A stretch of DNA of 60,754 nt, filler included, from an uncultured bacterium (lineage in GTDB: Bacteria; DAOPZR01), in assembly GCA_964637655.1 (NCBI GenBank). It is 6 parts of 6 records of this genome, joined end to end, with 100 filler letters (N's around TTAATTAATTAA, not from the genome) between each part and the next. Parts side by side here need not be neighbours in the genome. Positions count along the whole stretch, not along the records: positions 1 to 10,097 come from CAZWUZ010000136.1; positions 10,198 to 20,292 come from CAZWUZ010000137.1; positions 20,393 to 30,478 come from CAZWUZ010000138.1; 3 more parts are not named here. One strand, 5' to 3'. The number at the start of each line of letters is the position of its first letter. Within the stretch, counting starts at the first letter, position 1. The notes under the pieces were generated by a model. It was given only the letters and a program-made list of their open reading frames with translations. It had not been told where the DNA came from and searched no databases. Shown here piece after piece: positions 1 through 60,754 of this stretch. A program made the translations under genes and the position numbers.

Positions 1-285
1 CCGGAAACAGTAAAGAATTTTCTTGAAAGCGAACTGAAATATGCGGGGTATATTGAGCGTGAGAAACGCCTGAATAAGGGAACCGATGAACTGGAAAAGG
101 AAAAAATACCGCGTGATTTCCCTTTCCTTGAACTGATGGCAATGAGTTTTGAGTCACGGCAGAAAATGGCGAAAATCATGCCTGCAACTGTGGCACAGGC
201 AGCGCGCATTCCCGGGGTCAGGCGCGCTGACATTGAAGTGCTGCGCATCTTCCTGCAGAAAAAGGAATGGCGTCATGGTGCATGA
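1..285 (+). CDS. mnmG: tRNA uridine-5-carboxymethylaminomethyl modification enzyme MnmG/GidA, 3' end (partial)
   Basis: Frame 1 reads ...ELKYAGYIERE...SFESRQKMAKIMPATVAQAARIPGVRRADIEVL...GA*, matching the GidA C-terminal domain; lies directly upstream of rsmG-parA-parB. Confidence 0.9.
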   Translation, partial: PETVKNFLESELKYAGYIEREKRLNKGTDELEKEKIPRDFPFLELMAMSFESRQKMAKIMPATVAQAARIPGVRRADIEVLRIFLQKKEWRHGA

Positions 286-841
286 CCTTACCGCCAGCCA
301 GCGCACGACGATCGACGCGTATGTTGCCCTGTTGCTGGCCATGAATGAAAAGCTGAACCTCACCGGGGCAAGTTCGCAAGACAGGGTCTGGTCTGAACTG
401 ATCACTCCAGCGCTTGGCTTTATCCCGTATCTTGCGGGGAAGAGCATTGCTGATATCGGGAGCGGCAATGGTATTCCCGGGGTGATCATAAAAATAATCT
501 GTCCTGATTTTCGTGTCACGCTTATTGAAAGCAGAAAGAAGCGCACTGCCTTTTTGCGCGAAGTTGCCTACGCGCTCTCCCTCGATCTTGAAATTATCGA
601 GGCGCGTGCTGAGCAGGTCAGCAACAGGAAATTTTCCTCAGTTGTCGGGTTTCGTGTTGCCCCTCTCGCTGATTTTCTTGTACTGGCAAAACCGCTGCTT
701 GATAGCGCTGGCGTTGTTGTGCAGCACGCACCCGACGCCATTCCCGGAAGCAAGGTTCGCACAGTTGACAAGAAGAATGGCATTTGGTATTATACCAAAG
801 GTGATGACAATTTTCTCGTCGCGCATCCATGTTTCACGTGA
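275..841 (+). CDS. rsmG: 16S rRNA m7G527 methyltransferase RsmG/GidB
   Basis: N..LNLT, DIGSGNGIPG (SAM binding), LIES..KR..FL and RAE motifs; ATG at 275 overlaps the mnmG end. Confidence 0.9.
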   Translation: MVHDLTASQRTTIDAYVALLLAMNEKLNLTGASSQDRVWSELITPALGFIPYLAGKSIADIGSGNGIPGVIIKIICPDFRVTLIESRKKRTAFLREVAYALSLDLEIIEARAEQVSNRKFSSVVGFRVAPLADFLVLAKPLLDSAGVVVQHAPDAIPGSKVRTVDKKNGIWYYTKGDDNFLVAHPCFT

Positions 842-845
842 AACA
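830..845. promoter_or_regulatory. parS centromere-like site
   Basis: Perfect palindrome TGTTTCACGTGAAACA matching the chromosomal parS consensus, ~220 bp upstream of parAB. Confidence 0.95.
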
Positions 846-859
846 TTGCTGCACGAAAA

Positions 860-1020
860 CTGTTAGTAAAAATGTGGATAACTGCAGTTTGGTTTTGTAA
901 GTAATTGATATATAAAGTTTTGCATTACGTTATCTGTTGTGGATGGTTAGGATGTTGATAGATTGTTATCAACGTGTTGGCGGGTGTTGAATGTCACGGG
1001 AACGTAACGTGATTTTTCAG
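860..1020. promoter_or_regulatory. AT-rich DnaA-box cluster with IHF-like site
   Basis: TGTGGATAA (873-881, perfect), TGTGGATGG (938-946), TGTTGATAG (953-961), TTATCAACG (966-974); 898-910 reads TATCAATTACTTA on the minus strand, matching WATCAANNNNTTR. Confidence 0.7.
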
Positions 1021-1061
1021 ATAAAACGACAGGTTATGACTTCAGCAGACAGGGAAACGGC

Positions 1062-1835
1062 ATGGCGGAACTCATCGCGATAGCAAACCAAAAAGGTGGC
1101 GTAGGGAAGACCACCACGACCATCAATATTGCCGCCATCGCCGCGCAACTCGGCAAGCGCGTCCTGCTGGTCGATCTCGACCCGCAGGCGAATGCCACCA
1201 GCGGCCTCTCCATCGTGCTTCCTGACGGGGCCCCGACGATCTATGACGTGCTCATCAACCGCGTCCCTGCCGCTGACAGCATTATTGCTTCCGCCATCGA
1301 CCACCTTGCCGTGCTCCCCTCCGGGAGCGCGCTGTCGGGCGCGCGCATCGAACTGATTGAGAATTTCCCGCGCGGCGAGCGTGAATTCGTGCTGCGCCGT
1401 GCGCTTGAAGTCATTCGCGACCGCTACGATTTCATCTTCATCGATACCGCGCCGTCGCTCGATATCATCACGCTCAACGCGCTGACCGCGGCCGATAGTG
1501 TCCTCATTCCCCTGCAATGCGAATATTTCGCCCTCGAGGGACTGGGTGCCATCTGGGCGACCATCGAGCAGGTCAAGGACACGCTCAACCCCGACCTGAC
1601 GCTGCGCGGCATCGCCCTGACCATGTTCAACGCCAGCACGCGCCTGTCGCACGAGGTGGTGCGTGAGGTGCGCGAAAAGTGCGGGGCGCTCGCCTTTGAG
1701 ACGGTCGTTTCGCGCACGGTGAAGTTCTCCGAGGCCTCGAGTCACGGCAAAGCCATCACCATCCATGCCCCGAATTCGCCGGGCGCGCTTGCCTATACCA
1801 ACCTCACGAAGGAAGTGATCCGCCATGTCGACTAA
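1062..1835 (+). CDS. parA: Chromosome partitioning ATPase ParA/Soj
   Basis: NQKGGVGKTTT deviant Walker A, DLDPQANAT, IDTAPSL, PLQCEYFALEG. Confidence 0.97.
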   Translation: MAELIAIANQKGGVGKTTTTINIAAIAAQLGKRVLLVDLDPQANATSGLSIVLPDGAPTIYDVLINRVPAADSIIASAIDHLAVLPSGSALSGARIELIENFPRGEREFVLRRALEVIRDRYDFIFIDTAPSLDIITLNALTAADSVLIPLQCEYFALEGLGAIWATIEQVKDTLNPDLTLRGIALTMFNASTRLSHEVVREVREKCGALAFETVVSRTVKFSEASSHGKAITIHAPNSPGALAYTNLTKEVIRHVD

Positions 1836-2691
1836 CCCGTCCACCCGTAAACCCGCGCTTGGCCGCGGTCTTGGCGCGCTGATCGCCCCGCCGCCGGCCG
1901 CGGCCCCGGCGGCCGTCGCGCGCCCGCAGGGGCTGCAGCAGGTGCCGCTGGACAGAATCGATCCCAACCCGCATCAGCCGCGCAAGCAGTTCGACGAGCA
2001 GGCGATCCGCGAACTGGCCGATTCGATCAGCGTGCACGGCCTGCTGGCGCCGCTCACCGTGCGCCCGCGCGGTGAGCGCTTCGAACTGATCGCCGGCGAG
2101 CGGCGCTTCCGCGCGCTGCAGCTGCTCGACCGCGGCGAGGCGCTGGCGTTCGTCCGCCAGGTGAGTGACGCGCAGTCGATGGTGCTGGCCCTGACCGAGA
2201 ACATCCAGCGGGCCGAACTCAACGCCATGGAAATCGCGCACGGCTTCGCCCTGCTCGCCGAGGAGGGACTTACGCACCAGGAAATCGCGCAGCGGGTGGG
2301 CAAGAGCCGTGCCGCCGTCACCAACCACCTGCGCCTGCTGCAGCTTCCCGAGATGGTGCGGGCCGCGCTGCTGGCGGGCAAACTCGACGCGGGACATGCA
2401 CGGGCGCTGCTGGCGCTCGACGACGCGGAGCAGATGCAGGAACTGGCGCGGCAGATCATGGCGCAGCAGTTGTCCGTGCGCGACGCCGAGCAGCTGGCCT
2501 CCGGGCGCAAGGCGGAAAAAGGGAAACGCCCGGCGAAGCCGCGCGACGCGAACATCCGCGCGCTCGAGGAGAAGTTCGGCGAGCAGCTGGCGACGAAAGT
2601 GACGGTGCGCGGCGGCAAACGGGGCGGCACGGTGGTCATCCGCTTCCGTTCGCTCGACGATTTCGAGCGCATCTTCCGGAAACTGCTGTGA
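1825..2691 (+). CDS. parB: Chromosome partitioning protein ParB/Spo0J
   Basis: LGRGLGALI, NPHQPRKQF, IAGERRFRA, ENIQR, HTH (GKSRAAVTNHLRLL). Confidence 0.97.
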   Translation: MSTNPSTRKPALGRGLGALIAPPPAAAPAAVARPQGLQQVPLDRIDPNPHQPRKQFDEQAIRELADSISVHGLLAPLTVRPRGERFELIAGERRFRALQLLDRGEALAFVRQVSDAQSMVLALTENIQRAELNAMEIAHGFALLAEEGLTHQEIAQRVGKSRAAVTNHLRLLQLPEMVRAALLAGKLDAGHARALLALDDAEQMQELARQIMAQQLSVRDAEQLASGRKAEKGKRPAKPRDANIRALEEKFGEQLATKVTVRGGKRGGTVVIRFRSLDDFERIFRKLL

Positions 2692-2701
2692 CGGGAACGG
2701 C

Positions 2702-3784
2702 ATGCGACCGCTGACGCTCGAGCGTGCGCAGGCGGGGATGGTGCTGGCCCGCACGGTCTACGCGCTCGACGGCAAGCCTCTGCTGCAGCGCGGCCAGCTG
2801 CTCACCACTGACCACTGCCAGTCGCTGGCGGAGCACGGGGTGCGCACGGTCTACATCGAGGCGCGCCATACCGACGACGTGGTCATCCGCGACGTCATCG
2901 ACGACGGCACCCGGCTCACCGCCATCGCCCTGATGGGGCGGGTGCTGCGTGACATCCAGCGGACGCCGGCCGGGGAACCGGTGCACCTGCCGGTGCTCGA
3001 TATCAAGCGCGCCGCTAACGATATCGTCGACCAGCTGCGCCGCGTGCGCAACATCACGGTCAATGCCGTCGACCTCAAGAACACCGAGAACTATACCGCC
3101 GCGCACAGCGTCAACACCGCCGTGCTCGCCGCGCTCATCGGCATCAAGGCGGGGATGCTGCTGGACACGCTCTACGACCTGACGCTGGGCGCGCTGCTGC
3201 ACGACCTGGGCAAGGCGCGCACCCCGCCCGAGGTGCTCGACAAGCCGGGCAAACTGACGAAAGACGAATTCGCGGTGATGCAGGAGCACTCGGAGCAGGG
3301 CTACCGCATCGTCACGCAGCATCGCGACATTTCCGCCACGTCGGCCATCGTCTCGCTGCAGCATCACGAAAAGTGCAACGCCAACGGCTACCCGCGCGGG
3401 CTGGCGAAGGAGAAGATCCACGATTTCGCGCGTATCACCGCGGTGGCGGATGTCTATGACGCGCTCTCTTCCGACCGTATCTACAAGAAGCGCATGCTGC
3501 CGCATATGGCGCTGCGCATCATCGCCGGGGCGGACAGTTCGCATTTCGACGAGCGCTACGTGAAGTTCTTTGTCGCCAATGTCGCCTCCTACCCGCCGGG
3601 GACGCTGGTGCAGATCTCCTCGGGTGACCGCGGCATCGTTACCGCCCCGGGGACGCGCAACCTGCATCAGCCGGTGGTGCGCATCCTGCGCACGCGCACC
3701 GGCCTCGAAGTGCCGAAACCGTACGAGGTCGATCTCTCGGTCTTCACCACCTACACTGTCACCGATATCGTCGAGGACCTGTGA
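2702..3784 (+). CDS. HD-GYP domain c-di-GMP phosphodiesterase
   Basis: HSVN, LLHDLGK, HHEKCNANGYPRGL, VADVYDAL..R.YK. Confidence 0.9.
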   Translation: MRPLTLERAQAGMVLARTVYALDGKPLLQRGQLLTTDHCQSLAEHGVRTVYIEARHTDDVVIRDVIDDGTRLTAIALMGRVLRDIQRTPAGEPVHLPVLDIKRAANDIVDQLRRVRNITVNAVDLKNTENYTAAHSVNTAVLAALIGIKAGMLLDTLYDLTLGALLHDLGKARTPPEVLDKPGKLTKDEFAVMQEHSEQGYRIVTQHRDISATSAIVSLQHHEKCNANGYPRGLAKEKIHDFARITAVADVYDALSSDRIYKKRMLPHMALRIIAGADSSHFDERYVKFFVANVASYPPGTLVQISSGDRGIVTAPGTRNLHQPVVRILRTRTGLEVPKPYEVDLSVFTTYTVTDIVEDL

Positions 3785-5388
3785 AGCGCCCTGACGCGCA
3801 CCTGCCGGTACACCTGCTGCTCGCGCTGGTCTGCGGCCTGCTCCTCTGGGCCGCCTTCCCGGGGGCCGATGCCTGGTACCTCGCCTGGGTGGGCCTCATC
3901 CCGCTCTTTGCCATCGGTGAAGTGCGCGGCCTGCTGCGCCCCATGCTGCTCGCCTTTGCCGCCGGGGCGGTTTTTTTCGGCCTCCTGACGTCGTGGGCGC
4001 GCGCCTTTCACCCGCTCGCCTGGCCCTTTCTGACCGTCGCCAATGCCCTGTTCTGGGCGGCTTTCATGCTCGGCTACAAGCTGCTCCGCCGCCGCTACCT
4101 CTACTGGACCTTCCTGCTGGTGCCCGCCTGGTGGGTGGCAGTCGAGCATTTCCGCGCCACTGGCTACTGGGGCTTTTCGTGGGGCGTGCTCGGCTATACG
4201 CAGTGGCAGCAGGCGCCGCTGCTGCAACTTACCGTGCTGACCGGTATCACCGGCATCTCGTTGCTCCTCGTGGCGGCGAACTACACCCTGTTCCGTCTCG
4301 GCCTGTGCGGCCTGCGCGATAACCGCGTGCTGATGCTCGCGGCGCTGCAGGTGGTGCTGCTGGTGGCGGTGCTGCTCAGCGGGCAGCAGGCGCTGCCGCC
4401 GCGCTACGGCGACGACCTGACCGCGGTCGCCCCCGTGCCGGCCGGGAGCATCCGCGTGGCGATGGTACAGCCGAATTTTCCGCCGCAGCTGGCATGGGAT
4501 GACGATGCCGCCCGCAACGGCTACCTGCGTACCCTGCGCAACCTGACGGAACAGGCGGCGGTGCATGCACCCGACCTGGTCATCTGGGCGGAGACCGCCA
4601 TCCCCTTTCCGCTGACACGCGGCGCGGACGGGCGCTGGCACGACCCGCTGCCGGCGGCGTTCTGGCAGGCCGCCACGCGCGGACGCTTTCACCTGCTGGT
4701 CGGGCGCCCGGTCACACTCTTCGCCGGCGGCCGCAGTCGCGATTACAACTGCATGGTGCTGCACGCTCCGTCGGGTGAGCCGCTCGATTTCGCGGGGAAG
4801 GAACATCTCGTCCCCTTCGGGGAAACCCTGCCGTATCTCGAGGAAGTGGCGTGGGTGCGTGCGTTCGGCGCCTCGCTCGGCATCTCCGGGTACAGCCCGC
4901 TGACGGGGCGCACCCTGCTGCGCCTGCCCGGGGCGGTGCTCGGGTCGCTGGTCTGCTACGAGGCGACGTTCGGCGACCTGACGCGGCGGCGGGTGCGTGA
5001 CGGAGCCACCCTGCTGCTCAATATTACCAACGATGTCTGGTCGCTCTCCGCCGATGCGCACCGCCAGCATTTCGCCATGAGCGTGGTGCGCGCGGCGGAG
5101 ACGCGCACGCCGCTGGTGCGTGCCGGCAACAGCGGCATCTGCGCGGTGGCGGATGCGTACGGGCGGGTGCAGGCGGTGACGGAACCGCTGCGCGAGCACC
5201 TGCTGTACGAGGATGTGCTGCCCGCGAACGGCGCGCCCACCACGTATGTCCGCTACGGTGACTGGCTGGCGCTGCTCTGCGCGGCGGGCTGCCTGCCGGT
5301 GCTGCTGCGCTGCGCGCTGGGGCAACTGCGGCGCCCGGCGCGGCGCCGGGCGCGGTATGAGGTGCCGCCGGCGGAGGATGGCGCATGA
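3781..5388 (+). CDS. lnt: Apolipoprotein N-acyltransferase
   Basis: N-terminal TM helices, VQPN, IWAET, KEHLVPFGE, VCYE, NITND.W, RAAE..PLVRAGNSGI. Confidence 0.93.
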   Translation: MKRPDAHLPVHLLLALVCGLLLWAAFPGADAWYLAWVGLIPLFAIGEVRGLLRPMLLAFAAGAVFFGLLTSWARAFHPLAWPFLTVANALFWAAFMLGYKLLRRRYLYWTFLLVPAWWVAVEHFRATGYWGFSWGVLGYTQWQQAPLLQLTVLTGITGISLLLVAANYTLFRLGLCGLRDNRVLMLAALQVVLLVAVLLSGQQALPPRYGDDLTAVAPVPAGSIRVAMVQPNFPPQLAWDDDAARNGYLRTLRNLTEQAAVHAPDLVIWAETAIPFPLTRGADGRWHDPLPAAFWQAATRGRFHLLVGRPVTLFAGGRSRDYNCMVLHAPSGEPLDFAGKEHLVPFGETLPYLEEVAWVRAFGASLGISGYSPLTGRTLLRLPGAVLGSLVCYEATFGDLTRRRVRDGATLLLNITNDVWSLSADAHRQHFAMSVVRAAETRTPLVRAGNSGICAVADAYGRVQAVTEPLREHLLYEDVLPANGAPTTYVRYGDWLALLCAAGCLPVLLRCALGQLRRPARRRARYEVPPAEDGA

Positions 5389-6389
5389 CGGAACTGCTGG
5401 TCGAGGCCGGGCTGCTGGTCCTCTGCCTCGTCGCCTCCGCCGGTGTTTCCGGTTTCGAGACGGCGCTTTTTTCGCTCGACCGCTTCCGCCTGGCCGAACT
5501 GGAAAAAAAGCGCACGCGCGGGGCGAAGGTGGTGCGCGAACTGCTCGCCGCCCCGTACACGACGCTGATCACCATCCTCATTGCCAACCTGCTGGTCAAT
5601 ACCGCGGCCGCCGCGCTGATGACCGCGGTCTGCGTCCGCGTGTTCGGGGATGAGGGTATCGGTATCGCCATCGGGGTGATGACCTTTGTTTTGCTGATCT
5701 GCGGCGAGTATACTCCCAAGGCCTACAGCATGGCGCATGCCGCCGCGGTGGCCCAGCGGCTGGGCCGTCCCGTCCAGTACCTGACCCAGGTGCTGGCACC
5801 GCTCATTTTCGTCGTGCGCGGCATCAACAATGCCGTGCTGCAGCGCCTGGCGCGCACCTGGCCGGTGACGAAGGAATCGGCCATCACCGAGGACGAGGTG
5901 CGCACCCTGATCAAGGTGAGCGCGCGCGAAGGGCATCTCGACGCGCACGAGCGCGACTGGATCAACAACATCTTCCGCTTCTCCGATCTCGAGGTCAAGG
6001 ATGTCATGCAGCCGGTGCACGACGCGGTGATGCTCGATATCGACCGCCCGCGCAGCGCCATCGAGGCCGACCTGCGCCGCCACCAGTGCTCGCGTCTCCC
6101 CTGCTACCGCGGCAACCGCAACCACCTCGTCGGGGTGCTGCTGGTCAAGGATTACCTGCTCGATCCCGACCGTGACATCAGCGAGTCGCTGCGCCCGCCG
6201 CTGACGGTTCGCCCGCGCGAACGGGTCGACCGTCTCTTCCGCCGCTTCCAGCGCGAGCGTATGCACCTGGCCATCGTGCGGCAGGGCGAGGACGTGGTCG
6301 GCCTGGTCACGCTCGAAGATGTGCTCGAGGAGATCTTCGGTGACATCTACGACGAGCGCGACCTGGCACCGCCGGAGGGGGCGCGGTGA
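5385..6389 (+). CDS. CNNM (DUF21)-CBS domain membrane protein
   Basis: SGFETALFSL, TILIANLLVN, GEYTPK, CBS pair, GLVTLEDVLEEIFGDI; lacks a C-terminal CorC/HlyC domain. Confidence 0.9.
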   Translation: MTELLVEAGLLVLCLVASAGVSGFETALFSLDRFRLAELEKKRTRGAKVVRELLAAPYTTLITILIANLLVNTAAAALMTAVCVRVFGDEGIGIAIGVMTFVLLICGEYTPKAYSMAHAAAVAQRLGRPVQYLTQVLAPLIFVVRGINNAVLQRLARTWPVTKESAITEDEVRTLIKVSAREGHLDAHERDWINNIFRFSDLEVKDVMQPVHDAVMLDIDRPRSAIEADLRRHQCSRLPCYRGNRNHLVGVLLVKDYLLDPDRDISESLRPPLTVRPRERVDRLFRRFQRERMHLAIVRQGEDVVGLVTLEDVLEEIFGDIYDERDLAPPEGAR

Positions 6390-7666
6390 GCGAACTGTTC
6401 CTGCTGGCCGGGGCACTGGTGCTCTATGGCGCCTGCATGGTCGGCTCGTTCTTTTTCTCGGGGAGCGAGACGGGGATGATCTCGCTCAACAAGCCGCGCC
6501 TGCGTCATCTGGCGGAGCAGGGAAACCGCCGCGCGCAGCGCCTGCTGCGCTGGGTGCCGCGTCAGGACACGTACCTCTCGACCATCCTCATCGGCAACAA
6601 CCTGGTCAACGTCACCGCCACGGCCATCGCGACCGCCGTCGGCATCCGCTACCTCGGCCCCTACCGCGGGGCGCTGGTCGCCACGGTGGTCAATACCGCG
6701 GTGTTCCTCGTCTGCTGCGAGGTTCTGCCCAAGGCGATTTTCCGGCAGTATGCCAACCGTCTGATGCTCGAACTGGCCGGACTCTTTCACCTCTCCGTCA
6801 TGCTGCTGCTGCTTCCCAGTCACCTGTTCGCCTTTATCGCGCGGGTCATCTTCCGCGTGCTCAATGTCCCCCCGCCGGCGGCGAAATCCGGGGTGGGCAA
6901 GGACGAACTGCGCATCATCCTGCGCACCGGGCAGGAAGAGGGGGAATTCACCGCCGAGGAGCACGCGATGATCACCCAGGTCTTCGACATGGGCAAGACG
7001 CGCACGCGCGAAGTGATGATCCCGCTCATCGATGTCGAGATGGTCAGTGAGACGGCGACCGTGGACGAATTTCTCGCACTCGCCCGCCGCACGGGTTACT
7101 CGCGCTTTCCCGTCTACCGCGAACGGGTCGATGAGGTTGTCGGGGTGATTGCCGTGTATGATGTGCTCTTTGCCGCGGAGCCGACCCCGACGGTGGCCGG
7201 GATGATGCGCCCGCCGCATTTCGTGCCCGAGACCAAGCCCGCCGACGAACTGCTGCGCGATATGCAGCAGCAGCGGCTGGCGGCCAAGGTGGTGGTGGAC
7301 GAATTCGGCGGTGCGGTCGGGTTTGTCACCATGGAGCAGATCCTCGAACAGGTTGTCGGGGAAATCCACGACGAAGGCGACGACATCGAGATCTGGTACC
7401 GGCAGATCAGCGCGAATGTCTGGGTGGTCGACGGTGGTGCCGACATCGACGAACTCGGCAAGGTGCTCGGTATCACTCTGCCCAAGGACGGGTATGACAC
7501 GCTGGCGGGGCTGGTGCTTTTTGCGCTGGGCCGCGTGCCGCGGGCCGGGGAAAAGCTGGTGCGCAACGGCTATCGCCTGACCGTGCTGTCGATGGACGGG
7601 CCGGCGGTGGAGCGGGTCAAGGTGGAAAAACTCCCGGAGACGCCGGTGGAAACAGCCGGCACATGA
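6386..7666 (+). CDS. CNNM-CBS-CorC/HlyC domain membrane protein (hemolysin family, CorB-like)
   Basis: FFSGSETG, TILIGNNLVN, EVLPK, YSRFPV, VVDEFGG, GEIHDE, YDTLAGLV. Confidence 0.9.
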   Translation: MSELFLLAGALVLYGACMVGSFFFSGSETGMISLNKPRLRHLAEQGNRRAQRLLRWVPRQDTYLSTILIGNNLVNVTATAIATAVGIRYLGPYRGALVATVVNTAVFLVCCEVLPKAIFRQYANRLMLELAGLFHLSVMLLLLPSHLFAFIARVIFRVLNVPPPAAKSGVGKDELRIILRTGQEEGEFTAEEHAMITQVFDMGKTRTREVMIPLIDVEMVSETATVDEFLALARRTGYSRFPVYRERVDEVVGVIAVYDVLFAAEPTPTVAGMMRPPHFVPETKPADELLRDMQQQRLAAKVVVDEFGGAVGFVTMEQILEQVVGEIHDEGDDIEIWYRQISANVWVVDGGADIDELGKVLGITLPKDGYDTLAGLVLFALGRVPRAGEKLVRNGYRLTVLSMDGPAVERVKVEKLPETPVETAGT

Positions 7667-7673
7667 GGCATGC

Positions 7674-8561
7674 ATGCTGACCGACAACATTCTCGACCTG
7701 ATCGGCAACACCCCGCTGGTGCGGCTCACGGGAGAAAACGTCTACTGCAAGGCGGAATTTCTCAATCCCGGCGGCAGCATCAAGGACCGCGTGGCGCTGG
7801 CGATGATCGAGGGGGCGGAAGCGCGCGGCGTGCTGCGCCCCGACAGCATCATTATCGAGCCGACCTCGGGTAATACCGGCATCGGGCTCGCCCTTGTCGG
7901 GAAAATGAAGGGGTACCGGGTTATCGTGGTCATGCCGGAGAACATGAGCGCGGAACGCAAGAAACTCATCGTCGCGCTCGGGGCGGAACTGGTGCTGACG
8001 CCGGCGGCGGAGAGCATCGGCGGCGCGGTGCGGTACGTGGCGGAAACCGCGAAGACGGACCGCCGCTACTTCGTGCCGCAGCAGTTCGAGAATCCCGACA
8101 ATCCGAAAGTCCATTACAGCGAAACCGCGAAGGAACTGTGGCGGCAGATGTCGGGCGAAGTGGACTGTTTCGTCGCGGGCGTGGGGAGCGGCGGCACGTT
8201 GCAGGGGGTGGGGACGTTCCTGCGTGAGCACCGGCCCGGGGTGCGTATCGTCGCGGTGGAACCGAAAAATGTTTCCGCGCTGCTCGGGCATGAACCGGGC
8301 CTGCACCAGATCCAGGGTATCGGGGACGGGTTCATTCCGCAGATCCTCGACGTGAAGATTGTTGACGAAGTGATTGAGGTGACGGACGACGATGCCATTG
8401 CCACCGCCCGCGAACTGGGACAGAAGTTCGGCCTGCTGGTCGGGATTTCCTCCGGGGCCAATGTCTGGGCAGCCCGGCAGCTGGCGAAAAAAATCCGGGG
8501 AAACATTGCCACTGTTTTGCCTGACCGCGTGGAACGTTATTTCAGCACGTCCCTGATGTAG
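7674..8561 (+). CDS. cysK: Cysteine synthase A
   Basis: IGNTPLV, EFLNPGGSIKDR (PLP lysine), EPTSGNTGIGL, QQFENP.N, GSGGT, HQIQGIG, GISSGA. Confidence 0.95.
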   Translation: MLTDNILDLIGNTPLVRLTGENVYCKAEFLNPGGSIKDRVALAMIEGAEARGVLRPDSIIIEPTSGNTGIGLALVGKMKGYRVIVVMPENMSAERKKLIVALGAELVLTPAAESIGGAVRYVAETAKTDRRYFVPQQFENPDNPKVHYSETAKELWRQMSGEVDCFVAGVGSGGTLQGVGTFLREHRPGVRIVAVEPKNVSALLGHEPGLHQIQGIGDGFIPQILDVKIVDEVIEVTDDDAIATARELGQKFGLLVGISSGANVWAARQLAKKIRGNIATVLPDRVERYFSTSLM

Positions 8562-8677
8562 TTTCATGCCGTTCTGACAGTTGCGATCCAACGAACCCTA
8601 TCATATTGTCAGCACGACAGATGCAGCAAAAACCGCCACGAAATTGAAAAAGTCCCACATTTTTTACGGCAATCGGG

Positions 8678-8683
8678 TATAAT
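8678..8683 (+). promoter_or_regulatory. Sigma70-type -10 element for ncRNA copy 1
   Basis: Perfect TATAAT ending 7 nt before the first base of the terminal helix; no good -35 at 17-bp spacing. Confidence 0.6.
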
Positions 8684-8689
8684 AAGAGT

Positions 8690-9833
8690 GCCCGGGAATT
8701 GCGGGGCGCGTTCTTAGACAACAGGGAATCCGACACGACCCCGGACACGGAAGGTTTCTGCGCAGTCAGAAGTCGAAGTTGAAGTCAGCAGTCGCATCTT
8801 CAGGAGGTTGTTGAGAAGCAACAGTTCCATGGAGAGGTGGTGACACCAGGCTGTGACGTCGCTGGATCCGTGAGCGGGAGTCGAAGAGGAACAAAGCGCA
8901 TGGCAGCAGGCGGTTTTCGGACAGACGCCGCGCGGTGCCGGTAGCAAACCCTTGAAACCGGCGTGAAGTTCAGGAGAGTCAGGATCGGCAACGGTTCATC
9001 CCTGCATGGCTGAATACCCTGTGGTGCGGCGGAAGCACGGGAGGGGACGTCGGGTGGCAACACAGTCGGCGGGTCAGTGGGGCAGCACTCTGTAGAACAG
9101 CGTAACGGTAGGAAGGGAACATTCGGGAAGCCGGAGGGATACGGCATCACGAGAAGGCTGCGGAGCGCTAAGCCCAGGAGAGGATACCGGACGGATGACG
9201 AATACCACGCCATCAGTCGAGGGACTGTCTTCCGGAAGAAAGCCGTGAAGCCTTGAAAAAAGGCAGGGCGGCAGCAGGCCCGGAAGGGCTGAGGCTGGAA
9301 GGCAGGGGAAACCTCTGAAGGGCACAGGAACCTCACAGGGGGCACGGGGTTAGTGGCGTAGGCCGCGTTTGACGCCAACGGACCCGGGCAACGGGTAATA
9401 CCGCGAAGGCCTGCAAAAGGTCATGGTGGTCAGGAAAGCCTGAAACGGTGAGTACGTCGTTGCGCGGGGAGAATCCCCCAGAGAGGCAGAGAACCTTAGG
9501 AGGGTAGCTGGACGGTTGGTTGTCGGAGACGGCAGTCGGCGGTCAAAGCGTCGGATTCGGGTAGTTGCTCTGAAGCGGAACTGAACCCCATACGGGGTAA
9601 ACGGAAACCGAGAGGTGATCCGTTATCCGCACCGGAGAATATACCGCGCGGCGTTGGGAAAACGCGAGGCGGGAGAGTCGGCAGAGATGCTGATGATGGC
9701 CGGTGCGCTGCATCCCGAGAGGGGAAGCAAACCGCACGAGAGCAGATGAGCCGCAAGGTGCGTCAGCCCGGTTCCGGGAGAAAACCCTGAAAAGGACACC
9801 CTGTTGTCAGAATAGCGACTGTGATTTCCGGGC
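8690..9833 (+). ncRNA. Large structured non-coding RNA candidate, copy 1 (~1.14 kb, family unassigned)
   Basis: No credible ORF. 5' GCCCGGGAATTGCGG (8690-8704) pairs with CTGTGATTTCCGGGC (9819-9833), and GACAACAGGG pairs with CCCTGTTGTC. Multiple GNRA hairpins; collinear homology to 21612-22778. Confidence 0.85.
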
Positions 9834-10097
9834 CTTTTGTCTGCCCTGCCGGTTTTCACTCAGTTGCCGACAATCTGCTTTCCTGCGACATGAGCAGGCT
9901 GTTGAAAAAATCTTTCCGGCACTATCCTCCACATTCCCGAATCGTTGCCCCCGGGTTGTGTAATCGGGGAAATCGGGAATCCATCTTCAGTGAACAAAGG
10001 ACTGCTGATGGAAAAGGGGAAAGATGCGGGGAAAAGGACTGGACTACCTGCGGACTCGATAACCGCGCGCCCACGCCCGATGCATGTCCTGCCGGCA

Positions 10098-10197
10098 NNN
10101 NNNNNNNNNNNNNNNNNNNNNNNNNNNNNNNNNNNNNNNNNTTAATTAATTAANNNNNNNNNNNNNNNNNNNNNNNNNNNNNNNNNNNNNNNNNNNN
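10098..10197. other. Artificial contig spacer
   Basis: N-run / TTAATTAATTAA / N-run, 100 bp. Confidence 0.99.
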
Positions 10198-12005
10198 TGC
10201 GCATCGTTGACCGTGATGGCGTCGCTGGAATGACGCAGCAGCTGCTGCAGGCGGTCCTCGCTGTGGCGCAGGGCGTCCTCGGCGGCGCGTCGCTCGCTGA
10301 TGTCGGTAGCGGAGGCAATGAGGTGGGTGATGGCGCCATGTTCGTCGCGCAGCGGGCGGAGCGAAAAGTCGATGGTCTGGCGCGCCCCGTCCGCGATGCG
10401 GAAATCCAGGTCAGCACGCTGCACCGTGCCGGTCGCCGCCGCGTGAACCATCGCCCGCACCCGGGCCGCGACCGCCGGATCATGCGTCCACCACGGGCAG
10501 TCCCAGAACTTGCGCCCGACGACATCGAGTTCGGTCAGACCCGCCGCATCGAGCGGCGAACGGTTGACGGTAAGCACCGTGCCGTCGGTCTCGAGCAGCG
10601 CGGCATAGGGCATCATGCCGTCGAGCACGCGGTGCAGGAAGCGCTGCTCCTCGCGCAGCAGCGCCTCGCTCATCTTGCGCGCGGTGATGTCGGTGGCCAT
10701 CCCCTCGATGAGGATGGCCTCCCCTTCCCGCCGCCGCCCGAGACTGCGGTCGCGCAGCCAGCGCCACTGTCCGTGCGCGTCGCGCACGCGGTACTCAAGG
10801 TCGAAACTCCCCCCCTGCAGGAACCGCGTTATGGCCTCGTGCACGCGCGGCGCATCATCCGGATGGATGCTCTCCGCCCAGCGGTTGGGCTGCGCGAGCA
10901 GCTGCTGCGGGGTGAGCCCGAAAACCGCCGTCACCCCGGCCGAGTAGTAGATGCCGCCGCGCTGTGAGTGATATATGTAGATGACATGCGGCAGCGCCTC
11001 CACCAGCCGCCGGTAGCGGTCTTCGCTCTCGCGCAGTGCCCGCAACTGCTCCTCGCGCGCGGTAATGTCATGCCCGACCCAGAACACGCGGCGCGGATTA
11101 TCGAGCGGCTGCGCGTCCCACATGATGCTGCGCCAGGTACCGTCGCGGTGGCGGTAGCGGTTGACAAAATCGCGCACCGGCTCGCCCCGCTCGAGTGCCG
11201 CCATCGCCTGCCGCGTATGCTCCACGTCGTCAGGATGCACGAATTCAAGGAACCGCTGCCCGGACAGGCGCTGCAGGTCGAAGCCGAGCGTCGCCTGCCA
11301 GGCGCGGTTGACCTGGTGGATGACCCCGTCGAACCCGGTGACGCTGAGCAGGTCGAGCGACAGGTCGAATTCCTGCTTCTGCTGTTCGAGTTGTCCCTGC
11401 AGGCGCTGATGGACGGTGCGGTAGGCCGCTGCCAGCCGGTCGAGTTCGTCCTGCGGCCCGGCTGCCGGCAGCGGGATACGCCCGGCACTAATGTCGTCGG
11501 TCAGGCGGCACAGCGGACGGAACAGCAGCAGGCGCAGCAGCAGTGCGTTGATGCCGACAACCAGCAGCAGGACCGCGGCATCAAATGCCAGAGCACGGCT
11601 TGCCCGCTGCCACGCATCAGCGCGCAGCATTTCTTCATCAGCGTATAACTGCAGCACTGCCCCCCCCGTAAGCGCGATGGCGTAGTGACGACAATCGCTG
11701 CCCGGCAGCCCGACGCTGATGGCGGGCTGACCGGGACGCAGCAGCATTGCCGCGGTCAGCGGCCGGTTATTGGTGATACCATGCAGGGCAAGAATCAGCA
11801 GGTCTTCATGCCCGCTTGTCAGGTGATGATTGAGTTCGCGCACGCGGGCCTGCCGCGCGCGCTGCAGGTGCTGTGCCAGCACCGCTTCCGCTTCGCGCAG
11901 TCCGGTATGGTAATCGATAGCAGCGAGCAACGCGAGCAACGCAAGCCCATAGGCAGCCAGCCAGACAGCAATGCGCCGGCCGATGCTGACGCGACTGCTG
12001 CTCAT
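10198..12005 (-). CDS. Membrane sensor with HAMP-like and multiple PAS/PAC domains (3' end lost at gap)
   Basis: Two TM segments, DELDRLAAAY (HAMP-like), repeated HPDD and DIT.RK motifs; runs into the spacer, so the output domain is unknown. Confidence 0.85.
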
Positions 12006-14674
12006 CCCGCCGCTTCCTGCAGCAGGCGCGCGAGGTCATGCAGGTCGAACGGCTTGGGGAGCAGTTTCGCCCCGCCGCAGGCACGGTACTGCTGTTCGAC
12101 CGTGCCGGCATCGAGCGCCCCGCTGATGACGATAATGCCCACCTGCGGCTTGCGGGCGCGGGCGCGCCGCGCCAGTTCCGGGCTGGTCGTCCCCGGGATG
12201 TTGAAATCGAGGATGAGCAGGTCGTACTCCGTCTCCGCCAGCAGCGCGGCAGCGCTGTCGCCATCCGGCACGCAGTCGACCGTATGGCCGCGCTCGCGCA
12301 GCCATTCACCGACGGAGTGGAGGATGGCCTCCTCGTCGTCGACCAGCAGCAGGCGCAGCGGCCGCGCGGGTGCCATCGCCAGCGGTGTCGCCGGCGCGGC
12401 CACCGCGCTTTCGGCCGCGGTCGCCGGAAGCGCCACGGTAAACGTCGTCCCCGTATCCGGGTTGCTGTCTACGGTGATACGCCCGTGATGCGCCGCGATA
12501 ATGGCGGCGCTGACCGCCAGCCCGAGCCCGGTGCCATGCCGTCCCTGCGTCGCACCGCTCTTGGTGGTGAAAAACGGGGTGAAGAGCCGGGTTTTCACGG
12601 TCTCGCTCATCCCGCTGCCGTCGTCGGCCACCGTCACCACCGCCATCCCGTCCGTGCGCTGCACCGTCAGGCGCAGCGTGCCGCGCCCGTGCCCGTGCAT
12701 CGCCTCGCGCGCATTGAGGATGAGGTTGAGAAAAACCTGCTGCAACTGCCCCGCGTCCGCCGCCAGCGGCGCGTCATCGGCATAGTCGCGCACGACGCTG
12801 ATATTCTCGACCGCCAGCGCCTTTGCCTGCAGGCGCACGCACTCGTCGAGCACCTGCCCGAGCCGCACCGGCACGGGGCGCGGCGGGCGCGGACGCGAGA
12901 ATGAGAGCATGTCGCGCACGATGTCCGCACCGCGGCGCGTCTGTTCCTCGACCGTGCGCAGCACCCGCTCACATTCGGGGAGTGCCCGTTCATGCTCGTG
13001 CGCGAGGAGCAGCTGCGCGTTGGTGCGGATAATGGCCAGCACATTGTTGAACTCGTGCGCGATACCCGCCGCCAGCTGCCCGACCGCCGACAGTTTCGCC
13101 GCCTGTACCAGCTGTTCCTGCAGCTGATGTTCGCGGGTGACGTCGCGCAGCAGCGCCACCGCGTAGCGCCCGCCCGCAGCGGTGCGGAAGGCGGCAAACA
13201 TTCCCGCCGCACGCCCCGCCTCACCGCGCAGCAGCAGCGGTTCGGGCGACCCGCCCGCCAGCACGCGTTCCCGTGCCGCCGCCGGCAGCGCGCCGTCGAG
13301 CAGCGCCGCAGCACTCCGTTCGCCCGCCAGCCGTTGCCCCAGCAGGCGTTCCCCTTCCGCGTTCACCGTCTGCAGCGCGCCATCCGCGGCAAAGAGCAGC
13401 AGCCCGATGCCGGCATGCTCGACCAGCAGGCGGTAGCGCTCCTCGCTCTCCGCGAGCTGCGCATGGATCCACTTGAGTTCGGTGATATCGGTGAAGGCGG
13501 CGATGCACCCGCCCGTTTCGGGGAGCGGGTTGACCCGCAGCAGCACGGGGAGCGGCACCCCGTAGGGAACATGCAGCTGCGTCTCGCCAAGCCACCCTTC
13601 CCCCTCGCGCAGGCGGCGGCTGACCACTTCATGCGTGGCAGGGTCGGCGAACAGCCCGGCAAAACGGAGCGACTGTTCCGGCTGCTCCGCCCCGGTCAGA
13701 CAGCGGCAGGCGGCGTTGGCATAGAGAATCTCGCCGTCGCGACCGGTGATGAGCACCGCATCGCCGGCATGGTCGAGCGCGGCCCCGATGCGGCGCAGCT
13801 GCACCGCGGTCTGCTCGCGCTCGGTAACATCGCGGATGATGCCCAGCGTGCCGCAGAACACCTTGTCGGGATCGCTCACCTCGCCGAAGAACTCGCCGCA
13901 GGCGCTGACTTCGCCCCAGACGGGCGACTCGTCCGCGCCCGGCGCCGCGCGGCGCTGCAGGCGCACGCGCAGGTGGCGGGTCATGCGCTCGCCGGTGCGC
14001 CGCTCGTCAAACAGCCGCGGCGCCTGCTCGCCCAGTGCTTTTCCCGCGACGGCCGGGAGCACCAGTTCGCGGCAGCAGGTCGCGGCATCGTCGGGATGCA
14101 GCAGGATGCGGAAATGGCGCCCGAGCAGTTCCTCCGGCCGCCACCCGAGCTGTGCCACCGCGCGATTGACAAAGAGGATCATCCCGTCGGCATCGAGCCG
14201 GTAGATGATGTCGGGCACCGTGTCGACCAGCGTGCGGTACTCGTCTTCGCGCCGCCGCAGCCGGCCCTCCATCGTCTGCAGCCGCGCCGCGTCCGTATGC
14301 CGCGCCGCCGCCGCCGCCAGTGCGCGCGCGATGGCCGGCAGCAGCCGCGCCGGGCGGTCCTTGAGGATGAAATCGTCCGCTCCCGCGCGCATCACCGCGA
14401 CCGCCTGCTCCTCGCCGATCTGTCCCGAAACGATGATGACCGGCACGTGCGGCAGCGCGGCCCGCACCTGCTGCAGCGCCGCCATCCCGCCGAACCCCGG
14501 CAGGGTATAATCGGCAATGACCAGATCGCACGGCTCGCGCAGCGCCGCGTCGAGCGCAGCCGCGTCGGCCACGCGCACGGCCGCCAGGTCATAGCCCGCC
14601 TTGCGCAGCTCGCGCGTCAGCAGCAGGTAGTCGTCCTCGTTGTCCTCGACGACAATCAGGCGCAGCGGCGGCAT
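12002..14674 (-). CDS. Hybrid histidine kinase (REC-PAS3-HisKA-HATPase-REC)
   Basis: N-terminal receiver (VEDNEDD, IADY, GADDFILK), AGIAHEFNN H-box, QVFLNLILNA, PFFTTK, GTGLGL, C-terminal receiver (LVDDE, KPF). Confidence 0.93.
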   Translation of the reverse strand: MPPLRLIVVEDNEDDYLLLTRELRKAGYDLAAVRVADAAALDAALREPCDLVIADYTLPGFGGMAALQQVRAALPHVPVIIVSGQIGEEQAVAVMRAGADDFILKDRPARLLPAIARALAAAAARHTDAARLQTMEGRLRRREDEYRTLVDTVPDIIYRLDADGMILFVNRAVAQLGWRPEELLGRHFRILLHPDDAATCCRELVLPAVAGKALGEQAPRLFDERRTGERMTRHLRVRLQRRAAPGADESPVWGEVSACGEFFGEVSDPDKVFCGTLGIIRDVTEREQTAVQLRRIGAALDHAGDAVLITGRDGEILYANAACRCLTGAEQPEQSLRFAGLFADPATHEVVSRRLREGEGWLGETQLHVPYGVPLPVLLRVNPLPETGGCIAAFTDITELKWIHAQLAESEERYRLLVEHAGIGLLLFAADGALQTVNAEGERLLGQRLAGERSAAALLDGALPAAARERVLAGGSPEPLLLRGEAGRAAGMFAAFRTAAGGRYAVALLRDVTREHQLQEQLVQAAKLSAVGQLAAGIAHEFNNVLAIIRTNAQLLLAHEHERALPECERVLRTVEEQTRRGADIVRDMLSFSRPRPPRPVPVRLGQVLDECVRLQAKALAVENISVVRDYADDAPLAADAGQLQQVFLNLILNAREAMHGHGRGTLRLTVQRTDGMAVVTVADDGSGMSETVKTRLFTPFFTTKSGATQGRHGTGLGLAVSAAIIAAHHGRITVDSNPDTGTTFTVALPATAAESAVAAPATPLAMAPARPLRLLLVDDEEAILHSVGEWLRERGHTVDCVPDGDSAAALLAETEYDLLILDFNIPGTTSPELARRARARKPQVGIIVISGALDAGTVEQQYRACGGAKLLPKPFDLHDLARLLQEAAG

Positions 14675-14676
14675 CG

Positions 14677-15099
14677 TCAGTGGCCTCCCGGCGGGGTATT
14701 GAGCAGCAGCCAGTACTGGTGCAGCTGCTGCACCGCGGCGCAGAACTGCTCCGAATCGACCGGCTTGCGGATGTAGCTGTTCGTCCCCAGCCGGTACCCC
14801 TCGATGATATCGCGCTGCTCGTTCGAGGTGGTGAAGATGACCACCGGGAGCAGGCGCAGGTGTTCGTCAGCGCGCACCTGCCGCAGCACTTCGAGCCCGT
14901 CGATTTTCGGCAGTTTCAGGTCGAGCAGCACCAGTTGCGGCAGCGTGGCGCAGTCGCGCAGCATGGCGAGCGCCTCCTCGCCGTCGCGGGCCACGGTAAC
15001 CGGATTGGCGATGCGCCCCTGGCGCAACGCCCTGATGGTCAGTTCGGCATCGTCGGGATTGTCCTCGACGAGCAGCAGGTACGCTTCCGTGGTCTGCAT
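14677..15099 (-). CDS. Single-domain response regulator (Rcp1-like)
   Basis: LLVEDNPDD, LLDLKLPKIDG, PVVIFTTS, NSYIRKPV. Confidence 0.93.
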   Translation of the reverse strand: MQTTEAYLLLVEDNPDDAELTIRALRQGRIANPVTVARDGEEALAMLRDCATLPQLVLLDLKLPKIDGLEVLRQVRADEHLRLLPVVIFTTSNEQRDIIEGYRLGTNSYIRKPVDSEQFCAAVQQLHQYWLLLNTPPGGH

Positions 15100-15117
15100 A
15101 TCCTCTCCTCCGTTTTC

Positions 15118-17319
15118 TCAGCCAAGTGTAAAGGTGAATGCCGCGCCCGTGCCGGGCGCCCCCGTCGCGGTGATTTCTCCGCCGTGCCGGTGGACAATGC
15201 GCTGCGCCACCGGCAGTCCGATGCCCGTACCGGGGAATTCATCGTCGCGATGCAGGCGCTGGAACGGCTGGAACAGCTTTTCCGCGTAGCGCGGGTCGTA
15301 GCCGGCACCGTTGTCCGCCACCGTGTAGCGCACCGTCCCGTGGTCGGCATCCGCGGTGAACGTGATGCGCGCCGCCGCCGTGCGTCCCGTGAACTTCCAC
15401 GCGTTGTCAAGCAGGTTCTGCAGCAGCAACCGGAGCAGGCGGGGGTCACCCTGCGCCTGCAGGCCGTCAGTAAGTTCCACGGTCACCACGCGCTCCGGCT
15501 GCGCCGCCTGCAGTTCGCGCACCACCTCATGCGCCAGCGCGCTCAGGTCGACCGTCTCCTGGCGCAGTTCATGGCGCGCCACCCGCGACAGGTCGAGCAG
15601 GTCGTCGATAATGCGCCCGAGGCGCTGCGCCCCGCTGCGGATACGCGCGAGGTAGTGCTGCGCCTCCGCCGGCAGGGCCGCCGCGTGGTCCTCGCTCAGC
15701 GCCTGCCCGTAGCCGTCGATAGCGCGCAGCGGCGCGCGCAGGTCATGCGCCACGGAATAGGCGAAGGCCTCGAGTTCGCGGTTGACGCGCGCCAGTTCCG
15801 CAGTGCGCACCGTCACCATCTCCTCGAGATGGTCGCGGTAGCGCGCCACTTCCGTCTCGGCCGCTGTCCGCTCGCTGACATCGCGGATGAAGGCGACCGC
15901 GAGATTCTGTCCGCCGTCGGCAACCACGGTCAGCGACACTTCCACCGGCACCGGGTCGCCCGCCGCCGGCCTGGCCTGCACGCCGGTTGCCAGCCCGCCA
16001 CCGGCCGTCACCGCGGCGGCCAGTGCCGGCAGTGCCGTTGGGTCGAACCACGTCCGCCAGCTGCTGCCGCACAGTGCCCCGGCCGGTGTGCGCAGCAGCA
16101 GCGCCGCCCGCGGGTTGGCGGCAACCACCGTGTCGTCCGCCGTGCCGAAGAGCAGCACCGCGTCGCGCGCCGTTTCGATGATACGCCGGTAGCGTTCTTC
16201 GGAACGGCGCACCCGCTCCTCCGCCTCGCGCGTCGCGGTGATGTCCTGCGTGACGGAGAGCACCCCGGTGATGGTGCCGGTTCCGTCGCGGTACGGGACT
16301 TTCTCGATGTAGACCCAGCGGGTGCGTCCCTGCCACTGCTGCTCCTCGACGACTGTCAGCGGTTCGCCGCCCTGCAGCACCTGCGCATCCTGCGCCTGCG
16401 CGCGCGCGGCGCGCTCGGGCATCAGTTCGGCAAAGGTACGTCCCTGCATCTGCGCCGGGGTCATCCCGTGCAGCGCCGCCGCCGCGGCATTGCAGTGCAG
16501 CAGCACCCCCGCGCGGTCCTTGAGCCAGACCCCGACCGGGATGCGCGCGAGAATGGCCTCCGTCTCCCGCTGCAGCGCGGCCACCTGCTCGCGCGCCGTG
16601 TGCAGGTCGGTGACATCATCGAAACTCTCGATGCCGCCGCACACCGCGCCCTGCGCGTCGCGCAGCACATCGACATTCTTGCTGATCTTCCGCTGCTGCC
16701 CGTCGCGCGTGCGGATACGGCACTGCCGCCCGTGTATCGGTTTGGGGACCCCGTCGTCAAACAGACCGCAGCCGTCGCGGCAGGGTTGCTCCGCGAAGAG
16801 CGTGCAGGGCTGCCCGAGCATCTCCGCCGCGGCAAACCCGGTGATTTCCTCCGCGCGGCGGTTCCACGAGGTGATGCGCTTCTCCCGGTCGACCGTAAAG
16901 ACCGCGCTCGGGACGATCTGCCGCAGGTGCTCGAGTTCCTCGCGCGTCCGCGCCGCCGCCTGCGCCGCGCTCTCGTCACGCACCACCGCCACCACGTCGC
17001 CACTGTCGAGCGGGTGCAGATCGGCAACGAACGGCATGTCACCTGCCGGCATGGGGAGGGTATAGGCGATACGCACCGCCGTGCGATGCGCCCGCGCCCG
17101 CTGCAGCCCGTCAGTCAGCAGCGCCGCCGTATCGCGCGGCAGTACCTCGTCGAGACGCCGGTTGAGAAAGAGTTCCGGGGCCACGTAGAGGCGGCTGCTG
17201 CGGCCAGCAGCGTAGCTGCGGATGATATTCTGCGCATCGACCCGGAAATAGATGTCGGGAATGACCGCGAGGATGGCTTCGAGTTCCGCCGCGCTGGCCG
17301 CGCCCCGCTGCTCAGCCAT
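15118..17319 (-). CDS. Multi-PAS sensor histidine kinase
   Basis: Likely start MAEQRG at 17319; four PAS-like repeats, FAYSVAHDLRAPLR H-box, NLLDNAWKF, DNGAG, F.RLH, GTGIGL. Confidence 0.9.
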   Translation of the reverse strand: MAEQRGAASAAELEAILAVIPDIYFRVDAQNIIRSYAAGRSSRLYVAPELFLNRRLDEVLPRDTAALLTDGLQRARAHRTAVRIAYTLPMPAGDMPFVADLHPLDSGDVVAVVRDESAAQAAARTREELEHLRQIVPSAVFTVDREKRITSWNRRAEEITGFAAAEMLGQPCTLFAEQPCRDGCGLFDDGVPKPIHGRQCRIRTRDGQQRKISKNVDVLRDAQGAVCGGIESFDDVTDLHTAREQVAALQRETEAILARIPVGVWLKDRAGVLLHCNAAAAALHGMTPAQMQGRTFAELMPERAARAQAQDAQVLQGGEPLTVVEEQQWQGRTRWVYIEKVPYRDGTGTITGVLSVTQDITATREAEERVRRSEERYRRIIETARDAVLLFGTADDTVVAANPRAALLLRTPAGALCGSSWRTWFDPTALPALAAAVTAGGGLATGVQARPAAGDPVPVEVSLTVVADGGQNLAVAFIRDVSERTAAETEVARYRDHLEEMVTVRTAELARVNRELEAFAYSVAHDLRAPLRAIDGYGQALSEDHAAALPAEAQHYLARIRSGAQRLGRIIDDLLDLSRVARHELRQETVDLSALAHEVVRELQAAQPERVVTVELTDGLQAQGDPRLLRLLLQNLLDNAWKFTGRTAAARITFTADADHGTVRYTVADNGAGYDPRYAEKLFQPFQRLHRDDEFPGTGIGLPVAQRIVHRHGGEITATGAPGTGAAFTFTLG

Positions 17320-20292
17320 CGGCCGGTTCCGTGCTGAGCGTGAACGCAAACGCGGCACCGCCGCCCGGCAGGGTTTCTGCCCGCAGGCGGCCACCGTGGC
17401 GGCTGACGATGCGCTGCACCACGGCCAGCCCGATACCGGTGCCCGGGTACTGGTCGTCAGCATGCAGCCGCTGGAACGGTTGGAACAGTTCCTGCTGGCG
17501 CGCCGGGTCGAATCCTGCGCCATTGTCGGACACCGTGTACCATGTCTCTCCGGCCGCTGTCTCCGCGGTCACCTGGATGGCCGGCGCGATTGTCCCCGCG
17601 GTGAATTTCCACGCGTTGTCGAGCAGATGGCGCAACGCGAGGCGCAGCAGCGCCGGGTCGGCGGTTGCCTGCAGCCCGGGGGCGATGGTCACATTGACCG
17701 CGCGCGCCGGCTGCGCGCGGCGCACTTCCGCGACGAGCGAGCCGGCCAGCGCCGACAGGTCGCAGGGTTCCCGCCGCAGTTCCGCCCGCGCGAGCCGCGC
17801 CAGTTCGACCAGGTCGCTGACCAGCGCGTTCAGCCGCTGCGCCGCGCGGTCGAGCCGGCGCAGCTGATCACGCCCCGTCTCGTCGAGCGACGCCGCCTGA
17901 TCTTCGCGCAGGGCACGGGCGTAGCCGCTCAGCGCGCGCAGCGGGGTCCGCAGGTCGTGCGCCATGGCGACGGTAAACGACTCGAGTTCGCGGTTGACGC
18001 GGTGCAGGTCGGCAGTCCGCGCGCGCACGGTCAGTTCCAGCTGCTCCTGCTGCCGGCGCAGTGCCTGCTCCAGCACGCGCCGGCGGGTCAAATCGCGCAG
18101 GATGCCGAGATAGCCGATGATCTTCCCGTTGCGGTCGCGACGCACCCGCCCCCGGTTGCTGAACCAGCGCGCGCTCCCGTCGGCAGCGCGCACGCAATAC
18201 TCGTTTTCCCGTTCTTCGCCACCCGCCATGACGCGCGCACAGGCCGCACGCCCCGCGTCGCGGCTCTGCGGGTGCACAGAGTCGAGCAGCGGACGCCCGG
18301 TCAGCCGCTCGGGACGGTGCCCGAGCAGCGCCGTTGCCTGCGGGCTGACATACTCGATGACGCCGGACGGCGCGAGACGGTAGGCGAGGTCGCGGTTCTG
18401 TTCGATCAGTTCGCGATAGTGCTCCTCGTTGCGGCGCAGCGCCTGTTCCGCGCGTTTCAGTTCGGTGAGGTCGCGCCCGATGCCGAGCACCGCGCTGACC
18501 GTGCCGTCCGTTGCCATGAGCGGGATCAGCGTCGTCTCCTGCCAGGCGCTGCCGTCAGGCAGGCGCACCTCGCTGCTCGTGCGCACCTGCCGGCGCGTGG
18601 TGAAGACCCGCGCCAGCGCCTGCTGCTGCTGCTGGGCCACCGCGGGCGGGAAGAGGTCGGCGCGCTGCTGCCCGACAAGTTCGTCAGGGGCGCGGCGCAG
18701 GAAATGCGCCGCCACCGGGTTGACATAGCGGACGCGGTCGGCGGCATCGATGAGGAAGACGAGGTCGGGCACTGCATCGAGCAGCATGCGCGTGCGCTCG
18801 TCGAGCAGGTCATCCGTTGGCGACGCCGTGGCCGGGGACGTCACCCCGCGCGGCAGCGCGACGGTGAAGGTCGAACCCTCACCGGGCCGGCTGGCGACCC
18901 GCACGCCGCCGCCATGCCGCTCGATGATTTCGCGCACCACGGCCAGCCCGATGCCGACCCCGCCCTGCCGCCGTGTCGGACCGCTCTCCACCTGGTAGAA
19001 GCGGGTGAAGATCTGCTCCTGCTCAGCCGCGGGGATGCCGATGCCGCTGTCCGTCACGCTCAACTCCTGCTGCGCGTCGCCCGGCGGATGCACGGTGACG
19101 CTCACGCTCCCTTCCGCCGGGGTGAACTTGAGCGCATTATCGACGAGGTTGATCAGCACCTGCTGCAGGCGCCGCGGGTCGCCGGCCAGCAGCACGGTCT
19201 GTGTGTCGCCATGCAGCGACAGCGCTATGCCCGCCGCCCGCGCCTTGGGCTGCAGCAGCGCCACCACCTCGCGCGCCAGCGAGGCGAGGTCGACCGTTTC
19301 CAGCGCCAGCGGGTCGTCCGCCCCCTGCAGGCGCGAGAAGGTGAGCAGGTTGTCGATAAGCCCGACCAGCCGGTCGAGGTTGCGCAGCACCGCCGCGAGC
19401 TGCTCGCGCTGCCGCGGCGTCACCGGACCGGAATACCCCTCGGCGATCAGTTCCGCGTAGCCGCGCACGGCGACCAGCGGGGTGCGCAGTTCATGCGACA
19501 CCGTCGACAACAGGTTGTTCTTGAGCGTGTCGAGTGCGCGCAGTTCACCGTTCAGCCGCTGCAGTTCCTCCGCCGCCTGCCGCCGCTCCTCCTCCTGCCG
19601 CCGCGTGGCGCTGATATCGCGCATGTAGCCGCGCAGACCGACCGTGGTACCGCCACGCCGCACCACCGCGGAGCGGATTTCGACATTCAGCCAGCTGCCG
19701 TCGCGGTGCCGCACGCGGTAGGTGCCCGGGTTCCGCGTGGCGCCGTCCAGCACCTCGTGCAGCGCGATCAGCGCCTGACCGCGGTCGTCGGGATGGATGA
19801 ACTCGAATACCGCATGACCGAGCAGGTCGCTCCCCGGTGCATAACCGAAGAGCGCGTAGAGCGCGCGGTTGGCGAAACTGAGCCGCCCGGTCAAATCGGT
19901 CTCGAACACCCCGAGCGGGAGGAAATCTGCCAGCGTGCGGTAGCGTTCCTCGTTGGCCCGCAGTTCCGCCGCCGCCTGGTCCTGCTGCGTCAGGTCGCGC
20001 ACGTAGGCCCACCATTCGACCGTGCCGTCCGCCGCCGTGTCACGCACCAGCGTCACCGCGACCGGGATGCGCAGGCCGTCACGCCGCACGAAATGTTTCT
20101 GCAGCGTCAGCGGCCCGCTGTCGGGCAGGTCGCGCACCTGCTGCACTTCGCGCGCATACTCGTCAGGGAGCGACAGGTCAGCCACCGTCAGGCCGTGCAC
20201 CTCCTCCGCCGCGCGGCCGACCAGCCGCCGGAAGGCGGCATTGCTGCCGATGATGGCCGCGGGCGCGTCCGGACGGACAATGCCGTCCGGGG
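17312..20292 (-). CDS. PAS sensor protein with two complete histidine kinase cores (5' end lost at gap)
   Basis: The frame stays open to the spacer. Core 1: SHELRTPL/NLVDNALKF/DSGIGI/GVGIGL. Core 2: AHDLRTPL/LLDNAWKF/DNGAGF/GTGIGL. Confidence 0.9.
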
Positions 20293-20392
20293 NNNNNNNN
20301 NNNNNNNNNNNNNNNNNNNNNNNNNNNNNNNNNNNNTTAATTAATTAANNNNNNNNNNNNNNNNNNNNNNNNNNNNNNNNNNNNNNNNNNNN
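20293..20392. other. Artificial contig spacer
   Basis: N-run / TTAATTAATTAA / N-run. Confidence 0.99.
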
Positions 20393-20461
20393 CTGGAGGG
20401 ATTCGAACCCCCGACCTTCTGGTCCGTAGCCAGACGCTCTATCCAGCTGAGCTACAGCCGC
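20393..20461 (-). tRNA. tRNA-Arg(ACG), 3' end cut by gap
   Basis: GCGGCTGTAGCTCAGCTGGATAGAGCG-TCTGG CTACGGA CCAGA-...GGTTCGAATCC. Confidence 0.95.
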
Positions 20462-20510
20462 ACGCTATCCTTTTGTCCGGCAGCGGCAACGGCGCCGCAA
20501 CCATGAGCAA

Positions 20511-20599
20511 TGGCGGAGAGAGTGGGATTTGAACCCACGGTACCTTGTGAGTACGCCGCCTTAGCAAGGCGGTGCCTTAAGCCGCTCGGCCATCTCTCC
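20511..20599 (-). tRNA. tRNA-Ser(GCT)
   Basis: GGAGAGATGGCCGAGCGG...CCGCC TTGCTAA GGCGG, long variable arm, GGTTCAAATCC, 3' GCCA. Confidence 0.96.
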
Positions 20600-20624
20600 G
20601 TAACAGTTGCACAACACGACGCTA

Positions 20625-20714
20625 TGGCGGAGGGGGAGGGATTCGAACCCCCGGACGGGTTGCCCCGTCTCCGGTTTTCAAGACCGGCCGATTCAACCGC
20701 TCTCGCACCCCTCC
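20625..20714 (-). tRNA. tRNA-Ser(TGA)
   Basis: GGAGGGGTG...CCGGT CTTGAAA ACCGG, long variable arm, GGTTCGAATCC, 3' GCCA. Confidence 0.96.
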
Positions 20715-20773
20715 CGCACGCCACGGCGGCAACAGTGCACACACCGCGACTTCACCGCCACCATCGCCCATAC

Positions 20774-20802
20774 AGTATAGCAGATAAGCCGGGGTCTGTC
20801 AA
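20774..20802 (-). promoter_or_regulatory. Sigma70 promoter of the tRNA cluster
   Basis: TTGACA-17 bp-TATACT on the minus strand. Confidence 0.85.
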
Positions 20803-20818
20803 TGAATAAACGACGTAA

Positions 20819-20847
20819 TTGACGCGCAGCAGCGGATGAGGTATATA
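20819..20847 (+). promoter_or_regulatory. Putative sigma70 promoter of recR
   Basis: TTGACG-17 bp-TATATA, divergent from the tRNA promoter. Confidence 0.6.
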
Positions 20848-20872
20848 CGGGGCGGGAGGGAAGCAGAAGACC

Positions 20873-21472
20873 ATGCTCGCCGTACCACCGCCGCTCGCGC
20901 GCCTCATCCGCGAACTCAACCGTCTCCCCTCCGTGGGGCAGAAAACCGCGCAGCGTCTTGCCTTTCATCTGCTGGGGCAGCAGCGGGTGCAGGCGCGCGA
21001 CCTGGCGCAGGCGCTGCTTGCCGCGGCGGAGCAGATGCGCCCCTGCCGCCGCTGCGGCAACCTCACCGACGCGGAGGAGTGCACCATCTGCCGCGCCCCG
21101 GGCCGGGCCAACGGCCTGCTCTGCGTCGTCGAGGAGGTGCGCGATCTGTTCACCATCGAGGGGGCGCGCGTCTTCGCCGGCAGGTATCATGTGCTCGGGG
21201 GATTGCTCTCGCCGCTCGACGGGGTCGGCCCGCAGGACCTGAGCATCCCGCAGCTGCTGCGCCGCCTCCCCGACGAGCAGATCCGCGAGGTGATCATTGC
21301 CACCAACCCGACGGTGGAAGGGGAAGCGACCGCCTCGTACCTCGCGCGGGCCATCCATCCGCTCGGGGTGCGTGTCACGCGCATCGGGTTCGGCATGCCG
21401 GTGGGTGGCGACCTGGAATTTGCCGATGAACTGACGTTGTCACGGGCACTGGAAGCACGGCGCGAGTTGTAG
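20873..21472 (+). CDS. recR: Recombination mediator RecR
   Basis: LPSVGQKTAQRLA (HhH), C4 zinc finger, LCVVE, YHVLGG.LSPLDG.GP, EVIIATNPTVEGEATA. Confidence 0.97.
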   Translation: MLAVPPPLARLIRELNRLPSVGQKTAQRLAFHLLGQQRVQARDLAQALLAAAEQMRPCRRCGNLTDAEECTICRAPGRANGLLCVVEEVRDLFTIEGARVFAGRYHVLGGLLSPLDGVGPQDLSIPQLLRRLPDEQIREVIIATNPTVEGEATASYLARAIHPLGVRVTRIGFGMPVGGDLEFADELTLSRALEARREL

Positions 21473-21576
21473 GCATCAGGCCAGAAACCCCGGCGAATAG
21501 CTGCATATCACAATTCGTTTATCTTACATATAGTAAAACAGTTGCACTGATACTTTCAACAATTATGTAATTCACC

Positions 21577-21605
21577 TTGACGCCACTGCCGCTTTCCGGT
21601 ATAAT
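21577..21605 (+). promoter_or_regulatory. Near-consensus sigma70 promoter for ncRNA copy 2
   Basis: TTGACG-17 bp-TATAAT preceded by an AT-rich tract (~21510-21575); predicted start ~21612 coincides with the start of the terminal helix. Confidence 0.9.
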
Positions 21606-21611
21606 GGGAAC

Positions 21612-22778
21612 TGCCTGAAGGTCAGTGGCTGTTCTTAGACAACAGAATCCGACACAGAGCCGGACACCCGGAGCCGTTTCGACGGCGACGGCGGCAGGGA
21701 ACAGGGCGTATTCCTGGCGTGGGCAGCGGGAGCTGCAGAGCGCGGGAAGCTGGCAACAGCAGCCCCAACCGACCGCATGAGAGGGAGCGAGCGGCGACTG
21801 AAGAGGAAAAGAAGCGCAGAGCAGGCGGCGCCGGTGAGAACCGGAGAGGCCGCAAGCCGCGGGGAGCAACACCCTGCAGCCGGGCGCAACACCGTGTGAA
21901 GAACGGGCCGGTCGCAAGATCGGCAACGGACGCGGGCAGGACCAGATACCCTGGAGCGGTGGAAAACCGCAGGAGGGGAGCACGACGCGAGAGCGGGCGG
22001 GCGGTCTGATCGCGGGGAAGATTCAGAGGGTGGGCATAACGGCATGAGGGTAACCGTCCGGAAGCGGGCGGATATCCGCGGTACGAGAAACCTGCAGAGC
22101 GCGTAAAGTTCAGGAGAGGCAGCAACCGCATTCATCTAACCGTGGGCGCGGCGAGCGATCCTGTTCCGGAGTAACGCTTCGCAGCCTTGCAAAAAGGCAG
22201 GGGAGCACGAGGCCCGGGAGGGCGGAGGCTGGAACAGGGGAGAACCCTCTGAAGAACATGAATCCCGGAAAGGGCACGAGGCCAGTGGGCGGGTAAACAA
22301 CCCCGTCTGCGTCTGGAGCCAACGGATGTCCGGAAGGTGCAATACCGCGAGGTCCTGAGAAAGGACGGGGCGGTCAGGAAAGCCGGCAACGGTGAGTACC
22401 ACCGACGGACAGGGACACCCTTAGGGGGACGGAAAACCTTGGGAAGGGAGCCGGGTGGAACGGCGGCAGAGATGCCGTCGGGAAGGTCGGCAGCAGCATC
22501 CGGAACAAAGCTCTGAAGCGGGGCGGAATTCCATGAAGGTGAGCCGGGGCCGAGAGGATTCCCGGTGGAGCGCGGCGGAGAAAAGCCCGTGCGGTCGTGA
22601 GAAACGACGGGACGGGGGCGGAGCCGAGAGGCAGAAGCCGGTCGCAGCGCGAATCCTTGCAGGAAGAGCCAACCGCAGGAGAGCAGGGGAATCAGCGATG
22701 GTTCTACCGCTGGATGATGCGGGCAAACCCTTGGGAAGGCGGACTGTTGTCAGGAATAGAAGCTGATTTCTTCAGGCA
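21612..22778 (+). ncRNA. Large structured non-coding RNA candidate, copy 2 (~1.17 kb, family unassigned)
   Basis: TGCCTGAAG-GTCAG (21612-21625) pairs with CTGAT..CTTCAGGCA (22763-22778); CTGTTCTTAGACAACAG pairs with CTGTTGTCAGGAATAG. Has its own promoter and terminator; collinear with 8690-9833. Confidence 0.88.
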
Positions 22779-22791
22779 CTTTTTGTATAGC

Positions 22792-22820
22792 AACGACGCG
22801 GCGACGCGTCGTTTTTTTTT
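22792..22820 (+). terminator. Intrinsic terminator after ncRNA copy 2
   Basis: AACGACGCG-GCGA-CGCGTCGTT hairpin running into a T9 tract. Confidence 0.92.
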
Positions 22821-22867
22821 GCCCCGCGCACCCCGCTCTGCTATACTCGCCGCAGGAGAAGAAGACC

Positions 22868-23227
22868 ATGGTCCGACAGGAAGAATTCATGCGCCGCGTC
22901 GCCTCTGCCGCGCGCGGGGCGGGCGGCAGCGCCCGCGCCCTCGAAAACAGTTACTTCGCGCGTACCGACCCGTCCTTTTTGCGCGCGCTCGCCGCTGACG
23001 CGACACAGCAGAAACAGGCCCTGCAGCAGGAACACGGGAAGGAGAAGCACTGGCGGGTCTGCCCGTCGTGCGGGGCGCGCCTGCGCGAGGAAAACCTCGC
23101 CGGCGTGCTCATTGACGCCTGCCCCGCCTGCGGCGGGCTGTGGTTCGATCAGGGGGAAGTGGAACTGCTGCTGCGCGCGAAGCGCTCCTTCTGGACGCGT
23201 CTGCGCGAACTGTTCCGCGCGCCCTAA
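22868..23227 (+). CDS. zf-TFIIB-type zinc-ribbon protein
   Basis: E..YF N-terminus, CPSCG...IDACPACGGLWFDQGE; AGGAG RBS upstream. Confidence 0.85.
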   Translation: MVRQEEFMRRVASAARGAGGSARALENSYFARTDPSFLRALAADATQQKQALQQEHGKEKHWRVCPSCGARLREENLAGVLIDACPACGGLWFDQGEVELLLRAKRSFWTRLRELFRAP

Positions 23228-24171
23228 CGCCGCCCGAGCAGCAGGTACATGATCGCCTTCTGCACATGCAGGCGGTTTTCCGCCTCGTCGAAGACGATGC
23301 TGTGCGGGCCGTCGACCACCTCGTCGGTGATCTCCTCGCCGCGATGCGCCGGCAGGCAGTGCATCACCAGCACATCTTTTTTCGCCGCCGCCACCAGTGC
23401 CGCATTGACCTGATACGGGGCAAATACCGCCTTGCGTTTCGCCTGTTCCTGTTCCTGCCCCATCGACGCCCAGACATCGGTGTAGATGACATCGGCCCCC
23501 TGCACCGCCGCCTGCGGGTCATGTGCCAGCGCCACCGTCCCGCCGCTGGCCGTGCACGCCTGCTGCGCCCAGCCCCATACCGTTGTGTCCGGCTCGTACC
23601 CTGCCGGGGTGCAGGCGACAAACCGCATGCCCGTTTTGGCACAGCCGAGCGCGAGCGAATTGCACACGTTGTTGCCGTCGCCGATGTAGACGAGCTTGAG
23701 GTCCTTCAGGTCGGCGTGCTTCGGGTCGCGCTGCCGGTGCTCGATGACCGTGTAGAGATCCGCGAGGATCTGGCAGGGATGCAGCAGGTCGGTCAGCCCG
23801 TTGATCACCGGCACGCTGCCGTACGTCGCCAGGTCGATGACATCCTGGTGCGCAAACGTGCGGATCATGATCCCGTCCACATAGCGCGACAGCGTGCGCG
23901 CCGTGTCGGCGATGGTCTCGCCGCGGCGCAGCTGCAGGTCGGTGGCGGAGAGGAAGAGCGCGCTCCCCCCCAGCTGGTACATGCCGACCTCGAACGATAC
24001 GCGCGTGCGCGTCGACGCCTTCTGGAAGATCATCGCCAGCGTTTTGCCCGCCAGCGGCGTGAAACGCTCACCCGCCCGCTGCCTGCTTTTCAGCAGCTGC
24101 GTGGTGGCGAAAATCTCGTCGAGGTCCGCCCGGTCGAGGTCGTTGATGCTGATCAGGTGTTGCACTTTCAT
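23224..24171 (-). CDS. argF: Ornithine carbamoyltransferase
   Basis: STRTRVSFE, HPCQILAD, GDGNN, DVWASMGQE, HCLPAHRGEE, AENRLH. Confidence 0.95.
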   Translation of the reverse strand: MKVQHLISINDLDRADLDEIFATTQLLKSRQRAGERFTPLAGKTLAMIFQKASTRTRVSFEVGMYQLGGSALFLSATDLQLRRGETIADTARTLSRYVDGIMIRTFAHQDVIDLATYGSVPVINGLTDLLHPCQILADLYTVIEHRQRDPKHADLKDLKLVYIGDGNNVCNSLALGCAKTGMRFVACTPAGYEPDTTVWGWAQQACTASGGTVALAHDPQAAVQGADVIYTDVWASMGQEQEQAKRKAVFAPYQVNAALVAAAKKDVLVMHCLPAHRGEEITDEVVDGPHSIVFDEAENRLHVQKAIMYLLLGRR

Positions 24172-24192
24172 GTCCGTCTCCTGCCCGCAGAA

Positions 24193-25425
24193 TCAGCCGA
24201 ACAGCGGCGTGAGCGCCGCCAGTTCGGGTGCCACCGTGCGCGGCGTCCCCGCCACTTTCATGGCGGAGGCCACATCCTTCAGCCCGTTGCCGGTGATGAC
24301 CGCAACGATGGTCTCGTCGGCGCGCAGTTTTCCCGCCTGCGCCAGCGCCGCCACCCCGGCATACGCCGTCACGCCCGCCGGTTCACCGAACACCCCCGCA
24401 CCGCGCGCCACGGTTTTGAGCGACTCGAGGATGACCTCGGCGCTGACGGTCACCGCGTCCCCCCCCGACTCCGTCACCGCGCGCACCGCCATCGCCCCGT
24501 CGCGCGGGATGTCGACGGATATGGAATCCGCCACCGTCGTCGCGCGCACCGGTTCGAGTTTCCCGCCGCGGCGCACCGCGTCCGCCACCGCGCTGCTTTT
24601 CTCCGACTGCACCGCGACCATTTTCGGCAGGCGGTCGATGCACCCCGCCGCGTGCAGGTCGCGAAACCCCTTCCAGATGCCGCTGATGATGTTGCCGTCA
24701 CCGACGGAGACGAACACGCGGTCCGGCACCCGCCAGTCGAGTTGCTCGCAGATTTCGAAGGCACAGGACTTTTTGCCTTCGCGCGTGAACGGGTTGTAGC
24801 CGGTATTGCGGTTGTACCAGCCGTACTTCGCTGACGCCGCCAGGCAGAGGTCGAACGCCTGGTCGTAGGTGCCGTCGACCATGACGATCTCCGCGCCGAA
24901 CGCCATGATCTGGGCGATCTTCGCCGGCGGCGCGCTCTTGGGCACGAAGATGATGGTGCGGTACCCGAGCGGCGCGGCCAGGCAGGCGAGCGACGACGCG
25001 GCGTTCCCCGTCGACGCGCCGCAGATCAGCGGCGCCCCGTTCTCGCGCGCATGCGCCAGCGCCACGCTTGAGGCGCGGTCCTTGAACGATGCGCTCGGGT
25101 TGCGCCCGTCATCCTTGAGGAGGAGGTGCGGCACCCCGAGCGGCGCCCCGAGGCGCTCCGCGCCATAGAGCGGGGTCCAGCCGACCTGCTGCGGCGGGAT
25201 CATGCTCAGGTCGCGCAGCGGGTAGAAGGGGGCGTAGCGCCAGACCGAGTAGTTCCGGTCGGCCGCCAGCGTGTCGCGCGAAATGCGCGCGCGGATCTTC
25301 GCGTAATCGTACGTCACCTCGGTGTTGGCGCCGCAGGCGGTGCAGACGTACTGCGTCTGCTGCAGCGTATGCTCCTTGCCGCACTGCGTACACGTCAGGC
25401 CGAGGACCTGGTCGGGCTGGATCAT
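24193..25425 (-). CDS. thrC: Threonine synthase (PLP fold II)
   Basis: N-terminal CxxC...CxxC, NPSASFKDR, ASTGNA, EGKK, VGDGN, EPAG, ITGNGLKD. Confidence 0.8.
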   Translation of the reverse strand: MIQPDQVLGLTCTQCGKEHTLQQTQYVCTACGANTEVTYDYAKIRARISRDTLAADRNYSVWRYAPFYPLRDLSMIPPQQVGWTPLYGAERLGAPLGVPHLLLKDDGRNPSASFKDRASSVALAHARENGAPLICGASTGNAASSLACLAAPLGYRTIIFVPKSAPPAKIAQIMAFGAEIVMVDGTYDQAFDLCLAASAKYGWYNRNTGYNPFTREGKKSCAFEICEQLDWRVPDRVFVSVGDGNIISGIWKGFRDLHAAGCIDRLPKMVAVQSEKSSAVADAVRRGGKLEPVRATTVADSISVDIPRDGAMAVRAVTESGGDAVTVSAEVILESLKTVARGAGVFGEPAGVTAYAGVAALAQAGKLRADETIVAVITGNGLKDVASAMKVAGTPRTVAPELAALTPLFG

Positions 25426-25444
25426 GGCTCTGCTCCGGGTCGGG

Positions 25445-26395
25445 TCAGCCGCGCACGATGCGGGTGCCGGTTTCCCCGCGCAGCGCCTGCATCAGCGACG
25501 CGGGGTTGGTGATGATCGACTGCTCGCCGCCGTTCTCGACGAAGTTCACCGCGGCGCGCACCTTCGGCTCCATCGACCCCTTGGCGAAATGCCCCGCGGC
25601 GATGAATTCCTGCGCCTGCGCGACGGTCAGCGTGCCGAGCGCCTGCTGGTCCGGCTTGTTGTAGTTGATGTAGACCTGCGGCACGTCGGTGGAGATGATG
25701 AAGTAGTCGGCTTTCAGGTCGGCGGCGAGCACGCAGGCGGCGCTGTCCTTGTCGATGACCGCCGCCACTCCCTCGAGTTTCCCGTCGGGCTGCACCACCA
25801 CCGGGATGCCCCCCCCGCCCACCGCGATGACGATGACCCCGCCGTCGACCAGCTGCCCGATGACCTTGCGCTCGACGATGCGCTGCGGTTTCGGCGACGG
25901 CACGACGCGGCGGTAGCCCCGACCCGCATCCTCGATGATCGTCCAGTCGGGATTGTCCTGGCGTTTCTGCTCCGCCTGCGCCGCGGTGAAGAACTGCCCT
26001 ACCGGCTTGGTCGGATTGCTGAACGCCGGGTCGTTCTTGTCGACCACCACCTGGGTGATCACCGTCGCCACGTTCCGCGAAATCTGCTTCGCGTGCAGGA
26101 TGTTCTCCAGCGACTGCTGCAGCATGTAGCCGATCCCCCCCTGCGAGTCGGCGACGCAGACATCCATCGGCATCGGCGGGATCTTGTGCAGTTCCTCGCC
26201 CGCCGCCGCGCGCAGCAGGATGTTCCCCACCTGCGGCCCGTTGCCGTGCGCGACGACCAGCTGATGCCCCGCCTCGACCATCGCCGCGATGTTCGCGCAG
26301 GTCGCGTTTGCCGCCGCCAGCTGCTCGTGGTAGAGGCCTTTCTGCCCGGCGCTGATGAGCGAGTTGCCGCCGACCGCGATGACGATCTTCTTCAT
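25445..26395 (-). CDS. arcC: Carbamate kinase
   Basis: IAVGGNSL, HGNGPQVG, PTKPVG, GYRRVVPSP, GGGGIPV, AVIDKD, GSMEPKV. Confidence 0.95.
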   Translation of the reverse strand: MKKIVIAVGGNSLISAGQKGLYHEQLAAANATCANIAAMVEAGHQLVVAHGNGPQVGNILLRAAAGEELHKIPPMPMDVCVADSQGGIGYMLQQSLENILHAKQISRNVATVITQVVVDKNDPAFSNPTKPVGQFFTAAQAEQKRQDNPDWTIIEDAGRGYRRVVPSPKPQRIVERKVIGQLVDGGVIVIAVGGGGIPVVVQPDGKLEGVAAVIDKDSAACVLAADLKADYFIISTDVPQVYINYNKPDQQALGTLTVAQAQEFIAAGHFAKGSMEPKVRAAVNFVENGGEQSIITNPASLMQALRGETGTRIVRG

Positions 26396-26423
26396 GGCTG
26401 CCTCCGTACTGTGTGGTGCGGCA

Positions 26424-26489
26424 ATAGTAGTAGTTTCCCCCCGCCTTGTCAAGAAATGCCTTGACAGCCGCGCCCCGACGCCGTATGCT
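26424..26489. promoter_or_regulatory. Back-to-back divergent sigma70 promoters
   Basis: Minus strand TTGACA(26447-26452)-17-TACTAT; plus strand TTGACA(26461-26466)-17-TATGCT. Confidence 0.75.
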
Positions 26490-26495
26490 GCCGCC

Positions 26496-27404
26496 ATGAC
26501 CACGCTGCCACGACTCGTTTTTTTCGGACTCCCCGGGCACGGCGCCGTCGCGCTGCAGGCGCTGCTGCAGGCGGGCATCCGCCCCGCGATCACCGTCACC
26601 GCGGACGCGGGTCCCGTGCCGCTCACCCCGGACAGTGTCAACCTCAACCGCCGCCGCGACGCGCTGCTGCGTGCCTATCCCGACCTTGGAGAACTCTGCC
26701 GGCGCGCCGGCGTCCCCTGCTATCGTGACGCGCCGGACCGTGACCTCGCCCCGCTGCTGCTGGCTGTGCGCGAGGCACAGCCCGACCTTATCCTCATCGC
26801 CACCTATTTCCGCATCCTCCCGGAAGAACTGTTTGCCCTGCCGCGCCTGGGCACCTTCAACCTTCATCCGTCGCTCCTCCCCGCCTATCGCGGCCCCCAG
26901 CCGCTCTACTGGGCGCTGCGCGGCGGGGAAACAGCAACCGGGGTGACCCTGCACCGCGTCGATGCCGGCGTCGATACCGGGCCCGTCTGCGCGCACCAGC
27001 GCGTGCCGCTGACCGCGGACGATACCTTCGCCACCGCCTGCCGCCGCCTTGACGCCCCCTTTGCCGCCCTGGCCGTCGCCACAGTCACGGATGCTGCCCT
27101 GCGCGCACAGCAGGCCGCGCAGAACGCGTCAGAGGCATCGTTCCACCCCGTACCCGATGCTGCCGCCCGCGCGCTGCAGCCCGCCACCTGGACGGTGCAG
27201 GAAACCCTGCGCGCCGTGCGCGCCGGCAATCCCGTCTTCCCCGTCTTTCTGCAGGGTGAGGATTTCACCTGCATCGTCTGGGAGGCTGAAGCCGCACCAC
27301 ACCGCGTGCAGGCAACCGTACTGACGGTTGAAAACGATACAATATACTGCCGCTGTGCTGACGGGGTCGTCCGTTTCCTCGCCTATGATCTCTGCCACCT
27401 ATAA
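26496..27404 (+). CDS. Formyltransferase (Fmt/ArnA N-terminal-like)
   Basis: NLHPSLLPAYRGP.P, TGVTLH, VDTGP; lacks the FMGTP start of canonical Fmt. Confidence 0.8.
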   Translation: MTTLPRLVFFGLPGHGAVALQALLQAGIRPAITVTADAGPVPLTPDSVNLNRRRDALLRAYPDLGELCRRAGVPCYRDAPDRDLAPLLLAVREAQPDLILIATYFRILPEELFALPRLGTFNLHPSLLPAYRGPQPLYWALRGGETATGVTLHRVDAGVDTGPVCAHQRVPLTADDTFATACRRLDAPFAALAVATVTDAALRAQQAAQNASEASFHPVPDAAARALQPATWTVQETLRAVRAGNPVFPVFLQGEDFTCIVWEAEAAPHRVQATVLTVENDTIYCRCADGVVRFLAYDLCHL

Positions 27405-27407
27405 TAC

Positions 27408-27436
27408 TTGACAATACGCCGCGAATGTGGTATATT
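27408..27436 (+). promoter_or_regulatory. Putative dnaA promoter
   Basis: TTGACA-17 bp-TATATT. Confidence 0.75.
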
Positions 27437-27479
27437 CTGCCTATATAAATGGGAGGGGGGATGGTCCCGTCTTTGTGCG

Positions 27480-27680
27480 GCAGATTGTGGATAACTTTCC
27501 GGTCTGATAACCGCAAAAAATTGTTTATCATGCCCCTATACGCCGGTAAAAGCGCGTATATCCGTTTTGCCACAGATTGTTGATAACTTTACGCATTACC
27601 CTGGCATGATTATTTATCTTATTATTTTTCAGTGCATTATATGATTGCGTTTTGTTGATGAGATTGTGGATTGATTACGG
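27480..27680. promoter_or_regulatory. DnaA-box cluster upstream of dnaA
   Basis: TGTGGATAA (27486-27494), TTTGCCACA (27566-27574), TGTTGATAA (27578-27586), TGTGGATTG (27665-27673); AT-rich tract ~27608-27655. Confidence 0.8.
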
Positions 27681-27732
27681 AACAGGAAAGGGCCGGTAGG
27701 TCGTTGCTAACTGGCATTATCGGCACTGAATT

Positions 27733-29094
27733 ATGACTGGAATGGTGTGGAAAAACATAGCGCAGGCGCTTGAACAGCAACTCGCACCTGACGAATACCG
27801 CATGTGGGTGCGCGGCCTCGATATGCCCCAATGGGACGGGTCAACGCTCACCATCTACGTGCCCAACCAGTACTACCTCGACCGGCTGAGTGAGAAGGTC
27901 TACCCGCTGCTCAAGGACCTGCTGCAGCAGCAGGCGGGTCCGGAGGCGCGCATCGAGTTCAGCATCCGCACGCGTGATTTCGTGCCGCCCCCCGTCCCGG
28001 CCGCGGAACCGGCGCGGCTGCCCGCCATCGCGGCCCCGGCAGTACCCGCCGGACAGGCGGCACTGACCGCCGGACTCAACGAGCGCTATACCTTCGAGCA
28101 TTTCGTCGTGGGCGACAGCAACCACTACGCCTACGCCGCGGCCATTGCCGTGGCGCAGAATCCCGGGGACACGCAGCACCGCTACAACCCGCTCTTCATC
28201 TACGGCGGCACGGGACTGGGCAAGACCCACCTGATGCACGCCATCGGGCATCACGTCCTGCAGCAGCGCCCGCACCTGCGCGTGGTCTACGTCAACAGCG
28301 AGCAGTTCGTCAACGACGTCATCGTCGGCATCCAGCAGAAGAAGATGGACGAGGTGCGCCTGCGCTACCGCACGGTCGACGTGCTGCTCATGGACGACGT
28401 GCAGTTCTTCTCGGGCAAGGACCAGACGCAGGAGGAGTTCTTCCACACCTTCAACACGCTGCACGCCTCGCACAAGCAGCTGGTCTTCACCGCCGACAAG
28501 CCGGTCAACGACCTCGTCGGCTTCGAGCAGCGCGTGCTCAGCCGCTTCGCCTGGGGCCTCTCCGCCGACATTCAGCCCCCCAACCTCGAGACGCGCATCG
28601 CCATCCTCAAGAAGCGCGCCGAAGAGATGCGCGCCTATGTCCCCGACGAGATCACCTACTTCATCGCGCACAATATCAAGACCCACATCCGCGACCTCGA
28701 GGGGGCGCTCAACAACGTCATCGCCCACGCCCCGTTCACCCGCCAGGACCTGACCGTGGCGCTGGTCAAGGAGCGCCTCAAGGACATGGTGGACGACACC
28801 CCGGCGCGCATCATCACCATCGCCGAGGTGCAGAAAGCCGTGGCCGACCATTTCCACCTCACCGTGGCCGACCTCAAATCGCGCAAGAAGTCCAACTCGG
28901 TCAGTTTCCCGCGCCAGGTGGGGATGTTTCTCGCCCGGCAGCTCAACGATGAGGTGTCGCTGATCGAGATCGGCAGCGAATTCGGCGGGCGTGACCATTC
29001 CACCGTGCTCTATGCCTTCAACAAAATCAGCAGTGAACTGGAGAAAGACCAGAACCTGGCGCGCATCATTGCCGCCATCAAGGAGCGTTTGTAG
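27733..29094 (+). CDS. dnaA: Chromosomal replication initiator DnaA
   Basis: YTFEHFVVG.SN, YNPLFIYGGTGLGKTHL, DDVQF, QEEFFHTFN, RDLEGAL, GGRDHSTV. Confidence 0.98.
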   Translation: MTGMVWKNIAQALEQQLAPDEYRMWVRGLDMPQWDGSTLTIYVPNQYYLDRLSEKVYPLLKDLLQQQAGPEARIEFSIRTRDFVPPPVPAAEPARLPAIAAPAVPAGQAALTAGLNERYTFEHFVVGDSNHYAYAAAIAVAQNPGDTQHRYNPLFIYGGTGLGKTHLMHAIGHHVLQQRPHLRVVYVNSEQFVNDVIVGIQQKKMDEVRLRYRTVDVLLMDDVQFFSGKDQTQEEFFHTFNTLHASHKQLVFTADKPVNDLVGFEQRVLSRFAWGLSADIQPPNLETRIAILKKRAEEMRAYVPDEITYFIAHNIKTHIRDLEGALNNVIAHAPFTRQDLTVALVKERLKDMVDDTPARIITIAEVQKAVADHFHLTVADLKSRKKSNSVSFPRQVGMFLARQLNDEVSLIEIGSEFGGRDHSTVLYAFNKISSELEKDQNLARIIAAIKERL

Positions 29095-29320
29095 GTTGTG
29101 GACAGCATGCCTGACAACCTGTGGATGGACGGGGGAAAACCGCGTTGTCCTGCCCCGGCAGTGGATGCTTTCCCCCGACTCTCCCCGCGCGCTGCACAAC
29201 CAGTCCACACTGCCGGCGCCTGCACCCGCCTGCCGGGCCGCGGGTTATGCAGTTATCCACACCGCCAACACCGTTACTACGGTAACGACGAAGTAACTTC
29301 AGAAGGAAACTTCATGGTAA
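29095..29320. promoter_or_regulatory. Probable oriC in the dnaA-dnaN intergenic region
   Basis: Degenerate boxes (TGTGGACAG, TGTGGATGG) and a perfect TTATCCACA (29253-29261), followed by a DnaA-trio-like tract TACTAC...AACGAC. Confidence 0.7.
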
Positions 29321-29336
29321 CCGGGAGGGGAACCGC

Positions 29337-30464
29337 ATGAAATTCACCGCCAAGAAGGGAATGCTGCAGGATGCCCTGCAGGTGTTCAGCGGACTGATCA
29401 ACGTCCGCAATCCGCTGCATATGCTCACCCACGTGCGCTGCGAGGTCAAAAAGAACCTGCTGCACCTGGCCGCCACCGACCTGACCATCAGCGCCACGCT
29501 CACCTTGCCGGTAACGGACGGCGAGGACGGCGGGGTGACGGTCCCGTTTGACGGACTGCTCAACGACGTGCGCGTCATCCCGCAGGCGGAGGCGGCGGTG
29601 ACGGTCAGCAGCGATGCGAAGAACCACATCGCGCTCAAGGTGGCGGGCCGGCGCAGCAGTATGCGGCTGATCGGCGGCGCCATCGATGAGTTCCCGACCC
29701 TCGAAGCGCAGGCGCCGCAGCATACCTTCACCCTGCCGGCAGACCTGCTTGGCACGCTGATCGCCAGCACGGCCTTTGCCGCCAGCGGGCAGGACGAGAC
29801 GCGCGCCTACCTCACCGGGCTCAACGTGGTGAGCAAGGACGGGCAGCTGGCAATGGTGGCGACCAACAGCCACAAACTGGCTCTGCGCCGCACCGCCTGG
29901 CCGAAGAAGGCCGACCCGGGCGCGTTCAACATCGTCGTGCCGGCCAAGGCGATGCTGCTGCTCGGGAAGAACCTGGCCGCGGACACCACCCCGGTCGAAA
30001 TCGGCATTGCCACCAACCATGCGTCGTTCCGTCACGGGGCGCTGCAGCTGACTACGCGTCTCATCGACGAGGAATACCCGGCATACGAGAAGGTGATCCC
30101 GGCCAAACCGCTGGCGCACCGCATCCTCATCGATCCGCTGGTGCTGGGCGAATCGGTGCAGCTGGTCAGTCCCGCCTGCGACGACAAGACGCGGCAGGTG
30201 CACCTTACCTTCGCGGACACGGCGCTGACCGTGTCGGCCGTGGCGGGGATCAGCGGCAAGGATAACAGCGATACCATCGAGGTGGATGCGCCCAAGGGGA
30301 CCGCGGTCGAGGTGGCGTTCAACCTCGAGTACCTGCGCGAGATCCTCGCGCGGTTCAGCGAGGGGCAGCTCGAATTCCAGATCACCGACGCGGCCCACCC
30401 GTGTGTCTTCCTCAACCCGCAGGAGAGCGGGCTGCTCTGCCTGCTGATGCCGGTCCGGAACTGA
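29337..30464 (+). CDS. dnaN: DNA polymerase III beta clamp
   Basis: ATDL, EFP, R.YLTG, ATNSHKL, RLIDEEYP.Y, FN..YL, LLMPVR; follows dnaA. Confidence 0.95.
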   Translation: MKFTAKKGMLQDALQVFSGLINVRNPLHMLTHVRCEVKKNLLHLAATDLTISATLTLPVTDGEDGGVTVPFDGLLNDVRVIPQAEAAVTVSSDAKNHIALKVAGRRSSMRLIGGAIDEFPTLEAQAPQHTFTLPADLLGTLIASTAFAASGQDETRAYLTGLNVVSKDGQLAMVATNSHKLALRRTAWPKKADPGAFNIVVPAKAMLLLGKNLAADTTPVEIGIATNHASFRHGALQLTTRLIDEEYPAYEKVIPAKPLAHRILIDPLVLGESVQLVSPACDDKTRQVHLTFADTALTVSAVAGISGKDNSDTIEVDAPKGTAVEVAFNLEYLREILARFSEGQLEFQITDAAHPCVFLNPQESGLLCLLMPVRN

Positions 30465-30478
30465 CGGGCCGGTCGTGC

Positions 30479-30578
30479 NNNNNNNNNNNNNNNNNNNNNN
30501 NNNNNNNNNNNNNNNNNNNNNNTTAATTAATTAANNNNNNNNNNNNNNNNNNNNNNNNNNNNNNNNNNNNNNNNNNNN
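30479..30578. other. Artificial contig spacer
   Basis: N-run / TTAATTAATTAA / N-run. Confidence 0.99.
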
Positions 30579-31126
30579 TCGGCAAGTTCGAGCACAAGGA
30601 AGTCGCGCTCAACTGGGTGCACGCGACCACCGCCGGCGTCACCGAGAGCGATGTCAACCTCGCGGCGGCGTCGCAGGCGCTCATCATCGCCTACCGCGTG
30701 CAGCCGACCGCGGCGGTGCGCACCCTCGCCGACAAGGCCGGGGTCGAGATCCGCACCTACGACATCATCTACCAGGTCGAGGACGACCTCAAGAAGGCGA
30801 TGGAGGGGCTGCTCTCGCCGGAGATCCGCGAGGCGGTCATCGGCACCGCCGAGGTCCGGCAGGTGTTCCGCATCGGCGGGCTGGGCAACATCGCCGGCTG
30901 CGTGGTCACCGACGGGAAAATCCGCCGCTCGTGCAAGGCGCGGCTGATTCGCGACAGCATCAAGATCTGGGAGGGGGGCATCAGTTCGCTCAAGCATTTC
31001 AAGAACGATGCCAGCGAGGTGCCCGCGGGGAGCGACTGCGGCATCGGGCTGCTGGACTACAACGATGTCAAGGAAGGCGACCGCATCGAGGCGGTCGAGG
31101 TGTCGCAGGTGGCGGTGAAACTGTAA
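30579..31126 (+). CDS. infB: Translation initiation factor IF-2, C-terminal part
   Basis: VTESDVNLA, YDIIY, G.AEVRQVF, IAGC.V.DG, SLKHFK.D..EV..G.DCGI. Confidence 0.96.
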
Positions 31127-31127
31127 C

Positions 31128-31415
31128 GTGGCGCTGCACTGGGAACTGGCGGAGATCGAACTGCGGTTTCCGGGGGTGCGCACGCTGAAGGAGAAGCGCG
31201 CGCGGCTGCGGCCGCTGGTCGACCGCCTGCGCAGCCGCTTCCCCGTTTCCGTGGCGGAGACCGGGCAGCAGGACGCGCTGCAGCGCGGGGAGATCGGCGT
31301 GGTGATGGTGGCGAGTGACCGGGCGGCGCTGGACCGGGTGTTCCGCGCCATCGGGGAAATGCTGGACGTGCAGGACGGCTGGGAAACGGTGCGGTTCGAC
31401 CGCGACGGTGAGTGA
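31128..31415 (+). CDS. DUF503 (YlxP) family protein
   Basis: TLKEKR..L, F.VSVAE...QD; conserved position between infB and rbfA. Confidence 0.88.
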   Translation: MALHWELAEIELRFPGVRTLKEKRARLRPLVDRLRSRFPVSVAETGQQDALQRGEIGVVMVASDRAALDRVFRAIGEMLDVQDGWETVRFDRDGE

Positions 31416-31422
31416 ACGAACG

Positions 31423-31818
31423 ATGACGATGCCCAAACGGATGCCGAAAGTCAACAGTCTGCTGAAGAAGACGGTCAGTGACATCCTGGTCAAGGAGGTC
31501 CATGACCCGCGGGTGGAACGTGTGGTTATCACCGAGGTCAAGACCGCACCCGACCTCGGCTCGGCCATTATCTACTACTCGCGCTTCGGCACGCCGGAGG
31601 AAATGGCGGCGGCGCAGGCGGGGCTCGATTCCGCCGCCCCCTTCATCCAGGGCCTGGCAGGGAAGCGCCTGCAGTTCCATTTCACCCCGCGCCTCAAGTT
31701 TCTCGTCGACGAGAGTATCGGGCGCGCGCAGCGCATCGAACTGCTGCTCAAGGGGCTCAACCCCGACACCGAATCAGCGCCGGCGCTGCCGGCGGCGGAC
31801 GCTGACGATGAAGCGTAG
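31423..31818 (+). CDS. rbfA: Ribosome-binding factor A
   Basis: DPRV..V.ITEV...PDL, FTPRLKF..DESI; start approximate (ATG 31423 or 31429). Confidence 0.92.
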   Translation: MTMPKRMPKVNSLLKKTVSDILVKEVHDPRVERVVITEVKTAPDLGSAIIYYSRFGTPEEMAAAQAGLDSAAPFIQGLAGKRLQFHFTPRLKFLVDESIGRAQRIELLLKGLNPDTESAPALPAADADDEA

Positions 31819-32782
31819 TCCTGCGGCGCTCCGCCGGGTGCTCGCCGCCCTCGAACGCCCGCGCCGCGTGATCATCGCCACGCACCAGCATCCTGACGGT
31901 GACTGTATCGGCGTGCAATTGGCGCTCTACCACCATCTGCGGCGGCTGGGGCGTGAGGTGCGGTTGTTCAACCAGGACCCGGTCCCGGAAACGCTGCGCT
32001 TTCTTCCCGGCTGGCGGCAGATCCGCCGCACCGTCGGGCGGTTCCGGCCCGACGCCATCATCCTGCTCGATTCCGGCTCCTGGGCGCGGCTGGGCACGTT
32101 CCCGGCCGCCTGGCAGGAACTGCCGGTCATCAGTGTCGACCATCATCCCGATAATGTCTTCCGCGGGCCGGGCTGCCTGACCGCGGGCGAGGCGTCGTCG
32201 ACGGGCGAACTGCTCTATGACCTGCTGCTGGCCGGCGGGCGGGGACTGACGCGCGACATCGCGCTCTGCCTCTACGTCGCGGTGGTGACTGATACCGGGT
32301 CGTTCAAGCAGGCGAACACGACGCCGCACGCGCTCGACGTGGCGGCGGCGCTGCTGCGCGCGGGGCGCCTGGTGGCGAGCGACATCGCCGAACTGCTCTA
32401 CAACCGCAACGAACTGCGCCAGCTGCTGCTGCTGCGCGAGATGCTCGAGACGGTGACGGTCGAGGCGGACGGGAAACTGGCGCAGGCCGTGCTCACGCGC
32501 GCGATGTTCCGCCGCGCCGGTGCGAGTGACGAGGATACTGAGGGGTTGATCAACCACCTGCGCAGCATCAACGGGGTGCGCCTGTCGGCGGTCTTCCGCG
32601 AACTGGGCGGCGGCAAGGTCAAACTGAACCTGCGCGGGCGCACCGATGTCAACGTGCTGCCGGTGGTGAAACAGTTCGGCGGCGGCGGGCATCCCAACGC
32701 CGCCGGATGCACCGTGACGATGACGCTGGCGCAGGCGCGCCGGGCCATGCTGCCGCTGCTGCGGCGCCTGGCGCGCGGGTAG
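31808..32782 (+). CDS. nrnA: DHH/DHHA1 phosphoesterase (NanoRNase)
   Basis: H.HPDGD, VDHH, TDTGSF, GGGGHPNAAG. Confidence 0.88.
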   Translation: MKRSPAALRRVLAALERPRRVIIATHQHPDGDCIGVQLALYHHLRRLGREVRLFNQDPVPETLRFLPGWRQIRRTVGRFRPDAIILLDSGSWARLGTFPAAWQELPVISVDHHPDNVFRGPGCLTAGEASSTGELLYDLLLAGGRGLTRDIALCLYVAVVTDTGSFKQANTTPHALDVAAALLRAGRLVASDIAELLYNRNELRQLLLLREMLETVTVEADGKLAQAVLTRAMFRRAGASDEDTEGLINHLRSINGVRLSAVFRELGGGKVKLNLRGRTDVNVLPVVKQFGGGGHPNAAGCTVTMTLAQARRAMLPLLRRLARG

Positions 32783-32790
32783 GCAGGACC

Positions 32791-33672
32791 ATGAGTGTGC
32801 GCGGGTTCCTCGGGGTGAACAAGCCCGCGGGGCCGTCGTCCAACGCCGTGGTGCAGCGCGTGCGCGGCCGCCTCGGGCGGCAGGTGCGGGTGGGGCTTTG
32901 CGGCACGCTGGACCCGGCGGCGGACGGGGTGCTGGTGCTCGCGGTCGGCGGCGCCACGCGGCTGGCCGGGCAGGTGATGCGCAGCGACAAGGAATACGTG
33001 GTGACGGTGCGGCTTGGCCTCGAAACCGACACCTACGATACGGCCGGCACGGTGCTGGCCGAGCGGCCGGTGCCGGCGCTCGACGCGGCGGCACTGGAAG
33101 CGGGCCTGGCGAAGTTCCGCGGGAAGATCATGCAGGCGCCCCCGCCCGTCTCCGCGCTCAAGCGCGGCGGCGAACCGCTGTACGCCAAGGTGCGACGCGG
33201 GGAGACGGTGATAACCGAGCCGCGCCCGGCGGAGTTTTTCGCCCTCGAGGTGACGGGTTTCGACGGGCGCGACCTGCAGTTGCGCATCGTCTGCGGCAGC
33301 GGCACCTACGTGCGTTCGCTGGCCCATGACCTCGGCGTGCTGTGGGGGTGCGGCGGCACGGTGGCCGCGCTGACGCGTACGCGGGTGGGGACCTTCACCC
33401 TGGCGGATGCGGTGCCGCTGGCGGAACTGGAAACAGGTGACGTGGCCGCGCGGCTCATCGACGCGGCGCAGGTGCTGGGCGACCTGCCGGCGGCGGAACT
33501 GACCGCGGCGCAGGCGCTGCAGGTGCTGCACGGGATGCCGGTGACACTGCCGGCGCCGGCGGGCGGGCCGCAGGTGCGGCTGCTCTATCGCGGTCGGCTG
33601 GCGGCTTTGGCGGCGGCGACGGGAAAACTGGCGCAGCCGAAGACGGTGCTGCTCGCGGCTGACGACCTGTAG
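32791..33672 (+). CDS. truB: tRNA pseudouridine-55 synthase
   Basis: NKPAG.SS, GTLDPAADGVL, KEY, TDTYD..G, PP..SALK..G..LY, GTYVRSLA.DLG. Confidence 0.95.
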   Translation: MSVRGFLGVNKPAGPSSNAVVQRVRGRLGRQVRVGLCGTLDPAADGVLVLAVGGATRLAGQVMRSDKEYVVTVRLGLETDTYDTAGTVLAERPVPALDAAALEAGLAKFRGKIMQAPPPVSALKRGGEPLYAKVRRGETVITEPRPAEFFALEVTGFDGRDLQLRIVCGSGTYVRSLAHDLGVLWGCGGTVAALTRTRVGTFTLADAVPLAELETGDVAARLIDAAQVLGDLPAAELTAAQALQVLHGMPVTLPAPAGGPQVRLLYRGRLAALAAATGKLAQPKTVLLAADDL

Positions 33673-33685
33673 GCAGGGCGGACGG

Positions 33686-34561
33686 GTGGCGCGCGCGCTG
33701 GCGCTGGGCAGTTTCGACGGGGTGCATCGCGGGCATCAGGCGCTGCTGGCGGCCACGGTCGCGGCGGCGCAGCGCGCCGGTCAGCAGCCGGCCGCAGTGG
33801 TGATCGAGCCGGTGCCGGTGGCGACGCGGTTGCTGAGCGCGGCGCGGCAGGAAGCGCGGCTGCGCGCGGCGGGCATGACGGAGAGTATCCGCGTGGCGCT
33901 GGACGCGGAACTGCGCTGCCTGCGCCCGGAGGCGTTTGTCGCGCTGCTGCGCGAACGCTGGCAGGCGGCAGCCGTGCTGGCCGGGGAGAATTTCCGCTTC
34001 GGCTGCGGGGCGGCGGGCGACGCCACGGCGCTGCGCGCATTGGGGGCGGCGCAGGGGTTGACGGTCACGGTCGTGCCGCTGCTGCACGCGGATGGCGTGG
34101 TGGTATCGAGCACGCGCATCCGCACGCTGGTGCAGGCGGGCGACCTCGACGCGGCGGCCGCGCTGCTTGGCGCGCCGGTGGAACTGACCGGCACGGTGCA
34201 GCGGGGCGCGGGGCGGGGACGCGAACTGGGGTTTCCCACCGCCAACCTCGCCTGTCCGCAGGCGGTGCTCCCCCCCTACGGGGTGTACGCGGTGCGGGCG
34301 GCGGCGGCTGACGGGTGGCATGACGGGCTGCTGCACTACGGGGTGCGGCCGACGTTCGCGGAGGATACGCGCGGCCCGCTGGTGGAAGTGCACCTGCTCG
34401 ACTGGCAGGGTGAGCTGTACGGACGGGAACTGACAGTGCAGCTGCGCGCGCGCGTGCGCGGGGAGCGGCGCTGTGACAATAGAGAGGCACTCACCGCGCT
34501 GATGCGCTCAGACGAGCGGCAGGCGCGGGAGGCACTGACCGTGCACGCGGTCGGGCGCTGA
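33686..34561 (+). CDS. ribF: Riboflavin kinase/FAD synthetase
   Basis: GSFDGVHRGHQ, GENFRFG, SSTRIR, GRELGFPTANL, GVY, EVHLLD..G.LYG. Confidence 0.95.
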   Translation: MARALALGSFDGVHRGHQALLAATVAAAQRAGQQPAAVVIEPVPVATRLLSAARQEARLRAAGMTESIRVALDAELRCLRPEAFVALLRERWQAAAVLAGENFRFGCGAAGDATALRALGAAQGLTVTVVPLLHADGVVVSSTRIRTLVQAGDLDAAAALLGAPVELTGTVQRGAGRGRELGFPTANLACPQAVLPPYGVYAVRAAAADGWHDGLLHYGVRPTFAEDTRGPLVEVHLLDWQGELYGRELTVQLRARVRGERRCDNREALTALMRSDERQAREALTVHAVGR

Positions 34562-34627
34562 CTCCGGCGCACGACGGGGTGGACGGGCGGCCAGATCGGC
34601 CGTGGGCAGGACAAGGAGACAAACGTT

Positions 34628-34900
34628 ATGACAGCAGAGGCAACGAAGGGGAAGGGCGGCATCATCGAGCAGTTCCGGGTGCACGAGACGGACACGGGGT
34701 CGGCGCAGGTGCAGGTCGCGCTGCTGACCGACCGCATCAACCAGCTGACCGAGCACCTCAAGAAGCACGCCAAGGATCATCACTCGCGCTACGGGCTGCT
34801 CAAGATGGTGGAGCGGCGCCGCAAGCTGCTCACCTACCTGCGTGAGAACAATACGGGCGAGTACCAGAAACTGATCAAGTCGCTGCGGCTGCGCAAGTAA
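34628..34900 (+). CDS. rpsO: 30S ribosomal protein S15
   Basis: DTGS..VQVALLT.RI..L..HL..H.KDHHSR.GL. Confidence 0.98.
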
Positions 34901-34920
34901 ACGAACGAACGAACGAACGA
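34901..34920 (+). repeat. (ACGA)5 tandem repeat between rpsO and pnp
   Basis: ACGAACGAACGAACGAACGA directly after the rpsO stop codon. Confidence 0.9.
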
Positions 34921-34936
34921 TAGAGGAGATTGGATT

Positions 34937-37033
34937 ATGGCAATGCACAAGGTAAGCATGGAGCTGGGCGGCCGCACGCTGGAAATCGAGACGGGGCGCG
35001 TGGCCAAGCAGGCGGCCGGGTCGGTGTGGGTGCGCTACGGCGACACGGTGCTGCTGGTGACGATCTGCATGGGGAGTGAGCCGAAACAGACGGACTTCTT
35101 CCCGCTCTCGGTCGAGTACCGGGAGAAGTTTTTTGCCGCGGGCAAGATCCCCGGCGGCTTCTTCAAGCGCGAGGCGCGTCCGCGCGACCGCGAGGTGCTC
35201 ATCGGGCGCATCATCGACCGCCCGATGCGCCCGCTGTTCGACAAGCGGCTGCGTTTCGAGGTGCAGGTGATGGCGACGGTGCTGTCGGCTGACGAGGTCA
35301 ATGTGCCGGACGCGATCGCGGTCATCGGCGGCTCGGCGGCGGCGTGCCTGTCGGACATCCCGTTTGCCGGCCCGGTGGGCGCGGTGATCGCCGGCATCGT
35401 CGACGGGCAGATCGTCATCAACCCGACGCGCGCGCAGATGGAAAAGAGCGAGATGGAACTGGTCGTGGCGGGGAGCAAGGATGCGGTGGTGATGGTCGAG
35501 GGCGAGGCGAAGGAAGTGCCCGAGGCGACCATGATCAAGGCGATCGAACTGGCGCACGCGGAAATCCGCAGGATCGTCGCGCTGCAGGAGGAACTGGTGG
35601 CGAAGGCGGGGAAGACCAAGCGGGTCTTCACGCTGCACAGCCCGGACCCGGCCCTGGTGGCGGAGATCGAGGCGGCCGCGGCGCCGAAACTGGCACCGAC
35701 GCTGGCCATCGCCGGCAAGCACGAGCGGGGCGAGGCGATCAGCAAGGCGACCGAGGAACTGCTGGCACCGTACCGGGTGAAATTCGCCAGCGACCCGGTG
35801 CAGCTGGCTGACGCGCAGGCGCTGATCCACGGCGTGTTCAAGAAACTGCTGCGCAAGACCATCCTCGACACGGGGGTGCGCAGCGACGGGCGCAACACCA
35901 AGCAGGTGCGGCCGATCACCATCGAGCTCGGGGTGCTGCCGCGCACGCACGGCTCGGCGCTCTTCACCCGCGGTGAGACGCAGGCGCTGGCCACGCTGAC
36001 GCTGGGGAGCAAGGCGGACGCGCAGCGCATCGACGACATCATCGGTGAGGGCACCAAGCACTACATGCTGCATTACAACTTCCCGCAGTACAGCGTCGGG
36101 GAGACGGGGCGCGTCGGCACGGGGCGCCGCGAGATCGGGCACGGCAACCTCGCCGAGCGCTCGCTGCTGCCGGTGCTGCCGGACCTCGGCGCCTTCCCCT
36201 ACACCGTCCGCATCGTTTCGGACATCACCGAGTCGAACGGCTCCTCGTCGATGGCCTCGGTCTGCGGCGGCTGCCTGGCGCTGATGGACGGCGGCGTGCC
36301 GGTCAAGAAGCCGGTGGCGGGGATCGCCATGGGGCTGATCACCGACGGCGACCGCCACGTGGTGCTGACGGACATTCTCGGGCAGGAGGACGCGCTCGGC
36401 GACATGGACTTCAAGGTGACGGGCACCGAGCAGGGCGTGACCGCCATCCAGATGGACATCAAGATCAAGGGGCTGTCGTTCGCGCTGATGGCCGAGGCGC
36501 TGGCGCAGGCGCGCGAAGGCCGCCTGCACATCCTCGGCATCATGCACCAGGCGATCGCGACGCCGCGCACGGAACTGTCGCCGTACGCGCCGCGCATCTA
36601 CTCGATGAAGATCCCGATGGACAAGATCGGCACGCTCATCGGGCCGGGCGGCAAGACCATCCGCGGGCTGTGCGAGGAATTCAAGGTCAAGATCGACGTG
36701 CAGGAGGACGGCACGGTCAACATCGCCTCGAGCGACGGCACGGCGCTGGCCGCGGCGCGCGAGAAGGTCGCCTCGCTGGTCGAGGAGGTGCAGGTGGGCA
36801 AGACCTACACCGGGCCGGTGAAGAAGTGCATGGACTTCGGCGCCTTTGTCGAGGTGCTGCCGGGGACGGACGGGCTGGTGCACATCAGCGAGCTCGACCG
36901 CCGGCACGTCAAGGCGGTGACCGAGGTGGTCAAGGAAGGCGACATCATCACCGTCAAGTGCATCGGCGTCGACAAGAACGGCAAGATCCGGCTGTCGCGC
37001 AAGGCACTGATGGATGAGGAAGAGGTCAAGTAA
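34937..37033 (+). CDS. pnp: Polyribonucleotide nucleotidyltransferase
   Basis: FFPLSVEY, GKIPGGFFKRE, HGSALFTRGETQ, RREIGHG, ESNGSSSMASVC, GDMDFKV, KH and S1 domains. Confidence 0.98.
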   Translation: MAMHKVSMELGGRTLEIETGRVAKQAAGSVWVRYGDTVLLVTICMGSEPKQTDFFPLSVEYREKFFAAGKIPGGFFKREARPRDREVLIGRIIDRPMRPLFDKRLRFEVQVMATVLSADEVNVPDAIAVIGGSAAACLSDIPFAGPVGAVIAGIVDGQIVINPTRAQMEKSEMELVVAGSKDAVVMVEGEAKEVPEATMIKAIELAHAEIRRIVALQEELVAKAGKTKRVFTLHSPDPALVAEIEAAAAPKLAPTLAIAGKHERGEAISKATEELLAPYRVKFASDPVQLADAQALIHGVFKKLLRKTILDTGVRSDGRNTKQVRPITIELGVLPRTHGSALFTRGETQALATLTLGSKADAQRIDDIIGEGTKHYMLHYNFPQYSVGETGRVGTGRREIGHGNLAERSLLPVLPDLGAFPYTVRIVSDITESNGSSSMASVCGGCLALMDGGVPVKKPVAGIAMGLITDGDRHVVLTDILGQEDALGDMDFKVTGTEQGVTAIQMDIKIKGLSFALMAEALAQAREGRLHILGIMHQAIATPRTELSPYAPRIYSMKIPMDKIGTLIGPGGKTIRGLCEEFKVKIDVQEDGTVNIASSDGTALAAAREKVASLVEEVQVGKTYTGPVKKCMDFGAFVEVLPGTDGLVHISELDRRHVKAVTEVVKEGDIITVKCIGVDKNGKIRLSRKALMDEEEVK

Positions 37034-37037
37034 GGCC

Positions 37038-38318
37038 ATGCGCGAAACCGCGGTCTGCGCCGGTCCCGGGGGGAGTACGCTCCTCCTCGAGGAGATGCGT
37101 GATACGCCGTCGGTGTCGCTCGGGTTCTGGATTCACACGGGTGGACGGGGCGAGCCCGGGAAATACGCCGGGCTCGCCCATTTCATGGAACATCTGCTGT
37201 TCAAGGGGACGGCCCGCCGCACGGCGCGGCAGCTGGTCGAGGCGATCGATGGCGTCGGGGGAAACCTCAACGCGTTTACCGCCAAGGAGTACACCGCCAT
37301 CACCTGCCACGTGCTGGCGCAGCATCTCGACCTCGCCTTCGACGTGGCCGGGGACATGTTCGCCCATGCCCGCCTCGACGCGGCGGAACTCGAACGCGAG
37401 CGGCAGGTGGTGCTCGAAGAGATCCGCATGTACGAGGACACGCCGGACGACCTCGTGCATGATGTCTATCAGCGCGTGGCCTGGGACGACGCCGGGCTGG
37501 GGCGCTCGATTCTCGGCACGGCGGCGACGCTGGCGCGGGTCGACCGCGCAGCGGCGCTCGCCTTCTACCGCCGCGCCTACCAGCCGCGCAATCTCGTCAT
37601 TTCGGTGGCGGGGGCATGCGACCGGGCGCGGGCGGAGCGCCTCGCGGCGCGCTTCGTGCGCCCGCGGGCCGGCGGCGCGCTGCCGCCGGTGGCGTCACGC
37701 GCGGCGCGCTTCCGCCCCGGGCGGGAGATCGTCGAGAAGAAGGTCGAGCAGGTGCATCTTTGTCTCGGCTGGCAGGCGCTGCGCTGGGCGGACCGGCGCC
37801 GCACCGTGATGCAGGTGCTGGGGACGGCACTGGGCGGGGGGATGTCGTCGCGCCTCTTCCAGGAGGTGCGCGAGAAGCGCGGGCTCGCCTACGCGGTGCA
37901 CGCCTATAACGCCGCCTACCGCGGCGAGGGGTCGCTCGTCTGCTATGCCGGGACCGCGCACCGCAACCTCGACAAACTCATGGGCTGCCTGCTCGCCGAA
38001 ACGGCGAAACTGGCGGAGAAGCAGCTCCCCGCGCGCGAGCTGACGCGGGTCAAGGAACAGATGAAGGGGCATCTCGTGCTCGGGCTCGAGGGGACGGGCG
38101 CGCGCATGCAGTTCAATGCCGTGCATCACTTCTACCGCGGGCGGGTGCCGCGCCTGCAGGAAGTGCTCGACGCCATCGACGCGGTGAGCGCGGCGCAGGT
38201 GCGTGACCTGGCGGGTGAACTCTTCGCGCGGCCGCCGGCACTGGCGGCCATCGGGCCGGCCGGCGATTACCGCGCCGTCGACCGCCACCTGCAGCGCGCC
38301 TACCCGCGCCACGCCTGA
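37038..38318 (+). CDS. M16 family zinc metallopeptidase
   Basis: HFMEHLLFKGT (HXXEH), NAFT.KE, ER.VVLEE, GGGMSSRLFQEVREKRGLAY. Confidence 0.93.
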   Translation: MRETAVCAGPGGSTLLLEEMRDTPSVSLGFWIHTGGRGEPGKYAGLAHFMEHLLFKGTARRTARQLVEAIDGVGGNLNAFTAKEYTAITCHVLAQHLDLAFDVAGDMFAHARLDAAELERERQVVLEEIRMYEDTPDDLVHDVYQRVAWDDAGLGRSILGTAATLARVDRAAALAFYRRAYQPRNLVISVAGACDRARAERLAARFVRPRAGGALPPVASRAARFRPGREIVEKKVEQVHLCLGWQALRWADRRRTVMQVLGTALGGGMSSRLFQEVREKRGLAYAVHAYNAAYRGEGSLVCYAGTAHRNLDKLMGCLLAETAKLAEKQLPARELTRVKEQMKGHLVLGLEGTGARMQFNAVHHFYRGRVPRLQEVLDAIDAVSAAQVRDLAGELFARPPALAAIGPAGDYRAVDRHLQRAYPRHA

Positions 38319-38325
38319 GGCCCGC

Positions 38326-39168
38326 ATGGACCTGCTGCAGGCGATGGTCTTCGGCATCATCCAGGGGCTGACGGAGTTTCTGCCGGTCAGTTCCTCCGCC
38401 CATCTCGACCTCTACAGCCATCTCGTCGGGCTGCACTACAGCGACGAGCAGAAGGTTGCTTTTTTTGCCGTGCTGCATCTCGGGTCGCTCGGCGCGGTCA
38501 TCGCGCTCTTCTGGCGCGACCTGCTGAAACTGGTGCCGGCGATTCCGTCGGCTACGCGCAAACTGCTGACCGGGCGCTGGCGTCTCTTCCGTCTCTACGA
38601 AAAACTGCTCTTCCTGCTGGCCCTCGGCACGCTGCCGGCCGGAATTATCGGGGTGCTGGCCGAGGATGCCATCGAGGCGGCGTTCGGCAGCATCACCATG
38701 GTCGGCTTCTGCCTCGTGCTCACCGGCTGTCTGCTCTGGCTGACCCGCCTGCTGCCGACGGGCTACACCGGCATTGCCGGGATGCGGCCGCGCCAGGCCG
38801 TGGCCATCGGCTGCGCGCAGGCGCTCGCCATCCTGCCCGGCATCTCGCGCTCGGGGTCGACCATCGTCGCCGGACTGGCTCTTGGTCTTGACCGGGAAAT
38901 TGCCGCGCGCTTCTCGTTCCTCCTCTCGCTGCCGGTGGTGGCGGGGGCGGGGCTGCTGAAACTGGGGAGCATCCTGAACGCGGCGGAGAGCACCGCGCTG
39001 CTGCTGCCGGCGCTGGTCGGTGCGCTCTTTGCCTTTGTCAGCAGTTTCCTCGCCCTGCGCTGGCTGCTGCAGTGGGTCAAGCAGGGCGCGCTCTGGTGGT
39101 TCGCCCCCTACCTGTGGGCGACCGGCCTGCTGGTGCTGGTCGTGCAGGAATACCGTCTCGCCCTCTGA
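38326..39168 (+). CDS. uppP: Undecaprenyl-diphosphatase BacA/UppP
   Basis: GIIQGLTEFLPVSSSAHL, PGISRSGSTI, ARFSFLLS.P. Confidence 0.96.
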   Translation: MDLLQAMVFGIIQGLTEFLPVSSSAHLDLYSHLVGLHYSDEQKVAFFAVLHLGSLGAVIALFWRDLLKLVPAIPSATRKLLTGRWRLFRLYEKLLFLLALGTLPAGIIGVLAEDAIEAAFGSITMVGFCLVLTGCLLWLTRLLPTGYTGIAGMRPRQAVAIGCAQALAILPGISRSGSTIVAGLALGLDREIAARFSFLLSLPVVAGAGLLKLGSILNAAESTALLLPALVGALFAFVSSFLALRWLLQWVKQGALWWFAPYLWATGLLVLVVQEYRLAL

Positions 39169-39243
39169 CCGTTCCCCGGTTGTCATGATCGTGCGGCAGG
39201 GCATGCCGTTGCCGGCCGGATATGGTATACTTGCGGAGGAAGG

Positions 39244-40008
39244 ATGGTGAGGCGCATGCGACGTCTGCTGCTGCTGGCGCTGATTGCGGCCGTGGCCTGT
39301 CTGGGCGGCTGCGATTACATGAAACTGCTCAATATCCGCTACGACCCGGTGACGGCGGGGGCACCGCGCTACCCGTTCAACGGGCGCGCCCCGGCAGGGG
39401 TGGTTCTCCCCTTCGCCATGGGCAGCACAACCAACTACGGTTCCTGCTACGTCGGGGAGTTCGTGTCGACCTTCGGCACGCTCGAAGACCGTGCGTTTGC
39501 CGAATCGTCGGTCAACGACATCGTCGCCGGGGCGATGGCGGACGAACTCAATTACGGCGGGTTCACGGTGTATGATGAGCGCAACTCGCCGCAGTTTGCC
39601 GTCAACGAGGCGAAACTCGCCGAGCTCTGCCGCGAGCTGCGCCGCAAGCATCCCGACGCCGACTTCGCGGTGGGCGGGACCATCACCCGCTTCTGGGCGC
39701 GCGCCAAGTCGTTCTTCTGGGCGGTGCGCGTCAATGCCGATGTCGAACTGCAGAGTTATGTCATCGACGTGCGCGCCAGCCGCATCATCTTCAAGTCGCA
39801 GGTGACCGGCAGCCGGGACGGGGCGCGCCAGTACGTCGGGGCGGGGCGCATGAAGGTCCTGCTGCAGGAGGCGCTGGCCGAGACGGTGGGCAAGACGCTG
39901 CGCAACCCGCAGGTGGTTGAGTTCTTCAACCGCACGGCGGAGCGGCGCGCGGCCCCGGCCCGCATCCCGGAACCCGCGGCCCCGGCACCCTCCCCTGACG
40001 CCGGCTGA
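39244..40008 (+). CDS. Putative lipoprotein
   Basis: Basic N-terminus, hydrophobic core and LGGC lipobox; AGGA RBS; function unknown. Confidence 0.7.
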   Translation: MVRRMRRLLLLALIAAVACLGGCDYMKLLNIRYDPVTAGAPRYPFNGRAPAGVVLPFAMGSTTNYGSCYVGEFVSTFGTLEDRAFAESSVNDIVAGAMADELNYGGFTVYDERNSPQFAVNEAKLAELCRELRRKHPDADFAVGGTITRFWARAKSFFWAVRVNADVELQSYVIDVRASRIIFKSQVTGSRDGARQYVGAGRMKVLLQEALAETVGKTLRNPQVVEFFNRTAERRAAPARIPEPAAPAPSPDAG

Positions 40009-40015
40009 GTCCCGC

Positions 40016-40585
40016 ATGCCGGCTGATCCGCGCGGGTTGACGCTGGCGGAACTCACCGCGGCGTTCACGGCGTCGGGGCGCCCCGCCTACCGCGCCGAAC
40101 AGGTGCTCCGCTGGCTGCACCGCGGCGCGGCAACCTACGAAACCATGACCAATCTCCCGCTGGCTGATCGCGTGGCCTGCACCCGCGACTGGCCCTTCGT
40201 TCCGCTGCGCGAGTGCGACCGGGTCAGCCGTGCCGACGGGACGGTGAAATTCCGCTGGGCGCTGGCGGACGGCCACACCATCGAGAGCGTGGTGCTCCCC
40301 GGGACGCGCGGGCGCGGCACGCTCTGCGTCAGTGCGCAGGTCGGCTGCGCGCTGCGCTGCGCCTTCTGCGCCACCGGGCAGCAGGGGTTTGTGCGCGACC
40401 TGACGGCGGCGGAGATCGTCGACCAGGCCATCCGCGCGCGGGCGCTGGGGTTTGCGTTCAGCAATATCGTGCTCATGGGCATGGGCGAACCGCTGCTCAA
40501 TTACGCGAACGTGCTGCAGGCGGTGCGCATCCTCAACGAGGATGCCGGGCTCAACTTCGGGCGGCGTCGCGTCACCATCTCGACC
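40016..40585 (+). CDS. rlmN: 23S rRNA m2A2503 methyltransferase RlmN, 5' part
   Basis: YRA.Q...W, DGT.K, IESV, CVSAQVGCALRCAFCATG, MGMGEPL.N, R.VTIST. Confidence 0.95.
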
Positions 40586-40685
40586 NNNNNNNNNNNNNNN
40601 NNNNNNNNNNNNNNNNNNNNNNNNNNNNNTTAATTAATTAANNNNNNNNNNNNNNNNNNNNNNNNNNNNNNNNNNNNNNNNNNNN
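40586..40685. other. Artificial contig spacer
   Basis: N-run / TTAATTAATTAA / N-run. Confidence 0.99.
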
Positions 40686-40771
40686 AACCCTGGGTATGGG
40701 TTGAGCGTGTCCTGAATCGGCAGCCGGGTCGAGGTCATGCGCGCCGTGATCACCCCGATTATCGCCCGCAT
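40686..40771 (-). CDS. 5' fragment of a nonulosonate cytidylyltransferase (SpsF/PseF-like)
   Basis: GAGGAG RBS, then MRAIIGVITARMTSTRLP (ARxxSxRLP motif); ends at the contig edge. Confidence 0.65.
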
Positions 40772-40781
40772 CCGCTCCTCC

Positions 40782-42278
40782 TCATGCCTGCCGGTCTGCT
40801 TCGCCGCGGCCGCGGTAATGCCGGCGCTGCCACCAGCGGTGCAGCGCCTTGTCGAGCGGCAGCGCGTACCAGCCGCGCCGGTTGCGCAGGCGCGCAAGCG
40901 CGGCACAGGCGCGGTTGAACCCGCGCGCCAGGCTGCTGGCCAGCTGCTGGTCCCCCAGGCGGATGGTGCTTTCCATGTTCTGGTAGTACGCGGCCCGCGT
41001 TCCCCATTCGCCATCCACCTGCCACGGGCGGCGCAGCTCCGCCGCGGTGTACAGTTCAATAATCTCCGGTGCCGCCCACGCCGCAAAATCCGCCGGCTCG
41101 GCGAACACCCCGTCACGCTGCAATTGCCCGGTCAGCGCGCAGCGCGGATAGGGGCGGAACGTCACCACCCCGCAGGCGAAACGCGGGTAGCGGCGCAGCC
41201 GGTTGATCAGTGCGACCGTGGCCCGCAGGTCGGCAGGTGTCTCGCCGGGCACGTCAAGCATGAACGACGAGTGCGGGATAATGTCATGCCGGTCGCAGGC
41301 CGCCACCGCCTGCTCCGCCTGCTGCGGCGTTATCCCCTTGCGCATCAGGCACAGGGTATGCGGCGAGCCGGACTCGATCCCGAGAATCAGCTGCACCAGC
41401 CCGGAACGGCGCAGCAGCGCCAGCGTCTCATCATCCAGCAGGCCGGAGCGGAAATAGTCGCACCGGCACTCCGCATCCCAGGTGATGCCCGGGCACTGCG
41501 CCAGCAGTCCGCTCGCGATCTGCCGCGCGCGCGGCACATCGACGAAGAAATTGTCGTCGATGAACTTGACGTGGGTGATGCCGTGCCGCCGGACCAGTTC
41601 CGCGACATCGGCAATCACCGTTGCCGCGCGTTTGGCCCGCCAGTGCCGGTTGCCTGCCACCACGTTGATGCAGAAAGCGCATTCCGACGGACAGCCTCGG
41701 CTCGTCTCGTACGGCAGCCAGCGCACCGGGCCGGTCAGCCGGCGATAGAACGGGTCGGTCAGCGGCGCGGTGATGAAGTGCTCGCTTTCCCGCGTCAGCG
41801 TGTAGTCGGGCGCCGGCAGTGCCGTGATCTCCACCGGCGCCCGCAGCACCGCCGGTGCCGGCGGCGCGCACCCGTCACGCAGCTGCCGGCAGAGCGCCAG
41901 CAGCGCCGTTTCCCCCTCGCCGGTTATCGTGTAATCAATCAGTCCGCTCGCCGCCGCCTGCTCCGGGAACAGGGTGATATGCCAGCCGCCGGCGGCGACC
42001 GGGACACCGCTGCCGCGCAGGCGGCGCAACAGACGGAGCGCCGCCGGCATTTCCGCGGTCAGCACCGAGATGCCGACCAGCAGGGCGCGCGGCAGCAGAC
42101 GCGTCAGTTCCGCCTCCGGATCCGCCAGCAGCGCCGCGTTGACGATCTCCGTGCGGAATCCGTCCCGCTGCAGCACCGTCGCCAGCTGGAGCAGGTTCAG
42201 CGGCGGGTAGTGGTTGAACGCGTAGACGTTCTCCGGCCGGAGCAGGATGACCGTATCGCGCGGCGTGGCGGTCGTCAC
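40782..42278 (-). CDS. Cobalamin-binding radical SAM protein
   Basis: PPLNL..LA, GGWH.T, GEGE, TSRGCPSECAFC, FIDDNF, GIESGS, PGET. Confidence 0.9.
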   Translation of the reverse strand: MTTATPRDTVILLRPENVYAFNHYPPLNLLQLATVLQRDGFRTEIVNAALLADPEAELTRLLPRALLVGISVLTAEMPAALRLLRRLRGSGVPVAAGGWHITLFPEQAAASGLIDYTITGEGETALLALCRQLRDGCAPPAPAVLRAPVEITALPAPDYTLTRESEHFITAPLTDPFYRRLTGPVRWLPYETSRGCPSECAFCINVVAGNRHWRAKRAATVIADVAELVRRHGITHVKFIDDNFFVDVPRARQIASGLLAQCPGITWDAECRCDYFRSGLLDDETLALLRRSGLVQLILGIESGSPHTLCLMRKGITPQQAEQAVAACDRHDIIPHSSFMLDVPGETPADLRATVALINRLRRYPRFACGVVTFRPYPRCALTGQLQRDGVFAEPADFAAWAAPEIIELYTAAELRRPWQVDGEWGTRAAYYQNMESTIRLGDQQLASSLARGFNRACAALARLRNRRGWYALPLDKALHRWWQRRHYRGRGEADRQA

Positions 42279-43321
42279 AGCAGCAGGTCCCAGTGCAGCG
42301 GTGTTCCGGCCGGCACATCGCGCACCAGGCGCCGCCCGATGACCTCGGGCAGGTGGCGCGGGTGCAGTCCCGTCCCCGGCCGCACCGAGCGCACCAGGTC
42401 GTTCGTCAGCACCGTTCCGGCCGCGGCTGCCGCGGTGATGAAGAGCGAGCGGGCGAAATAGCGGTTGCGGCGCATCCCGCCGGTAACCGCGTAGCCGTCA
42501 GTCCCCAGCGCCTGTTCCGTCTCGCGGATGGCGCGTACCATCGCGGCGAATTCGTCCGGGATCAGCGAGAAGGCTGCGTCCGGGCCGCCGAGCGTGCGGT
42601 CGAGGATGAAATGCTTCTCCACCGCGCGCGCCCCGAGTGCCACCGCCGCCACCGGCACGGTCCAGCCCGGGGTGTGATCCGACAGGCCGACCGGGACCCC
42701 GTACGTCGACGCCAGCCAGGGGATGCTGCGCAGGTTGCTCTCCGCCGCCGGCGCCGGGTAGGCCGACGTGCATTGCATCAGCATCACGCGGTCGTTTCCC
42801 GCCCCGCGCAGCGCGGCAAGCGCTTCGTCGATATCGGCGCGTTCGGCGATGCCGGTCGACAGCAGCACGGGCTTGCCGCACGCCGCGATGCGGCGCAGCA
42901 GCGGCACATCGGTGATTTCGAACGACGCCACCTTGTACGCCGGCACCGCGAGACGTTCGAGGAATTCGACGGCTGTCGGATCGAACGGCGACGAAAACCA
43001 CAGCAGCCCGAGGCGCCGCGCCTCATCGCGCAGCGGCTCGTGCCATGCCCACGGGGTCATCGCCTCACGGTACAGGTCGTAGAGCGTCCGTCCGTCCCAC
43101 AGGCCCCCGGTGCGGATACGGAAATGCTCGTTGTCCACCGGCAGGGTCAGCGTGTCGGGGGTGTAGGTCTGCAGCTTGACCGCGTCCGCGCCGGCCTCTT
43201 TCATCGCCGCCAGCGTGCGCAGGGCCACGGCGAAGTCCTGACGGTGGTTGCACGACAGTTCCGCGATAATCAGCACCGGCTGCCCGGGGTCGCCGCTGAA
43301 GCGTGCTGCGTGGTCGTTCAC
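42275..43321 (-). CDS. pseI: Pseudaminic acid synthase (NeuB family)
   Basis: IIAELSCNH, KLQTYTPDTLT, YKVASFEITD, GLSDHT, EKHF, SAF domain RPG.GL; GTG start after GGAGGA. Confidence 0.88.
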   Translation of the reverse strand: MNDHAARFSGDPGQPVLIIAELSCNHRQDFAVALRTLAAMKEAGADAVKLQTYTPDTLTLPVDNEHFRIRTGGLWDGRTLYDLYREAMTPWAWHEPLRDEARRLGLLWFSSPFDPTAVEFLERLAVPAYKVASFEITDVPLLRRIAACGKPVLLSTGIAERADIDEALAALRGAGNDRVMLMQCTSAYPAPAAESNLRSIPWLASTYGVPVGLSDHTPGWTVPVAAVALGARAVEKHFILDRTLGGPDAAFSLIPDEFAAMVRAIRETEQALGTDGYAVTGGMRRNRYFARSLFITAAAAAGTVLTNDLVRSVRPGTGLHPRHLPEVIGRRLVRDVPAGTPLHWDLLL

Positions 43322-43917
43322 GTTGTTCCTCCGCTGCGGTGCACTGCATACCGCCGCCGCAGTTCCGCCGCCGTCAGGTTCCACCCCTCGGGTTCCAGCA
43401 GGTGCGCCAGCGCGGCGAATTCCGCCCGCCGGTGGCAGCTGCCGCCCGCTTTCTGCCGTTGCCGCGGCGCTGTCCCCGCGCGCAGCGCGGGCCAGACCCG
43501 CAGAAACAGTTCCCGCACGCGGCGGTTGAGTTCCGCATAGGTCTCCGCCATGGTCTCCGTCTCCGCGAACCCGATTTCCTCGCGGGCGATGATGTCCCCC
43601 GTGTCGAGATGCGCATCGACGTGATGCACTGTCACCCCGCGCGGCGTGCCGTCGATGACGCTCCAGAAATTCGGGTCGGCGCCCCGGTTCCACGGCAGCC
43701 AGGATATGTGCAGGTTGACGATGCGCCCGGGAAAGCAATCAATCACTTCCGGGGTGATGAGGTGCCGGTAGTTGTAACTGACGATGAATTCGGTCTGCAG
43801 TTCCGCCAGCAGCGCGGGCGTGACCGGACTGTCGCTGACAGAAACGCGTTCGCCGCGCGCCGTGAGCTCCGCCGCCAGTTCGCCGGCGCCGTTGCCGCTC
43901 AGCAGGAGCACGTTCAT
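43318..43917 (-). CDS. Sugar N-formyltransferase
   Basis: SYNYRHLI, NLHISWLPWNRGADPNFWS, GVTVH, LDTGDII. Confidence 0.85.
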   Translation of the reverse strand: MNVLLLSGNGAGELAAELTARGERVSVSDSPVTPALLAELQTEFIVSYNYRHLITPEVIDCFPGRIVNLHISWLPWNRGADPNFWSVIDGTPRGVTVHHVDAHLDTGDIIAREEIGFAETETMAETYAELNRRVRELFLRVWPALRAGTAPRQRQKAGGSCHRRAEFAALAHLLEPEGWNLTAAELRRRYAVHRSGGTT

Positions 43918-44861
43918 GCGGCAAGATCCAGCAGCGCACGTGCGAGCCGGATCGCCCCGTCGCCGTCGATCAGTGCGCGCGCACGGCGCGCACGGTCGGC
44001 ACGCGTGGCGGCGTCCAGCGCCTGCACCTGCGCCGCAACAGCCGCCGCCGCCGGCCGCACTCCCGTGTCAGCCGCCAGGCCCGCGCGCACAAAGCCGTCG
44101 ATGTTGCTGCGCTGGTTGTCAGCGGTCGCCAGCACCACCGCCGGCACTCCGGCCGCCGCCAGTTCGTACAGGGTCTGTCCGCCGGCCGTCACCGCGATAT
44201 CCGCCGCCAGCATCTCGTCACGCAGTGCGGCGGCCGTCAGGTAGGGAAGGCCGGTGCAGCCGGCCGCGCTGAACCCGACCGTGCGTATCTCAACAGGCGC
44301 CAGCAGCTCCGCCAGTTCGCTCCCCAGCCGGATAAAATACGGTTCGGCTGCGCCCCCGCCCGCGAGCAGCAGCAGGCGCCGCACCTCTGTGCGGACCTCC
44401 CGGGCCGGCAGGCGGCGGAATTCACGGCGCAGCGGCGCATACTGTGCGCCCAGCAGGTAGCGGCATCCGCCATCGCGGGGGTACGGGAGCAGCTCCGCCC
44501 CGAGCGCTGTATTGATGACGATGCCGCCGTCGTATGGCAGGCGTAGCGTGTCGTCGAAGAATGCCGTGTGCCGGCACGCCTGCAGCGCCGCCGCGCACCA
44601 GGCCGCGTCAACGCGGTATGAATCGACCACCAGCAGGTCGGCACCGGCCGCCAGGGTTGTCGCCGCCTGCCCGCCCCACGCCACCCGCCGGTGCGGCAGC
44701 CCTGCCAGCAGTGCAGCACGCGCGTCGTCGCATTCCGCCAGGACCGTCACCTGCGCGCCGGCAGCCTGCAGTTCCTCTGCCAGCACACGGCTGCGCATGA
44801 GGTGCCCCGCCCCGCGCCGGGCATCGCCTTCGGTCAGCACGGTTGCACGCACCGTCAGCAC
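43914..44861 (-). CDS. pseG: PseG/SpsG-like UDP-sugar hydrolase
   Basis: G.GHLMRS, VVDSY, DD, G..YAPLRREF, AGGQTLYE, ADNQ, IDGDGA.R. Confidence 0.8.
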   Translation of the reverse strand: MLTVRATVLTEGDARRGAGHLMRSRVLAEELQAAGAQVTVLAECDDARAALLAGLPHRRVAWGGQAATTLAAGADLLVVDSYRVDAAWCAAALQACRHTAFFDDTLRLPYDGGIVINTALGAELLPYPRDGGCRYLLGAQYAPLRREFRRLPAREVRTEVRRLLLLAGGGAAEPYFIRLGSELAELLAPVEIRTVGFSAAGCTGLPYLTAAALRDEMLAADIAVTAGGQTLYELAAAGVPAVVLATADNQRSNIDGFVRAGLAADTGVRPAAAAVAAQVQALDAATRADRARRARALIDGDGAIRLARALLDLAA

Positions 44862-46000
44862 CAGCGCTCCGCGTGGCTGTTAACCACGGAGATGACCCGC
44901 TCCTGTTCGCTGCGTCGCAGGCCCGGGTAGAGCGGCAGGGTCAGTGCCTGCCGGTAGAGGCGCTCCGCCTGCGGATACGCCCCGGAAGGTTGCGGGTAGT
45001 GCTGCCGGTAATACGGATGCCGGTGGATCGGGATGTAGTGCAGGTTGGCGCAGATTCCCGCCGCCGCCAGGGCCCGGTACAACCGGTCACGCTGCGGCAC
45101 GGTGATGAGGAACAGGTGCCAGGCGGAACGCCGGTCACCGGGCGTTGCCTGCCGGCCAATGGCAGGATGCAGTGCGCTCCGGTAGCGCGCCGCCTGCCGC
45201 GCCCGCTCACGGTTGCTCTGTGTCAGCCGTTGCAGCTGGCTGTGCCCGAGCGCCGCGTGCAGGTCGGACAGCCGGTAATTGAAACCCAGTTCGCGCATCT
45301 CGTAGTAGTAGGGCAGCCCGCGCAGACCGTCACGAACGATGCCGTGCGTGCGCAGGCGCAGCAGCCGCGCGTACGCGCGGCGGTCATTGGTGAGGATCAT
45401 TCCGCCCTCGCCGGCGGCGATGTTCTTCACCGCGTGGAAGCTGAAGACCGTCATGCTGCTGTCGCGGCAGCTGCCCACCCGCTGCCAGGCACGGCCGTGC
45501 CGGTATGTCGCCCCCGGCGCGTGGCAGGCGTCTTCAATGACGGTGATCCCGTAGCGTGCCGCCAGCCGGCTGATATCCGGCATCGCACACGGCAGGCCGG
45601 CCAGGTGAACGGGAATGAGCACCTTCGGCAGGCGCCGCTGCCGCGCCGCGCGCCGCAGCTGTTCCTCCAGCCTCCCGGTCGACAGATTGTACTCATCCGC
45701 ATCGATATCGATGAAGCCGGGACGCGAGCCGCAGTAGATCCCGCAGTTGGCGGACGCGACGAAACTGACCGCCGACGTCCAGTGCCGGTCGCCGCGCTCC
45801 AGTCCGGCCGCCAGGCAGCAGAGGTGCAGCGCGGCGGTCCCGCTGTGCACCGCCACCGCGTAGCGGGCGCCGCAGGCGGCCGCCATCGCCTCCTCGAAAC
45901 GCGCCACGGCCGGTCCCTGTGTCAGGTGCGATGACCGCAGCACACGCAGTACCGCGGCGCGATCGGCCGCGGTAACCAGCTGCCGCGCGTAGCTGATCAT
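44855..46000 (-). CDS. pseC: UDP-4-amino-4,6-dideoxy-N-acetyl-L-altrosamine aminotransferase
   Basis: ISYARQ, LTQGP, SGTAALH, EDACHA.G, FSFHAVK, GEGG, GFNYRLSD. Confidence 0.88.
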   Translation of the reverse strand: MISYARQLVTAADRAAVLRVLRSSHLTQGPAVARFEEAMAAACGARYAVAVHSGTAALHLCCLAAGLERGDRHWTSAVSFVASANCGIYCGSRPGFIDIDADEYNLSTGRLEEQLRRAARQRRLPKVLIPVHLAGLPCAMPDISRLAARYGITVIEDACHAPGATYRHGRAWQRVGSCRDSSMTVFSFHAVKNIAAGEGGMILTNDRRAYARLLRLRTHGIVRDGLRGLPYYYEMRELGFNYRLSDLHAALGHSQLQRLTQSNRERARQAARYRSALHPAIGRQATPGDRRSAWHLFLITVPQRDRLYRALAAAGICANLHYIPIHRHPYYRQHYPQPSGAYPQAERLYRQALTLPLYPGLRRSEQERVISVVNSHAERWC

Positions 46001-46977
46001 ACCGCCTCCAGCATCGCCCGCAGGCGTTCCACTGACAGCCAGCGGTCATTGACATTGCTGACATATTCGAATTCCGGCGGCATCGGCGGCACCGCCGGCG
46101 CCGCCGGGAACTGCTGGTACTGCGTCGGCGGCTGCACCAGGTAATAATCGCCCATGTCGTAGGTGTAGCGCGCCTCGTCACGCGAGATCAGCATCTCGTG
46201 CAGTTTTTCACCCGGCCGGATCCCGACCGTCTCGACCCGGCAGCCGGGCGCAACCGCCGCCACCAGGTCGGTGAGGCGGTAGCTGGGGATCTTCGGAACG
46301 AATACCTCGTTCCCCTGCATCCGCGCGAGCGCAGCCAGGACGAACTCCGCCGCTTCCGCCAGGGTCAGGCTGAAACGCGTCATGCGTTCGTCAGTCAGCG
46401 TGACCGTGCCCGTCTCCCGCTGCCGCAGGAAGAGCGGCACCGCGCTGCCGCGGCTGCCGAAGACGTTGCCGTAGCGCACGACGCTGAAGCGGCACTGCGC
46501 GCCGACGTAGGTGTTGGCGGCGAGGAAGAGCTTGTCCGCGCAGAGCTTGGTTGCACCGTACAGGTTGATCGGGTTCGCCGCCTTGTCCGTGCTCAGCGCC
46601 AGCACCTGCTGCACTCCCGCCTGGACCGCGGCGTCAACCAGGTTCTGCGCCCCGAGGATGTTGGTCTTGACGAATTCGAACGGGTTGTATTCCGCCGCCG
46701 GCACCTGCTTGAGCGCGGCGGTATGGATAACCACGTCGATCTTGCGCAGCGCGTGCTGCAACCGGTCGCGGTCGCGAATATCACCGAGGAAGTAGCGCAG
46801 GCAGGCATGGTCGCGCGGCGAGAATTCCTGCGCCATCTCGTACTGCTTCAGTTCGTCGCGGCTGAAAACCACCAGCCGCCGCGGCGCCCCGTGCGCGAGG
46901 ATGGAGCGCACCAGCTGCCGCCCCAGCGACCCCGTGCCGCCCGTGATCAGTATGCTACGCCCCTGCAGATTGTCCAT
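45997..46977 (-). CDS. pseB: UDP-GlcNAc 4,6-dehydratase (inverting)
   Basis: ITGGTGSLG, SRDELKQ, AALKQVPAAEYNPFE, LSTDKA.NP.NLYGATK, RYGNV.GSRGS, RPGEKLHE. Confidence 0.93.
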   Translation of the reverse strand: MDNLQGRSILITGGTGSLGRQLVRSILAHGAPRRLVVFSRDELKQYEMAQEFSPRDHACLRYFLGDIRDRDRLQHALRKIDVVIHTAALKQVPAAEYNPFEFVKTNILGAQNLVDAAVQAGVQQVLALSTDKAANPINLYGATKLCADKLFLAANTYVGAQCRFSVVRYGNVFGSRGSAVPLFLRQRETGTVTLTDERMTRFSLTLAEAAEFVLAALARMQGNEVFVPKIPSYRLTDLVAAVAPGCRVETVGIRPGEKLHEMLISRDEARYTYDMGDYYLVQPPTQYQQFPAAPAVPPMPPEFEYVSNVNDRWLSVERLRAMLEAV

Positions 46978-47743
46978 GGTTCCTCTCCTGCGCCGGTGGT
47001 ACGGCAAAAATCATCAGTTCGCCCGGCTGCTCAAGCCCGTGCGGTGCGGCATAGGCACGACCGTCGGCATACCACTCCTCGTACACCAGCGTGGCGCCGA
47101 GTTGTGCAAACAGCCGGCGGAAATCGTACGGATACGGATACCCGAACCCGGTGGTGAATACCGCCACGTAGCGCCGTGCCGTGCGCAGCATGTCGGCGAA
47201 CAGCCCCATGCGGTCGGGCGGCATGTGGATCAGCACGCCGATGGCGAACACCACGTCATAGGCGCGGTCCGGCTGCGTGCGCAGCCAGGCGGCGGCGTCG
47301 CCGGCCACCAGCGTCGCGGTGCGCGCCAGCTCCGGAAATGCCGCCGGCAGCACCTCGTGCACGGCGGCATGATTGATGTCGATGCCGCTCAGCGCGCGCC
47401 GCCCGGACCGGTACAAGTACTGCAGGTTGCGCCCCGCATTGCAGCCGATCTCGAGAAACGACGCTTCCGCCGGCAGGCGCGCCAGCAGCCAGTCGAGCGT
47501 CAGGCGCGTCACCGCGTCTTCGTGCACGTACTGCTGCGGGCCGTGCCGCTCCCCTGCCGTGCGCGACGCCCAGTACCCCGGCGCATCTTCGCGGTAGAAC
47601 GGGTGGCGCAGGCCGCGCATCACCAGCGCACGCATCAGCGATCGGCACAGCGGGCTGTGCAGCGGGTACGCCGGCGGCAGCAGCCGCGCCAGCCGCCACG
47701 TCAGCCGGTTGTTGCATACCCGGTCAAGCAGTGGTCGGGACAC
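46955..47743 (-). CDS. Class I SAM-dependent methyltransferase
   Basis: LEIGCNAGRNL, GIDIN, YDVVF..GVLIH; GTG start estimated. Confidence 0.8.
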   Translation of the reverse strand: MSRPLLDRVCNNRLTWRLARLLPPAYPLHSPLCRSLMRALVMRGLRHPFYREDAPGYWASRTAGERHGPQQYVHEDAVTRLTLDWLLARLPAEASFLEIGCNAGRNLQYLYRSGRRALSGIDINHAAVHEVLPAAFPELARTATLVAGDAAAWLRTQPDRAYDVVFAIGVLIHMPPDRMGLFADMLRTARRYVAVFTTGFGYPYPYDFRRLFAQLGATLVYEEWYADGRAYAAPHGLEQPGELMIFAVPPAQERNHGQSAGA

Positions 47744-49526
47744 TGCTCTCTCCGCTGAGCTGCTGCAGCCGCAGGTACTGCGCGTAGCGCGAATCCGGAC
47801 GCTGCCGCAGCAGTGCCGGGTCGCCGCTCTCCACCACGCGCCCGCGATCGAGCACCACCAGGTGGTCGGCATGCTGCACCGTCGCCAGCCGGTGGGCGAT
47901 GACCACCATCGTCAACCGGCCCTGCAGGCGCCCGAGCGCCTGCTGCACCATCCGTTCGGAGGCGCTATCGAGCGAACTGGTCGCTTCGTCGAGAATGAGC
48001 AGCTGCGGGCGGCGGACCAGGGCGCGGGCCAGGGCCACCATCTGCTTCTGCCCGCCCGACAGGGTCACCCCGCGCTCGCCGAGCATCGTCCCGTACCCCT
48101 GCGGCAGCGCGCTGATGAGGCCGTCCGCGTTGGCCATTACCGCCGCCGCGCGGATGTCCGCCTCGCTCAGTCCCTCCCGCCCGTAGCGGATGTTGTTCGC
48201 CACCGTGTCGTTGAACAGGAAACTGTCCTGCAGCACCACCGCCGTGCAGCGCCGCCAGTCGGCCAGGCGCACCTGCCGCAACGGCACCCCGTCGAGCCGG
48301 ATGTCGCCCGCCTGCGGATCGTAGAGTCGCAGGAGCAGGTCGAGCATGGTGGTCTTGCCCGAGCCCGTAGCGCCGATGATCGCCGTCGTCGCGTTGCTGC
48401 GGATGGTCAGCGACACCTCCTGCAGCACCGGCTGGTCCAGGTAGCGGAAACTCACCCGGTCGAACGCGATGTCCCGCTGCAGCCCGGCAAACGGCTGCGT
48501 GCCGTCGCTGATATACGGCTTATTATCGCGCCGCACCGCCTCGAGCGCCAGTTCCACCGGGGCCAGCGTGTTCATCAGCTGCCCGAACTGGTGCGGCAGG
48601 CGCTGCACCATCGGGATCATGCGGTAGAGCATCAGAAAATAGACGCTGAGCACCGCGAACGGCAGGTGATAGCTGCCGCGCGCCAGCAGGAAGAGGACAA
48701 TGATGACGACGAACCCGAAGGTGCTGCCGCTGATGCTGATCTGCGCCAGCGTCTTCTGCACCCCGTACAGTTCGTCCATGAACCGCCCGTGCTCCGCCCG
48801 CAGCCGCCCGCGTTCGAACGCCTCCGCCCCGTACGCCTTGATCATCTTGATCCCGTCAAGCACCTCGACAAAAATGCTGTTGCTCCGCTGGCAGGTCTCC
48901 ACCTGCCGCCGGGACAGACGCTTCGTACGCCGCAGCAACGGGCGGAAAGTCAGCAGCCCGAGCAGCGAGATGGCTGCCACCAGCAGGGTCAGGCGGCCGG
49001 CCAGCAGGAAGAGCATGGTCCCGTAGCAGGCGATGAGCAGCATGTTGAGCGCGATTTCCAGCAGGTGGAAGAGCACAAACATCAGGTTGCTCGCCCCGCT
49101 GTTGACGTAGTTGAGGATGTCCCCCTTGCGCGTGCTGTGGAAAAAGGCGTAGCCGCAGTCCATGAGGTTGTCGAAGATTTTGCCCGCCGCGTCCTTCACC
49201 AGCGCGCACTGCACGCGCGCGCGGAATACCGCTTCCGCGTAGCGGCAGGCGTTGCGCAGCAGCATCACCGCCAGGAATGCGACAAGGAACAGGTACAGCG
49301 ACGGCGACACCCCGGCGCGCGCCATCAGCGCATAGGCCTGCTGCAGGCCCGCCGACGCCGTCCCCTGCGGTTCCGTCATCATGCTGATCACCGGCATCAG
49401 CAGCACCATGCTCAGCGTGTCAAGCACCGCGTTCAGCACCAGCAGCGCGGCGATCAGCGCCAGGTGCGCGCGGAACGGGCGGACAAACCCCGCGTAGATG
49501 CGCAGCCGCGCAAGGAATTCAGCCAC
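47724..49526 (-). CDS. ABC transporter permease/ATPase (MsbA/PglK-like glycan exporter)
   Basis: N-terminal TM domain, GATGSGKT, LSGGQKQ, LILDEATSSLD, IAHRL. Confidence 0.9.
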   Translation of the reverse strand: MAEFLARLRIYAGFVRPFRAHLALIAALLVLNAVLDTLSMVLLMPVISMMTEPQGTASAGLQQAYALMARAGVSPSLYLFLVAFLAVMLLRNACRYAEAVFRARVQCALVKDAAGKIFDNLMDCGYAFFHSTRKGDILNYVNSGASNLMFVLFHLLEIALNMLLIACYGTMLFLLAGRLTLLVAAISLLGLLTFRPLLRRTKRLSRRQVETCQRSNSIFVEVLDGIKMIKAYGAEAFERGRLRAEHGRFMDELYGVQKTLAQISISGSTFGFVVIIVLFLLARGSYHLPFAVLSVYFLMLYRMIPMVQRLPHQFGQLMNTLAPVELALEAVRRDNKPYISDGTQPFAGLQRDIAFDRVSFRYLDQPVLQEVSLTIRSNATTAIIGATGSGKTTMLDLLLRLYDPQAGDIRLDGVPLRQVRLADWRRCTAVVLQDSFLFNDTVANNIRYGREGLSEADIRAAAVMANADGLISALPQGYGTMLGERGVTLSGGQKQMVALARALVRRPQLLILDEATSSLDSASERMVQQALGRLQGRLTMVVIAHRLATVQHADHLVVLDRGRVVESGDPALLRQRPDSRYAQYLRLQQLSGESSVPTTA

Positions 49527-50496
49527 GCGGCACCATGCCCGCCGGCGTCAGCGGCGCCCCGGCCGGCAGCGCGTACGCCAGCGTCCGTCCGAGCACGCGC
49601 TCCAGGTCCTCGGCCGGGATGCCGGCCAGCGGGCGCAGGGGGACGAGGTCATCCGCCGCCAGCACCGTCCCTGCCGGCAGGTCGCGCCGCGCGTACAGCG
49701 CGCGCCGCGCGCCGCCGCGGAAGGCCTCTTCCGCGGGGACGAACCCCGGGCCGCGGTCCTGCAGCGCCGCCGGCAGCCGCCGCGCCGCGGCGACGATACA
49801 GCGCAGGTCTGCCGGCAGGATCGACATCGGGTTGTCCACCCCGGGCAGCGACCGGTCGATGGTGAAATGCTTCTCGATGACCGTCGCCCCGAGCGCGATG
49901 GCCGCGACCGCCATCTCCCATCCCGCGCTGTGGTCGGAGAACCCGACCGGCAGCCCGAAGCGCGCGCGCAGGTGCGCGAGGCGCGGCAGGTTCATCTCGG
50001 CGTCGGGCGGCGGGTAGGCGGAAACGCAGTGCAGCAGGGTGATCTCCATCGCCCCCCCCTCGCGCAGCCAGTCCAGTGCCGCTTCCACCTGCGCTTCCGT
50101 CGCCCCGCCCGTCGACATGATGACCGGCTTGCGCGTGCGGCCGACCGCGCGCAGGAAATCGGGCCAGGTCAGCTCCCCCGAGGCCACCTTGTAGCGCCTG
50201 ACCCCGAGTTGCTCGAGCAGGGCGATGCCGTCGAGGTCGAACGGGGTGGCGAAGAACTCGATGCCGGCCGCGTCGCAATACGCCTTGAGCGGCACAAAAT
50301 CGGCGTCGCGGAAACTTTCGCGCTCCAGCAACGCCAGCGCGGGATGCTCCGCCCCCACCAGTTGCCTCGGGTGGATGGCCTGGAACTTCACCGCGTCCGC
50401 ACCGCAGTCGCGCGCGGCGTCGATCATTTTTTTCGCCAGCGCAACGTCACCCGCGGCATTGTTCCCCAGTTCCGCAATCACCATCACATCCGCCAC
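49519..50496 (-). CDS. Second NeuB/SpsE-family nonulosonate synthase
   Basis: IAELG.N..GD, GADAVKFQ, KVASGELT, STG, LHCVSAYP, GFSDH, IEKHFT, SAF domain; GTG start after AGGAG. Confidence 0.88.
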   Translation of the reverse strand: MADVMVIAELGNNAAGDVALAKKMIDAARDCGADAVKFQAIHPRQLVGAEHPALALLERESFRDADFVPLKAYCDAAGIEFFATPFDLDGIALLEQLGVRRYKVASGELTWPDFLRAVGRTRKPVIMSTGGATEAQVEAALDWLREGGAMEITLLHCVSAYPPPDAEMNLPRLAHLRARFGLPVGFSDHSAGWEMAVAAIALGATVIEKHFTIDRSLPGVDNPMSILPADLRCIVAAARRLPAALQDRGPGFVPAEEAFRGGARRALYARRDLPAGTVLAADDLVPLRPLAGIPAEDLERVLGRTLAYALPAGAPLTPAGMVPRG

Positions 50497-50676
50497 CGCA
50501 CACTCCTGCCCCGCCGCGGCCACACTTCCGCCGCGGCTCGGTACTCTGCATCGGTTCGACGGCGCCGCCGCCGGCATTGCATCGGGGCTACAACGAACAC
50601 ACCGGGGAAAGCATCCCGCTGAAGATCGTGACGCACTCGCAGCCTGAAGCGGCCATCACCGAGGACGCCACCAAGG

Positions 50677-50776
50677 NNNNNNNNNNNNNNNNNNNNNNNN
50701 NNNNNNNNNNNNNNNNNNNNTTAATTAATTAANNNNNNNNNNNNNNNNNNNNNNNNNNNNNNNNNNNNNNNNNNNN
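50677..50776. other. Artificial contig spacer
   Basis: N-run / TTAATTAATTAA / N-run. Confidence 0.99.
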
Positions 50777-50855
50777 CACGTGTTCCATTCCGTCCTCGCG
50801 TTGCGCTGACCCGCCGGCATTGACGCCCGTCGGTGCGTATGGTACTTTGCCGCAG

Positions 50856-51899
50856 ATGGCACCGAAACCCATCCCGCCGCTCTGGGCCCTCTTCCCCTAC
50901 CGTTTCCTTTCCTTCTACCGCGAAGCGCAGGCAGTGACGCGCGGCGACTATCCGCCCCCGCGCATGGTCATCTTCCATCTCAACTACCGCTGCAATCATT
51001 CCTGCGTCGGCTGCGATTTCCGCGCCGAAAACCGCACGCAGTCCTACAACCCGCCGACCGCCGACCTCTGGCGTATCGCCGACGCCATCATCGCCTCGGG
51101 GGCCGAGGCGGTGGAACTCTCCGGCGGCGGCGAGCCGCTGCTCGCTCCTGATGTCGACCAGCTCATCCGCCGCTTCCACCGCGCCGGGCTGGCGGTCGGG
51201 CTGCTCACCAACGGCAGCCAGCTCACCGGGCGCATCCTCGACACGGTCGTCCGCTGCTGCCGCTACGTGCGCATCAGCATCGAAGCGGGAAGCCCGCGCG
51301 TTTTCTGCCGGGTCAAGGGGCTGTCGGACACCGGCGAGTTCGACCGCGTCATCGCCAACGTGCGTGCCGCGGTGGCCCGCCGCGAAAAACTCCGCTCGCG
51401 CATCACCATTTCGCTCAAATATACCGTCGGCACCCTCAATGCCGCGGACCTGGGCAGCGCCGCGCGCCTCGCCGCGACACTCGGGGTCGATGCGCTGCAG
51501 TTCCGCCCCTACGAGAACTGCGCCATCACCCTGCGCGACCCGCGCCCGGCGCAGCAGAAACTTGACGCGCTGAAAAAACGTTACGCGGGAAAACTGGCGG
51601 TCACCGGCGACCTGCGCTTCCCCCGCCCGCACGAACGCTGCCGTTTCAACCCCTTTTTCGCCACGGTCGACAGCTACGGCGACGTCTTCCTCTGCCCCTA
51701 CTACCGTCATCGCCGGCAGCGGCACCGCATCGGCAACGTGCTCAAGCAGTCGTGGCGCGATATCTGGGGAGGCAGCCGCCATCGCCGCGCCCGCGCGCAG
51801 GTACGCCCCGCGGAGTGCGCCGTCTACGCCTGCCGGTTTCACCGCTATAACGCACTGCTCAGCACGCTGCTCGACTCACGCGACCTTTCCTTCATCTGA
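50856..51899 (+). CDS. Radical SAM protein with SPASM/twitch-like C-terminus
   Basis: CNHSCVGC, SGGGEPL, TNG, C-terminal C...G.V..C...IGN...W...C..C; likely ATG at 50856. Confidence 0.88.
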   Translation: MAPKPIPPLWALFPYRFLSFYREAQAVTRGDYPPPRMVIFHLNYRCNHSCVGCDFRAENRTQSYNPPTADLWRIADAIIASGAEAVELSGGGEPLLAPDVDQLIRRFHRAGLAVGLLTNGSQLTGRILDTVVRCCRYVRISIEAGSPRVFCRVKGLSDTGEFDRVIANVRAAVARREKLRSRITISLKYTVGTLNAADLGSAARLAATLGVDALQFRPYENCAITLRDPRPAQQKLDALKKRYAGKLAVTGDLRFPRPHERCRFNPFFATVDSYGDVFLCPYYRHRRQRHRIGNVLKQSWRDIWGGSRHRRARAQVRPAECAVYACRFHRYNALLSTLLDSRDLSFI

Positions 51900-53014
51900 T
51901 GCGTATCCCCGTTTGTGCCCCCGCGGTCGCCCCGCGCCAGGAGGAGTATGTCCTGCAGTCGCTGCGTGACAACGCCATTGCCGGCGGTCCGCATCTTGCC
52001 CGTTTCGAGGAGGGGTTCGCGCGCTGGGTCGGGCGCACGCATGGGATCGCCTGCTGCAATGGCAGTGCGGCGCTGGAAATCGCGCTGGCTGCCCTGCACC
52101 TGCCGGCGGGCAGCGAGGTCATCATTCCCGACTTCACGCTCATTGCCGTTGCCGTCAGCGTCATCCGTGCGGGCCTCAGGCCGGTGCTGGTCGACGTTGA
52201 ACCCGACACCCGCTGCCTCGACCCGCAGCGCGTTGCCGCGGCCATCACGCCGCGCACTGCCGCCCTGCTGGTCGCGCATACCTACGGGCATCCTGCCGAC
52301 ATGGACGCGCTCGCCGCGCTGGCGGCGCGGCACAACCTCGTGCTCATCGAGGATGCCGCTGAAGCGCACGGCGCGCAGTGGCAGAGACGCAACGCCGGCA
52401 GTTTCGGCACGCTCGCCTGCTTTTCCTTCTATGCCAACAAGCTGATCAGCACCGGCGAAGGGGGTATGGTCCTCACTGACGATGCCGCGCTGCGCGACCG
52501 CCTGCGCCTGCTGCGCAACGCGGGGTTTACCCTCCCCCGCTTCCGGCACGATGTCTTCGCCACCAATTACCGCCTCACCAACCTGCAGGCGGCGCTCGGC
52601 TGCGCGCAGCTGGAGATGGCAGACACCTGGCTGCAGCAGCGCCTCGAGCATGCGCAGCACTACACGCGCCGCTTTGCGGGGTGCGACGCCATCATCACCC
52701 CCGCCACCCGCCCGAACTGCCGCAATTCCTTCTGGATGTACGGCATCGAACTCAGCGACGCCTGCCCGGTCGACCGCGATACGCTCATGCAGCGGCTCGA
52801 GGCACAGGACATCGAGACGCGCCCCTTCTTCGTCCCGCTGCACCGTCAGCCGGTCTTTGCCGGTGACAATCCGCTCTATCCCGACTGCACGGGTGAATTC
52901 CCGGTCAGCGACCGCCTCGCGCAGCGCGGGCTTTACCTGCCGTCCGGGACCGCGCTGACGGCGGCGCAGCTCGACACCGTAGCCGACGCCGTCCTCGCCG
53001 CCGTCCGCACGTGA
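51899..53014 (+). CDS. DegT/DnrJ/EryC1/StrS sugar aminotransferase (perosamine synthase-like)
   Basis: NGSAAL, EDAAEAHG, FSFYANKLISTGEGG, NYRLTNLQAALG, LPSG. Confidence 0.92.
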   Translation: MRIPVCAPAVAPRQEEYVLQSLRDNAIAGGPHLARFEEGFARWVGRTHGIACCNGSAALEIALAALHLPAGSEVIIPDFTLIAVAVSVIRAGLRPVLVDVEPDTRCLDPQRVAAAITPRTAALLVAHTYGHPADMDALAALAARHNLVLIEDAAEAHGAQWQRRNAGSFGTLACFSFYANKLISTGEGGMVLTDDAALRDRLRLLRNAGFTLPRFRHDVFATNYRLTNLQAALGCAQLEMADTWLQQRLEHAQHYTRRFAGCDAIITPATRPNCRNSFWMYGIELSDACPVDRDTLMQRLEAQDIETRPFFVPLHRQPVFAGDNPLYPDCTGEFPVSDRLAQRGLYLPSGTALTAAQLDTVADAVLAAVRT

Positions 53015-53017
53015 TCC

Positions 53018-53722
53018 ATGCCACGCCTCACCCTGCTGCTCCCCACCTACAACGAGCGCGACAATATCATCCCGCTCATTGACGCCATGCAGCAGCAGGT
53101 GGCGGACCTGGAGATCGTGGTCATCGATGATTCCTCGCCGGACGGCACCGGCGAACTGGTGCGCAAGCGCGCCGCGCATGACCCGCAGGTGCGCCTCATC
53201 AGCCGCCCGTACGGGGCGGGGCTCACTTCCGCTTTTCGCGACGGTGCTGCCGCCGCCGCGGGCGACTGTATTGCCTGGTGCGACTGTGACTTCAGCCATC
53301 CCCCCGACGTGCTGCCGCGTCTGCTGACCGCCATCGACGCGGGTGCCGATGTCGCCGTCGCCTCGCGCTATGCACCCGGCGCTGTCGATGCGCGTGACGA
53401 CCGTCTTGCGGTATTCGCCTCGCGCGTCGTCAACACCGTCGCCCGTCTGCTGCTGACCGGCACGCTTACCGATTACACCTCGGGGTATGTCATGGCCCGC
53501 CGCGCGGTCATCGCTGCCGTTCCCTTCCGCGGCGACTACGGCGAGTACTGCATCGATTTCCTCTACCGCGCGCATCGCGCCGGGTGCAAGGTATGCGAAG
53601 TGCCCTACACCTCGCCGTCGCGCCGCAGCGGCGCCTCCAAAACCGCCACCGGGCTGCCGGGTTTCCTGCGCCGCATGCCGCACTACCTGCGCACCATCTG
53701 GCGCCTGCGTTGTGGCGCGTAA
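53018..53722 (+). CDS. GT2 polyprenol-phosphate glycosyltransferase (DPM1-like)
   Basis: PTYNERDNI, DDSSPDGT, DCDFSHPP, ASRY, DYTSGY, R..G.SK. Confidence 0.9.
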   Translation: MPRLTLLLPTYNERDNIIPLIDAMQQQVADLEIVVIDDSSPDGTGELVRKRAAHDPQVRLISRPYGAGLTSAFRDGAAAAAGDCIAWCDCDFSHPPDVLPRLLTAIDAGADVAVASRYAPGAVDARDDRLAVFASRVVNTVARLLLTGTLTDYTSGYVMARRAVIAAVPFRGDYGEYCIDFLYRAHRAGCKVCEVPYTSPSRRSGASKTATGLPGFLRRMPHYLRTIWRLRCGA

Positions 53723-54572
53723 GGCGCTGCGCCTTGGCGCGCACGTTTCCATTGCCGGCGGCCTGCACCGCGCCGGCGAACGCGCGGCGGCGCTGGGCTG
53801 CCGGACCTTCCAGATGTTCACGAAGAATGCCAGCCAGTGGCGTACCCCGGCGGTCAGCACTGCCGCGGCGGGCGAGTTCCGTGCTGCTGCCGCTGCACAC
53901 GACCTGTCGCCGCTTGTCGCGCATACCGCCTACCTCATCAATCTCTCGTCGCTGAACCCCGCCACGCGCAGGCAATCACTGCAGGCGCTGACAGAAGAGT
54001 TGCAGCGCGCGGAACTGCTCGGCATCCCGTATCTTGTCCATCATCCGGGCGCCCATGGCGGGGCGGGCGAGGAAGCGGGGCTGCGGGCGATTGCTGCCGG
54101 GCTTGATACCGCCCTGCGTGACAGCCGCACAAAACAGGTAATGATTCTGCTGGAGACGACCGCGGGTCAGGGGAGTTGTCTCGGGCACCGTTTCGAGCAC
54201 CTTGCCGCGCTGCGCGAGCGGTCAAAGTTTCCGCAGCGGCTGGGCGTCTGTTTCGACACCTGCCATGTCTTTGCCGCCGGCTACGACATCAGTACGACAA
54301 CAGGCGTGAGGAAAACGCTGGCGGAATTCGACCGCGTCATCGGGCTGCAGCACCTGCACGCGCTGCATCTCAACGACGCGACCAAACCCTGCGGCAGCCG
54401 CGTCGACCGCCACACGCATATCGGGGAGGGGTATATCGGGGAAGACGGGTTTCGCGCGCTGCTGCGCACCGCGCGCCTGCGCGGCCTGCCGATGATCCTG
54501 GAAACCCCGAAAGGCGACGGCGATGCTGCCGACCTGACCAATCTCACCCGCCTGCGGCAGTTGGGCGGATAA
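53712..54572 (+). CDS. nfo: Endonuclease IV
   Basis: GAHVSIAGG, H.AYLINL, HPG, LETTAGQG, CFDTCH.FAAGYD, HLND, DRH.HIG.G, ILETP. Confidence 0.96.
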   Translation: MARKALRLGAHVSIAGGLHRAGERAAALGCRTFQMFTKNASQWRTPAVSTAAAGEFRAAAAAHDLSPLVAHTAYLINLSSLNPATRRQSLQALTEELQRAELLGIPYLVHHPGAHGGAGEEAGLRAIAAGLDTALRDSRTKQVMILLETTAGQGSCLGHRFEHLAALRERSKFPQRLGVCFDTCHVFAAGYDISTTTGVRKTLAEFDRVIGLQHLHALHLNDATKPCGSRVDRHTHIGEGYIGEDGFRALLRTARLRGLPMILETPKGDGDAADLTNLTRLRQLGG

Positions 54573-54593
54573 CACCGGGCAGCCGGCGGGAAG

Positions 54594-54680
54594 TGGTGCC
54601 GGGAGCGGGAATTGAACCCGCACGCCCTTGCGGACCCGGGATTTTAAGTCCCGTGCGTCTGCCAGTTCCGCCATCCCGGC
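54594..54680 (-). tRNA. tRNA-Leu(TAA)
   Basis: GCCGGGATGGCGGAACTGGCAGACGC-CGGGA CTTAAAA TCCCG-...GGTTCAATTCC...ACCA; upstream TTGACA-17-TATGGT. Confidence 0.96.
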
Positions 54681-54764
54681 CTGCTGCGCACCATACCTTT
54701 CCCTCACCCTCCTGTCAACGGGTGCTTGCGCTTCTTCCGTCGGTGTAGTACAATAGTTGCGCTC

Positions 54765-55520
54765 ATGAACCGTACTCTTTACCGCCAGCTTGAGACGCTG
54801 CAGCGTCAGTTCGGCTGCAGTTCGCTGAAACTCTCCACCGAGGATGCGGGCAATTCCTTTGCCCAGGTCGCCTGCTACGCGCGCGCCTGCGGGCGGCGTC
54901 TGCCGCTCGAGGTGAAGATTGGCGGTCCCGAGGCGCGCAACGACCTGCAGCATCTCCTACCGCTCGCGGTAAGCGCCATCATCGTCCCCATGGTGGAATC
55001 GCCCTACGCGCTGGAGAAATTCATCGAGACGCTGCGCGCGGTGGCGGGAGCACGACGCTACCGGCACTTGCGCCGGCGGCTCAACCTCGAAACCGTCACT
55101 GCCGTGCGGCAGCTCCCGGCCATCATGCGCAGCCCCGCCTTCCGCGCCATCGATCAGGTCACCGTCGGGCGGCAGGACCTGTCGCGCTCGCTCGGCTGCC
55201 GCCCCGACGATGCCCGCGTCTGGCGCGTCACCCGCCGGCTGGTTGCAACCGTGCAGGCGCGCGGCGTCCCTGTTTCGGTCGGCGGCGGCATCACCCCGCT
55301 GCAGGCGGCAGAACTGATCGCCCGGGCCGCGCCCGCCTATATCAACACCCGCAGCGTCGCCTTCCGCGTGACGCGCCGCTTCGACCCGGTCGCCGCCGTG
55401 CGCGCGGCGCTCGCCTTCGAGGCGGACCTGCTCGACTATGACGCGGCGGCGGGTTTCATCACCCGCGCCGAGGCGCGCCGGCGCGGCGCGGTGCTGCGCG
55501 CCCGCGCGCAGGAGGCATAG
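54765..55520 (+). CDS. HpcH/HpaI aldolase/citrate lyase family protein
   Basis: K..TED.G, VKIGGPEARND, PMVESPYA, NLET, VGR.DL, VGGGI. Confidence 0.75.
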   Translation: MNRTLYRQLETLQRQFGCSSLKLSTEDAGNSFAQVACYARACGRRLPLEVKIGGPEARNDLQHLLPLAVSAIIVPMVESPYALEKFIETLRAVAGARRYRHLRRRLNLETVTAVRQLPAIMRSPAFRAIDQVTVGRQDLSRSLGCRPDDARVWRVTRRLVATVQARGVPVSVGGGITPLQAAELIARAAPAYINTRSVAFRVTRRFDPVAAVRAALAFEADLLDYDAAAGFITRAEARRRGAVLRARAQEA

Positions 55521-55521
55521 C

Positions 55522-57750
55522 ATGGCACGCACCCTGCTCCTCGTCGGTGCCGGGGTCATGCAGGTGCCGGCCATCCGCCTCGCGCGTGAACTGGGCCTGA
55601 CCACGGTCGTCACTGACTACAACGTCGACGCGGTCGGCATGCGCCTCGCCGATCACCCGCTGGTGATGAGCACGCGCGACATCGAGGGGACGGTGCGCGT
55701 GGCCAAACAGTTCGCCCGCCGCCACCGCATCGACGGGGTCATCACCGTCGGCACGGACGCCTCGATGACCGTGGCGGCGGTGGCGCAGGCGCTCGGCCTG
55801 CCCGGCATCACCTACGAAGCGGCGGAACGCGCCACCAACAAGCTGAAGATGCGCCGCCGCCTGCGCGAGGCGGGGGTCCCCTGTCCCGAGTTCCGCGCCG
55901 CCTGGACGCTGGCTGACGCGCGCGCCGCCTTCCGTGATCTCGGCTTCCCCGCGGTCATCAAGCCGGCGGACAACATGGGCGCACGCGGCGTGCAGAAGGT
56001 GAGCGGCACCGATGAAGTCGATGCCGCCTTCCGCCACGCCAAGTCCTGTTCGACCAGCGGCGAGGTCATCGTCGAACAGTTCATGGCCGGTCCCGAACTC
56101 TCCATCGACGCGCTTGTCTGGGAGGGCGAGCCCGTCCTCTGGGGCGTCGCCGACCGCATCATCGACCTCCCCCCCTATTTCATCGAACTGGGGCACACCC
56201 TGCCGTCAGTCCTGCCGGCGGCGCAGCAGGCGGAGGCCTGCCGCGTGATGGCGGACGCCATCCGCGCGCTGGGCATCACCACTGGCGCAGCCAAGGGTGA
56301 TATCAAGGTCACGCCCGGCGGCATCATGGTCGGCGAAGTTGCGGCCCGTCTCTCGGGCGGATTCATGTCGGGCTATACCTACCCGCTGGCCACGGGTATC
56401 AGCATCATCCACGGCGCGATCAGCATCGCCTTGGGCGACGACCCGCGCCCCTTCCCGGCACCCGCAACGCGCACAGCACTGGAGCGGGCCATCATCCCGG
56501 CGCCGGGGCACATCGTCAGCATCAGCGGCGTCGAGGAAGCCCGCCAGGTACCGGGGGTGCGGGAGATATTCCTTACCTGCCACGAGGGGATGACCTTACC
56601 GCCGCCGACCTGCAACCTCGACAAGGCGGGGCATATCATCACTGTCGGCAGCACCCGCGCCGAGGCCGAAACCGCCGCCGCGCAGGCGGCCCGGCAGGTG
56701 AAGATCACGGTAGGACCGGCTCCGGTCGATTCCCTGAAGGAGATCTACGCCCGCGCGCGACTGCTGCTCAACTCCTCCTGCCGCGCCTGCGAGCCGTGCG
56801 ACGGGGTCTGGTGCCGCGGCCTGATTCCCGGTATGGGAGGAGCGGGCGACAACCGCGCCTTCCGCGCCAACCTGCAGGCACTGGCCGCCTGGCAGCTGCG
56901 CAGCCGCGTCATCCACGGCGTGAAGGAACCTGCCACCGGCACGGAACTCTTCGGCTGCCGGCTGGAGCTGCCGGTCATCGCCGCGCCGGTGACGGGCGTC
57001 CAGACCAACATGGGCGGCGGGATGACCGAAGAGGCCTACGTGCGCGCAGTGCTGCGCGGCTGCCGCGCGGCGGGCACCCTCGCCTGCGTCGGCGACCGGG
57101 CCACGCCCGACAAGTACCGGCTCAACCTGCAGGCGCTGCAGGACGAGGGGGGCTCGGGCATCGCCATCTTCAAGCCGCTCTGCGACCGGGCGGCGCTGCT
57201 GCGCCGGCTGCGCGAGGCCGAACAGGCGGGCGCCACCGCGGTCGGCCTCGACCTCGACAGCGCCCCGCTGGCGACCATGCAGCATGCCGCCACGCGGGTG
57301 GAGCCGAAAAGCGCGGACCAGCTCGCCGAGTACATCCGCGCCACGCGCCTGCCGTTCATCCTCAAGGGTATCCTCAGCGTCGCGGATGCGCAGCGCGCTG
57401 TCGAACTGGGCGCCCGCGGCATCATGGTTTCCAACCACGGCGGGCGCGTGCTTGACGGGTTGCCGGGCGCCGCTGCCGTGCTGCCGGAAATCGCCGGCGC
57501 GGTGCGGGGCAGAATCACCATCATCCTCGACGGCGGCGTGCGCAGCGGCGAGGACGTTTTCCGCGGTCTCGCCCTTGGCGCCGACCTGGTCACCATCGGC
57601 CGCCCGCTCGCCATCTGCGCCATCGGGGCGGACGACATCGGCGTCGAGTTTCTGCTCCGCCACCTGCGCCGCGGCCTGCTGCACGCCATGCAGCTGACCG
57701 GCTGCGCCACGCTCGCCGCGATTACGCGCGACACACTTCGCCCGGCCTGA
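55522..57750 (+). CDS. Fusion of an ATP-grasp ligase and an FMN-dependent alpha-hydroxy acid dehydrogenase
   Basis: N-part GAG..Q, NK..MR, IKP.DN.GARGV, EQFM.GPE.S, EVAARLSGG; C-part CRAC..CDG..C, AAPV.G, LKGI, VSNHGGR.LD, DGGVRSG, IGRP; one continuous frame. Confidence 0.85.
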   Translation: MARTLLLVGAGVMQVPAIRLARELGLTTVVTDYNVDAVGMRLADHPLVMSTRDIEGTVRVAKQFARRHRIDGVITVGTDASMTVAAVAQALGLPGITYEAAERATNKLKMRRRLREAGVPCPEFRAAWTLADARAAFRDLGFPAVIKPADNMGARGVQKVSGTDEVDAAFRHAKSCSTSGEVIVEQFMAGPELSIDALVWEGEPVLWGVADRIIDLPPYFIELGHTLPSVLPAAQQAEACRVMADAIRALGITTGAAKGDIKVTPGGIMVGEVAARLSGGFMSGYTYPLATGISIIHGAISIALGDDPRPFPAPATRTALERAIIPAPGHIVSISGVEEARQVPGVREIFLTCHEGMTLPPPTCNLDKAGHIITVGSTRAEAETAAAQAARQVKITVGPAPVDSLKEIYARARLLLNSSCRACEPCDGVWCRGLIPGMGGAGDNRAFRANLQALAAWQLRSRVIHGVKEPATGTELFGCRLELPVIAAPVTGVQTNMGGGMTEEAYVRAVLRGCRAAGTLACVGDRATPDKYRLNLQALQDEGGSGIAIFKPLCDRAALLRRLREAEQAGATAVGLDLDSAPLATMQHAATRVEPKSADQLAEYIRATRLPFILKGILSVADAQRAVELGARGIMVSNHGGRVLDGLPGAAAVLPEIAGAVRGRITIILDGGVRSGEDVFRGLALGADLVTIGRPLAICAIGADDIGVEFLLRHLRRGLLHAMQLTGCATLAAITRDTLRPA

Positions 57751-57804
57751 CGCACCGGCACACGCGCTCCCCTTCCGGAACCTGCTCCGCTGCGGCGGTA
57801 TGGT

Positions 57805-58278
57805 TCAGGTCAGGCGGCTGCTGAGCTGCTGGTTGCGTTTCTTGAGGCGGTAGGAAAGCACCTTGGTAATGGCGAGGATGATCTTGTAGCAGAGCCGCAT
57901 GTTCTCCTTCTCCATCTCCTGGAAGGCACGGCGTGAAATGCGGTAGCAGACGCTGTCGACCAGCGCCTTGCAGGTGGCGGAGTGGAACTGCTCGACGAGG
58001 AACGCCATCTCGCCGAGGATGTTCCCCTTGCCGAGGCGGGCGATTTCGACCTGCCGCCCCGTCACCGGGTTGGTCTGGAAAATGCCGATCTGTCCGTCGG
58101 CGATGATGTAGAGGAAATCGCCCGAGGTACCCTCGGAGAAGATGATGGTCCCGGCGGTGAGGCGCACTTCCTCGGAGAGAATGGAAAAATCGCGAATCTC
58201 CTGCTGGGAGAGGTCCCCCATCAGTTCATCGAACGTCGGCAGCTTTTCCTGCAGGTCAGCGTCGATATTCCGCAGCAT
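57805..58278 (-). CDS. Stand-alone cyclic-nucleotide-binding domain protein
   Basis: IF.EG..GD.LYII..G, G.ILGEMA, SATC.A; no HTH. Confidence 0.85.
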   Translation of the reverse strand: MLRNIDADLQEKLPTFDELMGDLSQQEIRDFSILSEEVRLTAGTIIFSEGTSGDFLYIIADGQIGIFQTNPVTGRQVEIARLGKGNILGEMAFLVEQFHSATCKALVDSVCYRISRRAFQEMEKENMRLCYKIILAITKVLSYRLKKRNQQLSSRLT

Positions 58279-58284
58279 ACCCCG

Positions 58285-58464
58285 TCATTCCACCGGGCGT
58301 TTTCCCGCCGCCCTGAATTCCTCCACTGCCTTGCGCCACGTTTCGCGCCAGTCAAACTCCTCCTGCTGCCTGGCCAGCCGCAGCAGCCACCAGATCGCCG
58401 CCACCACGCTCAGCAGCAGCAGCGTGGCCGCCATCAGCACCGCGCCCAGCAGCAGTCCGCTCAA
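58285..58464 (-). CDS. Small single-pass membrane protein (59 aa, absent from the ORF track)
   Basis: TTG start overlapping the upstream TGA; MSGLLLGAVLMAATLLLSVVAAIWWLLRLARQQEEFDWRETWRKAVEEFRAAGKRPVE; fills the gap between two co-oriented genes. Confidence 0.7.
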   Translation of the reverse strand: MSGLLLGAVLMAATLLLLSVVAAIWWLLRLARQQEEFDWRETWRKAVEEFRAAGKRPVE

Positions 58465-58802
58465 TCGCGGAACATCATCGCCCAGAAAACGGCGAAAATC
58501 ACGGCAAAAACAATCAGGCCGACCAGCACCCAGTGCCCGATATTCATCGCCACGTAATCAACCCCGGTAAAACTGCCGAACATCGTATCAATGGTTGCCG
58601 TCAGGAAATTGGCCGTGCCCGACCAGCCGTTGACAATCACGTAGCGGATGCCGTCGCCGAAGGCATAGAACCGCCCCATGGCCCCGTCCACCCCGTCGCG
58701 GAACAACCACCAGATGAACGCCAGCACGAGCAGGCAGCCGATACCGAACACCACCCAGGCAATGCGTACCGCGGTCTCGCGCTTGAATTTCAGGAACGCC
58801 AT
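58461..58802 (-). CDS. Hypothetical membrane protein (2 TM)
   Basis: Two hydrophobic segments, GC3-rich codons, start adjacent to the upstream stop. Confidence 0.7.
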   Translation of the reverse strand: MAFLKFKRETAVRIAWVVFGIGCLLVLAFIWWLFRDGVDGAMGRFYAFGDGIRYVIVNGWSGTANFLTATIDTMFGSFTGVDYVAMNIGHWVLVGLIVFAVIFAVFWAMMFRD

Positions 58803-58803
58803 G

Positions 58804-59223
58804 TCATTTCTTCCGGTAGGTGATGGTCAGGACCATATCGGGCCGGCTCGGCTTGTGAAAATGCCGGAACGAGCGCCGGATATTCGGCTCGTGTGAGTAA
58901 TAGAGCGTCAGCTGCACCCGGTTGTCATCAAGTTCATCGACCTCGATCTCCTCCGAGGGAAACTTCAGTTGCGGCTGCGTCTCCTTCGCCTCCGTCCGGT
59001 TGGTCAGGCAGACCCCCGGCACAAATCCGGAGCCGATATTGATCGTGATCTCGCGCACGTCCTCGACAAAATAGGTGCGTTTCATATTCTGGTACGAATT
59101 CGATGAAATCTCGATGTTTTTCTGGACCAGCTGGCGCAGGATCGCCAGATTCCGGTTGCGCAGTTCCGCCACCGCTGTCAGCGGCGCCTTCCCCTCAAGC
59201 TGATGCTCACGCATTTTCTTCAT
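58804..59223 (-). CDS. Hypothetical protein
   Basis: Likely start MKKMREHQ at 59223; coding-like codon usage; upstream TTGCAT-17-TAATAT on the minus strand. Confidence 0.65.
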   Translation of the reverse strand: MKKMREHQLEGKAPLTAVAELRNRNLAILRQLVQKNIEISSNSYQNMKRTYFVEDVREITINIGSGFVPGVCLTNRTEAKETQPQLKFPSEEIEVDELDDNRVQLTLYYSHEPNIRRSFRHFHKPSRPDMVLTITYRKK

Positions 59224-59454
59224 TACCCTACCCCCCAATCCACACCACCCTATTATATTAGCACAAGAACGGAAAAAATGCAATATTTTCAGATGCATTG
59301 CAACATACAGCTGAAACATACAGTCACCACGGCAGCAGGTACCTGCACCGCCAAAAATGCAGCAACCTTTGCATAACAATCTCATGTATAGATCTATATG
59401 TAAATTGTAACGGGAACAGCACTATGTGTTTCGCTGTCGCTTTCACCGAAGCAC

Positions 59455-59486
59455 AAAAAACCCTGCCGCATAACTGACGGCAGGGT
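59455..59486 (-). terminator. Intrinsic terminator after the PorV-family gene
   Basis: ACCCTGCCG-loop-CGGCAGGGT hairpin followed by a T tract on the minus strand. Confidence 0.85.
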
Positions 59487-59493
59487 CTTCGGT

Positions 59494-60609
59494 TCAGTAA
59501 ACGGTCTGAATGGGTGGCGGTGGTGTATACATCGGGGCGGGCGCCCCGGCGTACTCGTAATACCCGCCCCGGCTGGCTCCGGGTGCTTCCGCTGCCGGTG
59601 GCGGTGCCACCGGACGTGACCGCGACGGCGGTGCCGGGGTTGCCGCCGGCTGCCGGCTGTTTGCCGGGGTCGGATGCAACTGCCCGAGCCCGATGTTGAG
59701 CGAAAGACGATGCACGTCACCCATATCGTCAACCGGCTGATAGGCATAGTCGACCGCAAAGGCGTCGATCTTGAACCCGGCCCCGCAGGTTATGCCATTA
59801 CCGGCATCGAACAGCGAATTGTAACCGAGCCGCAGGGCAAAGGCCTCGGTAACTGCATACTCGGCACCAAGCGCGCCGCCCCACCCGTCGTCAATCGACT
59901 TCTGCAGTTCAGCGCTCATCAGCACGGGGAAGTGCTCAACCCGGTAGGCCGCGCCACCGCGCCAGGTCAGCGGCAGCCGCTCGCGCCGGTTCTGGTAATG
60001 CAGTTTCGGCCCGAGGTTGGTCAGCGCCATACCAAACGTCACCTGGTCGTAACCCGCCGGCGTATACATCACGCCGGCATCGACCGCCCAGCCGCTGGCG
60101 CGCACGTTGTCCAGATTCTCGCGGATATACTTCAGCCCGAGCCCCCACGCCACTTCGTCGTTGTACTGGCGCCCGTACGCCACTTTCAGCGCCAGGTCGC
60201 TCGCATCGAAACTCCCGCCCGCCACCGGCGCATTGCCAGCCCCGATGGTGTAGCGCTGGAAGCTGCCGAGGTCGACATAGCTGAGGTCGAAACCGAGCGT
60301 CCCGTCGTAGAACCGCGGGTAGACAAACCCGAGATACTCATGGTTCACGTCTTCGAGATACTCGTTGTGCATGAACGTGAACTCGGCCTGCGGGGCCAGC
60401 GCCAGTCCGCCGGGATTGTAGTAGAGCGCGTTCACATCGGTAGCCAGCGCGGTGAACGCCCCCCCCATCGCCGTGGCGCGCGCCCCGGGTTCGAGTTTGA
60501 GGAAGGTCGCCCCCGCAGTTCCCGCGGATTCCGCCCACGCCGCTGTCACCAGCGCAGCGGCCAGCATCACCGCCAGCGTGATGGCTGGTAAACCGTCCCT
60601 GGTTTTCAT
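59494..60609 (-). CDS. PorV/PorQ family outer-membrane beta-barrel protein
   Basis: Signal peptide, FLKL.PGARA.AMGGAF.A.A.D..A.YYNPGGL, alternating beta strands, VDYAY, HRLSL; Pro/Ala-rich C-terminal tail. Confidence 0.85.
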   Translation of the reverse strand: MKTRDGLPAITLAVMLAAALVTAAWAESAGTAGATFLKLEPGARATAMGGAFTALATDVNALYYNPGGLALAPQAEFTFMHNEYLEDVNHEYLGFVYPRFYDGTLGFDLSYVDLGSFQRYTIGAGNAPVAGGSFDASDLALKVAYGRQYNDEVAWGLGLKYIRENLDNVRASGWAVDAGVMYTPAGYDQVTFGMALTNLGPKLHYQNRRERLPLTWRGGAAYRVEHFPVLMSAELQKSIDDGWGGALGAEYAVTEAFALRLGYNSLFDAGNGITCGAGFKIDAFAVDYAYQPVDDMGDVHRLSLNIGLGQLHPTPANSRQPAATPAPPSRSRPVAPPPAAEAPGASRGGYYEYAGAPAPMYTPPPPIQTVY

Positions 60610-60628
60610 GCCTCGCCTCCTGCCCATG

Positions 60629-60754
60629 CTACCGGATAATGACCAGTTTGACGACCTTGCGGCCGCTGTTGCCGTTGAAGATCACAAAGTAGACGCCGCT
60701 GGCGACATCTTCGCCGTCGCGGTTTTTCGCATCCCACCCGGCCGCAGTGTTCGC
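60629..60754 (-). CDS. C-terminus of a secreted protein with an FlgD-Ig / T9SS type A-like sorting domain (partial)
   Basis: ...WDAKNRDGEDVASGVYFVIFNGNSGRKVVKLVIIR*. Confidence 0.8.
   Translation of the reverse strand, partial: ANTAAGWDAKNRDGEDVASGVYFVIFNGNSGRKVVKLVIIR

Follow-up and report, generated by a model that had tools for sequence, protein, structure and literature searches.

To our knowledge, very few bacterial non-coding RNAs (ncRNAs) longer than 500 nt have intricate conserved folds, and those whose roles have been solved are ribozymes, core machines or, recently, RNA-only cages without precedent. OLE is described as a chromosomal, highly expressed Bacillota RNA of ~600 nt which serves as a ribonucleoprotein scaffold. 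The OLE RNA, presumably Rfam family RF01071, is flanked by partner-protein genes. Members of the GOLLD family are longer than 800 nt and occur in phage and prophage genomes close to tRNA islands, and ROOL assembles from RNA alone into a cage of eight identical chains, which kissing loops and A-minor contacts hold together (PMC12286853).

The two loci described below are situated in a stretch of 60,754 bases from an uncultured bacterium (the window). The putative RNA shares with GOLLD (RF01998) its very large size, ornate multi-domain fold, conserved loops, abundance in environmental RNA data and lack of a known function, and at ~1.13 kb it is longer than the GOLLD members, as the initial annotation had supposed (>800 nt; PMC12286853). 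It differs from GOLLD in that it matches it in neither sequence nor structure, is chromosomal and syntenic without a phage match, and comprises tandem homologous modules in one chain of ~1.13 kb. ROOL (RF03087), another large and ornate RNA whose function is unknown, is about half the size of the RNA described here, which by contrast has no Rfam match, carries its repetition inside one chain and in which no self-complementary conserved loop was found. By analogy, contacts of the ROOL type in its GNRA- and A-rich loops are plausible. OLE is the closest functional parallel for a structural RNA that acts in trans, with the differences that the new RNA lacks an Rfam match, occurs in another lineage, is double the length, contains an internal repeat and has no partner gene conserved at both loci.

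Extent, homologues and coding capacity

Two ORF-free, purine-rich regions on different contigs had been placed at 8690-9833 and 21612-22778 in the initial annotation. Both were found as placed, on different contigs since the window is made up of six pieces with runs of N between them. While the locations stood, the bounds were refined, with conserved sequence, contig ends and a terminal helix delimiting RNA bodies at ~8709-9832 (copy 1; ~1124 nt) and ~21625/21630-22775 (copy 2; ~1150 nt from 21625), both on the plus strand. Pairwise alignment of the copies, with 59 % identity over 1089 aligned bases and 62-65 % purine, bore out the same order of their shared blocks. Two of these blocks, GGTCAGGAAAGCCNNNAACGGTGAGTAC and GTTCTTAGACAACAG, occur exactly twice each in the window, at the places noted earlier, with zero occurrences expected on the basis of 100 dinucleotide-preserving shuffles.

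A second genome (G001), whose RecR is 76 % identical to that encoded in the window, contains an orthologue of each copy, sharing 74 % identity with copy 1 and 76-77 % with copy 2 over its full length. A third copy-1 sequence is provided by metagenome contig L001 (1123 nt), which is 94.8 % identical over exactly 8709-9832 and ends at the position homologous to 9832. The comparison set thus comprises five sequences (both window copies, L001 and the two G001 loci) from about three organisms, or effectively four sequences considering the 95 % identity of L001 to copy 1. Given that the orthologues are 74 % and 76 % identical and the paralogues 59 %, the duplication must be older than the split of the two genomes. 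Only two copies occur per genome. The order recR, RNA and Zn-ribbon gene at the copy 2 locus is common to both genomes and a CNNM/CorC gene is located upstream of copy 1 in both, with flanking genes only partly kept. No associated gene conserved at both loci was found in the gene neighbourhoods of the two genomes, and the element had no match among phages and plasmids. The RNA is restricted to a lineage which is alone in its phylum group.

Comparison of the whole window against Rfam 15 at gathering scores identified only four tRNAs, and with E-values of up to 10 the two loci gave only scattered matches to unrelated families, whose scores of 12-19 bits fell well short of the cut-offs. As the initial annotation had presumed, neither locus could be assigned to a known Rfam 15 family (including GOLLD, ROOL, OLE, raiA, HEARO, RNase P, tmRNA, 6S, group I/II introns and rRNA), and a literature search found no description of the element. 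An expanded replacement of a housekeeping RNA also received no support, as G001 has an ordinary RNase P (282.6 bits), tmRNA (130 bits) and SRP RNA (75.1 bits) above cut-off; a 6S-like match in this genome (40.6 bits) falls below the cut-off of 46.4.

A protein-coding gene was rejected, with no frame conserved among the homologues. All three plus-strand frames of both window copies contain stop codons (6-16 per frame), and the longest plus-strand ORFs, of 59-133 aa, have no counterpart in G001 and no Pfam match (three ORFs tested). Indels that are not multiples of three (18/20 between the copy-1 orthologues and 5/5 between the copy-2 orthologues) break every frame, and the substitutions show no three-base periodicity.

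Consensus fold and internal modules

The consensus fold of the five sequences comprises 307 base pairs in 49 helices. Of the 1524 pairing cells, 91.6 % are paired, compared with 40-43 % when the partners are slid by one to three columns, and both sides have changed in 118/307 pairs, compared with 16-26 in the slid controls. None of 500 shuffles reached the observed value on any of five measures, and 38/49 helices contain at least one pair with both sides changed. These counts are inflated, as the pairs were counted on the same alignment from which the fold was predicted. With this caveat, the covariation expected of an RNA under structural selection, as inferred in the initial annotation, is strong among the five sequences. 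G-U cells outnumber A-C cells in the fold (157 vs 28), which identifies the plus strand as the RNA, predicted by this model to form ~49 helices closed by an invariant helix that joins its 5' and 3' ends.

In copy 1, the 5' strand of this closing helix, GACAACAGG (8717-8725), lies within the invariant block GTTCTTAGACAACAG and pairs with 9800-9808 in the 3' strand CCTGTTGTC, which together with the tail extends over 9800-9832, where L001 also ends. The corresponding strands of copy 2 are GACAACAG (21638-21645) and, with the tail, 22743-22775. Seven of the nine pairs of the closing helix are invariant across the five sequences, and the remaining two include one A-G cell and two gap cells. Enclosed by it in the predicted fold are the 5' domain (helices 2-7 at 8725-8892 in copy 1; 21645-21810 in copy 2), where both sides of helix 6 have changed in 10/15 pairs, domain 2 (helices 8-19 at 8893-9168; 21811-22104), modules A and B, two linker hairpins (helices 35-37 at 9487-9544; 22430-22487) and the 3' domain (helices 38-49 at 9545-9799; 22488-22742). 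The linker includes the GAGA hairpin at 9518-9537 and 22461-22480, which had been singled out as kept between the copies; it corresponds to helix 37, with both sides changed in 7/14 pairs. Twenty-two hairpin loops are predicted, with seven to eight GNRA tetraloops per RNA. The unpaired bases are 75-79 % purine, 38 % of the unpaired columns are invariant across the paralogues, and long invariant blocks occur at the 5' end and in module B. Neither a conserved pseudoknot nor a loop-loop pairing was found in the five-sequence alignment, and no conserved loop was found to be palindromic or self-complementary.

Module B, the best-conserved domain (165 nt; alignment A3), was the sole basis of a covariance model (R1); it is located at 9328-9489 in copy 1, where it includes GGTCAGGAAAGCC and AACGGTGAGTAC, and at 22260-22432 in copy 2 (153.9 bits). 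In its alignment 91.4 % of the cells are paired and both sides have changed in 13/42 pairs. The main helices of module B were reproduced when the copy 2 sequence was folded singly (z -1.94 on the plus strand vs -0.68 on the minus strand). Module A was identified by R1 in all five RNAs (E 3e-11 to 4e-7), at 9169-9327 in copy 1 (47.5 bits, E 1e-10) and 22105-22259 in copy 2 (33.7 bits, E 3.8e-7). Module C, located in the 3' domain, was identified in four of the five (E 4.5e-6 to 0.003), including copy 1 (9583-9727; 29.5 bits, E 4.5e-6) and copy 2 (22526-22668; 19 bits, E 0.002). Module D, in domain 2, was identified with only marginal significance in three of the five (E 0.004-0.03), at 8965-9101 in copy 1 (15.9 bits, E 0.013) and at the equivalent positions of L001 (E 0.03) and of the copy-2 orthologue in G001 (E 0.004). 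The best unrelated match in the 60-kb window scored 13 bits. Since R1 matches two to three further domains per RNA, the interior of the RNA is, on this sequence-model evidence, a tandem array of homologous modules of ~150 nt, of which A, B and C are clear and D is weak, flanked by a distinct 5' domain. The second-genome orthologues, internal ~150-nt tandem repeat, invariant terminal helix and restriction to one lineage are additional to what the initial annotation had recorded.

Transcription signals and RNA libraries

The promoter TTGACG-17-TATAAT and terminator noted earlier for copy 2, and the TATAAT at the same offset in copy 1, were recovered by scanning and alignment. The copy 2 promoter (21577-21605, plus strand) has 11/12 matches and an intrinsic terminator, with a 9-bp hairpin and T run scanned at 22792-22813, follows at 22792-22821. 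The G001 copy-2 orthologue has the same promoter hexamers and spacing, with a different 10-bp hairpin and T run at the same place. For copy 1, the scan gave no full promoter, no recognisable -35 box and no terminator. Its -10 box TATAAT (8678-8683, plus strand), without a good -35 box, aligns with the same hexamer in copy 2 and in the two G001 orthologues, and the copy-1 orthologue has TCTACA-17-TATAAT. Judging from these motifs, each gene has its own putative sigma-70-type promoter at the same offset, that of copy 1 being without a recognisable -35 box.

Twenty runs, from ten studies, were listed as holding part of the query, and thirteen of these are RNA libraries. All four runs examined, each from a different metatranscriptome study, contain contigs on the RNA. 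An RNA-library contig of 1148 nt maps to 21625-22759 and was taken as the full span of the RNA, while contigs of two studies begin at 21625 and 21627 without a loose end, a weak hint that the 5' end of the RNA is located here; L001 begins at the homologous base in copy 1. The run data consist of assembled contigs, without strand, true ends or level, and DNA carry-over in the RNA libraries is not excluded. Within these limits, the transcription postulated in the initial annotation receives support from the RNA libraries of four studies. With a length of >500 nt (~1.13 kb), no coding frame and its own transcription signals, the RNA has the properties of the informal class of orphan ncRNAs that includes OLE, GOLLD and ROOL, and the covariation-supported complex fold of such RNAs is also present, albeit among only five sequences.

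Possible functions of the RNA

The two loci probably represent anciently duplicated genes for an undescribed class of large (~1.13 kb) structured ncRNA, discrete and trans-acting, with the function being inferred. A paralogous and undescribed class was also the proposal of the initial annotation, and none of the Rfam, coding, covariation and RNA-library comparisons refutes it. The RNA is inferred to accumulate as a discrete, stable molecule and would act in trans as a folded particle, rather than as a messenger, leader or antisense RNA. The preferred mechanism, that of an architectural scaffold, remains tentative in the absence of data on function, partner protein and oligomeric state. The duplicated modules may pack together through the many GNRA-type loops and A-rich junctions, forming a pseudo-repetitive scaffold, RNA-only or with proteins, with a role comparable to that of the OLE, ROOL and GOLLD particles, and module B and the terminal helix may carry a sequence-specific functional site. 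A scaffold or self-assembling particle is thus our best guess. The subunits of some protein homo-oligomers are fused into one chain, and the RNA could be a counterpart of these, with four homologous modules folding into a closed, pseudo-symmetric particle that the invariant terminal helix would clamp, and with the two paralogues perhaps pairing as a hetero-dimeric RNA-only assembly. We consider this rather unlikely; if true, it would represent a new architectural principle among natural RNAs, in the largest non-ribosomal structured bacterial RNA, confined to a phylum-level lineage and sufficiently abundant to be assembled from many environmental transcriptomes.

Alternatively, the modules and GGA purine tracts may bind and sequester many copies of a regulator, CsrA or other. 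CsrB/RsmZ-type sponges consist of simple hairpins strung together over 100-400 nt, and the RNA resembles them in its purine-rich tandem units and 43-53 GGA triplets; G001 encodes a CsrA homologue (90.5 bits), and the presence of two paralogues in each genome is reminiscent of the redundant CsrB/CsrC or RsmX/Y/Z sets. However, mononucleotide shuffles contain 36-44 GGA triplets, so that the observed number is only 1.0-1.7 sd higher, and by reading of the loop list GGA occurs in only ~3-5 of the 22 hairpin loops. Furthermore, the modules have diverged unequally and are not equivalent binding sites, since among them long invariant unpaired blocks are kept only in B, and a fold of 49 helices in which long-range pairing, multi-way junctions and an invariant closing helix occur together greatly exceeds the needs of known sponges. 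Sequestration thus appears quite unlikely. A ribozyme, with a catalytic core made up of the invariant unpaired blocks in module B and at the 5' end and buttressed by the other modules, we regard as very unlikely. Large conserved bacterial RNAs have often proved to be ribozymes (rRNA, RNase P and group I/II introns), and both these blocks and the 38 % of invariant unpaired columns would suit a catalytic core, but the RNA resembles no Rfam ribozyme family, the two loci have no conserved candidate substrate or associated gene in common, and G001 has its own RNase P.

Tandem riboswitches, such as those for glycine, consist of two small aptamers in a 5' leader which controls the downstream gene, and their duplicated homologous domains, as well as the Zn-ribbon gene after copy 2 in both genomes, could suggest a cis-acting leader or multi-aptamer array. 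This is highly improbable, as a strong terminator separates copy 2 from the next gene in both genomes, this gene has its own promoter-like site, and none of the listed RNA-library contigs bridges from the copy 2 RNA into it. The RNA comprises three to four ~150-nt modules in a free-standing, terminated transcript of 1.1 kb, several times the length of any known leader, and has no Rfam riboswitch match. The downstream context could be evaluated for copy 2 only, as the window piece stops 265 bases past the copy 1 RNA. The suggestion that the loci are decaying repeats, mobile element remnants or overlooked protein genes on either strand, which draws on antisense ORFs of up to 192 aa with BLASTP matches between the two genomes, is scarcely credible and already largely refuted, since these ORFs differ in frame and span per copy on a pyrimidine-rich strand whose composition makes stop codons scarce, the indel lengths are not multiples of three, Pfam matches are absent, the position is syntenic in two genomes with only two copies in each and no phage or plasmid match, and neutral decay leaves the compensatory changes unexplained.

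A folded RNA of this type would be one of the largest bacterial RNAs without a known function. Its three to four homologous and since specialised modules would represent RNA domain duplication caught in the act, which bears on the growth of large RNAs such as rRNA, and both paralogues have been retained in two genomes whose lineage is alone in its phylum group. For this almost unknown bacterial lineage, the RNA could provide a sensitive marker. RNA libraries from many habitats contain parts of the query stretch, and there is thus material for a deep alignment, for covariation statistics and for cryo-EM.

Two diverged non-coding copies and their modular fold

The window consists of six ~10-kb pieces separated by N runs, and the two RNA regions (copy 1, 8709-9832 (+); copy 2, 21625/21630-22775 (+)) thus belong to separate contigs within one assembly. 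Both were found where the initial annotation had placed them and with the properties it described, and every block it listed as shared occurs in the same order in a pairwise alignment of the copies (59 % identity over 1089 aligned bases; purine content 62-65 %). When two of these blocks were searched as patterns, exactly two occurrences of each were obtained in the window; 100 shuffles gave an expectation of none. The claim that the regions are free of open reading frames and non-coding is likewise supported. Each plus-strand frame of five RNAs, comprising the two window copies, the metagenome contig L001 and the two loci of a second genome (G001), contains between 5 and 16 stop codons, 18/20 indels between the copy-1 orthologues and 5/5 between the copy-2 orthologues are not multiples of three, and the substitutions between orthologues are spread evenly across the three codon positions, with no bias. 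The antisense, pyrimidine-rich strand includes ORFs of up to 192 aa, for which no Pfam match was found and whose frames and spans differ between the copies. The cells of the consensus fold comprise 157 G-U as against 28 A-C combinations, and since G-U pairs would become A-C mismatches on the opposite strand, the plus strand is considered to be the RNA. Module B, the best conserved domain, when folded alone gave a z of -1.94 on the plus strand and -0.68 on the minus strand.

RNAalifold analysis of the five sequences predicted 307 pairs, and the covariation term was -25.9 kcal/mol. Standard pairs occupy 91.6 % of 1524 cells, compared to 40-43 % after a shift of the 3' partners by one to three columns, while 118 pairs are changed on both sides, compared to 16-26 in the shifted controls. 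None of 500 shuffles reached the observed value on any of five measures, and 38 of the 49 helices include at least one pair changed on both sides. However, these counts were made on the sequences from which the fold itself was predicted, and two of the five are nearly identical. The terminal closing helix, GACAACAG/CTGTTGTC, falls within a block of 15 bases that shows no variation among the five sequences. The absence of covariation in this helix suggests that its role is sequence-specific. Hairpin loops number 22, with seven to eight GNRA tetraloops per RNA and several GNRAA-like pentaloops, and purines make up 75-79 % of the unpaired bases. No conserved pseudoknots of 4 or 5 bp were found among the unpaired columns.

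A covariance model (R1), built only from the alignment of module B (A3), also matched other parts of each RNA, which had not been foreseen. Module A, immediately upstream of B, was matched in all five RNAs (E 3e-11 to 4e-7), module C, downstream of B, in four (E 4.5e-6 to 0.003) and module D, further upstream, in three (E 0.004 to 0.03). The positions of these matches are homologous between the RNAs; unrelated sequence of the window scored no more than 13 bits. Two elements recur in the modules, namely a two-step helix on the outside (GAA-CCYC...GGGG / CCCC-AGA-GRGG) and, internally, a conserved hairpin that contains a 3x3 purine loop. It follows that the RNA is built as a tandem array, in which diverged homologous modules of ~150 nt, along with a distinct 5' domain, are enclosed by one closing helix. 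Identity between the paralogues reaches 94 % at the 5' end; among the domains it is highest in modules A and B (60-68 %) and lowest in the 5' domain (47-51 %).

Transcription signals and occurrence in RNA libraries

The promoter (TTGACG-17-TATAAT) and hairpin-plus-T terminator attributed to copy 2 were both recovered in a scan. Both hexamers are repeated in the G001 orthologue of this copy, which has at the same place a terminator of different sequence. The TATAAT claimed for copy 1 is also present; no full promoter and no terminator were recognised in the scan of this copy, while that of its G001 orthologue reads TCTACA-17-TATAAT. A short leader (8684-8708 and 21606-21629) separates the -10 box from the conserved GTTCTTAG in all four genomic copies; by eye, it can fold into a hairpin whose letters differ from copy to copy. 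The leader may be trimmed off, given that L001 and the RNA-library contigs start only downstream of it.

Parts of the stretch 20873-23227 were found in twenty public runs from ten studies, of which 13/20 are RNA libraries, with habitats including sediment, wastewater, ice, soil and marine sediment. The proportion of sampled words present was 0.20-0.29 in the RNA libraries and 0.23-0.69 in the DNA runs. Contigs aligned to the RNA in each of the four RNA libraries examined (four studies; 4 of the 20 runs). For example, a single 1148-nt contig of run X7 covers 21625-22759 with 26 differences, and an 834-nt contig of X9 begins at 21627. In X8, an RNA library whose record describes an ice metagenome, 76 contigs match between 21720 and 22564, most of the listed pieces lying on the RNA. 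Nine of these contigs are at least 99 % identical, while twenty, thirty-two and fifteen fall at 95-99 %, 90-95 % and under 90 %, respectively. The spread over four identity bands indicates that many natural variants exist, and these could feed a deep alignment. Contigs of two studies end at 21625 and 21627 with no loose end, and L001 begins at the equivalent position of copy 1; this hints, if only weakly, at a mature 5' end 12-17 nt below the likely start site. Assembled contigs, however, give no information on strand, level or true ends. Aside from short pieces of contigs that continue into sequence unlike that of the window, recR, the spacer and the downstream Zn-ribbon gene were uncovered in the four libraries, and this was not counted as evidence. 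Among the 22 X7 variants listed, fourteen fall in unpaired columns, one pair is changed on both sides and still paired, and single changes keep pairing in three cases and break it in three. The X7 variants are thus weakly consistent with the fold but do not constitute a test of it, with 48 further variants unlisted.

Relatives, gene context and distribution

A RecR search identified one close relative, the recR locus of G001 (L004; RecR 76 % identical), with the next best relatives only 58 % identical and spread over many phyla. The orthologue of copy 2 (77 % identity across 1206 bases) lies downstream of this recR, while an orthologue of copy 1 (74 % identical) is located on another G001 contig, and each of the two genomes contains exactly two RNA loci. 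As the orthologues are closer than the paralogues, the duplication predates the split of the two genomes. G001 is the sole member of its phylum-level group in the grouping used and, taken together with the distant, scattered RecR relatives, this places the window organism in a very isolated lineage.

The order recR, RNA and Zn-ribbon gene (PF13453) is common to both genomes. The Zn-ribbon protein (119 aa; 22868-23227 (+)), 57 % identical in G001, is encoded directly after the copy-2 terminator in both genomes and has its own promoter-like site (22819-22847 (+)), separate from that of the RNA. It is a possible partner of the RNA, without binding data. A CNNM/CorC transporter gene occurs upstream of copy 1 in both genomes, with cysK intervening only in the window. 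The window encodes two adjacent CNNM/CBS (CorC-type) paralogues (5385-6389 and 6386-7666 (+)), overlapping by four bases, upstream of cysK and copy 1, and only one homologue is visible in the G001 stretch examined. Three tRNA genes are clustered just upstream of recR (20388-20714 (-)), with a fourth at 54597-54680 (-). A tRNA-like match at the equivalent end of the contig in G001 indicates that synteny probably reaches this cluster.

A scan of metagenome contigs with a pattern based on the module-B block yielded three loci, of which one is true. This locus, L001 (1123 nt), is 94.8 % identical to copy 1 and spans exactly 8709-9832; L002 and L003 were rejected as chance pattern matches within coding DNA. 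The ends of the L001 contig coincide with those of the copy-1 RNA, as though the RNA alone had been assembled, from a source that may be either RNA or DNA. The same pattern gave no matches across the whole genome-contig collection, but is too strict, since even the G001 orthologues differ from it. BlastN comparison of copy 2 against sixty relatives of G001 returned G001 as the only real match. With R1, no credible match was obtained in the other 149 of 150 relatives under stricter filters, G001 alone being matched, or in the other 39 of forty under laxer filters. A 20-bit match in G007 was dismissed as chance, as it lies within a 203-aa ORF and many pairs are broken. No BlastN match was found in phages and plasmids, and none of seven loci retrieved from viral contigs with a looser pattern contains the RNA (R1 at most 18 bits, elsewhere in the loci and with the core deleted). 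Members of the family have thus been recorded in two genomes from a single isolated lineage, in one metagenome contig and in numerous contigs of RNA libraries. Its absence elsewhere has not been shown, considering that R1 covered only ~150 distinct genomes of other lineages and the sole collection-wide pattern was too strict.

Identity and possible role of the RNA

Comparison against Rfam 15 identified only tRNAs in the window, with nothing meaningful at either RNA locus at E values up to 10, and the novelty proposed in the initial annotation withstood this check. A literature search, in which sources were mostly available at title or abstract level, revealed no published description of the RNA; matches to a 13-mer proved to be unrelated mammalian primers. 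The RNA is rated as a new class. The nearest in working are OLE, ROOL and GOLLD, all of which are orphan ornate RNAs, but the new RNA fails the membership test of each and differs from them in length, chromosomal syntenic location, intramolecular module repeat and lineage. Members of the GOLLD class exceed 800 nt (PMC12286853). Ordinary RNase P, tmRNA and SRP RNAs are present in G001, as well as a 6S-like match (L097; G001:C89:6650-6809) which, at 40.6 bits, falls below the Rfam cut-off of 46.4 and may represent a divergent 6S RNA of the lineage. The new RNA therefore replaces none of these.

The analysis shows that the fold is complex and conserved, that the transcription signals are independent, that the two paralogues are ancient, that modules are repeated and that the RNA is present in RNA libraries; that it is a stable, trans-acting RNA is inferred. 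An architectural role is favoured, albeit tentatively and at somewhat less than even chances. Packing of the modules through GNRA-type loops and A-rich junctions would produce a scaffold, either of RNA only or with proteins, in which module B and the terminal helix may form specific functional sites. Alternatively, the repeated modules could serve as a multi-site protein sponge, for which CsrA, present in G001, would be a candidate ligand, but clear enrichment of GGA is lacking and the modules are unequal. A catalytic function, as a ribozyme, is a further rival to the architectural role, while action in cis, as a leader, is opposed by the terminators. That the copies represent a non-functional repeat or a hidden gene is largely refuted.

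Only one of eleven complementary pairs of unpaired segments in the window is kept in G001. CCCUGC of copy 1 (9000-9005) is complementary to GCAGGG of copy 2 (21694-21699), which may reflect a contact between the paralogues, or chance, as these stretches are variable and not reliably aligned. The G001 pair at the same columns of alignment A2 (358-363 and 109-114), GUUUCU / GGGAAC, is also complementary, with two G-U pairs and entirely different letters.
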